A DNA stretch of 63,953 nucleotides, filler included, from an uncultured bacterium (GCA_965372715.1; 3 parts of 3 records of this genome joined end to end with filler, not necessarily neighbours in it), one strand, 5' to 3'; shown: positions 1 to 63,953, numbered from the whole stretch's first letter. The notes: generated by a model not told the origin, from the letters alone. Numbers and translations: made by a program.

Positions 1-264
1 GACCACGGAACAGGAGAGACGAAAGAGGCAATTCGCCATGCGGCGAATCGCGGCGGGCGCAGCGATGCGAGGGAGAACCGAAGCGGTACTGCGTCGTTCT
101 GGCACGAGATTCAGCGAATATGGCTGAAAGCGTTGATGCGGCGCAGCCAGAAAGTGTGCAAAAAGCGGCTTTACTCGCTTATAGACCACGAGTTTGCCTT
201 GCCTCGACCCCACATCACACATCCTGAGGGATGGCTTGCACTAAATCCGGTTCAGCCGACGTAG
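1..264 (+). pseudogene. Group II intron RT/maturase C-terminal fragment, interrupted by palindromic insertions
   Basis: Open frame 1-264 with RRSQ and LPxPxIxHP motifs; stop TAG 262-264 lies inside an inserted repeat. Confidence 0.6.
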
Positions 265-431
265 CCCCACCTTCGCTGACCTGTCCGCCAAAGCTTGGCG
301 ACGGCGGAAGCTATGGCGGGCTACTATGGCGAAGTAGGCGTTACCTGCTCGGAAGAGTTCGCCGCGCGGCGAAGAAAGCCGCACGTCCGGTTCTGTGAGG
401 GTGAAAGCCAGTAATGGCTGAACTACTCGAC
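1..431 (+). mobile_element. 3' remnant of a group II intron (maturase C-terminus, damaged domain V, domain VI)
   Basis: Frame 1 reads ...FWHEIQRIWLKALMRRSQK...FALPRPHITHP (resembles the end of intron RT/maturases); 3' half of DV GAAAGCCGCACGTCCGGTTCTGTGAGGG at ~374-401; DVI hairpin AGCCA-GTAA-TGGCT and terminal CTACTCGAC (423-431). Confidence 0.75.
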
Positions 432-526
432 GTGCGCCGCTTTCACTTGCCGCGGCCTGACGCGGCGTGAGCACTGTTGGAGGACGTCCTATTCTCTGGA
501 TCACGGCTTCCAAGTTCAAAACAGAT

Positions 527-590
527 GTCTATCAGAGGGTGGTGTCGAGCCACCACCAATGAAAGCGGCGTCAAGCCGCCGCACTCCAAA
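527..590. repeat. REP-like family B copy (AAAGCGGCGTCAAGCCGCCGCACTCCAAA) within a ~63-bp duplicated block
   Basis: Near-identical to 27760-27822 (one indel, one substitution); inverted copies at 27648-27676 and 63936-63953. Confidence 0.85.
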
Positions 591-744
591 GCGACCATCG
601 GGTGAAGACGCATCGCTACGGATGCAACAAATCAGCCTTGTGAATGGCTCAGGCGAGCTCAAGACGCGATGTCAGGGGCCATCAATCTGATTTTTCGGGT
701 CTCCACATTGGAAAACTCCTTCGTCTCTGAAGACTTGGAAAACG

Positions 745-3700
745 TCAATCCTCAATGTGCAGATACGGCCACACAGGCCCAGGCTCTCCGTCCTTCAATG
801 GGACGAGCTCAACGATGTATGTGCGGTGCATGAGAAGGTCGCGGTCGATGTTGAAGACGCCCGAGAATATGCCGTCCCCGGCGATGACATCATTGCTTCG
901 TCCGTCGTCGCCAAGCTCTGCGCCAAGCGGAGACCCCATGTAGCAAACCTCAATCGCGTCAATGGAGCAATCGCCGACGTAGGCAAACGCCTCGATAGTG
1001 CATTCAGACGGGTTGGTCGCCGTGTTGAACGCGCCGGCCGCGAGGATCGCGCAGGCATCGTCCCCGTTGCCGGGCGCAACCGGTTTCTTGGCGTGCGCAA
1101 TGGCATCTAACATCTGGCCGATTCCTGTGGCCGAAGCCGGATTCGGTTCGGCGAGCTCGTCGCAGAATGAGAACAGAAGCGGCGGCCACTGACCGACGCA
1201 TCCGGCCATCTCGTCGCTCGCGACGATTGAGACGAGGTATTCCCCAACGGCCAAGTCCTCCGGGCCCAAGCTGGCGCTGAATGTCCAGAAGTCATCTCCG
1301 GCGATTGTGTCACCGTCCCGTCCCTCGTCATTGAGAAAAAGGCCGGTCGGCATGTCATCAAGGAAGAGCTCCATCGAAACGGGTGGGGCGGCGGCCGGGT
1401 CCAAGAGCGCCGCGATTTGCGGCTCGCCGCCGGCGGACGCAGAGACCGCGCTTCCGAAGTAGCCCGCGCCAAGGATGCAGTTGGTGGGCCTGCACGAGGC
1501 GCGCGCGAAGTGGGAGAGCGTGTTGGCGTTCTCCTGGCCGAGCGTCAGAGAGTCGAACGTTGCGGGGTCGGACGGAACCGAATCCTGCGCCGGAGACGGC
1601 TCGCTGGACGGCAGCGAGAAGAGCGCTACGTTTATCTCGGAAGCGACTCCGAGATAAGCCTTGGGGACGGCCAGCTCGACGAGGTCCCCAACTGGGGAAT
1701 AGCTCAAAGTAGCGCCGATGGACTCAAGCCCGAGCTCCGACCAGCCGCTTGCCCCGGAGTACTCATAGAGCTTACAGTAGCGAAACGCCTCCCAGTCGAG
1801 CCAGGGGACCCACGTAATGTGTCTGAGGTAGATCTCGGCATCGACCGCAAACGCCGGGTCGAACGTCACGTAGTTGCCTCCTGCGTCGGTGCTCTGCCCT
1901 TCAACGCCTGTATAGCCTCCGTCTTGATAGTCGATTGCGAGAACGTAAGACATGTCGTCCTCCCTGCAAGTCGCCGCGAAAGCGAAGTGCCAGTAGTCGG
2001 CGTCAGCATACGCATAGAGCGTAGAGACGTCGTATTCAGCATCGTCGAAATCGAGCGTCGGATCGACCGCAATCGGTCTTAAGCCCTCGTTACACCAGTC
2101 GGTGAGGTCGCCGTCGATGCAGACGAGAGATGATGCGGTGTTGACGACGAACCAGCCCTCCTTGCCATCCTCCGCCTCGGCACGGACGACGTAGATCTTG
2201 AACCCCTCCACAGGCTCGAAGCTGTAATCGAACGTAGGCCCAAATGCCATACTTCGCGCGACAACCTGCACGTCGGTGGCGTTGACGAGCTTAAAACCGA
2301 GGACAGACGAATCGGAGTCGATTGAGGCCCACACGGTCTTCTGCTGACTGTTGGTATAGCTCGGCAAGGACTGATTGTTCATGAAATCGGGATTCGTTGG
2401 CTCAAAGGTCGGCACCTCGTTCGCTTCGCCGCCCTGAAAGCCGGGGACCCGAAGCGCCGGATCGCCGAGCAATACAAACCCGAAGAGGGTCCGTCGCACG
2501 AGGAAATCCTCCCAGTCATTCTCCGAGAGGAATCTGGTAACAGCCCCGGTATAGAGCCCTCCGAGGTCTGTCTCGCCGGCCGCGTAGCTTGCGAAAACGC
2601 TCTCGGTCATGCCGCCCATGTGCTCCTGTTTGGTCACGACCAGGTTGCCGTTATCGAACGCCTGGGTCGCTATCCCGGCATTGATTCGCGTGCCGCCCAA
2701 GTAGGCAATCCCGCCGGCCATCGACAGCACGACCCCCTCGCCAAACGACCGGGAATACCCAGAAGTGTCGAACTGGCCGCAGATGCAGGCGATCGAAACG
2801 ACGATGGGAAGCTGGAACTCCGAAGGACTGTAGCCGAAAAGGTCAGTGCTCGAGATCATCCCGTCATCAACCATGATGCCCGGCCCAAAGCCGTGGCCGG
2901 AGTTATAGAGGAACCCGTAGCCGCCGTCCCTGAGCGCGTCCGATACAACCTCAACCGTGTAGCGGCTATCAGTCCCAAACGCCTTCGTAACTGCCATCCC
3001 ATCGAAATAGCCCTCGTTCAGCATGTCAACCGACATCAGCTCGCCGTAGTAATACGGCGTGCGGAACGGCCGACTGCCGGCGACCATGACATTGTCGAAC
3101 CACGACCTATCGAGGCTATCTCGCCAGGTCCGGATTTTGAGCGCCACGAGCCCTGCCTCGGAAGTGTCGCTGGCCGGAAGCCGGCCGACCTTATAGTTGG
3201 GCACGAGGTCGTAGTCAGGAGACGAGTATAGGAAATCCGTTGGTATCCAGTCTTGGTCCATGCCCAGGCCAGAATCAGCGTCGTGATAGTAATAGCTGGC
3301 GGGCACGTTCGCCCCATTCCCCAGTATCGTCACGTATTCGAGCGAAGGGTGTGCGTCCGTATCCCTTAAATACGAGATGACCCTCTTCGCCAGCGAGTAG
3401 TTGTAGGAAATCGGTATGACAGGCGAGCCATAGGGGTAGCCGTCGTAAGGCGGGTCCTCCGCCTCATCGTAGCTGAAGAAAATCGATTCTATGGTAACCA
3501 CATCTGTCTCGATTCCATCCTCCTCGTGCACTAGCGCCAACTCATCCGCCGCGGCGGACATATAATCTGGGCAGATGATGACGCACCGAGGGCCATCCAG
3601 TGTCAGAATGGGGGAGGCGCCCTCAGAATCGAGCGAGTAGTCAACCCGAATAACGGCCTCAGTCACAACGCAGACGCGATTCTGGGCCGGATAGAAAACG

Positions 3701-4257
3701 AGCGGATAGAACTGAATCGTCAAAACGGTCTGCTTCCCGTCGGTCCCGACGTAATACCTGACGAGTTCTCGCGGGAAGGGTAAGTTGCTTCGATAGATCG
3801 ATGCGTCCTCGCGAAGCTGTGTTGGCATTCCGTCAAAGGACCAGAACGCGGGCTCAGGCGCCGGGCTGAGCCTCAGACGCTCGTCAATCCAGGCGATCGT
3901 GCCCGAAACAACGGACACGGATTCAACCGTCGCGCTTCTCGGCAGCGCTTGGCGTATCGCTTTCATCGGCAGCTGAGGCGCCCCGGGCCTTCGGGATGAG
4001 AGCGCGCAGCCCTCGATCAGCACTGTTGACCAGCCGCCGGGCGTGCGAAGAATTTGCATCTGACTCTCGGAAAGCACAAAGCGGACCTCCTTGCTCTCTG
4101 CGGCTTTGGTGGGATTGCCGAGATCGACACCGTCAACAGAACTCAATGCCCGAGGGCTGAGCAATGTGATCTCTTGAGTTGCCCAAATAGTAACCGGTGA
4201 ATAGGTGAGCCCAACACATATCGCGCAGCAAAGCAGTAATGATGTGTGAAATCGCAC
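745..4257 (-). CDS. Secreted C25 (gingipain-like) cysteine peptidase with propeptide, DOMON-like module and two choice-of-anchor-X-like C-terminal repeats
   Basis: Signal peptide; propeptide-like PGAPQLP; ILG-N, PTDFLY, VGRLP, catalytic-type SGHG and SIAC, LLGDPAL; IDGDLTDW module; two LxDxGxxxDxIAGDxxWT/FS repeats. Confidence 0.8.
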   Translation of the reverse strand: MRFHTSLLLCCAICVGLTYSPVTIWATQEITLLSPRALSSVDGVDLGNPTKAAESKEVRFVLSESQMQILRTPGGWSTVLIEGCALSSRRPGAPQLPMKAIRQALPRSATVESVSVVSGTIAWIDERLRLSPAPEPAFWSFDGMPTQLREDASIYRSNLPFPRELVRYYVGTDGKQTVLTIQFYPLVFYPAQNRVCVVTEAVIRVDYSLDSEGASPILTLDGPRCVIICPDYMSAAADELALVHEEDGIETDVVTIESIFFSYDEAEDPPYDGYPYGSPVIPISYNYSLAKRVISYLRDTDAHPSLEYVTILGNGANVPASYYYHDADSGLGMDQDWIPTDFLYSSPDYDLVPNYKVGRLPASDTSEAGLVALKIRTWRDSLDRSWFDNVMVAGSRPFRTPYYYGELMSVDMLNEGYFDGMAVTKAFGTDSRYTVEVVSDALRDGGYGFLYNSGHGFGPGIMVDDGMISSTDLFGYSPSEFQLPIVVSIACICGQFDTSGYSRSFGEGVVLSMAGGIAYLGGTRINAGIATQAFDNGNLVVTKQEHMGGMTESVFASYAAGETDLGGLYTGAVTRFLSENDWEDFLVRRTLFGFVLLGDPALRVPGFQGGEANEVPTFEPTNPDFMNNQSLPSYTNSQQKTVWASIDSDSSVLGFKLVNATDVQVVARSMAFGPTFDYSFEPVEGFKIYVVRAEAEDGKEGWFVVNTASSLVCIDGDLTDWCNEGLRPIAVDPTLDFDDAEYDVSTLYAYADADYWHFAFAATCREDDMSYVLAIDYQDGGYTGVEGQSTDAGGNYVTFDPAFAVDAEIYLRHITWVPWLDWEAFRYCKLYEYSGASGWSELGLESIGATLSYSPVGDLVELAVPKAYLGVASEINVALFSLPSSEPSPAQDSVPSDPATFDSLTLGQENANTLSHFARASCRPTNCILGAGYFGSAVSASAGGEPQIAALLDPAAAPPVSMELFLDDMPTGLFLNDEGRDGDTIAGDDFWTFSASLGPEDLAVGEYLVSIVASDEMAGCVGQWPPLLFSFCDELAEPNPASATGIGQMLDAIAHAKKPVAPGNGDDACAILAAGAFNTATNPSECTIEAFAYVGDCSIDAIEVCYMGSPLGAELGDDGRSNDVIAGDGIFSGVFNIDRDLLMHRTYIVELVPLKDGEPGPVWPYLHIED

Positions 4258-4346
4258 GGACTTTTTCTCCCTTTAGTGATGCTCTGGTCTTTTTGGCGAT
4301 TCTTCGAGATGTGCCCACGACGGTCCGTCCGCGCGTGGCTTATCCG

Positions 4347-5792
4347 TTACAGCAACGAGCTGTTTATGTATTCAATCGCCTTTGTTAGCCTTTCAACAGT
4401 CCTTTCCTTGCCGAGCGCCTCGACAAGGTGGAATAGGCTGGGGCCGACGGTCCGGCCCGAGCAGGCGAGCCTCGTTGGGTGGATGACCTTCCCCGCTATG
4501 ATCCCGAGCTCCTCGGCGAGGCCACGTATGATCGATTCGATCGTCTCCAGCGATAAGTCCTCGGCGGCCTCAAATCGCTGCTTAAGGCGCGTCAGCACGT
4601 CGATAATCTGCGGGCTCTTGAAATGCTTGCGCACACCCCGCTCGTCGTAGTCGAAGTCCGTGGTGAAGAAATACCTCGCCGCCTCCGGATAGTCGGTCAG
4701 TTTTTTGACGCGCTCCTGTAACAGGACGAGTATCTCGCTGATCCAATCGGCATGCGTGGCCGCGAAATCATCATCTATAAGCCCTGAATCGACGAGCAGC
4801 GGCTTGACCCGCCCGAAAAGCTCATCCGGCGGCAGATTCTTCACATATTCGCTGTTCATCCACTCGAGCTTTTTTACGTCGAAGACGGCGTTCGACATAC
4901 TGATGCCCTCCAGGCTGAACGCCGCCATCAGCTCCGGACGCGTCATGATCTCCCTGTTATCCCCGGGCGACCAGCCCAACAGAGCAAGGAAATTGGTCAT
5001 TGCCTCGGGCATGAAGCCTGATTTGCGATAGTCCGAGACGGCCACGGCCGCGTTCCGCTTGCTCAGCTTCGACCTGTTTGGCGCGAGTATTAGCGGGACG
5101 TGCGCAAATTGCGGCGCCTTATAGCCCAGCGCCTCATATAGCATCACCTGCTTTGGGATGTTATTGTAATGATCGTCGCCCCGAACGACGTGCGTTATCT
5201 GCATGTCGTGGTCGTCAACGACGACGGCCAGCTGATATGTGGGCGAGCCGTCGGCTTTCTTGATGACGAAGTCGCCGATCTCCTTGTGGTTGAAGCTGAT
5301 CTCGCCGTGGACCGTGTCCATTACTGCGGTTGTGCCCTCCGGAACGAGGAATCGAACCGCCTTCGGGGTGCCCTCGTTGAGCAGCCTCTGCTTCTCGCGT
5401 TCCGGAAGGTTCAAGCATCTACGGTCGTATCGAAAGCCGCCCTTCTTCCGAGCCTCCTCGCGCGTGACCTTGAGCTTCTCCGCGTCGCAGAAGCAGTAGT
5501 AGGCACTCCCGTCGGCGAGCAGCTTCTCGACAGCGGCATTATAGAGCTCGAATCGCTCCGACTGGTAGAACGGCCCTTCGTCCCAATCAAGCCCAAGCCA
5601 TCTCATTGATTCAAGAATCTGGGCGACCATGCTCTCTTCTGAGCGGGCGAGGTCCGTGTCCTCGATCCTGAGCACGAACTTGCCGCCGTGTTCCCTACAG
5701 AAAAGCCAATTGAAAAGCGCGGTCCTCGCCCCACCTACGTGAAGATACCCTGTGGGAGAAGGCGCAAATCTAACGCGGATGTTCTCAGTCAT
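4347..5792 (-). CDS. gltX: Glutamate--tRNA ligase
   Basis: RVRFAPSPTGYLHVGG (HIGH), LRIEDTD, RGDDH, KLSKR; start moved to MTENIRV at 5792. Confidence 0.95.
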   Translation of the reverse strand: MTENIRVRFAPSPTGYLHVGGARTALFNWLFCREHGGKFVLRIEDTDLARSEESMVAQILESMRWLGLDWDEGPFYQSERFELYNAAVEKLLADGSAYYCFCDAEKLKVTREEARKKGGFRYDRRCLNLPEREKQRLLNEGTPKAVRFLVPEGTTAVMDTVHGEISFNHKEIGDFVIKKADGSPTYQLAVVVDDHDMQITHVVRGDDHYNNIPKQVMLYEALGYKAPQFAHVPLILAPNRSKLSKRNAAVAVSDYRKSGFMPEAMTNFLALLGWSPGDNREIMTRPELMAAFSLEGISMSNAVFDVKKLEWMNSEYVKNLPPDELFGRVKPLLVDSGLIDDDFAATHADWISEILVLLQERVKKLTDYPEAARYFFTTDFDYDERGVRKHFKSPQIIDVLTRLKQRFEAAEDLSLETIESIIRGLAEELGIIAGKVIHPTRLACSGRTVGPSLFHLVEALGKERTVERLTKAIEYINSSLL

Positions 5793-6028
5793 TGCTCTCC
5801 TACCAAGTATGGTGCGCGATACCCACCGCGATTGCTCTTGCGAGGCTTCAGCCCGAAACAGATCGTAATGCAAGACCGTCCAGTGTGTCAATTCTCCGCC
5901 TCTGTTCGCAACCCCCCTCATTTCTGGTATGTTTTACTGTAAACCTGGAGTGAACTGTGGCGGGCGGCGGTCTATTGCCTAGTATCGACCTTTGAAACAG
6001 GAACAATTGCGCATGGGATACTGACACA

Positions 6029-7789
6029 ATGTCAGCCAAGAAGGCGAAGTCTCGCAGAGATTCCGAGCGGCTTTTTCGGCGGATCCTTGTTTACGTAAGA
6101 CCATACCGATTCAGGCTCGTCGTTGCGATCATCGCATCAAGCGCAGTCGCAGGCGCCAACGTAGGCCTCATATCGCGCCTCAAGCCATACATGGATGATG
6201 TGATTGTCGCCAAGAGGATGGACCTCATTGTCGCCATCGGTCTGTCTATGGTGGCTCTGGGCGTCCTGATATGCGTCATGAGCTATCTTTCCACGTATCT
6301 CATCAAATACGTTGGCCACAGCGTCGTCAGGGACCTGCGATGTGACCTATACAAGCACATTCACACGCTGTCTCTGCGCTTCTTCCAGAAGGAGTCAACG
6401 GGCGTTCTCATCTCAAGGATCACCAACGACATCTCAAAGGTGAGGGACCTCGTGACAAGAGACCTTGCAGACCTCATTCAAAGCCTCTTCAAGACCGTGG
6501 CCCTTCTCGGCTACGCGTTTTACACCAGCTGGGAGTTCTCCCTGCTCGCGCTGATTCTGCTTCCGATCTGCGCCATCCCAATACTTCATCTTGGCAGGAA
6601 GATGAGGCGCACAAGCAGGCAAGCGCAGACGAGAATAGCCGGCATCACCGCATTGATGCACGAGGCGATCTCCGGGGCAAGGGTCGTCAAAGCGTTCGGA
6701 ATGGAGGGATTTGAGGTCAAGCGGTTCTACAAGCAGGCAATGAAGTACTTCGGCGTCCTGATGCGCGCGGCGCGCGTTTCGTCTCTCTCAAGCCCGTTTG
6801 TGCAGCTGATCGGCGTAGCCGCCGGGGCAGTTGTGTTGATCGTAGGCGGCTATCGCGTCGCAGGCGGCGCTATGACAGCTGGGGAGCTTACCGCACTGCT
6901 GCTTGCATTGGGAATGATCTACGAGCCGGCGAAGAAGCTCAGTAGGATCAATGTGTCCGTTCAAAAGGCCTTTGGTGCGGCGGAACGAGTCTTTGAGATA
7001 ATGGACACCAAGCCCATAATCGCTGATGCGCCAGATGCTGTTGAGCTGCCTATCATATCCAAGGGCATCGTGTTTGATGGAGTCTCGTTCAGCTACGACG
7101 ATGGTCCGGTTTTGGAGAACATCAGCTTCGAGATCCCCAGAGGGCATATTCTGGCACTTGTGGGCCGCAGCGGCTCTGGCAAGACGACCATCGCAAACCT
7201 GCTGCCTCGTTTCTACGACCCGACACGCGGCTCGATTGGAATAGACGGTGTCGATATCAGGCAGGCAACGCTCCAATCGCTTAGGTCGCAGATCGGCATC
7301 GTCACGCAGGAGGTCATCCTTTTCAACGCATCCATTCGGGACAACATCGCGTATGGGCGGGCAGACCTGCCGGATGAGAAGGTGGTTGAGGCGGCAAGGG
7401 CCGCGAACGCCCACGAGTTTATTATGTCGTTGCCCGAGGGCTATAGCACGAACATCCAGGAGGCCGGCTCACGGCTGTCCGGTGGTGAGAGGCAGAGGAT
7501 ATCGATAGCGCGTGCCATACTGAAAAGCCCGCCGATCTTGATCCTGGACGAGGCAACGTCATCGCTCGATACTCACGCGGAGATGCTCGTCCAACAGGCG
7601 ATCATGAACCTCGTCAAAAACCGCACAGTGCTCATAATTGCGCACCGCCTCTCAACGATCCGCGCAGCCGACACGATTCTCGTCATTGATAAGGGCCACA
7701 TCGTCGAGCAAGGCTCCCACACCACCCTCATGGAGCAAGGCGGCGCCTACAAACATCTCTACGACCTCCAGTTCCGGGACCCGGACTAG
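6029..7789 (+). CDS. msbA: ABC exporter, lipid A flippase MsbA-like
   Basis: 6-TM domain plus NBD: GRSGSGKTT, LSGGERQR, ILDEATSSLD, IAHRLST. Confidence 0.8.
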   Translation: MSAKKAKSRRDSERLFRRILVYVRPYRFRLVVAIIASSAVAGANVGLISRLKPYMDDVIVAKRMDLIVAIGLSMVALGVLICVMSYLSTYLIKYVGHSVVRDLRCDLYKHIHTLSLRFFQKESTGVLISRITNDISKVRDLVTRDLADLIQSLFKTVALLGYAFYTSWEFSLLALILLPICAIPILHLGRKMRRTSRQAQTRIAGITALMHEAISGARVVKAFGMEGFEVKRFYKQAMKYFGVLMRAARVSSLSSPFVQLIGVAAGAVVLIVGGYRVAGGAMTAGELTALLLALGMIYEPAKKLSRINVSVQKAFGAAERVFEIMDTKPIIADAPDAVELPIISKGIVFDGVSFSYDDGPVLENISFEIPRGHILALVGRSGSGKTTIANLLPRFYDPTRGSIGIDGVDIRQATLQSLRSQIGIVTQEVILFNASIRDNIAYGRADLPDEKVVEAARAANAHEFIMSLPEGYSTNIQEAGSRLSGGERQRISIARAILKSPPILILDEATSSLDTHAEMLVQQAIMNLVKNRTVLIIAHRLSTIRAADTILVIDKGHIVEQGSHTTLMEQGGAYKHLYDLQFRDPD

Positions 7790-7864
7790 CAAGCCTCATT
7801 ATTAGGTTGGTGGAGCGCACCACAGGGACGCCTTGGGCGCTGGGACATGATTCGGTGGAGCTGT

Positions 7865-7937
7865 GTAGGGGCACCGCTTGCCGTGCCCTTCTCCGATGTG
7901 AATGAACCCATCAAGGGCGGGGCAAGCACCGCCTCTT
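7865..7937. repeat. GTAG-type REP doublet (family A)
   Basis: GTAGGGGCACCGCTTGCCGTGCCCT...AGGGCGGGGCAAGCACCGCCTCT; related copies at 14833, 19705, 29061, 31768, 31979, 61889. Confidence 0.8.
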
Positions 7938-8292
7938 GTATGTTACCCTACAGGCCGATTCCGATAATCGCACCGCAAATGAAAACTGCCGCGTCGATCT
8001 TGACAATCCACCAAATTGCATGTTAGCTATCATACGGAATAGGACACAATCCTTAGTCAAGTCAGAACCGGAGCAGCAATTGGTATGGCCAAGAGAGGCA
8101 TTAGTGCGAGCATCCTGTTGGCGCGTTTCTCGAGTGGCGGGAACCATGAAGCAGGGAACTAGCGGGTTCGCAAAATTCGACGTCATCATACCGGCCGCGG
8201 TTGGGTGCGCTCTCTGTTGGCTCAATGGTCTCGTCATGGCACTGGCAGGAAAGAAGGGGAGTCAAGAGACATAAGGTACAAGGAGATTTCCG

Positions 8293-8736
8293 ATGAATAG
8301 ACTTCGCGCGATTCCACTGCTTCTCACGGCCCTGCTCGTCGTAGGCAGCTGCGCGCAGGCCGACTGGGATGACTGCCGTGGCCTCGGGCTGTTCCCCTAT
8401 TGGCAGCACGGCGGCGATTGGTACACGCTACTCGGTTTCATAAATACGTGGGAGGACACGAGCGACCTGATACACATCCGATTTCGCGACCGTTTCGGGG
8501 CCTACTGTTCTGACATAACGAGCGACATGTATTCTATTCGGCAACGTGAGATGATCTGGTTCTCAACTTCGCCGGCGGACGCTCGGCATTGGATCCCGAC
8601 GACGAGCAGCTTCGGATATATCAAGTTCCGTAACTACGCGGGCGCCGGATGGGTACATGCGTTTTGCCTCGTCTATAATCGTGTCACGGGCAAAGGATGC
8701 GTCGTCCCTGCGTTTCGTGAAGATGAGGGCTTCTGA
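8293..8736 (+). CDS. Small secreted hypothetical protein
   Basis: AAGGAG RBS, signal peptide ending AQA, 147 aa, aromatic/Cys-containing beta-rich sequence. Confidence 0.7.
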   Translation: MNRLRAIPLLLTALLVVGSCAQADWDDCRGLGLFPYWQHGGDWYTLLGFINTWEDTSDLIHIRFRDRFGAYCSDITSDMYSIRQREMIWFSTSPADARHWIPTTSSFGYIKFRNYAGAGWVHAFCLVYNRVTGKGCVVPAFREDEGF

Positions 8737-8744
8737 CCCCTCTG

Positions 8745-10280
8745 CTAGAACCCGCCAGTGGGTATCTGGCCGAAGAGATACTTGATGTCGTCCTCGCGGA
8801 AGAGCAGGCCAAAACCCGTGTAGAACGAGCGACGCTCCTCGTTTAGTATCTGGTCAACGCCCGCTGTTATGTAGAACGCCTTATAGACGTCGAACCGGCC
8901 AGCAAACTTCAGGTGCGGGTCGTAATCGTCGTCGCCAAAATCAAAGGCCTCAAGCGTGAACGTGACCCGGTCATCCAGCAGGTCGAGATCGCCCGCGACG
9001 CCGCCCTCGGATTCGATCAGGCCGCCACGCAGCGTCAGCGGACCAAAGCGCCTCGCATACTGAAGGCTGAAGAGTGGTTTCTTCTCAATCCTGCGCGTCT
9101 CTGTGTATTTGTGCGTCCTGACGAGTTTGACCAGGCCACCCTCCTCCGTCGCGGTCTCAGTGAATTTGTATTCCTCGACAGTCGTCTCCTTACCGTAAGG
9201 GTCGTTGGCGATCTCTAAAAGGAAATATCTGTCGTCCTGCGGCTGGAGCTTCACGGTCAGGTAGTTCTTGAACTCGGACTCGTCTGTCAGATACTCGCCG
9301 CGGTAGCCCAGATAGGCCTTCATGCCGCTCATCTTGCCCAGAAACTCCTTGGCCGAGCTCATCGTCTCACGGAAATCGGAGAGCGTCTTCGTGAGCTCCT
9401 CATGGACGGTATCGTCGGTCACGAGCTTCCCGACCGTGCCTTTGCCCTCCTTGACGTCCCTCGTGATGCCCTGAACATCTGCTAAGACCTCGTCGAGGCG
9501 CCCAGAGGCGGCACTGAGATTGGATATCATCTCCTTGAACTCGTCCTCGCTGCCTGAGAGCACCGAATCTGCCCGATCGGCAATCCGTTCAACCTTCTGC
9601 ATTATTCTGGGCGTGATGTCGCGAAGCGTCTCAGCGAACTCGCGAATCGCGGCGACCGTTCGGTCCACGTCCTCGCGGTTTTGGGTCAGGAGCAGGTTCA
9701 TGTTGGAGATGGTCTCGTCGAGCTTCTGGATTATGCCTCGCAGCTGCTCCTCGCCCTCGCGGGTGCAGATGACGTTCTTGACCGATTCGGACACGAGCTT
9801 CACGTCGTCCGCGATGAGGCTGAGTTTGGTCATGAGCTCGGTCGTGCTGCCGGCGAGCTCAGAAAAGCCGGGCGACTTCTCTCCGGCGAACTCGGTGCCT
9901 TGCTGAGCCAAGGCCGCGGTTACGGAAACCGGCGTGAACTCCAGGTATGAGCCGCCGACCATCGACTGCGTTGTAACTTTCGCCTTCGCATCCACCCTGA
10001 GCTGGGCCGTGCGATCGACCGCCGCCTCGACCGCCGCCTTGGCGTTCCTAAGGTAGATCCGCATGACGCGGCCAACGATGACACCCGCCACGCGAACCTC
10101 GGCCTTCTCCTCGAGCCCGCCCACCGTGTCGAACACCACATAGACGCTGATCCTGTCCTGCCGCTCGGTCAGCGGAATCTCGCCCACACGCACGCTCAAA
10201 TAGAACAGGATGGCAATGCCGATAACGGCAAAAAGCCCCACCTTAAGGGCTAAAGTTCTCTCTTTCAGCGTTCGTTCCAT
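8745..10280 (-). CDS. mlaD: MCE/MlaD family lipid transport protein with long helical region and C-terminal beta domain
   Basis: N-terminal TM KVGLF, MCE motif GLEEKAEVRVAGVIVGRV, GKGTVGKLV repeat. Confidence 0.85.
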   Translation of the reverse strand: MERTLKERTLALKVGLFAVIGIAILFYLSVRVGEIPLTERQDRISVYVVFDTVGGLEEKAEVRVAGVIVGRVMRIYLRNAKAAVEAAVDRTAQLRVDAKAKVTTQSMVGGSYLEFTPVSVTAALAQQGTEFAGEKSPGFSELAGSTTELMTKLSLIADDVKLVSESVKNVICTREGEEQLRGIIQKLDETISNMNLLLTQNREDVDRTVAAIREFAETLRDITPRIMQKVERIADRADSVLSGSEDEFKEMISNLSAASGRLDEVLADVQGITRDVKEGKGTVGKLVTDDTVHEELTKTLSDFRETMSSAKEFLGKMSGMKAYLGYRGEYLTDESEFKNYLTVKLQPQDDRYFLLEIANDPYGKETTVEEYKFTETATEEGGLVKLVRTHKYTETRRIEKKPLFSLQYARRFGPLTLRGGLIESEGGVAGDLDLLDDRVTFTLEAFDFGDDDYDPHLKFAGRFDVYKAFYITAGVDQILNEERRSFYTGFGLLFREDDIKYLFGQIPTGGF

Positions 10281-10366
10281 CAAAGACTCTCAGCGGCAAT
10301 TGTGCACGAGATACTATCGCTCAATCATACGTACTTCTCATCTCACTGAAAGCAGTTTCCAAGTCC

Positions 10367-12622
10367 TTACTCAAACCTCCACGAGGCGATAGAGATATCA
10401 CCCGCAATCGGCGAGGCATACCCCGGCTTAGTCATTGCGGCAAACCAGACATAGTCGCCGGCTGAGAGCTCGGGCAGATTCATTTCGAGAATAACTGACG
10501 GTCCGAAGGAGAAGCTATCGGGAATAATGAAGTCACCATAGGCTGGCGCCAATCCCGGCGTAAAGCCCGGCCAAGAAAGAAAAGTGCCATCAGGCAGACC
10601 AACGCCCAGGTAGATATCAACTGTCATCGCCGGCCCCGGATTCTGCAGACTGGCCTTAACAATCATCCGCTCGCCAAGATAGTAGAGGGGCTGGTTAGTG
10701 GCGACCGAGATAGCCGGCATCTGGCTGAGGACACTGAGTCCGGCATAGTGGGTCCCGAACCACTTGTTGCCCGCAGTGTCTATGGCAATCGCCCACCTCG
10801 GGTCGGCGGCCAGACCGCTGTTGCCAGTGTTATACGTGGTCCAGCTGCCGTCGGGATGGAGAACGCTGACGCCGGCGTCGGTGCCTAGCCATTTACTTCC
10901 GGCCGCGTCAACTGCAATGGCATACACCGAATCATCAGTTAGACCGCTGTTGCCAGTGTTGTACGTAGTCCAGCTGCAATCAGAGTAGAGGACGCTAACG
11001 CCGCCGTTCGTCCCAAACCACTTGTTGCCTGCGCTGTCTATCGCAATGGAGCTCACGTCGTTAGTAATAAGGCCGCTGTCAGCAGCAATGTAGGTCGTCC
11101 AGCTCCCGTCGGGATGGAGGACGCTGACGCCATGCCCAAACCACCAATTGCTCGAGCTCTCCCAGGTCGCGAACCAGTAGTTGCCTGCCGTATCTGTGAC
11201 GATGGCAACCACCCAGTCGCTGGCCAAACCGCTATTGCCGCTGTTGTGGGTGGCCCAGCTCCCATCAGGATGGAGGACGCTGACGCCGCGGCCGTTCGTC
11301 CCAAACCATTTGTTGCCTGCGCTGTCTATCGCAATGCTCGTCACGAAGTTGTAAACCAGTCCGCTGTTACTGCTGTTGTAAGTCCTCCAGCTGCCGTCAG
11401 AGTAGAGGACGCTAACGCCGTCCCATGTCGCGAACCACTTGTTGCCTTCCGCATCTGTGGAGATGTCGTACACGAAGTTATGAGCCATGCCGCTGTTGCC
11501 AGTATTGTAGGTGGCCCAGATACCGTCAGGATGGAGAACGCTGAGGCCGCAACCAACAGTCCCGAACCACCTCGTGCCTCCAGAATCTATGGCAATGGAC
11601 TGCACGGCATTGCTGGCCAGACCGCTGTTGGCTGCACTGGTGATGGTCCAGCTGCCATCAATGTGCAGGATGTTGACGCCGCGGCGGGCGGTTCCGAACC
11701 ACTTGTTGCCAATTGTGTCTATCGTGATGGCAAACACATCGTCGTCAGCTAGACCACTATTGCCTCTATTATAGGTGGTCCATGTGCCATCTGCATGGAG
11801 GGCGCTGACGCCACCACGCCGGGTCCCAAACCACTTATTTCCCGCCGCATCCAAGGCGATAGCCTTCACGTAGATAGAAGCTAGACCGCTGGTGGCACTA
11901 TTGTACGTGGTCCAGCTGCCATCATTGTGAAGGACGCTCACGCCTCGGTAAGTCCCAAACCACTTATTGCCCACCGCATCTAAGGCGATAGCCACCACCC
12001 TGTCATCGGCGAGACCGCTGTTGGCACAATTGTACGTGGTCCAGCTGCCATCAACGTGGAGAACGCTCACGCCTCCGTAAGTCCCAAACCACTTGTCGCC
12101 GGCGCTATCTACGGCAATGTCACAGACATGGCGGTGGGCCAGGCCGCTGTTCGCAAGATCGTATGTGGTCCAGCTGCCGTCAGAGTGGAGGACGCTGACC
12201 CCGCCGCCGTAGGTCCCAAACCACTTGTTGCCGGCTGCATCTACAGTCACGACAAGCACCCAGTCTCCAGCCAGGCCGCTGTTGTTTTGATTGTAGGTTG
12301 CCCAGCTGCCATCAACATCGAGGACGCTCACTCCTCCGTAAGTCCCAAACCACTTGTTGCCGGCGGTATCTATGGCTATGGCAGAAACGTGGGTACTCGC
12401 CAAGCCGTCTGCCTTCGTATAAGCAATCTTCTGGCCAGAATTGACGTCAAACCGGGTCACTCCACCATAACCGCCACACCAGACATAACGCTCCCCATCA
12501 CATGCCATTGCGTACAGGAATTTGCCGTCAATGTAGTTAATCCATGTATCCATCGCGAGCGTTCCCACCGCCGTCATTGTCGCCAAGACAACCACCGTCA
12601 CCAGTAGAACTGACCTTCTCAT
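10367..12622 (-). CDS. Secreted Reg_prop-type repeat beta-propeller protein with C-terminal Ig-like domain
   Basis: Signal peptide MRRSVLL...; ~13-14 repeats of WTTYNxxNSGLxxxxVxxIAxDxAGNKWFGTxxGVSVLHxDGS; start moved to 12622. Confidence 0.85.
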   Translation of the reverse strand: MRRSVLLVTVVVLATMTAVGTLAMDTWINYIDGKFLYAMACDGERYVWCGGYGGVTRFDVNSGQKIAYTKADGLASTHVSAIAIDTAGNKWFGTYGGVSVLDVDGSWATYNQNNSGLAGDWVLVVTVDAAGNKWFGTYGGGVSVLHSDGSWTTYDLANSGLAHRHVCDIAVDSAGDKWFGTYGGVSVLHVDGSWTTYNCANSGLADDRVVAIALDAVGNKWFGTYRGVSVLHNDGSWTTYNSATSGLASIYVKAIALDAAGNKWFGTRRGGVSALHADGTWTTYNRGNSGLADDDVFAITIDTIGNKWFGTARRGVNILHIDGSWTITSAANSGLASNAVQSIAIDSGGTRWFGTVGCGLSVLHPDGIWATYNTGNSGMAHNFVYDISTDAEGNKWFATWDGVSVLYSDGSWRTYNSSNSGLVYNFVTSIAIDSAGNKWFGTNGRGVSVLHPDGSWATHNSGNSGLASDWVVAIVTDTAGNYWFATWESSSNWWFGHGVSVLHPDGSWTTYIAADSGLITNDVSSIAIDSAGNKWFGTNGGVSVLYSDCSWTTYNTGNSGLTDDSVYAIAVDAAGSKWLGTDAGVSVLHPDGSWTTYNTGNSGLAADPRWAIAIDTAGNKWFGTHYAGLSVLSQMPAISVATNQPLYYLGERMIVKASLQNPGPAMTVDIYLGVGLPDGTFLSWPGFTPGLAPAYGDFIIPDSFSFGPSVILEMNLPELSAGDYVWFAAMTKPGYASPIAGDISIASWRFE

Positions 12623-12818
12623 CTTACTCTCCTTTTCTCCCTCTTTTACTCTTTCCCTAAGGTTACGACTTTCTTTTTCACTCTCTAACCCGCTCTTCAA
12701 GCCTCCCCTCATTCAACAGACTAGCTCATCGCCTCCTTGCTGAGACGTTAATCCGCATGCACTCGAGATTTCCGTTCAGAAGTGCAGTCTGCCTGACAAG
12801 AGTCCCTTGAGAATCCTC

Positions 12819-14219
12819 TTACAGCGGCTCTTTGCTCCCCCCTTCTCCCTTTCTCCCTTTTTCCTTTTCTCCCATTTCCGCCTTGCGACGACTCTTCTCC
12901 TTCAGCGCTTTGATCTTCTCGAGGCGCTTCAGTATCTCCGCCTCGCGCCCAATGCCGGACGGCTCGTAGAGCAGTATATCCAAGAGCTCCTCCGGCAGGT
13001 AGTCCTGATCGACCCAGTGGCCCCTGAAGCTGTGTGGATACTTGTAGCCAACGCCGTAGCCGATGTCCTTAGCCGCCGCGAATGCGCTTTCCCGAAGGTG
13101 AAGCGGCACGCTCAGCTTGTCTCCCTTCCTCTCAATGACCTCCTCTGCCCTATCTATCGCAACACACGAAGCGTTGCTCTTGGGCGCCGAGGCCAGGTAG
13201 GTCGTCGCCTGCGAGAGTATGATCCGCGCCTCGGGCATCCCGACCATCTCGACCGCCTTTGCCGCGCTCGCCGCCACAACGATGCCCATCGGGTCGGCGT
13301 TGCCGATGTCCTCCGACGCCAGTATCAGGAGGCGCCTCGCCACGAATATCGGGTCCTCGCCGGCGACGAGCATTCTCGCGAGCCACAGAACGGCCGCGTC
13401 GGGGTCGCTGCCCCGGACACTCTTTATGAAGGCCGAGATGGTGTCGTAATGCCTGTCGCCAGCCTTGTCGTAGTAGTTGGCCCTCTGTTGAGCGGCGTCC
13501 GCGACGTTGTCGGCGGTGATGATCGCCCTGCCGTGCTCATTCTTGTCGGCCAGCGTGATAGAGAGCTCCAAGATGTTCAGTGCCTGCCTCGCATCCCCGC
13601 CGGCCAGCCGCGCAATCATCTCCTTCACGCCCTCGTCCAGCAGAGGCTGATTCTCCTGAAGTAACTCGTCGCCGGTAAGCGCCCGGTCAAGCACCGTCAA
13701 GAGCTCGTCGCGGGTGAGCGGCTTCAGCATGAAGGTGCGCGTTCTCGAACGAAGCGGCGGGATCACCTCGTAAGACGGATTCTCAGTGGTGGCGCCGATC
13801 AGGATGACCGTCCCGTCCTCGACGGCCGGCAGGAGCCGATCCTGCTGTGCCTTATTGAACCGGTGGATCTCGTCGATGAAGAGGATCGTCCGCTTTCTGT
13901 AAAGCGACTTATCCTGCTTTGCCACCTCAATCACGCGTTTGACGTCCGCGACGCCGGAACCGACCGCGGTCAACCGCACGAACTCGGCCCTCGTCTCCTG
14001 GGCCATGGTCATTGCGAGCGTCGTCTTCCCACTGCCGGGCGGCCCCCAGAAGATCATCGAGAAGATGCGGTCTTCCTCGATCTGCCTCCTGAGCGGCTTC
14101 CCGGGCCCGATGAGGTGCTGCTGCCCGATTATCTCATCCAGCGACTTCGGCCTGACCCTGGCCGCCAGCGGCGCCATCTCCCGTTCATCAAACGCACTGT
14201 TCTCAAGAAGGCTTTTCAT
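12819..14219 (-). CDS. rarA: Replication-associated recombination protein A (MgsA/RarA AAA+ ATPase)
   Basis: [62 protein letters not shown]. Confidence 0.95.
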
Positions 14220-14452
14220 ACTCTAATTATTTCTTGAAACGCCTCAAAACACCAGAGGCTTTGGAGGCGAGTGCACGAGCCACACCCTCATCGGGCCTTC
14301 GACTCAATCGATCCACGAAGGACACGAAGACACACGAAGGGAACAAGAACCTTAAACTTATGCCGGCCTTTCTCGTTCGCAGTAGCCTCCGCCGTCGCTG
14401 AGCTTTGGCGAACAGGTTGGCGAAGGAGGATTCTCCCTATACGTGCCGTGCC

Positions 14453-14480
14453 TTGACGGCGGTGGGGATCGCTCTATCAT
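14453..14480 (+). promoter_or_regulatory. Putative sigma-70 promoter for the Trm112-like/GT9 genes
   Basis: TTGACG-N16-TATCAT. Confidence 0.5.
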
Positions 14481-14554
14481 AGACCGCAGAGGTTGATTGG
14501 ACGTTTAGTCCATTCTTGGCCGGATATAGGTAGCGAGCATCGGAGGAGGCGTAG

Positions 14555-14725
14555 ATGGCTTTGGATAAGGAGCTTCTAGACATTTTGGTGTGCCCGAAGT
14601 GCAAGGGCGAGCTTGAATACAAGGAAGAGGAGCTGAGGCTCATCTGTCAGGTCTGCAAGCTGGCGTATCGGATCGAGGACGACATTCCCGTAATGCTGAT
14701 CGACGAGGCCGAATCGACGAAGTAA
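14555..14725 (+). CDS. Trm112/YcaR family protein (56 aa; absent from ORF track)
   Basis: GGAGGAGG RBS; MALDKELLDILVCPKCKGEL...ICQVCKLAYRIEDDIPVMLIDEA matches the family pattern. Confidence 0.9.
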   Translation: MALDKELLDILVCPKCKGELEYKEEELRLICQVCKLAYRIEDDIPVMLIDEAESTK

Positions 14726-14881
14726 TCGCAGTGCGATCGTCTGATCAGGTCTCACCACAGAGACACAGAGACACAGAGATGAGAGCGCGCTCGGCGCCGG
14801 GTTGTCCAGCTCATGATTCGGTATTGCGTGTCGTAGGGGCGGTGCTTGCCCCGCCCGAAAGGCTGAGGAGGAGATGTACAA

Positions 14882-15955
14882 GTGAAGGTCTCTGTGCCGC
14901 TGAACCTTGCCGAGATCAAGAGCGCGCTGTTCATAAGGATCAGATCGCTAGGCGACACGGTTCTTTTCACGCCGACCATCGAGAACTTCAGGCGCGCGTG
15001 TCCCGAGGCACGGCTCAGCGTCGTCGTTGACCGAGCCTCCGCGAGCGTTCTTGCAGACAACCCCGACATTGACGAGATAATCGTCTCCCCGAGCGGCAAT
15101 AGGCCCGACCGCTTCCTCAGCTTTGCGTCGAAGCTCTTGCGACGCCGCTTCGATCTTGCAATCGATTTTCACGGCGGCCCTAGAGGCGCGCTCGCGGCGT
15201 TTCTATCGAGAGCCAAGTACCGCGTTGGATGGCAAGAAAGCGGGCATTCGTTCGTGTATAACGTCCGGGTGCCGAGGGCGAGAGAAATCCTAAAGACGAC
15301 ATCGGTCATCCACACGGTCGCCAAGAACCTTGCGCCTCTTCTGATGATCGGAGTCCCAATTACCTCGACGGCGACCAGGGTCTTCGTCGGCCCTGAGGAG
15401 CGTCGCTCGCTTGACGCGAAACTGAGGGCTGCCGGAATCGATGGCAGCAAGCCGATCCTGCTAGTTCACGTCGGCGCCACGAAGAAAAGAAAGGAGTATC
15501 CGGCGGAGGGCCTCGCCCGCGTTTTGAGTTCCTATCTCAAGGAGGGAAGAATGCAGCCGTTGATTCTCGGCTCGACGGATGATCTAGCGAGATGGGAATC
15601 GATCGAAGAGCTTCTTTCGGACGAGGCGCGAGAACGCGTGACGTCGCTGGTCGGCAAGATCAGCGTTTCCGAGGTCAAGGCGTTGTGCGAACTGGCCTCG
15701 GTCTTCCTTGGCCCCGACAGCGGGCTGATGCACATTGCCGACGCGCTGGGCACGTCCAGCGTGGCCCTGTTTGGCAAGACTGAGCTGCGGCTCTGGCATC
15801 CCTGGCAATCGACGCACATCGTCCTGCGGCCGTGCGCCGAGGTAACATGTAAAACCTCGTGCTCTCATTACGGGACGAGGCAGGGCTGCCTGGCCTTGAT
15901 AGCTGAGGATGAGATCGTGGAAGCGATTCTGGAGCTTGAGTCGCTCCGCGCCTGA
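14882..15955 (+). CDS. Glycosyltransferase family 9 (LPS heptosyltransferase-like)
   Basis: RSLGDT, FDLAIDFHG, GPDSGLMHIADALG, ALFG motifs. Confidence 0.9.
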   Translation: MKVSVPLNLAEIKSALFIRIRSLGDTVLFTPTIENFRRACPEARLSVVVDRASASVLADNPDIDEIIVSPSGNRPDRFLSFASKLLRRRFDLAIDFHGGPRGALAAFLSRAKYRVGWQESGHSFVYNVRVPRAREILKTTSVIHTVAKNLAPLLMIGVPITSTATRVFVGPEERRSLDAKLRAAGIDGSKPILLVHVGATKKRKEYPAEGLARVLSSYLKEGRMQPLILGSTDDLARWESIEELLSDEARERVTSLVGKISVSEVKALCELASVFLGPDSGLMHIADALGTSSVALFGKTELRLWHPWQSTHIVLRPCAEVTCKTSCSHYGTRQGCLALIAEDEIVEAILELESLRA

Positions 15956-16008
15956 GCGCCGAAGTGCCGTTGTTGCACCTATATCATGTGCAACCCATGC
16001 TCCATTGA

Positions 16009-16509
16009 TTAGCGGTCTGTCGGTCGCATCTCAGCAAGGAAATTCTTGATCGCCGAAACGCACCCCTTTATTGCCTCCAGGCACGGCTCCCGAAGAGGAC
16101 GAATCGCCGCTTGAGCATGACCCTTGTACCTCCAGAGATCGAGAGGGGTCGAATTGATATAGTGGTTGATTTGATAGAAGTAACTGTAGGTTCGCAGCAG
16201 CGACGCCTTTGTGTCCTCCGGCACAAGCCAAAGCAGGTTGAACTTGATGAAGTTGTCGAAACCCGAGGTCCGTATCGGCGGCCAGTAATCCTTCTCTGAG
16301 CTGCTTGGGTCAAGGGCACGGGATGCCGAGGCGGCTTCCAGCTCGTTAACCACAACCTCAAGATTAGCCCTTAGTTGCATCTTGCGTTGCTGTTCTCGCT
16401 CCTTCTCGTCTCGTTCGCGTTTTTTCCTGTCTGAGCGCATGTTTACGAAGTATGAGACTATCCCTGTCAGAAGGCCGCCGACAACAACTGCTATAAGAGT
16501 CTCAGTCAT
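16009..16509 (-). CDS. Hypothetical membrane-anchored protein
   Basis: N-terminal TM helix followed by a charged coiled segment; downstream of the TA pair. Confidence 0.65.
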   Translation of the reverse strand: MTETLIAVVVGGLLTGIVSYFVNMRSDRKKRERDEKEREQQRKMQLRANLEVVVNELEAASASRALDPSSSEKDYWPPIRTSGFDNFIKFNLLWLVPEDTKASLLRTYSYFYQINHYINSTPLDLWRYKGHAQAAIRPLREPCLEAIKGCVSAIKNFLAEMRPTDR

Positions 16510-16544
16510 CTTGGGCTTTCATCCTTCCGCCTTCATCCTTCTCT

Positions 16545-16880
16545 TCACTCCACGACCCAGCGGCCGTGCTGACGGATCGCGTCGTACATGGCGTCTGGCG
16601 CGAGATCGGCGCCGTTCGGCCACCGAACCGCACCCATTTCAACATGGACCCTCGCGAATTCCTCCCAGTTCCGTAGTGGCTCGAAAAGCGTGTCTTCCAC
16701 CTTGGGATCGCTGAGAAAGCCCTTCAGCTCCACTTCGCCTGCCGTGCCATCTACAAATGTCACCTGAAGGCGCAGGCCGCGCAAGGCGTTGACGGAGGCG
16801 ACACGCCACGGCGCTTGCTGTCGAATGGCCGGCGCTATCTGAGTGGTTCTATGGGCTTCGGGGTTCGCAGCTGATCGCAT
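16545..16880 (-). CDS. DUF2442 family putative antitoxin
   Basis: LQVTFVDGTAG...F...GAVRWPNGADLAPDAMY; overlaps the DUF4160 gene. Confidence 0.85.
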   Translation of the reverse strand: MRSAANPEAHRTTQIAPAIRQQAPWRVASVNALRGLRLQVTFVDGTAGEVELKGFLSDPKVEDTLFEPLRNWEEFARVHVEMGAVRWPNGADLAPDAMYDAIRQHGRWVVE

Positions 16881-17095
16881 AACTTCCAGTCCTCCATTAG
16901 TTCATCTCTATGTTCAGACGCCCATTTTAACACAAGCGTCAACGCCCGGCGCGGCAGCGATCCTCGCAACACACAAAGCTCGTGTATGCCCACAGTCGCC
17001 TCGTATTCTCCGTAAAGCGCATGGAAATGGGCTGGACCATGATCGCGCCAGAACATCTGAATGACTATGCCATAGAATTGGCTAATCGTCGGCAT
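16835..17095 (-). CDS. DUF4160 family putative toxin
   Basis: MPTISQFYGIVIQMFWRDHGPAHFHALY...W...H..EL...W...IEPL. Confidence 0.9.
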   Translation of the reverse strand: MPTISQFYGIVIQMFWRDHGPAHFHALYGEYEATVGIHELCVLRGSLPRRALTLVLKWASEHRDELMEDWKLCDQLRTPKPIEPLR

Positions 17096-17125
17096 TGTAT
17101 CCTTCTCCCCCCTACGGGACAGCCT

Positions 17126-17713
17126 TTACGATCGCCTGCTTTCGAAGATGCTGTCGATTATTCCGTATTCTTTTGCCTCCGCTGCGGACATGAAGAAATC
17201 CCTGGACGTGTCGCGCCTGATCTTGCGCAGCGGCTGCCCGGTATGCTTGACCAGCATGCCATACATCGTCTCTCGTTTTCGCGACATCTCGTCGCGATAG
17301 ATGTCGAAGTCAGTGAACTTGCCCTCGTAGCCGCCAGCAGGCTCGTGCAGCATGATTGTCCCGTGAGGCAGCGAGTACCTTTTGCCGGCGGTCCCTGCGG
17401 CCAGCAATAGTGCAGCCATACTTCCTGCCAGACCAAAACAGATTGTGCTGACATCCGGTTTCACGTATTGAATCGTGTCGTATATGGCCAGGCCCGCCGT
17501 GATGCTCCCGCCGGAGCTGTTAATATAGATGCTGATGTCCTTCTCTGGGTCCTCCGCCTCAAGGAAAAGTAGCTGTGCGACGACAAGGCTTGCCAGCTCG
17601 TCGTGTATTGGGCCATGAAGGAAGATTATCCAATCCTTCAAGAGACGAGAGTAGATGTCGTAGGCTCGCTCGCCTCTACCAGTCTCCTCAACTACCATGG
17701 GCACAAGTGCCAT
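17126..17713 (-). CDS. clpP: ATP-dependent Clp protease proteolytic subunit
   Basis: [20 protein letters not shown], catalytic S (AGSMAA), H (MLHEP), D (RDFFM). Confidence 0.95.
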
Positions 17714-17740
17714 AACGTTATTCCCTCCTTACTCAGTATG

Positions 17741-19069
17741 TCATTCTTGGCTTGTTTGTTCGGGTTCAACCTTCTCGTCGGCCGAATCAGAGATGAATTC
17801 GATTTCAAGGTGTTCTAGCAAAAATCGCCTGGTCTTAACGTCAATGATTCTCTTGCGTGCGTCCAGTTGGGTCTTAAAAAGCTCGATGAGGTAGTCTTTG
17901 TCATTGCGGTCTGCTTTGGGTCGAACGCCCCCGTGCTTGAGCACCTGTTCGATCTCATCTTGAGTCGCATCTATGCCTTCTTGCAGGGCCACCTGGGCCA
18001 TCAGCATCTCGCGCCTGACGGTATCCAGAACTACGGGTCTGATGGAGTGCGCGATCCGTTCGAGCTCCTCCTCGGAGCTATCCTCGTTTAGGACGCCTCG
18101 TTGCATCATGCCCAGCATTGTTCGACCAGTTCGTGTTTTCAGGATCTCGGGATGGACGTCGATCGGGTTATTCTCAAGCAGCTTCCCTAGCATCGCCCGA
18201 TCCTTCGCCTGAAGATGCTCTTCGTCATATTGCGCCTGAAGCCGGAGCTTGAGCATGTCACGCAGCGCGGCCAACGTTTGCGTCTCGCCGACCATCTCTG
18301 CCAACGAGTCGTCCAAAGGAGGCAGTTCAAGCTTCTTGATCTCCTTGATCTTGATGCTCGCCCGAACCTTATTGCCGCGAAGGTTCTCGTCCGGGAAGTC
18401 GTCCGACACCGTGTAATCGGCGACGATTTCCTCGTCTGGCTTTCTCCCGACGAGCTTCAGCCCAAAAAGCATAGTCTCGGCGGACAGAACTTCGATGGGT
18501 TCGTCCGGAGCGGAAATCAGAACTTCGTCGGTATCAAGTCCCAGGAACGCGGCATCGACCGTAACCCTATCGCTCACACAGACTTCCGCGTCCGGGCCCT
18601 CGGCTGGCTTGAGCGTCGCGAAACGTCTGCGCAGTCGCTCTAACATCTCGTCAACCATCTCGTCCGTGACCTGTTTCAACTGCGTGATCTCTATGTGCAG
18701 TCTGTCGTAACCGCGCACTTCCGGCACGATGTTCGCGCGCGTCCTGAGCCTAAAAGAGAACGGCTTACCCTCCTCGAGCGGCACAAGAGATTCCGCCTTG
18801 GGCGTGTCGATCAGATTGACGTTCTGCTCGTCCATCGCCCACAGCGAATATGCCTTCAGCAGCACCTCGCGGACCTCCTGCGGGATCTTGGCGCCTAACC
18901 TGCGCCTCAGCAGGCTATTCGGCGCCTTGCCCTTCCTGAACCCAGGAACAATGAGGGACTTCCTGTAACGGTTATAGGCCCTCTTGAACTCCTGATTCAC
19001 CTCCTCTGGGGTAATCTCAATCTCAAGCGTCTGCGATTCGCCCTCTTTTGGAACTGCCATAACCTTCAT
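17741..19069 (-). CDS. tig: Trigger factor
   Basis: GFRKGKAP ribosome-binding motif, FKBP-like middle, LPPLDD; upstream of clpP. Confidence 0.9.
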   Translation of the reverse strand: MKVMAVPKEGESQTLEIEITPEEVNQEFKRAYNRYRKSLIVPGFRKGKAPNSLLRRRLGAKIPQEVREVLLKAYSLWAMDEQNVNLIDTPKAESLVPLEEGKPFSFRLRTRANIVPEVRGYDRLHIEITQLKQVTDEMVDEMLERLRRRFATLKPAEGPDAEVCVSDRVTVDAAFLGLDTDEVLISAPDEPIEVLSAETMLFGLKLVGRKPDEEIVADYTVSDDFPDENLRGNKVRASIKIKEIKKLELPPLDDSLAEMVGETQTLAALRDMLKLRLQAQYDEEHLQAKDRAMLGKLLENNPIDVHPEILKTRTGRTMLGMMQRGVLNEDSSEEELERIAHSIRPVVLDTVRREMLMAQVALQEGIDATQDEIEQVLKHGGVRPKADRNDKDYLIELFKTQLDARKRIIDVKTRRFLLEHLEIEFISDSADEKVEPEQTSQE

Positions 19070-19229
19070 AAAGGAACCTTCTCTCGTAACTGATGTAACT
19101 TGCCCGAATCCCCTCGGTTCTGAGCCGAGGGGAGAACACCCGGTTTATTATCGTAACGGGGACAGCTCTGCAAGGTTTTATTCGGGAAGAGCTTCTGTTC
19201 TTCTGATTTTTCGGGTCATCAGAATTTGC

Positions 19230-19257
19230 TTGACAGCGTCCGAAATCTGAGTATCGT
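19230..19257 (+). promoter_or_regulatory. Putative sigma-70 promoter of the cobalamin operon
   Basis: TTGACA-N16-TATCGT just upstream of the riboswitch. Confidence 0.6.
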
Positions 19258-19269
19258 CTTTCTCGAATA

Positions 19270-19443
19270 ATCCGTGTGGATGCCTGTTGCCTAATAGGGA
19301 AGTGTGGTGAGAATCCACCGCGGGCACGCCACTGTGATCGGGGACGAAACCCGAGAAGGATGCCACTGGGCGGTTGTTACAGCGCCCGGGAAGGCCTCGG
19401 GAAGTAGTATGATCCGTAAGTCAGGATACCTGTCCACACGAGA
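19270..19443 (+). ncRNA. Cobalamin riboswitch
   Basis: AATAGGGAAG, GGTGAGAATCC, GCCACTGTGA, GCCACTGGG...GGGAAGG, B12 box AAGTCAGGATACCTG; P1 CGTGTGGA/TCCACACG; upstream of a TonB receptor. Confidence 0.92.
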
Positions 19444-19496
19444 GCTTCTAAATAGGTCCCTCGGTGATCGGGGATGAGGCGATTTGTCTTTTTTCC

Positions 19497-19530
19497 ACCC
19501 CAGCCGGGGGACCCTGGTTGGGGTTTTTGT
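19497..19530 (+). terminator. Intrinsic terminator (riboswitch expression platform)
   Basis: ACCCCAGCCGGG-loop-CCTGGTTGGGGT followed by TTTTGT. Confidence 0.75.
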
Positions 19531-19547
19531 ATTTGTTGAGAGACGGT

Positions 19548-21683
19548 ATGAGGGCATTAGGTTCAGCTGGTGTTGCCGTGCTGGTCTTGCTGTTCTGCGG
19601 CGTGCCTGGCCTCGGTCGAGATGAACGTTTTGTTGTGCGGACGCTTGCGAGTGGGGCTGTAGGGGCGGGCGTCGTGGGGTTGGGTCATAATTCATTGCAC
19701 GTGTGTAGGGGCGGTGCTTGCCCCGCCCGAAATGTGGACGGGTGCGGCAAGCGGCACCCCTACACATCGCATCCGCCCGCAGCGGGGTCCGACGACAAGG
19801 CTGATGACAAGCCCCAAGTAGAGCCAAAAGACAACGGCATTAACAAGCAAAAGGATAGGAAAGACGACGACAAGTACTCGCTGGAAAAGGAAGTCGTCGT
19901 TACGGCCACACGGACCGAGACTGATGCCTCGAATGTATCAACATTTGTGACTGTCGTCCGGCCGGAGGACCTTCCAGTGAGGCCCAAGACTGCGGCCGAG
20001 ATGCTTCAAGCGGTTCCCGGCCTCAAGCTCAGCCGATACGGAGGCGGACTCAGTCTGGCCTCATCCAGCATCAGGGGCTCGTCCGCGAATCAGGTGCTTG
20101 TGATGATAGACGGTGTCAGGCTGAACTCCGCCCGAGGCGACGGTGTTGACCTGTCGGACATCCCGGCGCAGATCATCGACCGCATTGAGATTGTTAGAGG
20201 CGGCAGCTCCGCGCTTTATGGCAGCGACGCGATGGGCGGCGTGATCAACGTCATAACCAAGAGGGCCACTGAGGCGCCGATTATGACGCTCTCCCTGACA
20301 GGCGGCTCGTTCGGCACGTTTCATGGGGCGGTGTCCCGCTCCGAGGGCTTCAAGGAGTTCGACTACAGCTTATCGCTTTTCTACGGCGAGAGCGAGGGCG
20401 ACTTTCCATACAAGTTCCGAGGCTCGCAAACAAAGCGAATCGAAAACGGCGGCTATTCGACGAGAGGCCTTTTCTTTCGGATGGGCTACCGGCTGAATCC
20501 AGAAACGCGGATAGGCCTCACGCACATCTTCAACGACGCGGACAAGCGACTGCCTGGTAGGATCGAATTCCCCACGCCGGAGGCTGAGCAAAAGAACTGG
20601 TGGAGCCTGACAACGCTCTCCCTTAAGAACGACAATCTCCTTGTGGACGGACTCTCCTCGGCGTTGACCATCGACTACCGCGCCGACCATCTCTCCTATT
20701 ACGACCCGGTGTTCGTTGGCAAGGACCCGTCCGGCTATTCCGGCCGCGGCTTTGGCGCCGAGGTCTTGTTTTCGTATGCGGCAGGCGCCCAGCAGTTCTT
20801 CACGCTTTCTGCAAGCGTTGGCGACGAGAAGCAGAACAGCGTGAACAGTGGCATGCACGCGAGAACTACATCGAGTGTCTTTCTACAAGATCTCATCTCG
20901 CTTCTTAACGATAGAATCATTCTGATCCCCGCCGCAAGGTTCGACAGATGCTCTGGCGTCGGTGACTCGTTCAATCCCAAGATCGGCGTCCGACTTAAGG
21001 CCGCCCCGTTTCTGTCGCTCAAGGCAAACGCCTCGAGATCATTCCGTGTGCCCGGCTTCGACGACTTGTATTGGCCCCGAAGCGGCTTTGCGGTCGGTTA
21101 CCCTGACCTTGTACCGGAGAAATCCAATAGCCTGGACGCCGGCGTCGAGCTGAAGATCGAGAAATCGCTCGAACTCGAGGTCGCTTGTTTCCTCAATCGC
21201 GCCAAGAACCTGATCCAGTGGCAGCCTGGGACAGGCGGAGTCTGGTCCCCGACTAATGTGGGCGAGGCGGAGATGAAGGGAGTCGAGGCGCGCCTCGTCG
21301 CTTCCCCTTTGCAGTTCTGCCATTTTGAGGTTCTACACACCTATACAGATGCTAAGGATACGACCGATCCGGGTCATCCTACTCAGCTGATAAGACGACC
21401 GCGTAACAGAACAATAGCAATGCTGCACGTCGGGCCTGAGTGGCTATCGGGTTCGGTTCAGGTCGCGCGAACGAGTGAGAGCTATACAACCGTCGCGAAT
21501 ACGCAGTGGTTGCCGGCGTACACACTTGTTGACTGCGGGCTTAGGCTGACGCCGCTAAAGAATCTGTTCTTGGCGTTTTCGGCTCAAAACGTGTTCAATA
21601 GGTCCTACGAGGTTGTGCCCGGCTACGCGATGCCGGGGAGAAGTTACTCGCTCACGATTGAGACGAGATTCGAGGGGAGGTGA
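19548..21683 (+). CDS. btuB: TonB-dependent cobalamin receptor
   Basis: Signal peptide from M19548; EVVVTATRT, IRGS...VLVMIDG, RIEIVRGGSSALYGSDAMGGVINVITK; B12 riboswitch upstream. Confidence 0.85.
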   Translation: MRALGSAGVAVLVLLFCGVPGLGRDERFVVRTLASGAVGAGVVGLGHNSLHVCRGGACPARNVDGCGKRHPYTSHPPAAGSDDKADDKPQVEPKDNGINKQKDRKDDDKYSLEKEVVVTATRTETDASNVSTFVTVVRPEDLPVRPKTAAEMLQAVPGLKLSRYGGGLSLASSSIRGSSANQVLVMIDGVRLNSARGDGVDLSDIPAQIIDRIEIVRGGSSALYGSDAMGGVINVITKRATEAPIMTLSLTGGSFGTFHGAVSRSEGFKEFDYSLSLFYGESEGDFPYKFRGSQTKRIENGGYSTRGLFFRMGYRLNPETRIGLTHIFNDADKRLPGRIEFPTPEAEQKNWWSLTTLSLKNDNLLVDGLSSALTIDYRADHLSYYDPVFVGKDPSGYSGRGFGAEVLFSYAAGAQQFFTLSASVGDEKQNSVNSGMHARTTSSVFLQDLISLLNDRIILIPAARFDRCSGVGDSFNPKIGVRLKAAPFLSLKANASRSFRVPGFDDLYWPRSGFAVGYPDLVPEKSNSLDAGVELKIEKSLELEVACFLNRAKNLIQWQPGTGGVWSPTNVGEAEMKGVEARLVASPLQFCHFEVLHTYTDAKDTTDPGHPTQLIRRPRNRTIAMLHVGPEWLSGSVQVARTSESYTTVANTQWLPAYTLVDCGLRLTPLKNLFLAFSAQNVFNRSYEVVPGYAMPGRSYSLTIETRFEGR

Positions 21684-21696
21684 TAGACAGAAGCCG

Positions 21697-21742
21697 CCAA
21701 CCATCAACTGCCAACTGTCAACCATCAACTGTCAACAGTCAA
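21697..21742 (+). repeat. Heptamer tandem repeat (YCAACHR x6)
   Basis: CCAACCA TCAACTG CCAACTG TCAACCA TCAACTG TCAACAG TCAA. Confidence 0.7.
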
Positions 21743-21801
21743 TTCTCCGTTCGGCGAATCTTCGACTGCTAACTAACAACTGATTTTGGGAGACATTCAA
21801 G

Positions 21802-23484
21802 ATGCTTAACAGACTGTTGTTGTCCTTGATACTGCTCGTGGTTTTGTCATGCGCCGTCATTGCCCAGCAGCCCGAGCAGGTTACTCTTCATTGCCCGGTT
21901 TATCTTACCTGGCCGGGTTTTGAGTCGTTCATCGTCGTCCGTAACACGACGGGGAGTGATGTAGGCTTTACGCCCGGGTTCTGCTTTGACGGAGATCACC
22001 TGGTTCCTTACACTCTGATAACTGCCCCAGCGCACGCCACTATCCTTTTGACCGTGGAGGAGTTTTTTGACACCTCGACGTGCGAAAGCGGCTTGATCGG
22101 TTTGGAGCTCATGTACGGGGGCGAGCCGGGCGCAATAATGGCTTCCGTGATCACGTTCTTCGGAGACCTATCGTTCCAGGTTCCTTTCAGGAACGCGGCC
22201 GGGGACCTCTCGCGCACGCTGCACTCAAGCCTGTGCCTGGGCGGCGACTTCATCGACTATATCTTCGTGAAAAACACGACAGATAATCGGGTTACTGTCT
22301 CGCCAGTTTTCTACTGCGACGGCGCCAGCACACCGGGATTGAGTGTTAGTCTCGAGCCCTATCAGCCCGCGATGATAAGCGCTGGCGAGGTGTATTCGGG
22401 CGGGGGCATGGGCGGCGCCGACCTTTATTCTAGCGGCCCAGCCGGCAGCATCATCGCGGTCAACGTGGCCGCCAACCTACTCACCGGCGCCTGCCTCGTT
22501 GAAGAGTTGCTTCCCGGCGTGCCTGGCTTTGTGCCTCCTGCTTACAACCTCTTCGTCGCTAACGGCCTCTCCTACACACTGTCCGCGATCAACACCGTCA
22601 ACGGGCAGATCGATGAGAACTTCGCGAGCACGGGCGACGTCCCCAACTACTTGGCGTTTCGCAGAAACAATCTGTATTGCGTCAACTCAATGTCCAACAA
22701 CGTCCAGGTCTTCTCACCCGCGACAGGCGACGTTCTTGCTGAGATCGAGCTTGACGTTGGAACCAATCCCTGGGCGATGGCGTTCGCCTCGGATGACAAG
22801 GCTTATGTAACGGGCTACCTGACGGATGATGTAGTGGTTCTCGATGTCGAGAGTAACGAGGTAAAGGGCACGATCCCGCTTGGCGCCGACGCTCGTAGCC
22901 CCGAGGGTATTTGCTTTGTCGATACAAAGCTCTACATATCGAGCGTCAACTACGATATGGGCACGTGGACTTACGGCCAGGGCATCGTCACGGTCATCGA
23001 CACCGAGACCGACGAGATAGTCAAGACCATCCAGACCACTCAGGTCAACCCACAAGTTATCGTCAGCGACAACCAGGGCGAGATATACGTCCTTTGCACA
23101 GGCGATTGGTTCAGCGAGTTCGGCGTTGTTGATGTGATTGACACCGCGACCGATGAGATCGTTGAATCACTGCCGGTGGGCGGCTCGCCGACATGTATCG
23201 AGATTGCGCCCAACGGATGCGCATACATCGGTGACGCGACGGCGCCTCAGCTCTACAAGATCGACATCGTCGCCAATACGGTACTACACGATTCTGACGA
23301 CCCGCTTCTGTTCGGGGGCGCAGGCTCCTCCGCGTCGGGCCTGATCTCTTCGGCGGACGCATACCTTTACATCTCGTCGTTCAACGATGACGCCATCTAC
23401 ATCATGGACTGGCGGACCGACAGCATGATCCGGATGCTGTATTCCGTTGGCGACGGCCCCGGAGCCATGGCCTTGCGCGACTGA
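21802..23484 (+). CDS. Secreted protein with C-terminal YncE/BtuG-like beta-propeller
   Basis: Signal peptide; YVTN-like blades (KAYVT, VTVIDT, VDVIDT, VGDGPGAM); co-oriented after btuB. Confidence 0.75.
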   Translation: MLNRLLLSLILLVVLSCAVIAQQPEQVTLHCPVYLTWPGFESFIVVRNTTGSDVGFTPGFCFDGDHLVPYTLITAPAHATILLTVEEFFDTSTCESGLIGLELMYGGEPGAIMASVITFFGDLSFQVPFRNAAGDLSRTLHSSLCLGGDFIDYIFVKNTTDNRVTVSPVFYCDGASTPGLSVSLEPYQPAMISAGEVYSGGGMGGADLYSSGPAGSIIAVNVAANLLTGACLVEELLPGVPGFVPPAYNLFVANGLSYTLSAINTVNGQIDENFASTGDVPNYLAFRRNNLYCVNSMSNNVQVFSPATGDVLAEIELDVGTNPWAMAFASDDKAYVTGYLTDDVVVLDVESNEVKGTIPLGADARSPEGICFVDTKLYISSVNYDMGTWTYGQGIVTVIDTETDEIVKTIQTTQVNPQVIVSDNQGEIYVLCTGDWFSEFGVVDVIDTATDEIVESLPVGGSPTCIEIAPNGCAYIGDATAPQLYKIDIVANTVLHDSDDPLLFGGAGSSASGLISSADAYLYISSFNDDAIYIMDWRTDSMIRMLYSVGDGPGAMALRD

Positions 23485-23639
23485 CCGCCGTTCGTATGGC
23501 CGGCTGGCGCCACGTATCGGGGCGGCAGGTGCTGACGCCTAGCATTTCTCGCCGCCCCATCGGTTTTTGAGAGGGCGCGTCGATACTGGCCGGTAATGTC
23601 GGATACCGTGCGAGGCTGAGAAGAATTGGTTGACTTAAA

Positions 23640-24878
23640 GTGTCGTTGGCTTATGCTGTGTCCCGAAGGAGTAATGCCGGAGCAGTGTCTAGGAAGAGCA
23701 CGGTAGCAGAGCAACGTAATTACGCTGTTCTTGACGTTCAATCCGCGAAAGAGGTCGCATCGGGCTGGGTCGAGAACGCCCAGCTACAGAACGCTGTCGA
23801 TTTCGGTCTGCCGGAAATAGACGATCGCTATCATGTTTGGCGCACAGCTCTCCTGAACAGGTCAACTCGTCAGCGTATTGGCGAGGTTGTCATTGATGCC
23901 CGCACGTCCCTGGTTCTCGAGGACAAGTCAACCTCGGCTTCGGTTCTGGAGGCGCGTCTTCTTGGGAGAAATGGGGATATCGATACGACATCAGAACGCG
24001 GCACGAAACAGATGTGTTTTCGCTCATCTCTGCGCAGCACAATCGCCTTGGGTGACAGCGAAGAGGTCCTGCAAGACCTTCCCGCCGGTTCCGTCGATCT
24101 GGTCTTTACATCGCCACCTTACTTCAACGCTCGACCCGAATACACCGATTACATCTCATACGAAGACTATCTTCTCAAGATCCGCAAGGTGATTCAGAAT
24201 ACTCATCGAGTTCTGTCCGAGGGTCGGTTTTTTGTGATGAACGTGTCGCCTGTTCTTATAAGACGCTCCAACCGGAATCAGTCTTCGCGCCGAATAGCAG
24301 TGCCATTTGACCTACACAGGATTTTCATCGATGAGGGATACGACTTCATCGATGACATCATCTGGATGAAGCCGGAAGGCGCGGGATGGGCAACTGGACG
24401 CGGAAGACGATTTGCGGCCGATAGAAATCCACTCCAATACAAGCCCGTTCCAGTGACGGAATACGTGCTGGTCTATCGCAAGCACTCTCCCAAACTGATT
24501 GACTGGAACATACGAGCTCACCCGGAACCCGGATCAGTCAGGGCGTCTCGCGTCGATGACGGTTATGAACGAACAAATGTCTGGCGCATCAAGCCTGCAC
24601 ACGACAAGCGGCACCCCGCCGTCTTTCCAGTCGAACTAGCCGAGAAAGTCATTAGGTATTACTCATTCAAGGGCGACGCAGTGCTAGACCCATTCGCAGG
24701 GATTGGCACTGTTGGAGAGGCTGCCGCAAGATTGGAGCGCCGGTTTGTGCTAATCGAGCTGAGTCCAGATTATGTTGACATCATTCGTGAACGGACCAAA
24801 GGCTGGCTTGGCAAGGACGCTCGTCAAGTGCTGACCATAAACTGTCCACAGATCGAGACGGAGGACATCCTTTTCTGA
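23640..24878 (+). CDS. DNA methyltransferase (N4-C/N6-A, beta class) with N-terminal extension
   Basis: DLVFTSPPY, HPAVFP, VLDPFAGIGT; true start may be later (a TTGACT-N16-TATGCT promoter-like motif overlaps 23630-23657). Confidence 0.9.
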   Translation: MSLAYAVSRRSNAGAVSRKSTVAEQRNYAVLDVQSAKEVASGWVENAQLQNAVDFGLPEIDDRYHVWRTALLNRSTRQRIGEVVIDARTSLVLEDKSTSASVLEARLLGRNGDIDTTSERGTKQMCFRSSLRSTIALGDSEEVLQDLPAGSVDLVFTSPPYFNARPEYTDYISYEDYLLKIRKVIQNTHRVLSEGRFFVMNVSPVLIRRSNRNQSSRRIAVPFDLHRIFIDEGYDFIDDIIWMKPEGAGWATGRGRRFAADRNPLQYKPVPVTEYVLVYRKHSPKLIDWNIRAHPEPGSVRASRVDDGYERTNVWRIKPAHDKRHPAVFPVELAEKVIRYYSFKGDAVLDPFAGIGTVGEAAARLERRFVLIELSPDYVDIIRERTKGWLGKDARQVLTINCPQIETEDILF

Positions 24879-24886
24879 GTACGGAT

Positions 24887-25999
24887 ATGCCAGAAGGAAC
24901 GTCAGAGGTTAAAAGTCTCAGCGAACTAATGTCACCTGCCGGGCTGAAGCTGCTTTCAGCTAGCGGGACCGACTTAGTTCGAGAAATCGGACTCGATGTT
25001 GTACGCGGTGTCGTATTGGACGTCCTGTCAGGGCGTAATATCCGCGATTGCACCGAGGTCTTGACGCGTCGCCGCGTCGCGGCAATCAATCTGGCAACGT
25101 TCAATATGTTCTTGAGGGGTTCGTCTCTTGCAGACAACTTCGTAAATGAGTTGCCCAATCTCGCCACTGATATACTCAGCGCCAAGCGATTGAATAGAGC
25201 GGAGAGGTGGATTGCTCAATGGGTTCTCGGACTCACTGACAAGGGCTTTCAGAACGTCTTGAGGGACAGCCGTGCATCGCTTGAGGGATATCGAGACCGT
25301 TACATCGACACATGTCGTCAGGTCATTGAGAACCACGCGTCGGACTGCGGAACACTGACGGGAGTTCTGCAGTTGGATGCCGGCGCCAAGGCGGAGATCA
25401 ACTGGCTATTCGTGACCTATCTTCTGAATACCGTTGGGGCGCAGACTCTGACGATTCGTGGGTCAGAGAAATCAGCCTATGGCAAGCTGTTCGAGAAGCT
25501 GATTCTTGGTTCTCTGCTCCACATCTTGGGGTTCAAACACATTGTCCCCCCGCCGGAGCAACTCGAAGGTGTGTTTTGGCTTTCATCTCGAGCTGAGCGA
25601 CGCGAGAGCGACGCGACGCTGTTGTATCAAGCGGGCAAGGGCATACGCTTTGACATAGGCTTCATCGGCCGTGGCAATACTGAGATCTCTCTCGATAAGG
25701 TGACACGTTTCGAGCGCGAGCTTCAGATGGGCGGTTCTGCGCACTACATGGCGACGATCATAATTGTTGACCGTATCGGCCCGAACAGCCGCATTGAACG
25801 TCTGGCGAGACAGATAGGCGCTTGCATCATACAGATGAGCGCTGGCTATTGGCCCCAAGAAGTTGCTCGGGAATTGAGCCGAGTTGTGGGCTTTGAGCAC
25901 AAGCTCACGAAAATGAAGCAAAGCCGGATAGGTAAGTTCCTCGAGCGAGAATTGAACAAGGCCCCTCTCGAGGATTTCATCGGCCTTGGCAATGATTAG
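24887..25999 (+). CDS. Type II restriction endonuclease, CfrBI-like family
   Basis: IRGSEKSAYGKLFEKL, RESDATL, RFDIGFIGRGNTEISLDKV motifs recalled from this family; 8 bp after the MTase. Confidence 0.7.
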   Translation: MPEGTSEVKSLSELMSPAGLKLLSASGTDLVREIGLDVVRGVVLDVLSGRNIRDCTEVLTRRRVAAINLATFNMFLRGSSLADNFVNELPNLATDILSAKRLNRAERWIAQWVLGLTDKGFQNVLRDSRASLEGYRDRYIDTCRQVIENHASDCGTLTGVLQLDAGAKAEINWLFVTYLLNTVGAQTLTIRGSEKSAYGKLFEKLILGSLLHILGFKHIVPPPEQLEGVFWLSSRAERRESDATLLYQAGKGIRFDIGFIGRGNTEISLDKVTRFERELQMGGSAHYMATIIIVDRIGPNSRIERLARQIGACIIQMSAGYWPQEVARELSRVVGFEHKLTKMKQSRIGKFLERELNKAPLEDFIGLGND

Positions 26000-26030
26000 G
26001 CCGTGCGTTGACCGCACAAAGGTCTGCTCC

Positions 26031-27446
26031 TCAATCAATCACCTTGAAGTCGTCGAAGGCTTTGCGGGCCTGGTTCCAGCCTTCGGCCTTCGTTTTTCCG
26101 GACAAGAGATGCTCCGCGGCGGCCTTGGCCATCATCACCGAGTGGTGGAGGTTGTTGTGGGCGAAAAGGCCCTGGCGGCCGAGTGTTATCAGGTTCTCGA
26201 TCGTGTCCGTCCAGTCCAAAACAGTCTTTAGGTATTCTTCGTAGCCGAGCGAATACACGGGATAGGCGTGCCTCACGCGCCTCGTGAACCAGCAGTCAAC
26301 GTCCTTCAAGGGGATGATGCCAAAGCGCTTGAGCGATTCCTTCGCCATCTGGAAGACCTCTTCGTCTGACGCTGGCCAGAGCCTCTCGGAAGCGTCACAG
26401 CTGATGTCAGCGCAGAGGACAGTCTTGCCCAGCGGAGCCATCTCTGGGCTGAAGTTCTTTTGCTCCGAGATGCGATTGAAGAGCATCTCCTTTGAGGCGA
26501 AGTAGTATGCGTCCTTCTCGCCGACGCGATCTCTGTTGACTATGATGTAGAGCAGGATGAGCGACCTGTATTCGAGGCTCATCGAGGCGCGACGGACGGG
26601 ACTTGCGCCCGGCAGGCAGAGCGAGGTCAGCGAACGGAGCGGAACCGTTGAGAAGAGGAAATCAGGCTTCAGCGTGTGCTTCTTTTTCCCGATCGTATAT
26701 TCCAGCTGTTCGACCCGACCATCCCTGATCCGCATCTTCTTGGGTGAGGCGCGAAGTATTATTGACGCGCCGGCGTTCTGAATGCTGTCGGCCAGAACGT
26801 CACACACCTGGCCGAATCCGAGCCTCGGATAAAAGAAGTTGTCCGGATTGGCCGAGCCTGGCTTTTTCGCACCGAGTGTTTTTCTTACGATTTCCATGAG
26901 GCTTTTGGAGCCAACGCGTCGCTTTGCCTGTTCGGGCGACATCTGGTCGGGGGGGATGCCGAAGACCTTGCTCGTGTATGGCTTGTAGAACAGCTCATAC
27001 ATGGCCCTTCCAAAGCGCTGGACAAGGAGCGTCTTCGAGGTCTGCCGGGCGGCGTCGGTCGAGGCGGAAAAGAGCCTCTGCCGTGCGAAACTCGCCACGA
27101 TCCGCGCAGCGCGAAGCGGACCCAGGCCTGATGCGACCTGACCGGTGCGGAGCGGATACTCGATGAGCCGACCTGAAAGCCATATCGCGCCTCGCCGTGG
27201 CCTGCTCAGCAGATCGTCGCCAAGCAGCGATCTTAGGAGTGACAGTGTCTCGGGGTCGCACCCGGGATGTATCCTATGGCTGCCAAAGTCGAACAGCACG
27301 TTGTCCCGGCGCATCGTGGCCGAGATACCTCCCACGAACTTCTCCGACTCGAGAAGTGTGATGTCAGTGCAACCGCCTTTGCAGAGATAGTAGGCAGCTG
27401 CAAGCCCCGCAGGCCCAGCGCCCAAGATCACAACAGATTTCGTCAA
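26031..27446 (-). CDS. FAD-dependent oxidoreductase (protoporphyrinogen oxidase/UDP-galactopyranose mutase-like)
   Basis: ILGAGPAGLAAA, VGG, FDFGSHR, AYPVY, LGRQG..HNNLHHS. Confidence 0.85.
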   Translation of the reverse strand: MTKSVVILGAGPAGLAAAYYLCKGGCTDITLLESEKFVGGISATMRRDNVLFDFGSHRIHPGCDPETLSLLRSLLGDDLLSRPRRGAIWLSGRLIEYPLRTGQVASGLGPLRAARIVASFARQRLFSASTDAARQTSKTLLVQRFGRAMYELFYKPYTSKVFGIPPDQMSPEQAKRRVGSKSLMEIVRKTLGAKKPGSANPDNFFYPRLGFGQVCDVLADSIQNAGASIILRASPKKMRIRDGRVEQLEYTIGKKKHTLKPDFLFSTVPLRSLTSLCLPGASPVRRASMSLEYRSLILLYIIVNRDRVGEKDAYYFASKEMLFNRISEQKNFSPEMAPLGKTVLCADISCDASERLWPASDEEVFQMAKESLKRFGIIPLKDVDCWFTRRVRHAYPVYSLGYEEYLKTVLDWTDTIENLITLGRQGLFAHNNLHHSVMMAKAAAEHLLSGKTKAEGWNQARKAFDDFKVID

Positions 27447-27647
27447 AGCATCTCTCCGTTTGATAGCGTCAGTTGAGTAGTACAGGCGAACATACTATAC
27501 GAGGGAGTTCCAAGTTCCAAGTTTCGAGTTCCCCGCCAATAATTAGGTTGATGGTGATTGATTTCGCAGAGACCACGGGTCCTGCCTTTGCAGTCGGCGA
27601 TTGTTGCGACCGCGGTGAGTTTTCATGAGTCTCACGCGTTGGGTGAT

Positions 27648-27822
27648 TTTGGAGTGCGGCGGCTCGACGCCGCTTTGTTTTGCCGCGGCTTGACGCGGCA
27701 TCCGCTCTCATCAGGAACGGTCCATTCCTTGCGTCGCGGCCTTTACAGTCTTGAGAGCCGTCTATCAGAGGTGGTGTCGAGCCACCACCAATGAAAGCGG
27801 CGTCAGGCCGCCGCACTCCAAA
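27648..27822. repeat. REP-like family B inverted doublet
   Basis: TTTGGAGTGCGGCGGCTCGACGCCGCTTT...AAAGCGGCGTCAGGCCGCCGCACTCCAAA. Confidence 0.85.
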
Positions 27823-27911
27823 TGGCCCCTTATCGAGCCTGGCGCCCCCTCAATCTGATTATTGGGAAAGTCCGGGGCGTCTTGCGATTTGGAGCCGCCT
27901 ATCGTATTGAT

Positions 27912-29045
27912 ATGGGCATGGGTGCGAAGAGGTTCCTCGTCATCAAGCTTGGCGCTATCGGCGATGTCGTCCACGCGCTGCCGGCCGTTTCCCTGCTGCG
28001 AAAGCTCTATCCCAACGCCGTTATCGATTGGCTGGTAGAGCTGAAATCGGCCCCTATTCTTGATGGCAATCCGCACATCTCCTCGCGCATCGTGATCGAC
28101 ACAAGAAACTGGCGTCGCGAGTTGTTCAGGCATCCATTCAGGGTGCTTTCGGAGATTCGGCAAGTGGTCGCGCGCCTGAAGGAGGCGAGGTATGACGCCG
28201 CTATCGATCTCCAGGGCCTTCTCAAGAGCAGCGCTTTTGCGTGGGTATCGAAGTCGCGGTTGAGATTCGGCTTCCCGAAACGCGAGTGTCGTGAGCGCCT
28301 GAGCGCGCGCCTCACGAACCGCAAGTGCTGGCACACGGTTGAGGCCAAGCACGTTGTCGAGAAGCTCTGCTGGATGGTCTGGGCGGTAGCTGAGGAGCTT
28401 GGCGACGTCGAGCCGCTCGCGGAGGCTCGTCTCTGTGAAGGAACGAAGCCTGAGATTGTGATTGATGGCGGCGCCAGGCGGCAGTTCAAGGAGTATCTCA
28501 GGGAGAAAGGCTTGCGGGATGGCGATCTGCTCATTGGTATCAATCCGTGTGCGGCCTGGGTAACGAAGCGTTGGGGCGCATCCAGTTTCGCTAGAATGAT
28601 CAGGATTATGCGAGAGATGAATGAAGGCCGGCGGATGCGCTTCATGTTGCTCTATGGGCCTGGGGAGAAGCAATATGTGGAGGACGTGATCATGCAGTTG
28701 GGGGACGAGGCGGGCGATGATGTCTTTCTTGCCCCGCCGTCGGACATTCCGCGGCTATGCGCGATTCTGGACGCTTGCGACCTCGTAGTCTCAGGCGACA
28801 CGGCCGTGCTTCATATCGCGGCGGCTCTCAATAGGCCAACCGTCGCCCTGTTTGGTCCTTCCGACCCCGCGAGAAACGGCCCGTTCGGCAATCGATCAAT
28901 TGTCGTTCAGCACGAGATGGCCTGCGGCCCATGCTACAAGCGGAAATGCAAGAGTATGGCCTGCATCAAGAACATCTCGCCGACCAAAGTCGCAAAGGCC
29001 GCGATGAGGCTGCTTCAAGGCGAGAATCAGGAGGCTGTCCCATGA
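27912..29045 (+). CDS. waaC: LPS heptosyltransferase I-like (GT9)
   Basis: IKLGAIGDVVHALPA, YDAAIDLQGLLKS, SGDTAVLHIAAA, LFGPSDP; start moved to 27912/27918. Confidence 0.75.
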   Translation: MGMGAKRFLVIKLGAIGDVVHALPAVSLLRKLYPNAVIDWLVELKSAPILDGNPHISSRIVIDTRNWRRELFRHPFRVLSEIRQVVARLKEARYDAAIDLQGLLKSSAFAWVSKSRLRFGFPKRECRERLSARLTNRKCWHTVEAKHVVEKLCWMVWAVAEELGDVEPLAEARLCEGTKPEIVIDGGARRQFKEYLREKGLRDGDLLIGINPCAAWVTKRWGASSFARMIRIMREMNEGRRMRFMLLYGPGEKQYVEDVIMQLGDEAGDDVFLAPPSDIPRLCAILDACDLVVSGDTAVLHIAAALNRPTVALFGPSDPARNGPFGNRSIVVQHEMACGPCYKRKCKSMACIKNISPTKVAKAAMRLLQGENQEAVP

Positions 29046-29136
29046 GTCGGTGCATAGGTCGTAGGGGCGGTGTCTCAGACTCGCCCGCCTACATGAATCC
29101 CTGCGGATACGAGGCATCTTATGCGACCATCAATTC

Positions 29137-29236
29137 NNNNNNNNNNNNNNNNNNNNNNNNNNNNNNNNNNNNNNNNNNNNTTAATTAATTAANNNNNNNN
29201 NNNNNNNNNNNNNNNNNNNNNNNNNNNNNNNNNNNN
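29137..29236. other. Artificial contig linker / gap
   Basis: N44-TTAATTAATTAA-N44 (stops in all six frames). Confidence 0.98.
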
Positions 29237-29596
29237 CCATTTGCATCGCCTCGGCTGAAGCCGGGCGATGAGCTCCGGATATGTGCACACGCTGATAGAT
29301 CAGAATCACCCGGTTGCGCACGGTCGTTACAGCTGTTGTCCTCTTTCGGAAAACGTCAAACATAGAGCCCAGCAAACTGCCCCATCAACTTCGAATATGC
29401 GTATAATTGTTAGGTCTGAGACCGCGCCCCTTCAAAGCCTTCTCCAGCTCTTCCGTCCCAGCCTTCAGCAAAGGCGCGCCTGAACACGATAAAGCTGTTG
29501 CTTGAGACTTACGAAGAGAGGATTGATGCGGAGCGCTCTAGAGGCGCCGATTAGGGAAGGTTTTGTATGAAGCCATGATTTAGAGGATTTCTAGCC

Positions 29597-30976
29597 ATGA
29601 CGTCTCGTGGAAGAGTTCTCATCGTCGATGACGACGCGTCCGTTCGCTCAATTCTGTGTGAAGTGCTCGCCCAGGACGGTTTCAGCGCCGACAGCGCCTC
29701 GACCGCCGAGGAGGCGCTGCGGAAGACATCGTCCCGAGAGTTCGACCTGGTCATAACGGACGTCCGAATGAGCGGGATGGACGGTCTTCAGCTCCAGCAC
29801 AGGATCAGGACACAAAACGATCACGTCGAGGTTGTGATAATCACGGCCTACGGGGACATCCCGATGAGCGTTCAGGCGATGAAACAGGGCGCGTTTGAGT
29901 TCTTGACCAAGCCATTTGGCAGCATCGATCACGTCGTCCTGGTGGCGAGGCGCGCCGCCGAGAAGGCGCAGATGGCCAAGAAGATCGAGGAACTCACGGA
30001 CTCGCTTGAGGAAAGAGGCCACTTTGAGAAGCTTATCGGCGCAAGCCAAGTGATGCAAAACGTGTATCGGCGCATTTCGCAGCTCGCGAAGACCGATTCC
30101 ACCGTTCTTCTATTGGGTGAAACGGGAACAGGCAAGGAAATGACCGTGAGAGCAATCCACAATCTGGGCAAGAGAAAAAAGGCGCCGTTCGTGGCGGTCA
30201 ACTGCGGCAGTCTGCCCGAATCCCTACTCGAGAGCGAGCTCTTCGGCCACGCGAAAGGCTCGTTCACCGGCGCCACATCCAGCAAGCTTGGGCTCTTCGC
30301 ATCGGCGTCTGGTGGCTCCATTCTGCTGGACGAGGTGGAGGCGGCAAAGGAAGGCACCCAGATCGCGCTTCTCAGGGTTCTGGACACGAAGGAGATTCGA
30401 CCCATAGGCAGCAACAAGAATCAAAAGGTTGACGTCCGGGTCTTTGCTGCGAGCAACGAGGACCTTGAGTCGCGAGTCGAGGATGGCTCGTTCCGAAAGG
30501 ACCTCTATTACAGGCTTGTCTCGGCGATCATCACGCTGCCGCCTCTTAGAGAGCGTCGTTCGGACCTGCTAATGCTAGCGGAGTATTTCCTGAAGCTCTA
30601 TTGCAGGACGGATGGGCATCAGGAAAAGCGACTCTCGGCACGAACTCGCGAGCTCCTCATGAGATACAGCTGGCCTGGCAATGTGCGGGAGCTCAAACAC
30701 GCGATAGAGCACGGCGTGATCTTCTCGAGCGGTCCAGTTATAGCCCCAAAAGACCTGCCGGACGCGGTAACGTCCGCCGCTTCTGCCCAAGCCCCTGGGT
30801 TCATGACTATAGAAGAGCTCGAAGGGAGGCACATAGAGGAGGCGCTTCGACTGACGGCGTTCAATAAGGCAAAGGCCGCCAAGCTTCTGGGTCTGACCCG
30901 GCAGGCACTTTACCGCAAGATCGAGCGCTACCGCCTAGGGCCCACCGCCGCACTGACCGGAAACGGACACTTCTGA
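29597..30976 (+). CDS. Sigma-54-dependent response regulator (NtrC/PilR-like bEBP)
   Basis: Receiver (VDDD, ITD, K-P), AAA+ GETGTGKE, ESELFGH, GSFTGA, WPGNVREL, Fis-type HTH. Confidence 0.95.
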   Translation: MTSRGRVLIVDDDASVRSILCEVLAQDGFSADSASTAEEALRKTSSREFDLVITDVRMSGMDGLQLQHRIRTQNDHVEVVIITAYGDIPMSVQAMKQGAFEFLTKPFGSIDHVVLVARRAAEKAQMAKKIEELTDSLEERGHFEKLIGASQVMQNVYRRISQLAKTDSTVLLLGETGTGKEMTVRAIHNLGKRKKAPFVAVNCGSLPESLLESELFGHAKGSFTGATSSKLGLFASASGGSILLDEVEAAKEGTQIALLRVLDTKEIRPIGSNKNQKVDVRVFAASNEDLESRVEDGSFRKDLYYRLVSAIITLPPLRERRSDLLMLAEYFLKLYCRTDGHQEKRLSARTRELLMRYSWPGNVRELKHAIEHGVIFSSGPVIAPKDLPDAVTSAASAQAPGFMTIEELEGRHIEEALRLTAFNKAKAAKLLGLTRQALYRKIERYRLGPTAALTGNGHF

Positions 30977-31192
30977 GCGAGACTACAACCTGAGGCGCCG
31001 CGAGACAATGACAAGCTGCGCCATCCCGACCGCCCATCAGACGTGTGACCTGAGCGCTGCTGAACGATAGGCGCCACGCAGCGAGTTTCGCTCCGGCCAA
31101 TCGCCGGCACCTCGTTCGCTGCGTGCAGAACTCGTCGTAGTGTCCCTTTCAAAGGGTGATCCGAGCGAACATCCGTCGAATGGTGCTGAGAT

Positions 31193-31207
31193 TGGCACGA
31201 TATCTGC
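31193..31207 (+). promoter_or_regulatory. Sigma-54 -24/-12 promoter
   Basis: TGGCACG-ATAT-CTGC versus consensus TGGCACG-N4-TTGC. Confidence 0.7.
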
Positions 31208-31260
31208 ATGGACTCTTTTTTGAGTTCAACAAAAACAAGAGGCATCGCAGGAGTGAGCGG

Positions 31261-31677
31261 TTGAGAAAGTCGCAATACCCGGACGAAGGAAAGGCTCAGA
31301 ACGGGCCCCCGAATGGGAGCCTCGTAGTCGTAGTGGCCTCCACGGACCTGGCCCACTGCCAGAGAATCAGAGGCATACTAAAGGAGCAAGAGTTCCAGGT
31401 GGTTGACGGCCTTCTGCCGAACACCGCCTTGCCCTTTGAGACACTGCTCAAGCCATCGGCCTTCGTCGTCCAGGTTGAACCTGACCCGGCAAAGGCGTCG
31501 GAGCAGATAGCTTCCTTAAGATCGCAGGCCCCCGACGTGCCGATCCTGTTTGCGGTCGAGCAGAACACAGAACAGCTGGAGATCAACGTCAGGCAAATGG
31601 GCATCCAGTATTACATGCTTCTTCCGGCGGAGACTGAAGAGCTGACCGTGGTCGTGAACTGTCTCGCCAGGGCGTAG
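31261..31677 (+). CDS. Atypical single-domain receiver-like protein
   Basis: AGGAG RBS before TTG 31261; CheY-like pattern but lacks acidic pocket, phospho-Asp and conserved Lys. Confidence 0.55.
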   Translation: MRKSQYPDEGKAQNGPPNGSLVVVVASTDLAHCQRIRGILKEQEFQVVDGLLPNTALPFETLLKPSAFVVQVEPDPAKASEQIASLRSQAPDVPILFAVEQNTEQLEINVRQMGIQYYMLLPAETEELTVVVNCLARA

Positions 31678-31828
31678 CAGGGCGTTCTTCTGTCCGGGCG
31701 TGTAGGGGCAGAAGCTCTCTTGGAGAAAGGCTTCTAGAAGGGCGGTCCCAATTGCGCGTCGGATTTCGTAGGGGCGGCGCTTGCCCCGCCCTTGTCTGAT
31801 GTGATCGACGTGTGAAGGGGGGAGCAAG

Positions 31829-32082
31829 GAGGCTGGGACATAAGTCGTTTTGCCCTCTGCCCCTGTTGTCTCATAACATAATAATACCATGAATCTGCAA
31901 TCATTTCAAGATCGATCCACCCGTCAGGATTTGGAAGATATCGATCGTATTCTGGCTATGCAAAGGCATTTGCGACCTGTAGGGGCAGGCCCCCGTGCCT
32001 GCCCTATCTTTATTGATCGTAAAGGGCAACCGCGGGGGGATTGCCCCTACACTGGGCGGGCGGTCACTTATGTCCCAGCCTC
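31829..32082. mobile_element. MITE-like element with 17-bp perfect TIRs and 49-bp flanking direct repeats
   Basis: GAGGCTGGGACATAAGT (31829-31845) / ACTTATGTCCCAGCCTC (32066-32082); DRs 31780-31828 and 32083-32131 match 43/49. Confidence 0.75.
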
Positions 32083-32441
32083 CTTGCCCCGCCCTTTTTT
32101 GATGTGACCGACGTGTGAAGGGTGCGGCAAGCAGCACCCCTACAGAGCCGCAAACCATCCATCGCATCCCACACCGACGAAATGCGACAGAGCCTGGGGC
32201 GAGCGCGACGACGAGGATGCCAATGTCCGGAAACGGACGGTGGTCGAAGCAGGAGGCAATCGTGGCATCTGGGTGGGGATCGGGCGCCGCCTGGCGGCCT
32301 AGTGATTGCCCATGCGTCCGGATACGGACAATTCACTCGTGAGATGCAATGTGGGCTTAGGGAGCACTAGAAGAGCGGCCATGTGGGATCGTGCCTGCTA
32401 GCGGGGATGCAGGAACAGTCGTGCAAAACAGATCGTTAAAG

Positions 32442-32456
32442 TGGCACGAAACATGC
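32442..32456 (+). promoter_or_regulatory. Sigma-54 -24/-12 promoter of the pilin gene
   Basis: TGGCACG-AAAC-ATGC ~215 bp upstream of the pilin start. Confidence 0.7.
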
Positions 32457-32670
32457 TCCGATAAGTGGTGAGTGAAATGACAATCACAAAGAGGAGGTAA
32501 CTATACGGAGCTTTAGCCCTTTCATTTACAGCAAAGGCGAAACAAGGGAAGGAGGTGCGAACGGATAGCCTGGGAGAGGTCCTAAAGCCACGCAACTTTA
32601 GTGTTTTGATGGAAAAATCCGCCCGTCTTTCGGGCGACCCACAACCTTTGTTTTATAGGAGGAAAGAGAA

Positions 32671-33081
32671 GTGGGACAGCAACAGCTACTATTGATTGTA
32701 TTGAGCATCATCATCGTCGGCATCGCGGTGGTCATCGGCCTCGGTCTCTTCAGCGAAGGCGCTGATCAGGCCAACATCGACCAGGTCGTTCAGGACGTCG
32801 TGTCCATGGGCGCGAGGGCTCAGCAGTTTTATATGAAGCCAGCTGCGCTCGGTGGCGGCGGCCAGAGCTTTGTCGGAATGCTCATCACTGACGTAGGCTC
32901 TGACGAAAATAGGAACGGCGACACTTATGTAGTGTCCGGCGCGGCAGCGGCCCAAGTCACGATCACTGGCACGTGCGTTACCGCTAAGATGGACGACGAC
33001 AGCACGGCAGTTAACGTCGTTGGGACAGTAACCCCAGTTGATGTTACGACGGTCATCAACAAGACAGCAGGCGGCGAGTAG
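32671..33081 (+). CDS. Putative major type IV pilin (non-canonical, MGQQQLLL N-terminus)
   Basis: Strong RBS, hydrophobic N-helix plus amphipathic helix, 136 aa, own promoter and terminator, first gene of a T4P locus. Confidence 0.8.
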   Translation: MGQQQLLLIVLSIIIVGIAVVIGLGLFSEGADQANIDQVVQDVVSMGARAQQFYMKPAALGGGGQSFVGMLITDVGSDENRNGDTYVVSGAAAAQVTITGTCVTAKMDDDSTAVNVVGTVTPVDVTTVINKTAGGE

Positions 33082-33098
33082 TAAGCAAAGTTGCCATG

Positions 33099-33132
33099 GG
33101 CAGGCCCAACTCGCTTTGGGCCTGCCTTTTCT
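33099..33132 (+). terminator. Intrinsic terminator after pilin
   Basis: GGCAGGCCCAA-N6-TTGGGCCTGCC-TTTTCT. Confidence 0.85.
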
Positions 33133-33156
33133 ATCTAACGCAAGGGGCGAGGACTT

Positions 33157-34509
33157 ATGGCAGAGTTTAGATACCATGGGATGAGCGCCGCTGGCCGACC
33201 TGTTCAGGGGATGCTCGCGGCAAAGAACAAGAAGGCCGCGCAGCTGAAGCTCTCGGAGTTAATCCGGACCAAGCGGTTCAGTTTGAGAAGTCTCGAGAAG
33301 AAGCGGACCTACGTCTATAAAGTTCAGAAGGGAACCGAGAGGCCCATCAAAGGTGAGAGAAAGGGCTACTCCCCCGAGGAGCTCACCCGCGCGCTTCGTG
33401 CAATCGGTTACCGAGTGCTATCCATCCGCCGGAAGCTCCTGGACTTCAACTTGGGTCCGCCCACAAACGACGTGGTGATGTTCATCCGGCTTGGGGCCGA
33501 CCTCTTGCGTGAGAAGCTGCCGTACGACGAGGTGCTTCAGCTGCTGGGAAACGACATCCAGAACAGGACGCTGCGAGAGGCGATAAAGGAGATCAGTAGC
33601 GACCTCAAGGAGGGTAAAGAGGGCAAGGAAGTATTCGGAAAGCAGGAGGCCGCCCTGGGGCATTTTGCGGCCCACATGCTCGGCGTCGCATCGACAAGTG
33701 GGAACATGGTGGAGATATATGAGAGCACAGCGAAATTCCTTGAACGAAATCAGACGTTCAAGAAGAACCTGAAAAGCGCGCTGATCATGCCGGCCGTCAC
33801 GGTCTTCTTGCTGATGTGCGCCGTGTTCTTCTATGTTGGCTACATATTCCCCGAGACAGCGGAGATGTTCCTCAAGTTCGACATGGTGCTGCCTCCGATG
33901 ACGCAGTTTACGCTCGATCTAAGCCACTTCCTAACGAACAACGTCGTGATCATCCTTGTGGCGATATTCGCGCCATTGATTATAGGGCTGAAGTTCGCGT
34001 TCAGCAACAAAGGCCGGCTGATCGTCGATAGGTATATCATTAAATTGCCAATCATAGGGTCAGTTCTGCACAAGACCAGCATCGAGATATTTTGCAGGGT
34101 ATTCACGGCCCTCTACTCCGGTTCGGGCGAGAACATTGAGGTAATTAAAACAGCAGCTGAGGCGTGCCGGAACCGCTATATGGAGCGTCAGATCAAGGAG
34201 ATCACACTCCCGATGATGATCAAGGAGGGCACAGGCCTGGTCGAGTCGCTTGAGAAGACAGGCGTTTTTACCGACAACGCGCTGAACAGGCTCCGAGGCG
34301 GCGCAGAGACAGGGACACTGCGCAAGACGGCGCTTCAAGTGGCCAACTACTATGAAAAAGAAACGACGTATAGGATGAAGGCGATCATCGACTGGGTGCA
34401 GGTGTTCATCGCTTTCTACGTGCTTATCGTTATGACGGCCATCACGGTTGTGTCCTCTGAGACAGCGATCATAACCCCCAAGAGACCGGGAGTTACAACG
34501 AGCCAATGA
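33157..34509 (+). CDS. pilC: Type IV pilus/T2SS inner-membrane platform protein (PilC/GspF)
   Basis: MAEFRYHG...G..V.G N-terminus, two GspF-type repeats with TM segments, LPPMT, GAETGTL. Confidence 0.85.
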   Translation: MAEFRYHGMSAAGRPVQGMLAAKNKKAAQLKLSELIRTKRFSLRSLEKKRTYVYKVQKGTERPIKGERKGYSPEELTRALRAIGYRVLSIRRKLLDFNLGPPTNDVVMFIRLGADLLREKLPYDEVLQLLGNDIQNRTLREAIKEISSDLKEGKEGKEVFGKQEAALGHFAAHMLGVASTSGNMVEIYESTAKFLERNQTFKKNLKSALIMPAVTVFLLMCAVFFYVGYIFPETAEMFLKFDMVLPPMTQFTLDLSHFLTNNVVIILVAIFAPLIIGLKFAFSNKGRLIVDRYIIKLPIIGSVLHKTSIEIFCRVFTALYSGSGENIEVIKTAAEACRNRYMERQIKEITLPMMIKEGTGLVESLEKTGVFTDNALNRLRGGAETGTLRKTALQVANYYEKETTYRMKAIIDWVQVFIAFYVLIVMTAITVVSSETAIITPKRPGVTTSQ

Positions 34510-36290
34510 TACCACCGCCGCCGCAGGGAAGATTTGGAAGCACGCTCGTCGATAACGGCGTCATAGATGATGAGACGCTGGACAAAGCGCTCCAGATACA
34601 AGGAACCGAGGTTGACGCCAACCGCCGTAAGCTCGGCGAGATACTGGTGGGTGATCTCGGCATAGACCGCCACGAGGTCTATAAAGAGATAGCGAACATC
34701 TATGCGTTCCGCACGATGGAGCTCTCCCAGGAGGACCTTGAAGAGGATAGAATCAGGTTCATAAGCGACCTCATGGAGAGCATCAGCGGCGAGATGCGGA
34801 GCTATCTTATCAATAGGAGGGTCCTTCCCTATAAGCTCCACTCGGTCAAGCACGGGGTCCTGATAGTCGTCTGTCCCGACCCGACGGACCGGGAGGTGCA
34901 GAGCCTCGTCACGGAGTTCGGCTACCGGCGATACGAGATCGCTTACATGCGCCTCGAGGAAATCCAAGAGCTGGCTTCAAAGCTCGTGCCCCAGGAAGAG
35001 GAGTTCCTCAAGATACTTGAGCAGGCCAACGACGCGGTCGAGATGATCGAGGATACCGACACCGAGCTGGACGAGGAGGCGCTCGAGGCGGAGATCAATA
35101 AGAGCCTTTTGACCAACCTGATTGAGGGCTGCCTGGTCGAGGCGGTTCGCAAAGGCGCGTCCGACGTCCACGTCATTCCCAAGCCGGGGAATATCACCGA
35201 GTTCTATTTTCGCGTGGATGGCAAGCTCCAGCTGTGGTATCGGCACGAGGGTACCAAGCCCGAGGCGATTTCGGCGGTTATCAAGGATAGGTCAAAGAAC
35301 GTCGACCGGTTTGAGTGGGACTCGGCACAGGACGGGTTCATTCAGCGGACGATAGACCACTACTTGATGCGGTTCCGCGTCTCAATCATGCCGATTGTCG
35401 GCCAGGAACTGAGGCGCAAGCTGGAAAGCATCGTCATCAGGGTTATCGATGACCGGAAGCTGATAACGGACTTCGAGGAGCTGGGCTTTCAGAAGCAAGC
35501 CAAGGATGATTTCGTCCGGGCCATCAGCAAGCCTCAGGGCATCGTGATGCTGACTGGCCCAACCGGCAGCGGCAAGAGTACGACTTTGGTCGCGGCCCTA
35601 AGTCACGTCATGAACCCAAGCATCAACGTCGTAACAATCGAGGACCCCGTCGAGTATCACATAGCCGGCGCGAGGCAGATAAAGCTCGGGCCCAGGCTCG
35701 ATTTTGACTTGGCGATTCGGTCGATATTGCGGCACGACCCGGATGTGGTGATGGTCGGCGAGATGCGTGACAGGAAGACCGCAGAGATAGCGGTCAAGAT
35801 GGCCAACACAGGGCATCTAACGTTCACGACACTTCATACGAACGATGCGATAAGCGCGGTAGCAAGGCTCTACAAGATGGGCATTGAGCCATTCCTGCTC
35901 GCCTATTCGATAAACATCGTGGTTGCGCAGCGCCTCGTCCGGACTTTGTGCCCGGACTGCAAACGCCCGATCAAGGACCTAGACCCGAAGATACCGCTTG
36001 ATCTCGGCTTCACCGAACAGGAGGTAGAAGCGACCACGTTCTATGAGCCGGTCGGCTGCAAGAAGTGTCGCCTCGGCTACAAGGGACGTATTGCTATCCA
36101 CGAGGCGTTCTACTTCACCAGGGAGGTCAGGCAGCTTATCTATCAGGCATCTACCGAGATAGACGAGGACGGTCTGCGCGCGCAAGCAGTCTCTGACGGA
36201 ATGCTGACGCTCCGCGCCTCGGGCCGGGAGAGAATCAAGAAAGGCTTGACCACAGTCGAAGCAATCGCCTTCGCGACTGCTGATGATTAA
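34506..36290 (+). CDS. pilB: Type IV pilus extension ATPase (PilB/GspE) with MshEN-like N-terminus
   Basis: ASDVH, GPTGSGKST, TIEDPVEY, LRHDPD, GEMRD, GHLTFTTLHTN, CxxC...CxxC. Confidence 0.92.
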   Translation: MIPPPPQGRFGSTLVDNGVIDDETLDKALQIQGTEVDANRRKLGEILVGDLGIDRHEVYKEIANIYAFRTMELSQEDLEEDRIRFISDLMESISGEMRSYLINRRVLPYKLHSVKHGVLIVVCPDPTDREVQSLVTEFGYRRYEIAYMRLEEIQELASKLVPQEEEFLKILEQANDAVEMIEDTDTELDEEALEAEINKSLLTNLIEGCLVEAVRKGASDVHVIPKPGNITEFYFRVDGKLQLWYRHEGTKPEAISAVIKDRSKNVDRFEWDSAQDGFIQRTIDHYLMRFRVSIMPIVGQELRRKLESIVIRVIDDRKLITDFEELGFQKQAKDDFVRAISKPQGIVMLTGPTGSGKSTTLVAALSHVMNPSINVVTIEDPVEYHIAGARQIKLGPRLDFDLAIRSILRHDPDVVMVGEMRDRKTAEIAVKMANTGHLTFTTLHTNDAISAVARLYKMGIEPFLLAYSINIVVAQRLVRTLCPDCKRPIKDLDPKIPLDLGFTEQEVEATTFYEPVGCKKCRLGYKGRIAIHEAFYFTREVRQLIYQASTEIDEDGLRAQAVSDGMLTLRASGRERIKKGLTTVEAIAFATADD

Positions 36291-36311
36291 AAAGATTAGG
36301 AGGGAGAGAAG

Positions 36312-36794
36312 ATGAGTTCAGGGCAGATGATGCTTGCATTGGGAGCGATTGTGATGCTCTCAACGCTGGCCCTTACCCTCAACAGCATTGTGCTGGACGG
36401 CAACAAAACGATGATGGAGAGCGAGCTCTACATCTCCGGAACATCGGCTGCCCAGTCCTTTGTGGAGCACGCCGCGGTATTAGCGTTCGACGCGTCCGTT
36501 GGCACCCACGATGCATCCACGTTCCCCGACGCGTTCACCCCGCCAGGAGGCCTTGGGCCAAAGGCGGGCGAGAGTTACCCCAATTTCAACGATGTGGACG
36601 ATTTCAATGGCTACTCAAGCACAGTCTCTACAACAAGAGCAGACTTCAACGTTTCCATAACAGTCGAGTATTGCGATGAAAGCGGCAACATCTCAGCCAG
36701 CCGCACATTCTTCAAGAAAATGGAAGTTACTGTTAGCAGTCCGTTCATTCCGACGGATGTCGTCGCGAGGCGGATATTCGCCTACAGCATTTAG
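36312..36794 (+). CDS. Minor pilin-like protein (PilV-like)
   Basis: N-terminal hydrophobic helix, FNDVDDFNGY motif, K...V.V C-terminal strand; in T4P operon. Confidence 0.65.
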   Translation: MSSGQMMLALGAIVMLSTLALTLNSIVLDGNKTMMESELYISGTSAAQSFVEHAAVLAFDASVGTHDASTFPDAFTPPGGLGPKAGESYPNFNDVDDFNGYSSTVSTTRADFNVSITVEYCDESGNISASRTFFKKMEVTVSSPFIPTDVVARRIFAYSI

Positions 36795-36819
36795 GGACCT
36801 CAAAAGGAGGTGAAGCAGG

Positions 36820-37383
36820 ATGGCAATTGCAGACCTTATCGGCACTACCATCGTGGCGGGCATACTGATTCTGATGACGATAGCGCTTACGGCCAGTGTG
36901 TCCGAGTCGACTACTCAACAGATGCTTGACGTTACGACTCAGCAAGCACTCACGACGATCAAGAGCATGATCGAATACGATTTCCGCAAGATGGGATTTG
37001 AGGCGGCCCCCGGGACGGCGATTACTTCAATGGGCACTGACAACATCACCTTCTGGGCGGGAATCGACACGAATAACGACAACGTCGTTGACGGCGTCAA
37101 CACGATCACGTATCAGCAGAGCGACACATCCCAGGCTTCTTCAACTCCCAACCCTGACGACCGCATACTCTATCGGACAGTCGGGGCCGCGGCGCCTGTC
37201 GCGGTGGCCCTGGGCGTGACGAACTTCGCTCTCGAGTACTACGATGCCAGCGGAAACGTGACGGCAAGTCCCGCCGACGTCAAGACTATCATGGTCAATC
37301 TGACCGCGCAGAGCACAATCCCCTATGACGGCACGTACTCGGAGGCTGCCTGGGAGAAGAGGATCAGCCCCAGGAATCTGTGA
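36820..37383 (+). CDS. Minor pilin-like protein (PilW-like)
   Basis: Hydrophobic N-helix, IEYDFRKMG, LEYYD..G, C-terminal PRNL typical of PilW-type pilins. Confidence 0.7.
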   Translation: MAIADLIGTTIVAGILILMTIALTASVSESTTQQMLDVTTQQALTTIKSMIEYDFRKMGFEAAPGTAITSMGTDNITFWAGIDTNNDNVVDGVNTITYQQSDTSQASSTPNPDDRILYRTVGAAAPVAVALGVTNFALEYYDASGNVTASPADVKTIMVNLTAQSTIPYDGTYSEAAWEKRISPRNL

Positions 37384-37442
37384 GCATCGTCGGATGGGAT
37401 ATTTGGGCAATGCGCGCTGGCTAAGATAAAGGAGGCTCAAAA

Positions 37443-38492
37443 ATGGGAAAAGCATGCATCATAATGGTTCTCGGGCTTGCTATCTCTCTGTCGTTTCTGA
37501 TGATGGGGGCGCACGAAAGAAGCAACGACGCCGTATCCAATTCCAGCGGTTCATTCAGCATGTCCAATGCTGGGAATCTTGCCCACTCAGCGGCAAATGC
37601 TGCTCTCTACAACATCACGTCTGACCCCAGCTGGACTAGCGCCGTTGACACCAGGAGTCTCTCTGGCGGGACGTGCTCCGCAAGCTGCGAAAGAGTGCCA
37701 GCCTCGGTCAACTCCAGAATAACTGCGACGGGGACCTACTTCCAGCGGACACACAACGTGGAAGTTCTAGTGCAGACTCGTTCCCCGAACCTCAGGTCTG
37801 CAATCACGGCCAACCCGCCAGTTAAGACGCTTGGAACCCTGACGGTTGACGGTAGGGATTACGACGAGAATGGAAATGTTATCCCGGGCCAGGGCGGCCT
37901 GGCAATTGAGTGTTCAGACGCCATCATCCGGGGCGGCAGTTCCGTATATGGTGGGACCGACGAGAACGGGGATGACTTTACGCCTTCCGAGAGCTACGAT
38001 GCCAGTATAGTCAGCGAAAACGCCACGTTTGACGGCGGATTTCCCGCATCTCCGGACGCGGTGTTAGGGCTTCCTGAGGGGACACTGAAGACTTACGCCA
38101 TGACTGGGGCCGACGGCAGCCAATACACGACCGACCCTACCACTCTTATGATGCCCTTAAGTGGCGTAACCTACGTGGAACTCCCTGACGGCGGGATATG
38201 GAACGATGGCAACTTCACTGGCGGCAGCAAGGGGATACTGGTGGTTCACAGTCCCGCCAAGGATGCGATTCTTAAGAATTTCTATGGGTCATTCTGCGGA
38301 ATAATCATCGCCGACAACGTCGATAAGATCCACGGCACGATTATTGGCAACTTGACCGTCATCGGCCCCACTGCGGGCGGCAACTGCATCGGAAACGGCG
38401 AGGGCAAGGTGCTGTATAGCACGCATTTCATATTCGACGCGCTAGGTGATCTGCCCCAGCCGGACCTCGAAATCCTCTCATGGTGGGAGTGA
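37443..38492 (+). CDS. Minor pilin-like protein (PilX-like), paralog 1
   Basis: Hydrophobic N-helix, A.NLA.S.A motif, ITATG, C-terminal beta-solenoid-like region ending ILSWWE. Confidence 0.7.
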   Translation: MGKACIIMVLGLAISLSFLMMGAHERSNDAVSNSSGSFSMSNAGNLAHSAANAALYNITSDPSWTSAVDTRSLSGGTCSASCERVPASVNSRITATGTYFQRTHNVEVLVQTRSPNLRSAITANPPVKTLGTLTVDGRDYDENGNVIPGQGGLAIECSDAIIRGGSSVYGGTDENGDDFTPSESYDASIVSENATFDGGFPASPDAVLGLPEGTLKTYAMTGADGSQYTTDPTTLMMPLSGVTYVELPDGGIWNDGNFTGGSKGILVVHSPAKDAILKNFYGSFCGIIIADNVDKIHGTIIGNLTVIGPTAGGNCIGNGEGKVLYSTHFIFDALGDLPQPDLEILSWWE

Positions 38493-38682
38493 CGGATGAA
38501 ATCCCGACCGTCTCAATGCCGACTTGCTGATGCAGGCAATTGTGGCCTTGGCAGGAGGAGCGAATTGCCCCGTGCGATCCAGAAGCAGAGATTAGCCCAA
38601 AGAATCTGTGAGCATCGTTCGATAAGCAAAGCACAATTTGCACTTGCGATTATCTATGGAGAAGAGATAGGAGCGCAGGAAG

Positions 38683-39750
38683 ATGGGTAAAGCATCAATC
38701 ATTATGGTCCTGGGAATTGCGGTCGCCATGTCTTTTCTCACGATGGGGGCTCAGGAGAAAAGAAGCGAGGCAGTCGCCAATGCCTGTCAGGCGTATAATG
38801 TTTGCGGGTCAAGAAACCTCGCCCATTCAGGCGCGAACGTCTCACTTTCCAATTTGACAATGAACCACAGCTATCGGGGCTCAGTATCCGCGGACCTCTC
38901 GGACGGGTCCTATTCTGCGACTTGCGTGAAGATGCCGGCGACCACCAACGCGAAGATAGTCGCTACCGGGACCTACGAAGGAACCACGCACAACGTGGAG
39001 GTTATTGTCGAGCTCTACTGCGAGGGCCTCAAGTCAGCGATCACGGCAAAGCCCTGGGTGAAGACCCTCGGCACGTTGGACGTTGACGGCCGAGACTACG
39101 ATGAAAACGAGAACATCATCCCAAACGAGGGTGGACTGGCCATCGTCAGCACGCAGACCATAACCAGAGGCGGAAACTCGAAATACGGCGGAACAAACGA
39201 ACTGGGACAGGATTTCGTTCCGTCAACGGACTTCGATCCAAGCTTGATCGAGGAGAACGCCTCGTTCGATGGCGGCTTCCCGATCTCGCCCGATGCGGTG
39301 GTCGGGGTTGACGACGGCACGCTGAAGGCGATCGCTCAGAGCGGTGTGGGCGGCAGCCAATATGCAACGGACCCCGACGACATTACCATACCTTTGAGGG
39401 GCGTCACCTACTTGGAGCTGCCGGATGGCGGAACCTGGCTCTCGCCCAACTTAACGGATGGCCACTGCGGTTTCGACTGTAACAGCTCCGGGATACTCGT
39501 GGTCCACAACGCCAATAAGAACGCCGTGCTGAAGAACATGCGCGGCAGCTTCTACGGGCTCATAATCGCAGACGATGTGGACAAAATCCACGGCAAGGTA
39601 ACCGGCAACGTAACTGTTATAGGCGACTCCCCGAGCGGCAATTGCATTGGCAACGGCACCGGCGATGTCCATTACAGCTCGTATTACATCATGCAGGCGC
39701 TGTCCGACCTGCTCAATAATCAGCCGAAAATCATTTCCTGGTGGGAGTAG
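38683..39750 (+). CDS. Minor pilin-like protein (PilX-like), paralog 2
   Basis: Clearly homologous to 37443-38492 along its length; ends IISWWE. Confidence 0.7.
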   Translation: MGKASIIMVLGIAVAMSFLTMGAQEKRSEAVANACQAYNVCGSRNLAHSGANVSLSNLTMNHSYRGSVSADLSDGSYSATCVKMPATTNAKIVATGTYEGTTHNVEVIVELYCEGLKSAITAKPWVKTLGTLDVDGRDYDENENIIPNEGGLAIVSTQTITRGGNSKYGGTNELGQDFVPSTDFDPSLIEENASFDGGFPISPDAVVGVDDGTLKAIAQSGVGGSQYATDPDDITIPLRGVTYLELPDGGTWLSPNLTDGHCGFDCNSSGILVVHNANKNAVLKNMRGSFYGLIIADDVDKIHGKVTGNVTVIGDSPSGNCIGNGTGDVHYSSYYIMQALSDLLNNQPKIISWWE

Positions 39751-39754
39751 TTAA

Positions 39755-41011
39755 TTGGAAACAGAAGCCGCAGTTCTCGACACTGATGTGTTGATGGAGG
39801 CGAGGGGGATACTCTCTCGTCTGATCGCTCACGTGCCGGCCTCGCACGAGGGTTTTGAGCGCCAGATGTTCATCGGCAAGCTCCTCGCGGAGCTCACGCA
39901 CGAGCAGCGCCAGAGCCTCAAGACCGTCGTGGATTCCTGGCTTCACAAGACAGTAGAACTTCAGGCCTCGGACATTGACGTGGGCAGCCATGGCTGCGAG
40001 AGCAAGATATGGTTCCGGGTATTCGGGTTCAAAAAGCCGTGCCCGGAGCTCGGCTCGTTCTCGACAGATGAGACGGATTTCCTGGTTCAGAGCCTCTTGA
40101 TGGACAGTCAAAGAGAATACCTTTACGAGTGGCGCAACCTTGACTTCTCTCACACGATCCAGCACAACGGCACTCGGGTCCGCTTCAGAGGCGACATGTA
40201 CTTCGACCTGAACCATCTGGCCATGAACATGAGACGGATCAATGAATTCATTTATCCGTTCAAGGACCTCGGCTTCCATCCAAACATCGCCAGGGCGCTT
40301 TCGCTGACGCACGTGAAGCAGGGACTGATACTGATTACCGGAATCACGGGTTCAGGAAAGAGCACCACGCTCGACAGCATCATTGACGCAAACAACAAGA
40401 CAGCCGATGCGCACGTGGTGATAATCGGCAGCCCGATTGAGAACATCCATACGAGCCAAAGATGTCTCATCCGCCATCGCGAGGTCGGGCGCGACGTGAT
40501 GTCATTCAAGGAGGGCGCGATACAATCGCTAAGGCAGGACCCGGACATCATAGTGATTGGCGAGATGCGTGATCCAGACACAATTCTGACCGCACTTGAG
40601 ATCACTGACAGTGGCCACAAGGTTTTCTCGACGCTGCACACGGGTTCGGCGGTCGAGAGCATCGACAGGATAATCGCCGAGTGTCCGACGGTCGTGCAGG
40701 AGAGAGTGCGGATGCGGCTTGCGGATGTTCTGACCGTGATCGTGTCGCAGAAGCTCGTTCCGAGCCCAACTGGACGGCTTCAGCTCGCCAAAGAGGTTCT
40801 GCTCGTCGATTCTTCAGTCCGGGCAGCGATCAAGAACAACAACACGGGTGAGATCTACCAGATGATCTTCGAGTCGCAGAACGAGGGGATGATCACAATT
40901 GAGCAGGACCTTTACCGTCTATATCGGCTCAAACAAGTATCAAGAGATAACGCCATGAACTTTGCGAACAATAAAAAGAGGCTGGCCGAGTTGCTTCGGA
41001 GGGAATTATGA
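39755..41011 (+). CDS. pilT: Type IV pilus retraction ATPase (PilT/PilU family)
   Basis: GITGSGKST, HREVGRD, LRQDPD, GEMRD, GHKVFSTLHT, SQKL; TTG start. Confidence 0.88.
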   Translation: METEAAVLDTDVLMEARGILSRLIAHVPASHEGFERQMFIGKLLAELTHEQRQSLKTVVDSWLHKTVELQASDIDVGSHGCESKIWFRVFGFKKPCPELGSFSTDETDFLVQSLLMDSQREYLYEWRNLDFSHTIQHNGTRVRFRGDMYFDLNHLAMNMRRINEFIYPFKDLGFHPNIARALSLTHVKQGLILITGITGSGKSTTLDSIIDANNKTADAHVVIIGSPIENIHTSQRCLIRHREVGRDVMSFKEGAIQSLRQDPDIIVIGEMRDPDTILTALEITDSGHKVFSTLHTGSAVESIDRIIAECPTVVQERVRMRLADVLTVIVSQKLVPSPTGRLQLAKEVLLVDSSVRAAIKNNNTGEIYQMIFESQNEGMITIEQDLYRLYRLKQVSRDNAMNFANNKKRLAELLRREL

Positions 41012-43629
41012 GAAAAGAGGCAATAGGATTATCAATTGAGGGGACCGACGTCAAGGTCGCCCACATTGCGTTTTCTCACAGAGGCGTCATCCTAAAACGG
41101 CTTGAGGTTGCTCAGCTTTCCGGGCCGCTTGGCGTTGCCGCCGAGGAGGAAAAACTGGAAAGCGAATCGCTGGACGCTTTTGAGGAGGCGTTTGGTGAGG
41201 TGAGTCCAACCAAGACCGGGCTCGACCAGAAAGCGGAGGACGAAGAGCAAGAAGAGGAAGAAGCCTCATCCACGTTGCTCGGGGTCCTCTCCGGATACGA
41301 TCTAACGAAGGTTAAGATCGGCGTAAATCTCCCCGAGGACTCGGTCAGTTTCTACACGTTGAGCGATACTTTCGCGATCAAGGGCCGTAAGTTAAAAAGG
41401 GCCCTGATCGATATGGTCTCGCCCAAGCACGACGGCGCAATCTCGCCGGAGATGGTTGACTACATCAAGGCTGCCGACAAGAACCTTGCGTGCCTCGTCT
41501 GCAACCAGGAGCCGGTGTTTCTGGAGGTGTTGAAGGAGCTCAAGCCGTTCATGGGCCGTAACAAGCCCTACATAGGGCTGATCGATTCGGTGGACACAGC
41601 GCTGATGGGGCTTGTGAGGGCGAACCACGAACTGGTGGACGGCGAGATAACCGCGATAATCTATGTCGGCGCCGACAGCACCAGGATCACAATAATGAAG
41701 GGCCGAGAATACGTGAGGTTCTTGCCCTCAATCCAGGAGGGCGCCAATTCCTCCCAACTCCTCAACACAGTATTCAGCAAGATATTGTTCGAGCAAGACG
41801 AGGGCGGACTACCCGAAATCAATCACGTTGTCCTTGCTGGTGAAGCCGACATGCCTTCCGCGCTCGAGTTCTTCTCCAGAGAAATGCCTGCTGCAAGGGT
41901 GGAAGCCATCAAGTATGGCAAGTTCGCCGGAACCGAGATGGAACCATTGAAGATCCCAGCGCCTCTTCCGAGCTTTGCGCTGGCGCTGGCGCTGGCGAAG
42001 AAAGCCCTCGAGCCAACCAACCCTGACTACTACCAGACGGACTTCACACCGGACTACCTCAAAGAGTCGCAAAAGCCGTTCCGAATAGCATGGCACGGTC
42101 TGCTTTCGCTTCTAGTCATCTTTGCGATGAGCCTTCTTCTCGTTGTCAAGGGCGGATACAACTACGTCGAGATGGGCGATCTGGAGACGGACACCTCGAA
42201 ATACAATCGCCTGACGCAGCTGGCTCAGCCGCTCCTATACGAGATCGATATGCTCAACCAGCAGATTTCGGGCTATGAGTCCGAGATGGCTCAGCTCGCT
42301 TCATTGGCGCAGGATTCACATATCTGGAGCGAATCGCTGGACAAGCTCTGCGACCTCACGGAACGTTGTGATTCGCTTTGGGTCGCAACCCTGAGTTCGT
42401 CGGAAGGCAGAGGCTACGTGCTCAGAGGCAAGTCGCGCACTCGGGAGAAGATAACCGCTCTTGCTAGCGCTTATCAGGACTCATATTTGGACCTCGTCAG
42501 CCGCGGTATGATTCGCGATTACCGGCTCTGGGACTTCACAGTGCGGGTTAAGTTCCCGGACGCCCTAGAGCCGCAGGTTTACCTCGCGAGGGTCAAGAAC
42601 CACGGCAGGGACGGCTTCGGGCAGAACGCCCACAGAGGTGTGGCTGAGCCAGCCGGTTTCGCCGCTAACATGCCGAATCTGGCCGCGTCAGCTCAGCTGC
42701 CAGCAATGCCGGGCGGGGAGTTCTCTCCGATGGTTCCCTCGTTCGACGTGCAAGCCTCTGGCATGGTTGGCGGGCTCTTTAGAGCTGGTTTCAACGCCTA
42801 CTATGAACAGGCCGAGCGCATCGCCGGCAGCCCGAAGCTTATGAGGCTCCAGACCGAGCAAGAGACGCGCGAGGCCGAGCAGCGGAAACTGTGGATCCAG
42901 CAGAGGCAAGCTCAAGAGGAGCAGAAGCTCGCTGCGACCGAGAAATCCGTTGACGAGCAATATCTGGGGCCGCACGTGAAGTCCTCGCAGAGCGCGCCGG
43001 TATTGGGCCCCGAGCCTGAGCCTGAGCCTGAGCCTGAGGTCGAACCACAGGCAATTACAAAGACGGACGGCGCCGAGCAAAAAGCCAAAGAGGCGCCTCC
43101 GAAGAGGGAGCAGGCGGACGGCTCCGGTGCGGCATTGAAGGCCGCCGAGAGCAAAGGCGCAACGACGAAAAAAGAAGAGCCGAAATCCCAGAAGCCTCAA
43201 GAGGTCGTAGGCTCCAAGCAGAACGCGGTGAGCGATTCCACGTCCAGCGCGACCGGTGGCGCCTACGATCGAGCGCTGGAGCTCTTCAAGGCTGGAGAAT
43301 ACAAACAGGCGGCCGGGCTATTCAACGAGGTGCTCGCGGCGCAGACGGACTCCAAGAAGGACCGCAAAGCCAAAGCGCATTACTGGCTTGGACACTGCCT
43401 CTTTGGCATAGGTGACTTTCAGGCGGCCATAGTGGAATTGGAGCTTGCGGCCAGTTGTAAAGACAAGAGTATTGAGGACGGTGTGCTCTTCATGCTGGGC
43501 AATTGCCACTTGAGGCTCGGCGACGAGCAAACCGCGAACGAGAAATATGCCAGACTGTTGAACGACTATCCCAACAGTCGCTTCGGACCGATTGCATCGG
43601 CCAGAACAAGAGCCTTCAGTCAACCTTAA
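41008..43629 (+). CDS. PilM-PilN fusion with low-complexity linker and C-terminal TPR domain
   Basis: PilM-like IGLSIEG..VK and VVLAGE, one TM, coiled coil, PilN-like W...L...LW....G, PEPEPE linker, CpoB-like TPRs ending YPNS. Confidence 0.7.
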   Translation: MRKEAIGLSIEGTDVKVAHIAFSHRGVILKRLEVAQLSGPLGVAAEEEKLESESLDAFEEAFGEVSPTKTGLDQKAEDEEQEEEEASSTLLGVLSGYDLTKVKIGVNLPEDSVSFYTLSDTFAIKGRKLKRALIDMVSPKHDGAISPEMVDYIKAADKNLACLVCNQEPVFLEVLKELKPFMGRNKPYIGLIDSVDTALMGLVRANHELVDGEITAIIYVGADSTRITIMKGREYVRFLPSIQEGANSSQLLNTVFSKILFEQDEGGLPEINHVVLAGEADMPSALEFFSREMPAARVEAIKYGKFAGTEMEPLKIPAPLPSFALALALAKKALEPTNPDYYQTDFTPDYLKESQKPFRIAWHGLLSLLVIFAMSLLLVVKGGYNYVEMGDLETDTSKYNRLTQLAQPLLYEIDMLNQQISGYESEMAQLASLAQDSHIWSESLDKLCDLTERCDSLWVATLSSSEGRGYVLRGKSRTREKITALASAYQDSYLDLVSRGMIRDYRLWDFTVRVKFPDALEPQVYLARVKNHGRDGFGQNAHRGVAEPAGFAANMPNLAASAQLPAMPGGEFSPMVPSFDVQASGMVGGLFRAGFNAYYEQAERIAGSPKLMRLQTEQETREAEQRKLWIQQRQAQEEQKLAATEKSVDEQYLGPHVKSSQSAPVLGPEPEPEPEPEVEPQAITKTDGAEQKAKEAPPKREQADGSGAALKAAESKGATTKKEEPKSQKPQEVVGSKQNAVSDSTSSATGGAYDRALELFKAGEYKQAAGLFNEVLAAQTDSKKDRKAKAHYWLGHCLFGIGDFQAAIVELELAASCKDKSIEDGVLFMLGNCHLRLGDEQTANEKYARLLNDYPNSRFGPIASARTRAFSQP

Positions 43630-43657
43630 TCACTGAAAGCAAATAGGGAGATGTAAG

Positions 43658-44533
43658 GTGAGCAACGCATTAAGAAGCACAATAGCGATCGGCGCCATCT
43701 GGCTGGTCTTGCTCCTCGTGGGAGGTTGGTACGTCTATTACAGGCAGGCGGGTGACCTCGAGGCGATTCGTGAGGAGAATAGGGAAGCCCATGAGGCCCA
43801 CGAGCAGATGCAGGCCAAGATCGACAGCCGAGGAGAAGTCAGGGCGACGCTCGCAAGGCTAACCGATCTGTGGTACGAGCGCAAAAAGGTGATCCCGGCA
43901 ACAGAGGACGCCAGGACATCATACAACTACTTCAATTGGTTGGGCCAGCAGTCGGGCTCGATGCTGATGTATGACTTCATCGTTCTTTCGGAAGACCCCG
44001 AGGCGTCGCCCCCCTCCAGAGTATATCAGCTCCGCGGGGAGGATGCTTTCGAAAACCTCTACAACTTCGTCTATTACCTCGAACATCATCCGCTTCTCTA
44101 CAAGATCGAGCAGTTCACTATTGACAGTGCGGCAATCGGTGAGAACGAAGAGGGCGACGTTCGGGGCGTCAGGTTTGACATGCACGTCAAGGTCTATTAC
44201 GGGACATCGTCGTCACTTTCGCAGTCTTACTCGCCTCGCGTCGTGGCAGGCCCGCCGAGACTGATAGACCCGTTCTATCCGCTTATACTCGACAAGCTGC
44301 CCCAGAACGCGAGAGGTCTTGCGCTGGTGGATGAGTCAAAGCTCCAGGCATTGACAAGCGATACCGCATTCATAATCGACCAGAAAGGCAAGCTGGTGTC
44401 GCTCCAGGTGGGCGATGAGGTCTTTCTGGGCTACCTAACGAAGATCGACGTTCAAAACAACGAGTGTGTATTCACGCTCAACCTGGGTGGAATAATCGAA
44501 AAATATACGATGCGACTCAACTTCAAAAACTGA
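43658..44533 (+). CDS. PilO-like protein with PilP-like C-terminal extension
   Basis: TM, coiled coil, PilO-like G...F..LY.F.Y.LE, then DPF motif and short beta domain (L.VGD...G.L..I). Confidence 0.65.
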   Translation: MSNALRSTIAIGAIWLVLLLVGGWYVYYRQAGDLEAIREENREAHEAHEQMQAKIDSRGEVRATLARLTDLWYERKKVIPATEDARTSYNYFNWLGQQSGSMLMYDFIVLSEDPEASPPSRVYQLRGEDAFENLYNFVYYLEHHPLLYKIEQFTIDSAAIGENEEGDVRGVRFDMHVKVYYGTSSSLSQSYSPRVVAGPPRLIDPFYPLILDKLPQNARGLALVDESKLQALTSDTAFIIDQKGKLVSLQVGDEVFLGYLTKIDVQNNECVFTLNLGGIIEKYTMRLNFKN

Positions 44534-44547
44534 GAGGGTAGGAAGAG

Positions 44548-45798
44548 ATGAAAAGGGCGATATCAGTCTCAATATCCATTCTTGTGCTGTTTGCGGCTTT
44601 CTGCTTTGCCGAATCAGAGCCACAAGGCGGCAAGCATCCGTTCGTTCCGAGAGAATACCCGATAGAACACTCGTCGGTTGACGAGCTTGTCTCACTCTCT
44701 TCCGGAACCCCGTTCGCGCAGGGCCTGTTCATATTGTCCAAGTTCTCAAACAAATTCGAGAAAAAAATCATAATCGACCCCGATAAGCACAAGGGCAACA
44801 TCGGTATCGATATAGAAAACATGCACTGGAAAAAGGCCTTCGAGATGATGTTGCGTGCTAATGGGCTTTGGTATGTGAGCTACGACACCTATTACGAGGT
44901 CATCGAACCAGCCGCCGCGGTCCCATCCCAAACAAAGGACGAGACAAAGAAGAAAGTGGCGCTCACGTCGGACACCCGCGAGGTCAGGATCAAGGCCACC
45001 TTCTTCGAGGGTGATAGGCACTTCCTGCACGAGCTCGGCATCGACTGGACGACGATAAGGGCCGGCACACTCAACGTGCAAGCGGGAAGCCCGGGCCACC
45101 AGAAGATCCTCGACCCCGTGGTGCGAACCGCGCTTGAAACATACACGGCTGGTTTCGGCAAGATGTTTGGCAAAGTCCGAGTTGAAGCCCTTCTAGACAC
45201 ATTGGAGAGTGCCCAGAAGGGGCGAATCATCGCAACACCCGAAGTCGTTGTTATGGTCGGCAAGACCGCTAAGGTCCTTGTGGGTCAGGAGTTCGCCGTC
45301 AACACGAGGGACTTCGCCGGCAACATCATCACTGAGTTCTACGAAACGGGGACAATACTGGAAGTGGCGCCCACTGTATTCAAGGACAAGAACGACCGAG
45401 AGTACATCCATCTTACGGTGTCGGTGATACGGTCGAGCCTCGTTGACCCTGTGAACCTGACGATCAACAAGACCGAAGTCAGCTCTTCCATACTCCTCAA
45501 TGACGGAGAAGACGCCGCAATAGCGGGGCTTTATTCCACCGAGCGGCGCAAGGGAAGGAGCGGCGTACCGTGGCTTAAGGACCTTCCGTTGTGGGTCTTC
45601 GGCTTGAGATACGTGTTTGGTTCCGACCGGATAGAAAAGATCGACAAGGAACTTGTCATCCTGCTCAACGCCGAGCTACTGCCCAAGCTCGCGGAGCGGT
45701 TCGCGGACATCGACAAAGAGTCGGACTTTGACAGGCTGGACAAGGAGCTCCACGAGACGGTCGAGCCGCTTTGGCCGCGTCCCGGCGAGAACAAGTAA
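44548..45798 (+). CDS. pilQ: Secretin (short PilQ/GspD-like)
   Basis: Signal peptide; V.I.A, IIATPEV, TGTILEVAP, IAGL, GVPWLKDLP...FG, ELVILL. Confidence 0.85.
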   Translation: MKRAISVSISILVLFAAFCFAESEPQGGKHPFVPREYPIEHSSVDELVSLSSGTPFAQGLFILSKFSNKFEKKIIIDPDKHKGNIGIDIENMHWKKAFEMMLRANGLWYVSYDTYYEVIEPAAAVPSQTKDETKKKVALTSDTREVRIKATFFEGDRHFLHELGIDWTTIRAGTLNVQAGSPGHQKILDPVVRTALETYTAGFGKMFGKVRVEALLDTLESAQKGRIIATPEVVVMVGKTAKVLVGQEFAVNTRDFAGNIITEFYETGTILEVAPTVFKDKNDREYIHLTVSVIRSSLVDPVNLTINKTEVSSSILLNDGEDAAIAGLYSTERRKGRSGVPWLKDLPLWVFGLRYVFGSDRIEKIDKELVILLNAELLPKLAERFADIDKESDFDRLDKELHETVEPLWPRPGENK

Positions 45799-45914
45799 CA
45801 AGTGAAGACAAGGTCAAAATTGAGGGACTGAAGCTCGTCCCCAATTCTGAGTCAGAAGTCGGGCATCGTAGCGGTTCACCGCACGGCAGGAAACCGGTTG
45901 CAATCATTGTGCCA

Positions 45915-48080
45915 TCAGGGCAACGCCAGATACTTCCTGATTCCGCGCGCCGGGAAGGCCCCCGGCACCTTGCTCAGCGGCGTATCCCCTCGCAGTGCAG
46001 GGCCTAGCTTAGGTGTCCAGTGGAGGAACCTGAATCCCGACCGCGAGATCAGTCCCGCGGACTGTACAAGGGCCGCTTCGCGAATGGGAACGAGTTGACC
46101 ATCGTCCAGAACCGTGAGGCGAACCTCGTCAACCTGGCCGGCGAGAAGCCACTGCGGGTTCTGGTCGAACCGGACCGTTGCCTCAGTTCCCTCAAAACTG
46201 GCCGGAAACGTCAGCGTGCCGGAGGCGCCGCGCGTAGTGAACTCAACCCTCGCTGTGGCGCTGCGCAGCGGCCTGGCAGTAACTATGTCGGCCCGGTCGA
46301 TCAATCCTGAATCGGCCCCAGGGGCAAGTCGCACTGGCTTCATCTGAGCCCGCGGATTGCTGAACCTCGCGTGCACCACGTCCGATTCTAGACCCAGATA
46401 TGACTCCTGACGTGCGATAATGCGAGCCGCAAGCTCCGGCAGTTCAGAGGCCTTCTCGCCGTCATAGCCAAATGCCCGCACCGACATCCCTTCTGGTATG
46501 CTCTGATACTGGAAGCCACTCACCCACAGACCGAAGGGAAAGGCATCGACCCGCGCGTTGTATTCCGCGCGCAGCGGCGCCCGGATGTTCCAAAGAAACG
46601 AGGCTTCGTCGATCAAGGCCTCATCCTTAAACACAATGAAGATCAGCGTGTTATCCGGCACATCGGGCTGAACCGCCACGATTGCCTTGGGAAGCCGTGC
46701 AGCCTCGTCCGCCTCATCAACGAACAACGCAAATAGCTTCAGGAAACCAGCGGTGTAGCCGCCTATTATTAACAGGATCAATCCAAGCACTAGAGCCTTG
46801 AGTGGGGCAGACGTGAGCCTCACGCGGAAGCGCCTAACCACCGCACACCTTGTCAGGATGGCAATCCCGGCGACCAGGGCGATGTAATACCTGACGTTTG
46901 GCGCCGGTGTGTCTTGATGGAAGAAGTCTATCCAACCTGCTCGCATGATCTCGAACACCCAGTAGATGATTGAAGCGGACAATAACCAGTCGAGGATAGA
47001 GGCCGATGCCGAACGTTTCTGGGTGTCAAGAAAGCAATTTGGCAGCAAGACGATAAGATAAGCCATCAAGCCGGCCAGCCCAACCGAGTTGAGGAATACG
47101 CGGTGGTGAGCGAATGAGGGTAGCGGAAGCGCAAAAGCGGGCGTGATAACTATCCACAAAATGACAAATAGAAGGAATCGCCAGTTGGCTTTTCGACCGA
47201 CATAGAGAAGAACATAGGCGGCAGCGGCACAGAGGATAGGAGAGAACTTCAGCGGAAACACGCTTGTGTAAACGATTGCGGGTATTTTTGCGAGAACGGC
47301 CGAAAGCGTGAGGCTCTTGAGGATCAACAAGTAGGGGTGATGGGGATCGAACGTGCTGAATACCATGGCTTTCAAGCCGAGGAAGCCCAGCATCAGCGCC
47401 CACAACGGCAGATGCAGCCTAAAAACGCGTTTGATGGCTCTCTTGAGATCAGGTTCGGCCTTCCACACCAACTCGTATATAAGAAGGAGCAAGGGTGTGA
47501 AGAGCGCGTATTCATACGAGAGAAAACCTGCCGGATATGAAATGAACGCAATGACGACCTTCATCCGGGACGGCCTTTTGCGGTAACCTGGCCCTAGCAG
47601 CCAGAATGTAAGGAGCGAGAACAGCGCCGCATTGACTGTCTGGACCTGAGCGGCCATCCAGAACGCAGGCTGCACGTGGCTCACCATGACCGCGAATATC
47701 AGTGAACCCAACGCTCCAGTGATGAAACTCCCAGATAGTGCCTCAAGGATCAAGAAGACAAGAAGGCATATCACTGAATAGGTTGCGAACGTGAGCGCCC
47801 GTGGGACCAGAGGGTTGGTCCCGAATAACTTGTGCTCTATTGCCAGCACCATGTCGGCCACCGGCCTGTAATGCCCAAACAGCATGTCGCTCTTGAGGGT
47901 GAAGGGGTAGGCAAGTACCTGCTTCCATGTGTGTGGCTTGAACCAGACCCAGGTCTCCGTCAGGTAGTAAGCATCAAGCCCCGATGCGGTCATTATGATC
48001 GGAAGCAGAACGATGCCCACAATGAACCACCGCCTTGTTTGCGGGCTTGGTGACAGCAATGTGTCAGGCCAGAACTGCAT
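45915..48080 (-). CDS. Polytopic membrane protein, GT-C (PMT/TMTC-like) glycosyltransferase candidate
   Basis: ~12 TM helices; YRP motif, HxxPxxW, SYE motif; soluble C-terminal domain. Confidence 0.6.
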   Translation of the reverse strand: MQFWPDTLLSPSPQTRRWFIVGIVLLPIIMTASGLDAYYLTETWVWFKPHTWKQVLAYPFTLKSDMLFGHYRPVADMVLAIEHKLFGTNPLVPRALTFATYSVICLLVFLILEALSGSFITGALGSLIFAVMVSHVQPAFWMAAQVQTVNAALFSLLTFWLLGPGYRKRPSRMKVVIAFISYPAGFLSYEYALFTPLLLLIYELVWKAEPDLKRAIKRVFRLHLPLWALMLGFLGLKAMVFSTFDPHHPYLLILKSLTLSAVLAKIPAIVYTSVFPLKFSPILCAAAAYVLLYVGRKANWRFLLFVILWIVITPAFALPLPSFAHHRVFLNSVGLAGLMAYLIVLLPNCFLDTQKRSASASILDWLLSASIIYWVFEIMRAGWIDFFHQDTPAPNVRYYIALVAGIAILTRCAVVRRFRVRLTSAPLKALVLGLILLIIGGYTAGFLKLFALFVDEADEAARLPKAIVAVQPDVPDNTLIFIVFKDEALIDEASFLWNIRAPLRAEYNARVDAFPFGLWVSGFQYQSIPEGMSVRAFGYDGEKASELPELAARIIARQESYLGLESDVVHARFSNPRAQMKPVRLAPGADSGLIDRADIVTARPLRSATARVEFTTRGASGTLTFPASFEGTEATVRFDQNPQWLLAGQVDEVRLTVLDDGQLVPIREAALVQSAGLISRSGFRFLHWTPKLGPALRGDTPLSKVPGAFPARGIRKYLALP

Positions 48081-48658
48081 GTGCCCTCCAGATCAAAGAC
48101 GATTCTACTTATTCCTCAAACTAACACTGTGGATCACACACCGCAACCTATGGCGCTCGAGGAGTCTCCGTAGGACGGAACGACGGAAACTACCGCCTGC
48201 GCCTCGACCGGGCTCTCGGAATGGTGGGCTGGGGACAATACAGCTGCCGCCAGGGGGTCTCGCGCCAGGCAAGGGTCGAGTCCTGTGATGGCGCGCGAAC
48301 GAGAACTCGGAGCCGCCTACTCACTCCTTGTGTCGGCATAAAATGGCGGGGGCGGGAACGCTGCCCGGAGGTTTTGTCCCCGCCCCGAAAACCACAAACC
48401 AAAAGGAGGGTAACACGCCGAGTGAATCTCCGGGGCCGGAAACCCACACGGTTTTATGAGGCTATTCATTATTGAAACAAGCGCGAGGGCCTCAAGGTTT
48501 CCCTGGTTTGGATGAATTGGTGGTCCAGGCTCCCCGCCTTGCCGTTTGCTTCAATCTGCATATTCGCCTTTGCGTATGGAGGGTTCTTTGATAGATTACA
48601 TCGTAATAGGGCTGATTGAGCAGCTCCCAATCTGTCAACATCCAAGGGAGGCAACATC

Positions 48659-49147
48659 ATGGCGGACGCCAACGAGAAACCGGCAGAAAAAAAGCATCCT
48701 GGAGACACGCGGGCGCACGAGAAGGAAACAACGCAACAAAAGGCAGCCCAACAGGGGCCAGCCGAAACGCAAGCGCCTCAACAGCAGGCGCCCGCGAAAC
48801 AGCAAATGGATGAGAAGCAGGCGAGGGGCTGGGCAATGCTGTCTCACCTCGGGGCTTTCGTCGGCGTGGTCATCCCGTTCGGCAACATCATCGCCCCGCT
48901 GGTCATTTGGCTGATCAAGAGGGAAGAGTCAGCTTTTGTGGAGGACCAAGCCAAAGAGTCTCTCAACTTCCAGATATCACTGTCTATCTACATGCTCGTC
49001 GCGGGGCTTCTGACCTTCGTTCTGATAGGTTTCGTTCTTGTGCCTATTGCTGGGATATTCGGCATTGTCGTTGTGATCATCGCTGCTGTTACTGCAAACA
49101 AGGGCGAGAGATACCGCTATCCGCTGTGCATAAGGTTCATCAGGTAG
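48659..49147 (+). CDS. DUF4870 family membrane protein
   Basis: WAMLSHL...PLVIWL...FV...AKESLNFQI...G..YRYP. Confidence 0.9.
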   Translation: MADANEKPAEKKHPGDTRAHEKETTQQKAAQQGPAETQAPQQQAPAKQQMDEKQARGWAMLSHLGAFVGVVIPFGNIIAPLVIWLIKREESAFVEDQAKESLNFQISLSIYMLVAGLLTFVLIGFVLVPIAGIFGIVVVIIAAVTANKGERYRYPLCIRFIR

Positions 49148-49325
49148 CCGATCAGCCGAGCGAGCCGATCGACCACCATCACGAATCTGCAGGTAGTTAT
49201 TCCGTCGGCGCGGATGCGGGATAGGATCGTCGCTTGGGAGCCGGACCGGTTGCCAGCCGTTGAAGTTCTTAAAAGCTCTAACCGGAATCGAGCCAGAAAA
49301 CGCATGAACTAATAAAGGAGAAGCG

Positions 49326-50531
49326 ATGAACAGAATCATCAAGCTGCTGGCCGTCGCGTGCGTGCTGCTACTCAGCGTCTCGTGCGCGATCATCAAGGAG
49401 CAGCACGTCTATATGGATGGGCACAAAGTCAAAGGCGTCCACCAGAAGAAGGAATGCCATAGGAAGGAGCAGGCCAAGAAGTGCAAGCATGGCAAGATAG
49501 ACCCCTACGGCAAATGCGCGGGCAACTTCCTCGATTTTGACCTCAAGGAGCTCGAAAAACAGGCGCGGGAGGCCTACGACGCTCAGAAGTATGAGGAGGC
49601 TGCGGTCCTTTACCTCAAGCTTCTGAGGCGCAACGTCACTGACGGCGGGAACATCTACAACCTCGCGTGCTGCTATGGGCTGCTCGGCAAGGCTGAATTA
49701 GCCGCGAAATACCTTGAGCGGGCTTACAAGGCCGGCTTCACCGATGTCGGGTGGATGAAGAATGACCCAGACTTCGAGAAGGTCAGGGGCACCGAGAAGT
49801 TCGACGCGATGATCGCAACCCTCGAGGAGAAATCCAAGCAGAAGGGAGAGGGCAAGGGCGAGGCCATCTACATCAGCGCCTCGGCCGAGTTCACATGCCG
49901 CCTTGTGTTCCCTGAGGGTTACGACGCGGAGAAAACGTATCCGCTACTCGTCGGTCTTCACGGCTACGGCAGCGACCCAGAGAGCTTTGTCGGCCTCTAT
50001 GAGCGCTTCGATGACCCACAGTTCATCTACGCCGTCCCGCAGGCGCCGTATCCCTATCTAAGAGGCAACGAGCAGGGCTACAGCTGGAGTGCGCCATTGC
50101 CGGACGAGGACCCCGCCAGCGAGCGCTCGAAGGGGGAGTCGGAGGAATACGTCGCGAAACTCGTCAAGCATCTGAAGAAGGAATACAACGTCGGCGACAC
50201 CTACCTATTTGGCTTCTCGCAGGGCTGCGGCATGACCTACACAACCGGCATCAAGAACCACGAGCTCTTCAAGGGCCTGATATGCTTCGGCGGCTGGTTC
50301 TCAGAGGACTGGCTCGTCGAGAAGGCCGGCATCGACCTCAACGAGATGAACGACCTCAGGATATTCATCGCCCACGGCACCAAGGACACACTCGTGAAGC
50401 TTGAAGAGGGCACAAAGGCAAGGGACATCCTCAAGGAGCACGGCTATGACGTAACGTTTCACGAGTTCGACGGCGCGCACCGCGTCCCGAAGGACGCGCT
50501 GCTCGAGGCGCAGAAGTGGATGAGTCAGTAG
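49326..50531 (+). CDS. Lipoprotein: TPR domain plus phospholipase/carboxylesterase alpha/beta hydrolase
   Basis: Lipobox-like LSVSC; YNLACCY...DPDF TPR-end; LHGYG, GFSQG, HGTKD, GAH. Confidence 0.8.
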   Translation: MNRIIKLLAVACVLLLSVSCAIIKEQHVYMDGHKVKGVHQKKECHRKEQAKKCKHGKIDPYGKCAGNFLDFDLKELEKQAREAYDAQKYEEAAVLYLKLLRRNVTDGGNIYNLACCYGLLGKAELAAKYLERAYKAGFTDVGWMKNDPDFEKVRGTEKFDAMIATLEEKSKQKGEGKGEAIYISASAEFTCRLVFPEGYDAEKTYPLLVGLHGYGSDPESFVGLYERFDDPQFIYAVPQAPYPYLRGNEQGYSWSAPLPDEDPASERSKGESEEYVAKLVKHLKKEYNVGDTYLFGFSQGCGMTYTTGIKNHELFKGLICFGGWFSEDWLVEKAGIDLNEMNDLRIFIAHGTKDTLVKLEEGTKARDILKEHGYDVTFHEFDGAHRVPKDALLEAQKWMSQ

Positions 50532-50571
50532 GGGAGAAGAGGAAAAAGGGAGAAAAGGATAAGGGGAATCT

Positions 50572-51045
50572 ATGGAATACCGGTTCGACGCGCCGTGCGG
50601 CATTTATTGCGGCGCTTGCGAGAATGTGCATGCGAAAAAACGCGGTCAGCTCGAACAGCTGGCGAAACGCGCGAACAAGCCCGTGGAAGTACTCGATTGC
50701 CAGGGTTGCAGGAGCGAAGTCATCGCCCAGTGCTGTGCAAACTGCAAGATAAAGGCGTGCGCGGAGGGGAAGGGCTTCGAGACCTGCGCCGAGTGCGACG
50801 AATGCCCGTGTGAACGCTACGAGGTCTTCAAGAAGGGAGATTTCTACCCTCTCTACGTCTTGATGATGAACAATCTGAAGACGATCGATGAGGGGGGACT
50901 TGACGCGTGGCTCAAGAACCGAGAAAAGAGGTGGAAGTGCTCCGAGTGCGGGACCCCCCTTTGGTGGTATCAGAAGACCTGTGACGACTGCGGCGCAAAG
51001 CTCTATAACTGCGAGGCCGAGGCGGCGAAACTTGATGCCTCATGA
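50572..51045 (+). CDS. DUF3795 family Cys-rich protein
   Basis: APCGIYCGAC, C.GC, C.I..C, C.EC..CPC, C-terminal zinc ribbon. Confidence 0.85.
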   Translation: MEYRFDAPCGIYCGACENVHAKKRGQLEQLAKRANKPVEVLDCQGCRSEVIAQCCANCKIKACAEGKGFETCAECDECPCERYEVFKKGDFYPLYVLMMNNLKTIDEGGLDAWLKNREKRWKCSECGTPLWWYQKTCDDCGAKLYNCEAEAAKLDAS

Positions 51046-51083
51046 TGCCGACCGAAGACACTTTCAGGTGAGATTCCGGCGAA

Positions 51084-52112
51084 ATGATTCTGATTCCAGA
51101 CACGAACGTCCTGTTCATCTGGCAGGCGCCCGATAGGCTGCGGGACCACCTCGAAGCGGGACTGAGACACCTTCCTCAGGTGAAGCTGATTTATCCTCCG
51201 GACGTCGAGGAGGAGACGCTTATTCACCTCGCGCCCGAGGCGGACATAATCATCGGCTGGCGGCCTACAAAAGAGCTGCTGGACGCGGCAGCGCGGCTGA
51301 GGCTATTCATCAATCCCGGCGCGGGCGTTCAGCACCTCATCGAGCTCTTCCGCGAGCTGACAAAGAGCAGGCAGGTCACGCTGGTCAACGGGCATGGCAA
51401 CTCCTACTTCACCGCCCAGCACGCCGTGGCGCTGCTCTTGGCGCTTATGAATAAGGTCGTCCCGCACCACAACTGGATGGTCCAGGGCCGCTGGCGAAAA
51501 GGCGACAAGGACGCCGCCTCAATCCCACTCCGCAACAGGAAGGTCGGCCTGCTCGGCTACGGGGCCGTCAACTCGAAGGTGCATCGCTTCCTCGCTGGAT
51601 TCGACGTTGAGTTCCACGCACTCCGAACCGACTGGGCCAAGCTGACCGGGGCGCCGCCGACGCCGCTTGCGCGATACGGCCCAGACCAGCTCAACGACTT
51701 CTTAAAGGCGATCGACATCCTGATCGTCTCGCTGCCTCTCACACCAAAGACAGAAGGCCTCATAGGCAGGCGAGAGCTCGAGCTCCTGGGGCCTGACGGG
51801 CTCTTCCTGAACGTCGGAAGAGGCGCCGTTGTTGACGAGGAGAGCCTCTACAACGCACTCAAGGAAAGGGTCATCGCAGCAGCCGCGCTGGACGTGTGGT
51901 ATAACTACACACCGATCTCCGACGAGGGCGGCCGAACCTCGCCCTACAACTGCCCGTTCCACGAGCTCGACAACGTCGTCCTCTCGCCTCATCGCGCCGC
52001 CTCGCCCTTCCGCGACCTGAAGCGCTGGGACGAGGTCATCGAGAACATCTCCCGCTTTGCGAGCGGCGAGCGAGAGTTCTTAAACATGGTGGACCTTGAG
52101 GCGGGCTATTGA
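51084..52112 (+). CDS. D-isomer-specific 2-hydroxyacid dehydrogenase
   Basis: GLLGYGAV, LPLTPKTEG, NVGRG, ALDVW, LSPHRA. Confidence 0.9.
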   Translation: MILIPDTNVLFIWQAPDRLRDHLEAGLRHLPQVKLIYPPDVEEETLIHLAPEADIIIGWRPTKELLDAAARLRLFINPGAGVQHLIELFRELTKSRQVTLVNGHGNSYFTAQHAVALLLALMNKVVPHHNWMVQGRWRKGDKDAASIPLRNRKVGLLGYGAVNSKVHRFLAGFDVEFHALRTDWAKLTGAPPTPLARYGPDQLNDFLKAIDILIVSLPLTPKTEGLIGRRELELLGPDGLFLNVGRGAVVDEESLYNALKERVIAAAALDVWYNYTPISDEGGRTSPYNCPFHELDNVVLSPHRAASPFRDLKRWDEVIENISRFASGEREFLNMVDLEAGY

Positions 52113-52148
52113 GGACAGACAACTGCGGAAAGGGGTTTGAATGATAGC

Positions 52149-53471
52149 ATGAAAGAAGGTGCAAGCATGAAAGAGAGCGCATGTCCCCAGTTGGTGCCCC
52201 ACGCGCAGCTCACCCCCGGATTTGAGGCGATCTACACGGGTCGGAAGGCGGGTGCGAGTGAGCAGCGGGTGGAAGGGCCGTGCGTCATCACCTCGGATGA
52301 GGAGGGCAACGAGATCGAGAGGTGGTCGCTCTGGAGCTGGACGGGCGTGCTTGAGGAGAAGGACTGGGACGACGACATCAAGTTCATCAACCGGATGCAG
52401 GAGCAGCTGGGGCCGCTGAGCGACGAGGTACGAAAGATTCGGGCCCACATTGCGAGTCTGGCGGTATGCGACAACGGCTTCCCGGTCACGGTTGACGAGC
52501 TGCTGGATGCCATCGGCAGTGGCGAGCTGAGGGAGCCTACTTTCCACAACGGCTGCTTTATACCGACTGCTTGGTGGGAGGAGAAGACCACTCAGCCGCA
52601 TCAGGAGAGGGCGATGCAGGTCATCGAGGAGGTTTTGAAGGGCTATCTCGTGGGCGAATCGGCGGAGGCTCTCGTTGAGAGGCGCCCGCACGCGAAGAGG
52701 TTCATTAAACGGACCTACGAGTGGCTCGGGCCGGTCGAGGAGCTAACCGACGTCAAGCGGCTGATGCTTGGCCGCGTTCTTCTGCCATTTGATTTCCTCA
52801 CAAAGCGGACAGATGACCACGAGGCGGTTCATAAGGACTGCTTTGAGCCTGGCGGACGAGGCGAGGCGCTTGACGAGAAGATCGCTGCCGCTGCGGGCCT
52901 GCCGAAGTTTTACTCACCTATTTCCAATTACAGGAAATACGTGGAGACCCGGGACGGCATGAAAGACCCCAAGAATAAAGAGCTCTATAGAGTGCTCGGG
53001 ATGCTCTCCCACGGGCTGCACGGGCTCTCCGATTGCCATCACTCGTGCTTCCAATGGATTGAGAATTGGATTTGCAGCATCGGCGCTGGCGAGATGGAGA
53101 CTGCAACGCACGCCAAGGGGACGGAGAAGGAGCGCCTCGGCAGGCTGCTCTTCGGTTACGTCCTCGCGCTGGACAGGTGGCTTCAGGACGTGTCGATGCA
53201 CTTCCTGCTGCTCGATCTGAGCCACGTTGACCTGGGCTTCGATCCCAAAAACGAGATACTCCGGGTCTATGCCCATCTCGGCGAGGAGCGAACGCCCGTC
53301 AAGGAATGGCTCGCCGCGTGTCTCTGGAAGAACCTCTCCCAGATTCCCATCGGCCCGGGGCGCTTCCTGCACAAGGACCTGATCGAGCGCTCTGAGCGGG
53401 CGGGGACAACTCTCCGCGGATGGATCGATCAGAAAAAGCCTAACCACAAAGACACTAAGGACGTAGGTTAA
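52149..53471 (+). CDS. Hypothetical protein
   Basis: Long ORF with host-like codon usage; start uncertain (52137/52149/52167); LSDCHH motif. Confidence 0.7.
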   Translation: MKEGASMKESACPQLVPHAQLTPGFEAIYTGRKAGASEQRVEGPCVITSDEEGNEIERWSLWSWTGVLEEKDWDDDIKFINRMQEQLGPLSDEVRKIRAHIASLAVCDNGFPVTVDELLDAIGSGELREPTFHNGCFIPTAWWEEKTTQPHQERAMQVIEEVLKGYLVGESAEALVERRPHAKRFIKRTYEWLGPVEELTDVKRLMLGRVLLPFDFLTKRTDDHEAVHKDCFEPGGRGEALDEKIAAAAGLPKFYSPISNYRKYVETRDGMKDPKNKELYRVLGMLSHGLHGLSDCHHSCFQWIENWICSIGAGEMETATHAKGTEKERLGRLLFGYVLALDRWLQDVSMHFLLLDLSHVDLGFDPKNEILRVYAHLGEERTPVKEWLAACLWKNLSQIPIGPGRFLHKDLIERSERAGTTLRGWIDQKKPNHKDTKDVG

Positions 53472-53613
53472 TCAGAAGAGGAAACCACGAATAAACACGA
53501 ATAGCCACGAATAGTGCCCCTTTTCCCTCTCTCGTCTCTGTGTCTCTGTGGTTAATTCATATCATCTCTGATCACATCTCACTTTTCGTGTCCATTCGTG
53601 TTTATTCGTGGTT
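53441..53613. repeat. Two interleaved inverted-repeat pairs built from short tandem units
   Basis: A 53441-53462 / A' 53534-53554 (CACAGAGA-type); B 53483-53511 / B' 53585-53613 (CACGAAT-type, 27/29). Confidence 0.85.
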
Positions 53614-53625
53614 GAATCAGCTCTT

Positions 53626-54801
53626 ATGGATCACATGGTATTATCTGATGTGCGGTCACAACCCATCCGCGTGATGCGGGTGATCACACAGCTCTCGCGA
53701 GGGGGCGTGGAGGCGAAGCTGGCGGAGCTCTTGCCTTTGCTCAGGGAGCGGGGCTTTGATGTCTCCGTGTGCTGCATCAAGGAGGCAGGGTCGCTGGCTC
53801 ATCGGTTCGCCGAGGCGGGGATACCGGTTCACGTCCTGCCTGTTCGATCGCGGCTGCATCCGATCGACATGCTGCGCCTCGCCCGCTTCATGAGGCGGCA
53901 GCAGATCGATGTCGTGCACACGCACATGTATGCGGCGAATATCACGGGGACGATTGCGGCGCGGCTGGCGAAGGTTCCGGTTATCATCTCCAACGTTCAC
54001 AACGTGGGGAAGTTCGCGTCGCGGCGCCAGGTTTTGCAGGACAGGATATTGTCCCGGTTCAGACAGACGACGGTCTGCGTCTCAGAGCGTGTCAAGGCGG
54101 ATTACCTTGAGGCGACAGGGCTTTCGAACGAGAAGGTCATGGTGATCTACAACGGTGTGGATACTGAGAGGTTCAGGCCCAGTTGGCAGGCTGGAAAGCC
54201 TACCCCACGCCAAGTGCGCAAGGAGCTTGGAATCGAGGAGCGTGAACACGTTCTGATTTCTGCTGGGCGCCTCATCCCGCAGAAGTCACCGGACCTTCTG
54301 ATCGCTGCGTTCAAGATAGTCCACAAATCGCTCCCAGACACGCGGCTGTTGATTCTTGGGACGGGCGAGCTTCGCGACGATCTAATGGCCATGACCGATA
54401 AGATTGGGCTTTCGAGGGGTGTTATCTTCGCGGGCTTTCGAGAGGACATTGCCGAATGCCTTGCCGCTTCGGACGTTTTTGTGTCATCCTCTGTTAAGGA
54501 GGGCTTCTCGAATGTGCTGCTTGAGGCGCTTGCCTCTGGCCTTCCGGCGGTGGTTACGGATGTTGGTGGGAATCGGGAGGCGGTCCGCGATGGTCGGGAG
54601 GGCTTCTTGTGTAGGCCAGGCGCAGAGGAGTTGGCCGAGCGGATAATGCGCATTTTGGATGATTCGGGTCTTCGAGAGCGGATGTCAAAGAATGCTAGGG
54701 AGCGAGCGATGGAGTTTGGTTTGAGGCAGATGGCGGACCAGACGGCGGCGCTTTATCACCGTCATTTCTCTCAGAAGCGAGGGAGTGTAGCCGATGAATA
54801 A
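53626..54801 (+). CDS. Glycosyltransferase family 4
   Basis: GGVE, DVVHTH, VIYNGVD, GRL..QK, EGFSNVLLEA, TDVGGNRE. Confidence 0.92.
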   Translation: MDHMVLSDVRSQPIRVMRVITQLSRGGVEAKLAELLPLLRERGFDVSVCCIKEAGSLAHRFAEAGIPVHVLPVRSRLHPIDMLRLARFMRRQQIDVVHTHMYAANITGTIAARLAKVPVIISNVHNVGKFASRRQVLQDRILSRFRQTTVCVSERVKADYLEATGLSNEKVMVIYNGVDTERFRPSWQAGKPTPRQVRKELGIEEREHVLISAGRLIPQKSPDLLIAAFKIVHKSLPDTRLLILGTGELRDDLMAMTDKIGLSRGVIFAGFREDIAECLAASDVFVSSSVKEGFSNVLLEALASGLPAVVTDVGGNREAVRDGREGFLCRPGAEELAERIMRILDDSGLRERMSKNARERAMEFGLRQMADQTAALYHRHFSQKRGSVADE

Positions 54802-56716
54802 GACCCTGGTTTTCGTAGCCGACTTGATACTGAACGGGCTGACGACGTTCTTCTACGAGCTCAGCGGCCTGTTCTTCTCTCACTTCATCCAGTTCATCCT
54901 CGCGGTGCTGATCCTCGTGATGGTCAACATCGAGCGCAAGCGAACGCACAGCAAGGAGTTTGTGTATCTGACGCTGGGGTTCATGCTGCTGATGTTCCAG
55001 AAGTACCTGATCAGCACTATTCTGGGGATCAGAGTCCTTGCGCCGCGTGTGGCGCCCGCAGAGGAGTATTCAGTCTTGCTGTACCAAGTCCTGGAGCTCT
55101 TCGCGCTGATAATCCTGACCACAGCATTTCTGTATCCGGTGGCGCGGCGCAAGCTGAAGCTTCAGAGGATCATGGTCTATAACCTCTTCAGCGCGGTCGT
55201 CATCTCCCTCGCGGTGTTCCTCTCGTTCCATTTGCAGGAGCCTCCGGCGCCTTTCGCGCTGCACTGGGGAGCGTGGCTCTTCGCAGCGGTGGATCTCGCT
55301 CTTCTTCTGGCGATCATATTCTATACCCTTCTCGCCGGGCGAAAATCTACGCCGCTAATCGTCGCTGCAGTGTCGTTGTGGGCCTTCACAGAGGTATTCA
55401 GACTCCGGAACGTTCTCGCATTTGGGGGCAGGGACTCGACGCTTTTGATGCTGAGCGAGACGGTGCCGATTCTGGTGTATGCGTTGCTTGTTGTGGCGAT
55501 TTTCAGGCAGATTTCCGCGGAGTACATGAGGCTGCACACGGCGACTTTGAGAAGCAAGCAGAGGCTTCAGGCCATCTTCGACGGCATAACCGACGGGATA
55601 ACGACGCTGGACAAGGACCTGAACGTCATAAACGTCAATCAGAGCGAACGTCGGTTCCTCGGTCTTCCGTCTGAGGCCATCATAGGCAAAACGTGTCATG
55701 AGCTCTATGGCCGAGGGGGCAAGCCCTGCGCGGACTGTCCCGCGCTTGCCACGCTGAAGTCGGGCAAGAAATCCGCCGCGGCGTTCCGTGCTTCGCGCAA
55801 GCAGGGCGAGAAACTCTCATTCTTCGAGGAGGAGGCGTTCCCGCTGTTCAATCAGGCGGGGGATGTAGATCAGGTCATAATCTATATTAAGGACACGACG
55901 GACCGGCACAGGATAGAGGATAAGATGAGGTCGTTGGACCGCCTCGCAGCGGTCGGCGAGATGTCCACTCGAATCGCGCACGAGATACGAAATCCACTCG
56001 AGGCGATAAGCGGCTCCGCAGAATATTTGGGCCAGACGGTTGATAGCGACCTCGTCCGCGAGTTCACGAAGATCATCCGCGACGAGTCGGAGAGACTCTC
56101 CAACCTTACAAGGAACCTTCTTGATTACTCAACGCGGATTCAGCTCAACCTAAAACTGAGCAACATCAACTACCTCGTGATGGACACCAAGAAGCTCTTG
56201 AGGACCGAGTTCGACGAGGCGCAGGTTAAGGTGAGGCTCAGACTCGACAGAGAGATACCGGATACGGTCTTCGATCCGGGCCTTATCAAGCAGGTCCTGA
56301 TAAACCTCATAATCAACGCGCTTGAGGTCTCCAAGCCGCCCGGCGCCATCGTGTTGGGCACGCGCTGGAGGCGCGCCGGGACAGGGGGCAGCCTGAACCC
56401 AGGACAGGAGTCAATGGTCGATGAGTTTGTGCAATTGAAGGCCATTCATCACTTCGTGGGCGACGGCCTAAAGAACCGGGAACATATCGCCTTCTACTGC
56501 CGGGACTTCGGCAAAGGAATCAGCGAAGAGAGTATCAAGTCGATCTTCAACCCATTCATTACTGGCAAGGCGAAAGGGTCCGGTCTGGGCCTGGCGACGA
56601 GCGAGAGAATCGTTTCAGAGCACGACGGGATGATCGAGGTCTATTCTCTTTGCGGCAAAGGGACCCTTTTCGTGGTGAGATTACCGTTCGTGCGGGATAC
56701 GAACAGCCTCGCCTGA
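54794..56716 (+). CDS. Membrane sensor histidine kinase with PAS domain (NtrB/PilS-like)
   Basis: ~8 TM, PAS (CHELY...CADCP), AHEIRNPL, QVLINLIINA, DFGKG, GSGLGL; overlaps the GT4 stop. Confidence 0.92.
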   Translation: MNKTLVFVADLILNGLTTFFYELSGLFFSHFIQFILAVLILVMVNIERKRTHSKEFVYLTLGFMLLMFQKYLISTILGIRVLAPRVAPAEEYSVLLYQVLELFALIILTTAFLYPVARRKLKLQRIMVYNLFSAVVISLAVFLSFHLQEPPAPFALHWGAWLFAAVDLALLLAIIFYTLLAGRKSTPLIVAAVSLWAFTEVFRLRNVLAFGGRDSTLLMLSETVPILVYALLVVAIFRQISAEYMRLHTATLRSKQRLQAIFDGITDGITTLDKDLNVINVNQSERRFLGLPSEAIIGKTCHELYGRGGKPCADCPALATLKSGKKSAAAFRASRKQGEKLSFFEEEAFPLFNQAGDVDQVIIYIKDTTDRHRIEDKMRSLDRLAAVGEMSTRIAHEIRNPLEAISGSAEYLGQTVDSDLVREFTKIIRDESERLSNLTRNLLDYSTRIQLNLKLSNINYLVMDTKKLLRTEFDEAQVKVRLRLDREIPDTVFDPGLIKQVLINLIINALEVSKPPGAIVLGTRWRRAGTGGSLNPGQESMVDEFVQLKAIHHFVGDGLKNREHIAFYCRDFGKGISEESIKSIFNPFITGKAKGSGLGLATSERIVSEHDGMIEVYSLCGKGTLFVVRLPFVRDTNSLA

Positions 56717-56838
56717 CGTGGGGCTGGATTCTGGAGACGACCTGTGGGGCGGGCTTTCCAGCCTGCCTTTTGTAGTGATTGCTGCATTCCTCGGACGCGA
56801 CACTCTGTCACGCGAGACCCTGTCTTTGGCAGGCTGGA

Positions 56839-56938
56839 NNNNNNNNNNNNNNNNNNNNNNNNNNNNNNNNNNNNNNNNNNNNTTAATTAATTAANNNNNN
56901 NNNNNNNNNNNNNNNNNNNNNNNNNNNNNNNNNNNNNN
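56839..56938. other. Artificial contig linker / gap
   Basis: N44-TTAATTAATTAA-N44. Confidence 0.98.
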
Positions 56939-57204
56939 AGCCCAAAAAACCCCTTGAAAAACTTTAGCTGTTTTTTCCGGATTCTTGGTTTTTATCCCCA
57001 ATCTGTGAGCCGGAACAGGTCATTAGGCGGCTCTATAAGCCGTACTTGACACCTGCCGAAAAATTGGTAATACTTTTGGCGGAAGCGGGAGCGAACGCAT
57101 CTATTCGGCGGTACCCCGATAAGACGCAACTGTTCCCACCTCTGATTAAAAGTATCAGAACTTCAGCAGAAATGTTTAACGCACTCAAACAAGAGGGAGG
57201 CAGC

Positions 57205-59610
57205 ATGCATCGAGCTGACAGACAATTTCTTTTGACGACGATCTTTGTGCTCTGCACTTTGGTCGTCACGCTTGCGACGATGTTCGCGCACGCCGATCAC
57301 TTCTATGTCTCAACGAGCGGTAGCGACACGACCGGAGATGGCAGCGAAGGCTACCCGTGGCGGACGATAACCTACGCCCTAGAAGATAGAATGGTGTTTG
57401 AAAGAGACACAAATGGAAATCCAGGAACGGCTGATGACCCGCATATCATCCACGTCGCGCCGGGAACATACACTTACGAGACCGGTGCTGAGAACAACGA
57501 GAGTTTCCCGATCAACTGGTCCGACGGCATGCTGGAGCACGTTTGGGTTCTCGGCGACGACCGCGATACGACGATTGTGGATTACGGCCAATGGTCTGAT
57601 GACCATGAGGATGACGAGGAATTAGGGATATTCGAGGCCATAGGCGTCTCCGGGTATCTCGACGATGTGACCATATCGACCCTCACCATTAGGGGCGGAG
57701 AAAGCACCTACGACGGTGCGGGTGTCTATGCAGCCAGAGCGGACGTGACAGTCCATAATTGCCTTATAGAAGGCGGGGACAGCACGCAAAAGGGAGGCGG
57801 CTTACATGTAGGCAGCGAGCATTACGGAGCCGGCGATCTGGTCGTCACAGGCTGCACAATTCAGAGCAACACAGCAAATCACGGTGGGGGCATCTCAGCC
57901 TGGCAGGGCTCAACTCTTGAAGTCGTGAATTGCCTCATCTACGACAACGAGGCTTATTACGATGCGCCACCGACCGGTAGCGGCGGCGGCGATGGCGGTG
58001 GCATCTACATGGAGAGCTGCGGCGACGACTGCCTGATCCGGGATTGCGACATCCTCGAGAACAAGGCTGAATGGGATCACGGCAAAGGCGGGGGCATATA
58101 TCTCAAGGACTCCAGCCCGCACATCGCACACAACAATATCCGAGCCACTGCCGCCAATCGATGGACAGGTCCTGGCAACACTGCCTACGTTGGCGCCGCG
58201 ATTTACATGATGGGGGATTCCGACCCGTGGATCTACGGCTGGAACGAGATAGCCGAGAACTGGGCGGCAGTGAATGGTGGTGGCCTTTACGTGCTCGGTT
58301 CGGGGTGCCAGCCACTCATTGAGGGCAACGAGTTCTTCAAGAATTGGGCGTATGATGGCCACGGAGGCGCTATCTACAGCAGTTTGTCAAACATGGAGGT
58401 CAAGAACAACTGGATCGGCTGGAACAAAGCCAACGGAAGTGGCGGCGGCATATACTGTGTGGAGGGTACCGGTTCAGACCACGTGATCTGCGATATCAAC
58501 TGGATTCACAGCAATGAGGCCGACACAACGGGCGGCGGAATATGTTTCTTGAACGGCGATGCCAACACCACACTGTCGAACAACAACTTCTTCCGGAACA
58601 TTGCGGCCTCCGGCGGAGATGGTGTCCACCTTGAGCAATCAGCCGGCATCTCGTTAGAGAATAACGGTGTCTGGGACAACGACGGCGAGGGTATCCGCGT
58701 TGACGGCGGAACCGCCACGCTGTTCAACAACCTGGTCTTCTCGAGCAGCTCCAACGATGACCAGGCTGTTGGGGTTTACGTGAGAGGTTCGGCTAGCCTT
58801 ACAATTAGGAACCTGACCATAGCAGACCACAGCGATGCGGGCCTGAAGGCCGATGCTGGGAGCAGCGCTAATATCTGGCTTTACGACTGCATCATCTGGG
58901 ATAATACGACCAGCATCGACGTAGGAGGGGCCACCGTAGAGGTCTTTTACACCGACATCCAGGGTGGCTGGAGCGGAACTGGGTCCAACAACAAGAACCA
59001 GGACCCGCTGTTTGTGGGTCTGCCTGGGGCTCTTGGGAATCCCGATGGTTATTTCCTCAGCCAGACGGCGGCAGGACAAGCTTCTGACAGCCCTTGCGTT
59101 GACGCTGGTTCTGTTAGCGCCTCGACGTATTTCACCGGCACCGATTACTGCACGCGGACGGACGCCGTGAACGATACCGGCCAGGTTGACATGGGCTATC
59201 ACTACCTTCACGAGGGCGCGACCTACATCGAGCTCGAAGCGTTCGAGGCGAAGGGCCTCAACGAGAAGGTGCTCATAACCTGGACCACAGGGACGGAAAT
59301 CGACAACGCCGGGTTCGACATCTACAGGAAAGAGGACGGCGGCGCCGACTTGGTGAACGTGAACGCCTCGCTCATACCGGCGCAGGGCACACTTGGAGGC
59401 GGAGCGTCGTATTCGTTCGTAGATGCGAACGTCGAGAGTGGAACCAAGTATCTGTATTACCTCGTTGACATCGACGTGAACGGGAGGACGACGGCTCACG
59501 GCCCAGTGAGCGCGGCTCCGTATTCACTTCGCCTTCCGTCGCTCCATGGGGGCGACGGAGGGGCGCGGGAGAACGCCGCGCCGATGATGACTAAGCTGAG
59601 CGTTAGATAG
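57205..59610 (+). CDS. Secreted right-handed beta-helix protein (DUF1565/pectin-lyase-like) with C-terminal Ig-like module
   Basis: GGAGG RBS before M57205; YVS..GSD..GDGS...PW.TI..A; N.A..GGGI repeats; DPLF, SPCVD.G, DMGYHY. Confidence 0.85.
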   Translation: MHRADRQFLLTTIFVLCTLVVTLATMFAHADHFYVSTSGSDTTGDGSEGYPWRTITYALEDRMVFERDTNGNPGTADDPHIIHVAPGTYTYETGAENNESFPINWSDGMLEHVWVLGDDRDTTIVDYGQWSDDHEDDEELGIFEAIGVSGYLDDVTISTLTIRGGESTYDGAGVYAARADVTVHNCLIEGGDSTQKGGGLHVGSEHYGAGDLVVTGCTIQSNTANHGGGISAWQGSTLEVVNCLIYDNEAYYDAPPTGSGGGDGGGIYMESCGDDCLIRDCDILENKAEWDHGKGGGIYLKDSSPHIAHNNIRATAANRWTGPGNTAYVGAAIYMMGDSDPWIYGWNEIAENWAAVNGGGLYVLGSGCQPLIEGNEFFKNWAYDGHGGAIYSSLSNMEVKNNWIGWNKANGSGGGIYCVEGTGSDHVICDINWIHSNEADTTGGGICFLNGDANTTLSNNNFFRNIAASGGDGVHLEQSAGISLENNGVWDNDGEGIRVDGGTATLFNNLVFSSSSNDDQAVGVYVRGSASLTIRNLTIADHSDAGLKADAGSSANIWLYDCIIWDNTTSIDVGGATVEVFYTDIQGGWSGTGSNNKNQDPLFVGLPGALGNPDGYFLSQTAAGQASDSPCVDAGSVSASTYFTGTDYCTRTDAVNDTGQVDMGYHYLHEGATYIELEAFEAKGLNEKVLITWTTGTEIDNAGFDIYRKEDGGADLVNVNASLIPAQGTLGGGASYSFVDANVESGTKYLYYLVDIDVNGRTTAHGPVSAAPYSLRLPSLHGGDGGARENAAPMMTKLSVR

Positions 59611-59667
59611 ATCAATCAATAGCACGAAGAACAAACCGCTTCTAACAGAAAAAGGAGAAGAGTGAAG

Positions 59668-59790
59668 ATGAGGACCGAGAGAACTACTTATGAGGCGCCG
59701 AGTGTGATCACCTTGGGGAGCAGCGAGCTTATTTCACAGCTTGGACCGTCGTTGTCATGCACCGGCTTCGGGGGCTCGGTGAGTTGCTAG
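59668..59790 (+). CDS. 40-aa peptide resembling a RiPP precursor (absent from ORF track)
   Basis: AAGGAG RBS; MRTERTTYEAPSVITLGSSELISQLGPSLSCTGFGGSVSC; fills the gap between two co-oriented genes; alternative GTG start at 59662. Confidence 0.7.
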   Translation: MRTERTTYEAPSVITLGSSELISQLGPSLSCTGFGGSVSC

Positions 59791-59833
59791 GTAAGAAGAA
59801 GCTCAGCACCGCTTCGTAGGACAAGGAGATAAC

Positions 59834-61633
59834 ATGTTGATAAGAAGAGAGATACTGACGACATTCCTGTCAGTCCTGCTGATGCTCATCACCATCGGCT
59901 ACCTTAGTGCGGCTGACTACTACGTCTGCGTTGGCGGGTTGGGCGCAGAGGATGGCTCCGATTGGGCCAACGCTTTTGCCAAAATACAGGACGCTGTAGG
60001 CGCCTGTGTCAGCGGGGCTGACAAGATACATGTGGCCCATGGGACGTATAAGAGCGTTGGCGATGGTGGGGATCAGACGTACCCGATAAGCATCGATACC
60101 AAGACAGGCGTTGCCATGTTGGGCTACGGCGAGCGCTATTATGGCCCGTGGCTTCAGTGCGATGGCCAGAGCAGGGTGATCGTTATCAAAGACTCCAGCG
60201 ACATCGTGGTCAGGAACTTCAAGGTGTCCGACGGGGCCGCAGCCGGCGATGGGGGCGGCATCTACGTGAGCTACAGCGACGACATTCTGCTGGAGCACCT
60301 GGAAGTTACTGAGAACACGTGTAATGGAGAGAGTACAAACTATACAGGAAACGGCGGCGGCATGGCTTTCGATTACAGCACGGTTGACGTTCTCGGCTGT
60401 TGTATTTGGAAGAACTATGCCTTTGTGCACACAGACGGATACGGTGGAAACGGCGGAGCGATTGCCCTGTTCAACCCAGACCTGGCATCGGCCGACAGGG
60501 GCTACTACATCAGAGACTGCTGCATATTCTGGAATCAGGCAGACATTGCTGGCGGCGCGCTCTTCCTGTCGGGAGACGACGGCTACACCGTGATCGAGAA
60601 CAACCTGATCCGCCAGAACTGCGTCAGCACGTCCGGTGAAGTAGGCGCAGGCATCCACTGCGACTGTGCGAAGAGCTACATTAGGAACAACACTGTGGCA
60701 GACAACTACTACTGCGAGGACGCTGCGAACCACGGCACTCCGCCTAAATGGGGGCATTTCCTTGATGGCTCGACGCCACAGACAAATGTGTATGGGATTT
60801 GGGGTTGCCAGACTACCACATTCTGGATGAAGGGAATCCACAACATCGTGTATTTCAATGGCCCTCCGACGTTCGATGACTGGAACATCTGGGCCCCCAC
60901 GATAACCGTGCGATACTCGGACGTCGATATGGTCTCCACATCGCCCTATCCGGGGACAGGCAACATCGATCAGGACCCGCTGTTTGAGGGTGAGGAGGAC
61001 GAAAGGCCGTGCAACTCCACGTTCTACTTCCTGTCCGAGAACAGTCCCTGCATCGACAAGGGGATTCCCGATGATGACGACCCCTGGGAAACCGGCGTGA
61101 CACACTGCGGCTTGGTGAATACTCACTCAGGCACGTGTAACAAGAACACCCATTACAGCGTTCACCAGGATGGCTCCGCGGACCTCGACTACTATTGCGA
61201 TGACGCGGATTGCAGGCCTGACGACGAGACATACAAGATCGACCTGGGGTATCACTACGATCACCAAGGGATGAACTACATTGAGCTGGCCTCGTTCGAT
61301 GTTGACGCTCATGCCGACAAGGTGGTTGTGAAGTGGGAGACTGCGACGGAGATAAAAAACGCCGGCTTTTTGGTGTATCGCTGCGATGGTGAGGCTAGTG
61401 ACTGCAAAAAAGTCAGCGGCTTCATCCCTGCAAAGGGCGCGGCAGTCTCGGGTGCCGAGTACTCATTCACCGACGCCAATGTAGTGTCAGGCGCAACCTA
61501 TTACTACTATTTGGTTGACATCGACACTAGCGGCAAGTGGACGGCTCACGGCCCGGTCGTGGCCACAATCCCAATCAAGTTCGCCGTCCCGCTTCTGCAA
61601 TTGAACATGGTCAACGGACTGGCGGCGAGGTAG
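59834..61633 (+). CDS. Secreted Cys-rich right-handed beta-helix protein with the same C-terminal module
   Basis: AGGAG RBS; YYV...DGSDWANAF..IQDA; GGG repeats; DPLF, SPCID.G, DLGYHY, YIEL.SF...W.T..E..NAGF. Confidence 0.85.
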   Translation: MLIRREILTTFLSVLLMLITIGYLSAADYYVCVGGLGAEDGSDWANAFAKIQDAVGACVSGADKIHVAHGTYKSVGDGGDQTYPISIDTKTGVAMLGYGERYYGPWLQCDGQSRVIVIKDSSDIVVRNFKVSDGAAAGDGGGIYVSYSDDILLEHLEVTENTCNGESTNYTGNGGGMAFDYSTVDVLGCCIWKNYAFVHTDGYGGNGGAIALFNPDLASADRGYYIRDCCIFWNQADIAGGALFLSGDDGYTVIENNLIRQNCVSTSGEVGAGIHCDCAKSYIRNNTVADNYYCEDAANHGTPPKWGHFLDGSTPQTNVYGIWGCQTTTFWMKGIHNIVYFNGPPTFDDWNIWAPTITVRYSDVDMVSTSPYPGTGNIDQDPLFEGEEDERPCNSTFYFLSENSPCIDKGIPDDDDPWETGVTHCGLVNTHSGTCNKNTHYSVHQDGSADLDYYCDDADCRPDDETYKIDLGYHYDHQGMNYIELASFDVDAHADKVVVKWETATEIKNAGFLVYRCDGEASDCKKVSGFIPAKGAAVSGAEYSFTDANVVSGATYYYYLVDIDTSGKWTAHGPVVATIPIKFAVPLLQLNMVNGLAAR

Positions 61634-61734
61634 TAGGTGATTTAGGGCCAACGCTTTCCTGTGGTGGGCAAACGGCGCGAATGGTCGTTAGCTGGTCGTG
61701 CTGATTGCCTACCCGTGGTTTTGAGAGAATTGAG

Positions 61735-61776
61735 AAAAGGGTCAGCCCTCAGACAGGATTGGCCCTTTTTCTTTTT
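61735..61776 (+). terminator. Intrinsic terminator
   Basis: AAAAGGGTCAGCCCT-loop-AGGATTGGCCCTTTT followed by TCTTTTT. Confidence 0.75.
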
Positions 61777-61888
61777 GTGAGGCTGGTCCTTAGACCCTCG
61801 GTCCCCGCTTTAGCGACCTGCCTCGCGGGTCTTTTTTGAGCTTTGCCGCCGCTCCTGAAGCCTGGCCTCGCAATTGGGTGCCGGGGTC

Positions 61889-61963
61889 GTAGAGGCGGTG
61901 CTTGCCCCGCCCTTCATACGTTCGGTCACCATCAGAAGAGGGCGGAGCAAGCACCGCCCCTAC
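61889..61963. repeat. GTAG-type REP doublet (family A)
   Basis: GTAGAGGCGGTGCTTGCCCCGCCCT...AGGGCGGAGCAAGCACCGCCCCTAC. Confidence 0.85.
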
Positions 61964-61993
61964 AGACCAATACCGACTTGTTGAAGAACCTCT

Positions 61994-62881
61994 TTAATCG
62001 GCTGATGGGCCAACAGGTTGTCTGTTGATTAGGCGCACCTTCATCTCGACCTTATCAATGGGATTGTCCTGGCTGTCCCTCTTCAATGCGGTGATCTTAT
62101 CGACTATGTCCATGCCCCCGATCACTTTGCCGAAGGCGGTGTATTTGTGGTCTAGGTGCGGCAGTCTTTCCAGACAGATGAAGAACTGGCTGCCGGCGCT
62201 GTTGGGATCGGGGCCCCTTGCCATCGAAAGAACTCCACGCTCATGTTTCGTCTCGTTGAACTCAGCGGGAATCGTCCATCCTGGGCCGCCTTGCCCGTCA
62301 TTTAAGCGGTCATCGTCTCTGGAATTGGGGTCGCCGCCCTGAATCACAAAGCGGGGAACCACCCTGTGGAATGCCGTCCCGTCGTAGAACCCGGAGCGAG
62401 CAAGCTTCTTGAAGTTCTCAACCGTCTTGGGGGCAGCGTCAGGGAAGAACTGTAGATAAATCGTCCCGAATCTGGTCTCGATCTCCGCAACCTCTTCGAG
62501 TATACGCGTTTGTGGCATCTTCTCCGGCTGCGCCTCGTCCAACTTCGGTTTCCTCATCGGTGCAGGCTCCAGCGACCGCGTGGCGCGCACGTCAGTCTTG
62601 GCGTCGCCGCGAACCGTCCTAAGCATGGGCCTCTCCTTCAACGCCAGCTCAGTCAGTTTCTTGAGCTGCCTCATCTCCTTCTCTTTTGTCTCGTCGGCCA
62701 CGGTCTCGAGCCTCGGTTGTGTCTTCTCTTCCCTTGGGGTCTCGAGTTTCCGCGTTTCTTGCTTCGCCGCCTGACCCTCCTCTTGCTCGCCGCAGCCAAT
62801 CAGAGCACCCATGGCGAATGCGCTGACTAATGCGCATCCAAGGCAGGCAAAAACACGTCGCCTCGATTTCGTCTTAAACAT
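61994..62881 (-). CDS. Cyclophilin-type peptidyl-prolyl isomerase, lipoprotein
   Basis: Lipobox LIGC; APKTVENF, FYDG..FHRV..FVIQGGDP, SMAR, SAGSQFFI. Confidence 0.92.
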   Translation of the reverse strand: MFKTKSRRRVFACLGCALVSAFAMGALIGCGEQEEGQAAKQETRKLETPREEKTQPRLETVADETKEKEMRQLKKLTELALKERPMLRTVRGDAKTDVRATRSLEPAPMRKPKLDEAQPEKMPQTRILEEVAEIETRFGTIYLQFFPDAAPKTVENFKKLARSGFYDGTAFHRVVPRFVIQGGDPNSRDDDRLNDGQGGPGWTIPAEFNETKHERGVLSMARGPDPNSAGSQFFICLERLPHLDHKYTAFGKVIGGMDIVDKITALKRDSQDNPIDKVEMKVRLINRQPVGPSAD

Positions 62882-63011
62882 CTCTCTCCTCCTGTTGGTT
62901 ACCTCAAGATATGAAACTGTCGTATCACATAGTATAACAATTGACAAAGCAATCGCAGCCAGAAAAAATGGTCTTTCCGCCCGACAGAGTGATTTGCGGA
63001 AAGCCCCCGGC

Positions 63012-63836
63012 TCAGAACATGATTGCCGTCAAAAAATAGTCGGCCGCGATTATGAGCATTGCGGACGCAACGACTGCCGTAGTAGTTGCTTTGCCAACGC
63101 CCTCCGCGCCTCCTCTAGCGTAGAAGCCTGTATAGCAGCTAACTAGTGCAAGTATCAGCCCGAAAAAGGCTGCCTTGATCAGGCCGTTGAAAAGGTCATC
63201 GACGTCGGAATGCAGCACAGCGTTACGGGTGAAGAGCACTGGATTGACCCCCAAGAGATGAACCGAGACCAGGTAACCGCCCAAAATGCCGCAGAAATTG
63301 GCGATGCCCGTCAGAAGCGGCACCATGATAACGCTGGCCCAAACCCTCGGGACCACGAGGTATTTTATCGGCTCAACGGCCAGTGTGCGCAGCGCGTCTA
63401 TTTGCTCTGTCACGCGCATCGACGCTAGCTCTGCGGCCATGCTCGAGCCAGCCCGCGCAGCGACCATCAAGCTCGTCAGGACCGGCCCGAGCTCCCTGAA
63501 CATCCCGAGCGTCACGACGATGCCGATATAGGCTTCCGCCCCGACAGGCTCAAGCCCGTGGTGCGTTTGAAGCGCCAGCACCATGCCCGTGAAACCACCG
63601 GTGAGCATGACAACAGCCGTTGATTTGACCCCCACGAACTCCATCTGCTTCAACAAGAGACGCCACGGGAAAGGAGGCACAAATGACCACACGACGAACT
63701 TCACGAGCATCACAAGCACGCTGCCGAGCTGGTCGAGAGCCCTGAGTATCCGGTGCCCCAAAAACTCAAGAGGATATAAGAACCCTTTGAAAACCGCTTT
63801 CTGTTTTTCTCTGCTAGACAAGCGCTCAAGCTCCAT
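63012..63836 (-). CDS. mlaE: MlaE family lipid ABC transporter permease
   Basis: FTGMVLALQ, RELGPVL, AELASMRVTEQIDAL, GGAEGVGKATT. Confidence 0.92.
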   Translation of the reverse strand: MELERLSSREKQKAVFKGFLYPLEFLGHRILRALDQLGSVLVMLVKFVVWSFVPPFPWRLLLKQMEFVGVKSTAVVMLTGGFTGMVLALQTHHGLEPVGAEAYIGIVVTLGMFRELGPVLTSLMVAARAGSSMAAELASMRVTEQIDALRTLAVEPIKYLVVPRVWASVIMVPLLTGIANFCGILGGYLVSVHLLGVNPVLFTRNAVLHSDVDDLFNGLIKAAFFGLILALVSCYTGFYARGGAEGVGKATTTAVVASAMLIIAADYFLTAIMF

Positions 63837-63953
63837 ACTGCACATTCAGATGTGCGTTCGAGTTTAACAGACCTTGTGCCAAAAACTCAAAACGCAACAC
63901 TCGAAAAATCAGATTGACGCCGGCGGCTCTGGCCTTTTGGAGTGCGGCGGCTT

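What the first reader, a model, noticed from the sequence alone, without database searches (positions are those of the whole stretch)
32671..45798. Type IV pilus system whose five pilins lack a canonical class III signal peptide
Seen: N-termini MGQQQLLL, MSSGQMML, MAIADLIG, MGKACII, MGKASII. Each gene has a good RBS and an in-frame stop 3-7 codons upstream (TAG 32656, TAG 36297, TGA 36811, TAA 37422, TAG 38668), so no hidden leader exists. None has a basic leader, G|F junction or Glu+5, and no prepilin peptidase is in the locus, yet PilB, PilT, PilC, PilMNOP-like and secretin genes are all present. Known: T4F pilins normally need leader removal by PilD/PibD. Inference: a retractile filament class assembled from leaderless pilins, needing only Met removal or a minimal G|Q cut. 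I recall similar MGQQQ proteins as hypotheticals in FCB-type genomes but know of no characterisation.
Basis: partly seen in the sequence, partly recalled or inferred. Interest (0 to 1): 0.82.

Follow-up and report, generated by a model that had tools for sequence, protein, structure and literature searches.

The report
Type IV pilus with leaderless pilins
This operon encodes an otherwise normal retractable type IV pilus machine whose five filament subunits start directly with the core helix, with no leader peptide to cut, and most related genomes lack the leader-cutting enzyme thought to be needed by all such filaments.

Summary
All five N-termini, the in-frame stops 3-7 codons upstream and the ribosome-binding sites are as described.

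- **The proteins are pilins.** The major subunit models as a type IV pilin. Minor2 models as a GspJ/PilW-type minor pilin. The two large proteins have homologues carrying PilX_N.
- **The major pilin family is large.** It has 2292 clusters at 50% identity. Its M-G-Q-Q-Q-L-L-L start is nearly invariant.
- **The operon is conserved across FCB-group phyla** as pilin-PilC-PilB-PilT-PilM/N-PilO-secretin.
- **Most carriers lack the peptidase.** No A24 prepilin peptidase was found in 94 of 104 and 104 of 125 sampled carriers.
- **The system can stand alone.** In three complete chromosomes and two isolate genomes it is the only type IV filament system. These genomes show no A24 domain and no canonical prepilin.
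- **This genome is mixed.** It also holds an A24 peptidase and two canonical systems.
- **The ATPases form their own clades**.

I found no published description. This scan has noted the same system before in Ignavibacteria genomes.

Verdict: a new variant of the type IVa pilus, most likely assembled without prepilin peptidase. The state of the mature N-terminus is unknown.

The parts
29597..30976 (+). Sigma-54-dependent response regulator (NtrC/PilR-like), likely activator of the pilin gene
   Evidence: Pfam Response_reg, Sigma54_activat and HTH_8. A response-regulator gene accompanies the operon in 18 of 47 long related loci. Its role as activator is inferred.
32442..32456 (+). Sigma-54-type -24/-12 promoter-like site (TGGCAC-N5-ATGC), about 215 nt upstream of the pilin start
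   Evidence: One mismatch to the pattern. Window-wide, such matches are no more frequent than chance (56 found, 60.6 expected), so only the position is suggestive.
32671..33081 (+). Leaderless major pilin (136 aa), N-terminus M-G-Q-Q-Q-L-L-L
   Evidence: Start, upstream stop and SD motif confirmed. AF2 model: helix 3-55 plus four strands. The 15 best structural matches are type IV pilins. The family has 3070 hits in one library and 2292 clusters in another. No Pfam or NCBIfam family covers it.
33098..33127 (+). Strong terminator-like hairpin between the pilin gene and pilC
   Evidence: 12-bp stem with 8 GC pairs, followed by a T-rich tail. This fits a highly expressed major subunit with partial read-through; that reading is inferred.
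33157..34509 (+). PilC/GspF-type platform protein (450 aa)
   Evidence: Pfam T2SSF, two domains. NCBIfam GspF and PilC hits fall below their cut-offs.
34506..36290 (+). PilB-type extension ATPase (594 aa)
   Evidence: Pfam T2SSE, 333 bits. TIGR02538 396 bits, below its 675.65 cut-off. Best solved relative is Myxococcus PilB 3jc8, E 1.8e-86, full length. It belongs to a separate clade of locus-linked PilBs with support 100/98.
36312..36794 (+). Minor pilin 1 (160 aa), PilV/GspI-like by position and language-model features
   Evidence: Leaderless start. 16-row family alignment with Gln/Glu at position 5 in 13 rows. The nearest named Atlas cluster is a PilV family, score 0.96, which is a lead only. 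No PDB sequence match.
36820..37383 (+). Minor pilin 2 (187 aa), GspJ/PilW-type
   Evidence: AF2 model with pLDDT 89: helix 2-56 plus a beta domain. The top 14 Foldseek rows are Thermus TTHA1219, XcpW, EpsJ and GspJ, probability 0.97-1.00. Asp at position 5.
37443..38492 (+). PilX/GspK-like large minor pilin a (349 aa)
   Evidence: Leaderless M-G-K start. Six homologues carry PF14341 PilX_N with long leaders and share the C-terminal domain.
38683..39750 (+). PilX/GspK-like large minor pilin b (355 aa), paralogue of a
   Evidence: 56% identical to the 349-aa protein. Same type of start.
39755..41011 (+). PilT-type retraction ATPase (418 aa)
   Evidence: TIGR01420 303 bits, just below its 319.1 cut-off. 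Best solved relative is Aquifex PilT 2ewv, E 5.3e-64. It belongs to a separate clade of locus-linked PilTs with support 100/100.
41008..43629 (+). PilM/PilN-like fusion with a C-terminal TPR domain (873 aa)
   Evidence: TPR Pfam hits at residues 753-858. Weak profile match (probability 55% and 44%) to fused PilM/N-position proteins of this genome's canonical clusters. Conserved in 38 of 47 long loci. The assignment is tentative.
43658..44533 (+). PilO/GspM-like bitopic protein (291 aa)
   Evidence: NCBIfam GspM, E 0.0012, below its cut-off. Weak profile match to the PilO-position gene on C37, probability 21%. Conserved in 37 of 47 long loci. The assignment is tentative.
44548..45798 (+). Secretin (416 aa)
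   Evidence: Pfam Secretin, 95.8 bits. One of three secretins in the genome. Conserved in 35 of 47 long loci.

Best explanation
The locus encodes a type IVa-like, probably retractile pilus. Its parts are PilB, PilT, PilC, a PilM/N-like fusion, a PilO-like protein and a secretin.

Its major pilin and four minor pilins (one PilV/GspI-like, one GspJ/PilW-like, two PilX/GspK-like) are translated without a class III leader. They enter the inner membrane already in the form that canonical pilins reach only after PilD cleavage. They are then polymerised with no A24 prepilin peptidase step.

A conserved polar residue at position 5, counted from the initiator Met, probably takes the role of Glu5. This is Gln in the major pilin, Gln or Glu in minor1 and Asp in minor2. 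The PilX-like subunits lack such a residue.

- **Shown:** gene content, leaderless starts, pilin folds, family size, conserved synteny, lack of A24 in most carriers, and separate ATPase clades.
- **Inferred:** filament assembly, retraction, absence of any N-terminal cleavage, and sigma-54 control through the adjacent regulator.
For: **Starts and stops.** Confirmed in the window and in 113 ORFs of 80 loci.

**Pilin identity.**
- Pilin fold of the major subunit: Z 9.9 to PilV 5v23, 9.5 to Thermus PilA4 6xxd over residues 2-134, 8.6 to full-length PAK 1oqw.
- GspJ-type fold of minor2.
- PilX_N homologues of the large proteins.

**Conserved operon.** In 47 loci of at least 15 kb: pilin 47, PilC 40, PilB/T 39, PilM/N 38, PilO 37, secretin 35. 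No peptidase or methyltransferase family is conserved alongside them.

**A24 (PF01478) is missing from most carriers.**

| Genome set | Carriers without an A24 match |
|---|---|
| 40 carrier genomes from the fetched loci | 31 of 40 |
| Class around G028 (201 sampled) | 94 of 104 |
| Order around G007 (151 sampled) | 104 of 125 |

The same search found A24 in 12 of 14 control genomes, archaea included.

**The system stands alone in five genomes.** In three complete chromosomes (G007, G012, G028) and two isolates (G020, G032), the only two T2SSE ATPases lie within about 12 kb of the leaderless pilin gene. These genomes show no A24 peptidase domain, no A24 N-terminal domain and no N_methyl prepilin.

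**No cleavage signature in minor1.** The residue before the conserved Gln/Glu is G, S, Q, L, R or A, while Gln/Glu sits at position 5 in 13 of 16 rows.

**Contrast within this genome.** It carries eight prepilins with normal leaders and G|F-T-L-I-E sites.

**Separate ATPase lineages.** Locus PilBs (19 rows) and locus PilTs (6 rows) each form one clade, with support 100/98 and 100/100. They are separate from 19 other ATPases of the same genomes.

**Literature.** The Melioribacter genome paper reports pilT, pilQ, pilB and pilC but no pilA or pilD (PMC3534657, passage read).
Against: - There is no experimental evidence of a filament, of retraction or of the mature N-terminus.
- Gly2 of the major pilin is almost invariant, and Ala is the only other residue seen at that position. 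This is the -1 preference of prepilin peptidases. It is narrower than Met-aminopeptidase needs (recalled), so a G2|Q3 cut by an unknown enzyme is not excluded.
- The window's own genome and 31 of 229 sampled carriers do have an A24 peptidase that could act on these proteins.
- Two carrier MAGs (G002, G022) hold clear canonical prepilins but no A24 hit. Either the MAGs are incomplete or the search misses some peptidases.
- Completeness values were not shown for the sampled genomes, although I asked for at least 90%.
- The profile comparison with canonical pilins is weak (probability 47%) and fixes the register only to within about two residues.
- The PilM/N and PilO assignments are weak.
Confidence: 0.75

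Rival explanations
1. The pilins do carry a minimal leader (M-G in the major pilin, M-x-G-K/R-x in the PilX-like proteins). It is removed after Gly/Ala by A24 where that enzyme is present, and by an unrecognised peptidase elsewhere. The new N-terminal Gln might then cyclise to pyroglutamate, as I recall for archaeal EppA-dependent pilins.
For: - Position 2 of the major pilin is restricted to Gly, rarely Ala, and Gln follows it.
- Anchoring the alignment on the C-terminal end of the hydrophobic helix places Gly2 opposite the canonical -1 Gly.
- MAFFT places M-G-K of the PilX-like proteins opposite the last leader residues of canonical PilX_N homologues.
- Two MAGs have canonical prepilins without a detectable A24.
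Against: - 198 of 229 sampled carriers have no A24 match.
- Five genomes examined in full lack both A24 domains.
- No peptidase is conserved in 47 loci.
- The minor pilins have no conserved small residue before the helix. Minor1 has G/S/Q/L/R/A there. The PilX-like short forms have A, V, Y, F, Q, T, S or L after the basic residue.
- A one- or two-residue leader has no precedent that I know of (recalled).
Confidence: 0.17
2. The machine is not a surface pilus. It is a short pseudopilus used for protein secretion or DNA uptake, like the Cytophaga-type 'T2SS' of Bacteroidetes that clusters with type IVa pili.
For: - FCB bacteria have a type IVa-related secretion system (PMC5553014 and PMC6668835, passages read).
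- The minor pilins are of the GspI/J/K kind.
- PilB scores nearly as well against GspE as against PilB (366 and 396 bits).
Against: - A PilT-type ATPase lies in the operon and is conserved with it. I recall that T2SS lack PilT.
- The Cytophaga cluster has its own A24 peptidase and a canonical GspG. In Balneolales that carry A24, the peptidase lies beside canonical prepilins and far from the leaderless locus: G004 near 3.02 Mb against 0.77 Mb.
- The terminator after the pilin gene fits a highly expressed major subunit.
Confidence: 0.15
3. The locus is a decaying remnant of a canonical type IV pilus whose pilin leaders were lost, and it no longer works.
For: [quoted passage not shown]
- Core ATPases score below the NCBIfam cut-offs.
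Against: - All 11 genes are intact.
- The first 11 residues of the major pilin are nearly invariant across several phyla.
- Gene order is conserved in dozens of loci.
- The family has 2292 clusters at 50% identity.
Confidence: 0.02

Closest known systems
Type IVa pili (Myxococcus xanthus, Pseudomonas aeruginosa, Thermus thermophilus; PilA-PilBCD-PilT-PilMNOPQ)
   Same: - PilB, PilT, PilC and secretin are present. The best solved relatives are Myxococcus PilB and Aquifex PilT.
- The major subunit has the type IVa pilin fold.
- The minor-pilin set is of the PilV/W/X or GspI/J/K kind.
- A sigma-54 regulator lies next to the pilin gene.
   Different: - No basic leader, no Gly-Phe junction and no Glu5 in the major subunit.
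- No A24 peptidase in the locus, nor in most carrier genomes.
- The pilins match no N_methyl, Pfam or NCBIfam model.
- The ATPases form separate clades.
- PilM and PilN are fused to a TPR domain. No PilP was recognised.
Cytophaga-type 'T2SS' of Bacteroidetes (CHU_3191-3202; PMC5553014, passages read)
   Same: It occurs in the same superphylum. It is a type IV filament machine that Denise et al. place with type IVa pili rather than with T2SS (PMC6668835, passages read). Its inner-membrane parts are also divergent.
   Different: It has an in-cluster A24 peptidase (CHU_3197) and a canonical GspG-type pseudopilin, and no PilT is listed. Balneolales that have an A24 peptidase carry it beside canonical prepilins, apart from the leaderless locus.
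MSH pili (Vibrio)
   Same: According to Denise et al. 2019 (passage read), these loci lack a prepilin peptidase gene. PilB here gives weak MshEN-type N-terminal hits.
   Different: MSH pilins have normal leaders, and MSH always occurs in genomes with another system that supplies the peptidase. Here the system can be the only one in the genome.
Archaeal EppA-dependent pilins with Gln at +1 (Methanococcus; recalled from memory, not checked in any call)
   Same: A Gly-Gln junction and no Glu5. If a cut occurs after Gly2, the N-terminal Gln could become pyroglutamate, as I recall for these pilins.
   Different: The archaeal pilins have a real basic leader and a dedicated A24 peptidase. The machine has no PilT and no secretin.

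Membership tests
Type IVa pilus system | PilB-type extension ATPase | tested here: met
   T2SSE 333 bits. Full-length match to Myxococcus PilB 3jc8, E 1.8e-86. TIGR02538 396 bits, below its 675.65 cut-off.
Type IVa pilus system | PilT-type retraction ATPase | tested here: met
   TIGR01420 303 bits against a cut-off of 319.1. Aquifex PilT 2ewv, E 5.3e-64.
Type IVa pilus system | PilC platform protein and PilQ secretin | tested here: met
   Pfam T2SSF (two domains) and Secretin, both above their cut-offs.
Type IVa pilus system | PilM-PilN-PilO-PilP alignment subcomplex | tested here: inconclusive
   Only weak profile matches (probability 55%, 44% and 21%), a weak GspM hit and conserved position. 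No PilP-like gene was recognised.
Type IVa pilus system | Major subunit with the type IV pilin fold (long N-terminal helix packed on a beta sheet) | tested here: met
   AF2 model with pLDDT 76. The 15 best VIA rows are type IV pilins, Z 9.9 to 6.0. Foldseek E-values alone were weak: best 0.13, probability 0.97.
Type IVa pilus system | Class III signal peptide: basic leader, Gly at -1, hydrophobic +1, Glu at +5 (Pfam N_methyl) | tested here: not met
   None of the five proteins matches N_methyl or any other Pfam or NCBIfam model. In-frame stops 3-7 codons upstream exclude a leader. The same genome has eight proteins that do match.
Type IVa pilus system | Dedicated A24 prepilin peptidase (PilD) | tested here: not met
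   None in the locus. No match in 31 of 40, 94 of 104 and 104 of 125 carrier genomes. Both A24 domains are missing in five genomes examined in full. This genome has one copy, on contig C83.
Type IVa pilus system | Minor pilin set forming the priming or tip module (GspI/J/K or PilV/W/X kind) | tested here: met
   - Minor2 has the GspJ/XcpW fold.
- The large proteins are homologous to proteins carrying PilX_N.
- Minor1 is PilV-like by language-model features only.
- The three genes recur together in related loci.
Type II secretion system (GspC-M) | GspC, GspL and GspM assembly platform, and no PilT | tested here: not met
   No GspC or GspL hit, only a sub-threshold GspM hit. PilT is present in the operon.
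Cytophaga-type Bacteroidetes 'T2SS' | In-cluster A24 peptidase with a canonical GspG pseudopilin | tested here: not met
   Neither is present in the locus. The feature list comes from PMC5553014 (passages read).

The most novel reading that the evidence does not exclude
These pilins are never cut. The initiator Met, perhaps still formylated or otherwise blocked, stands where N-methyl-Phe1 stands in canonical pilins. Gln, Glu or Asp at position 5 stands in for Glu5.

A whole lineage of type IV pili, spread through the FCB superphylum, would then have dispensed with the prepilin peptidase, which is held to be one of the universal core parts of type IV filaments. That would be a natural experiment on what the leader and its removal are for. 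It would also explain why pilus genes in Ignavibacteria and relatives were read as incomplete.
Probability: 0.35. Interest if true: 0.9.

Novelty: new variant of a known kind. Interest (0 to 1): 0.8.

Why it matters
Reviews treat four parts as common to all type IV filaments: the pilin with its class III signal peptide, the prepilin peptidase, the ATPase and the platform protein (Berry and Pelicic 2015, PMC4471445, passage read).

- **A natural exception.** This is a large, conserved lineage that lacks two of these four parts. It makes the role of the leader and of Glu5 directly testable, because cultured carriers exist (Gracilimonas and Fodinibius).
- **Annotation.** Thousands of these subunits are labelled 'hypothetical'. 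No Pfam or NCBIfam model matched the window's own five. [quoted passage not shown]
- **Search tools.** Any search that relies on the class III signal to find pilins would miss these proteins.

Tried and rejected
- **Complex prediction.** Minor1, minor2 and PilX-like a gave the verdict 'no answer'. The score was 0.81, but one control scored 0.67. I do not use it either way.
- **RNA evidence.** No RNA holder is listed for the locus. All 19 listed runs are DNA with small shares. I therefore did not lay reads.
- **PDB sequence searches.** Profiles of minor1 and minor2 found nothing meaningful.
- **Rfam.** The locus gave only a chance-level miRNA hit.
- **Foldseek on the major pilin.** E-values alone were weak. 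The VIA second look was needed.
- **Register of the N-terminus.** hhalign against this genome's canonical pilins gave probability 47% with a two-residue gap, so the register stays ambiguous.
- **Sigma-54 pattern.** Matches are not enriched in the window.
- **Earlier notes of this scan.** Look-ups by place and by sequence gave nothing useful.
- **Literature.** Nine searches found no description of this pilin type (and the papers read). The library lacks most subscription journals, so a description could exist outside it.
- **Rejected reading.** I considered that canonical pilins elsewhere in the genome are the real substrates of this machine. I rejected it because the system stands alone in five genomes.

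Full report
**What the window is.** The window joins three contigs of one 3.56-Mb, 112-contig genome. The finding lies wholly in the second contig, C52, which is window 29237-56838. Closest relatives of its proteins come from MAGs labelled Candidatus Coatesbacteria, with 81-84% identity for the major pilin.

**The observation.**
- ORF listing and direct reading confirm eleven co-directional genes from 32671 to 45798.
An in-frame stop lies 3-7 codons upstream of each, no alternative start lies between, and a GGAGG-type ribosome-binding site precedes each.
- Pfam and NCBIfam recognise PilC (T2SSF), PilB and PilT (T2SSE; TIGR02538 and TIGR01420 below their cut-offs), a secretin, a TPR tail on the 873-aa protein, and a sigma-54 response regulator upstream.
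- They recognise nothing in the five pilin candidates and no A24 peptidase.

**Are they pilins?**
- *Major subunit.* Its AlphaFold model (pLDDT 76) is a 53-residue N-terminal helix followed by a four-stranded sheet.
  - Foldseek ranks full-length PAK pilin first, with weak E-values.
  - In the VIA second look, the 15 best rows are all type IV pilins. Examples: PilV 5v23 at Z 9.9, Thermus PilA4 6xxd at Z 9.5 over model residues 2-134, and PAK 1oqw at Z 8.6.
- *Minor2.* Its model (pLDDT 89) matches Thermus TTHA1219 and the GspJ family (XcpW, EpsJ, GspJ) with probability 0.97-1.00.
- *The 349- and 355-aa paralogues.* They share a strongly conserved C-terminal domain with proteins from other phyla. 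Six of these proteins carry Pfam PilX_N and an ordinary long leader ending in Gly.
- *Minor1.* It has only lead-level support: its nearest named Atlas cluster is a PilV family, score 0.96.
- *Gene order.* The order small, J-like, K-like mirrors gspI-J-K (that order is recalled).

**The family.**
- The major pilin has 3070 relatives in one library. Of the 120 listed, 108 begin xGQQQ and 3 begin xG[ST]QQ at residue 1. Of the other 9, 7 are gene calls that start inside the helix, one carries a 27-residue upstream extension and one starts MMGQQQ.
- A profile search of 1.84 billion representatives finds 2292 clusters at 50% identity with E up to 0.001, and 1633 with E up to 1e-10.
- Of the best 150, 128 start xGxQQ at residue 1. 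Nine more are leaderless variants, including M-A-Q-Q-Q. Three carry upstream extensions that look like miscalled starts. Ten are larger proteins that hold only the head domain.
- The first eleven residues are invariant or nearly so in a 32-row alignment.
- In 80 loci fetched from species genomes, 113 ORFs have this start. The upstream in-frame stop lies a median of 4 codons away, and 110 of 113 have no alternative start. The loci come from KSB1, Balneolales, Ignavibacteria, Melioribacteraceae, Kryptoniota, Calditrichota and Marinimicrobia. They include the isolates Gracilimonas tropica, Gracilimonas sp. Q87 and Fodinibius salsisoli.
- The operon order is conserved. In the 47 loci of at least 15 kb, the only widely conserved families are the pilin (47), PilC (40), PilB/PilT (39), PilM/N-like (38), PilO-like (37), secretin (35) and a response regulator (18). 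No peptidase or methyltransferase is among them.

**The peptidase test.** The window's own genome has one A24 gene (contig C83) and eight canonical prepilins with G|F-T-L-I-E sites. These accompany two further secretin-containing systems on C37 and C55. This genome alone therefore cannot decide the question.

Among 40 other carrier genomes, the cross-table of A24 and N_methyl matches is:

| A24 (PF01478) | N_methyl prepilin | Genomes |
|---|---|---|
| yes | yes | 7 |
| yes | no | 2 |
| no | yes | 5 |
| no | no | 26 |

Two even samples, for which I asked for at least 90% completeness (the values were not displayed), gave:

| Sample | Genomes | With the pilin | With A24 | Carriers with A24 | Carriers without A24 |
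|---|---|---|---|---|---|
| Class around G028 | 201 | 104 | 11 | 10 | 94 of 104 |
| Order around G007 | 151 | 125 (E up to 1e-10) | 21 | 21 | 104 of 125 |

- The A24 search found the family in 12 of 14 control genomes, archaea included.
- In three complete chromosomes (G007, G012, G028) and two isolate genomes (G020, G032), there are exactly two T2SSE ATPases. Both lie within about 12 kb of the leaderless pilin gene. These genomes have no A24 peptidase domain, no A24 N-terminal domain and no N_methyl match.
- Where Balneolales do have A24, it is a roughly 220-aa protein lying beside canonical prepilins and far from the leaderless locus. An example is G004, near 3.02 Mb against 0.77 Mb. This matches the Cytophaga-type cluster described in PMC5553014.

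**Results against this reading.**
- G002 and G022 hold clear canonical prepilins but no A24 hit.
- Gly2 is replaced only by Ala, which is what a -1 position would show.

**N-terminal logic.**
- Counting from Met1, the major pilin has Gln5.
- Minor1 and 15 relatives have Gln or Glu at position 5 in 13 of 16 rows and an acidic residue at position 6 in two more. One relative with an uncertain start was left out. The residue before this position varies: G, S, Q, L, R or A.
- Minor2 and its relatives have Asp or Glu at positions 5-8 in 13 of 15 rows.
- The PilX-like proteins have no such residue. Of their short forms, 89 of 97 have Lys or Arg within the first five residues. I recall that canonical PilX and GspK also lack Glu5.
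- This pattern reads as mature-type pilins numbered from the initiator Met. It argues against a common cleavage site in the minor pilins. The profile alignment to canonical pilins is too weak to fix the register.

**Machine lineage.**
- The best solved relatives are Myxococcus PilB and Aquifex PilT.
- I built a maximum-likelihood tree of 44 ATPase rows from this genome, five carriers with A24, and ten other carrier loci (15 were scanned).
  - The PilBs of leaderless loci form one clade of 19 rows, support 100/98. These are 16 genes plus 3 truncated duplicates.
  - The locus PilTs form another clade of 6 rows, support 100/100.
  - No other row falls inside either clade. The remaining 19 canonical ATPases lie outside.
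- The tree is unrooted and holds no reference set from characterised systems.

**Regulation.**
- A sigma-54 activator lies upstream.
- A one-mismatch -24/-12 site lies at 32442-32456.
- A strong hairpin follows the pilin gene.
- These fit the usual pilA logic, but only by position.

**Comparison and novelty.**
- The system works like a type IVa pilus but fails two defining features of that family: the class III signal peptide and the prepilin peptidase.
- Papers read in passages:
  - The Melioribacter genome paper notes pilT, pilQ, pilB and pilC without pilA or pilD (PMC3534657).
  - Denise et al. 2019 note MSH loci without a peptidase, but always in genomes that supply one, and a peculiar Bacteroidetes 'T2SS' (PMC6668835).
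  - Berry and Pelicic 2015 count the peptidase among the shared parts (PMC4471445).
- None of nine searches found this pilin type described.
- Earlier notes of this scan report the same system in Ignavibacteria genomes. They are unchecked AI notes, not independent evidence.
- New here:
  - the occurrence in a Coatesbacteria-like genome beside canonical systems;
  - the co-occurrence counts;
  - the genomes in which the system stands alone;
  - the position-5 pattern;
  - the GspJ-type fold;
  - the PilX_N link;
  - the ATPase clades.

**Verdict.** This is a real, widespread and apparently undescribed variant of the type IVa pilus with leaderless pilins. It most likely works without a prepilin peptidase (about 0.75). 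The exact mature N-terminus and the function of the filament remain to be shown.

Noticed in passing
window 1-29136, 29237-56838, 56939-63953: The window is three contigs of the assembly (C51, C52, C89) joined by runs of N. Features that cross these joins are not real neighbours.
   Followed up: yes
window 435-590, 29061-29136, 31957-32096, 56743-56838: Short dispersed repeats (about 75-155 bp, 80-99% identical) recur on dozens of other contigs of the genome. Two of them sit at contig ends, so they probably caused the assembly breaks.
   Followed up: partly
G000 contig C1:60598-61416 (-), outside the window: A roughly 270-aa protein has a C-terminal part 43% identical to the head domain of the leaderless pilin, but it has no pilin helix. 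Ten of the best 150 profile hits are 210-795-aa proteins; nine of them match the head domain in 2-5 stretches.
   Followed up: partly
window 45900-45914 (-): A perfect match to the sigma-54 -24/-12 pattern lies between the secretin stop and the stop of the convergent 721-aa gene, pointing antisense into the operon. It may be chance.
   Followed up: no
window 45915-48080 (-): A 721-aa polytopic membrane protein with no Pfam match converges on the operon. Whether it modifies the pilins is unknown.
   Followed up: no
window 36312-36794 (minor1): The minor1 family has an invariant acidic cluster (Asp94, Asp96, Asp97 in window numbering) that looks like a metal-binding site.
   Followed up: no
window 34506-34700 (PilB N-terminus): Weak hits to the MshEN domain and to a c-di-GMP-binding motif, both below their cut-offs, hint at c-di-GMP control of the extension ATPase.
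   Followed up: no
L027:14070-14573 and 12 other Balneolales loci: A 167-aa ORF of unknown function lies between PilB and PilT in 13 of 47 long loci.
   Followed up: no
L090:3593-3811 (G002) and L091:930-1424 (G022): Two carrier MAGs encode clear canonical prepilins although no A24 peptidase was found in them. Either the MAGs are incomplete or the search has a sensitivity gap.
   Followed up: partly
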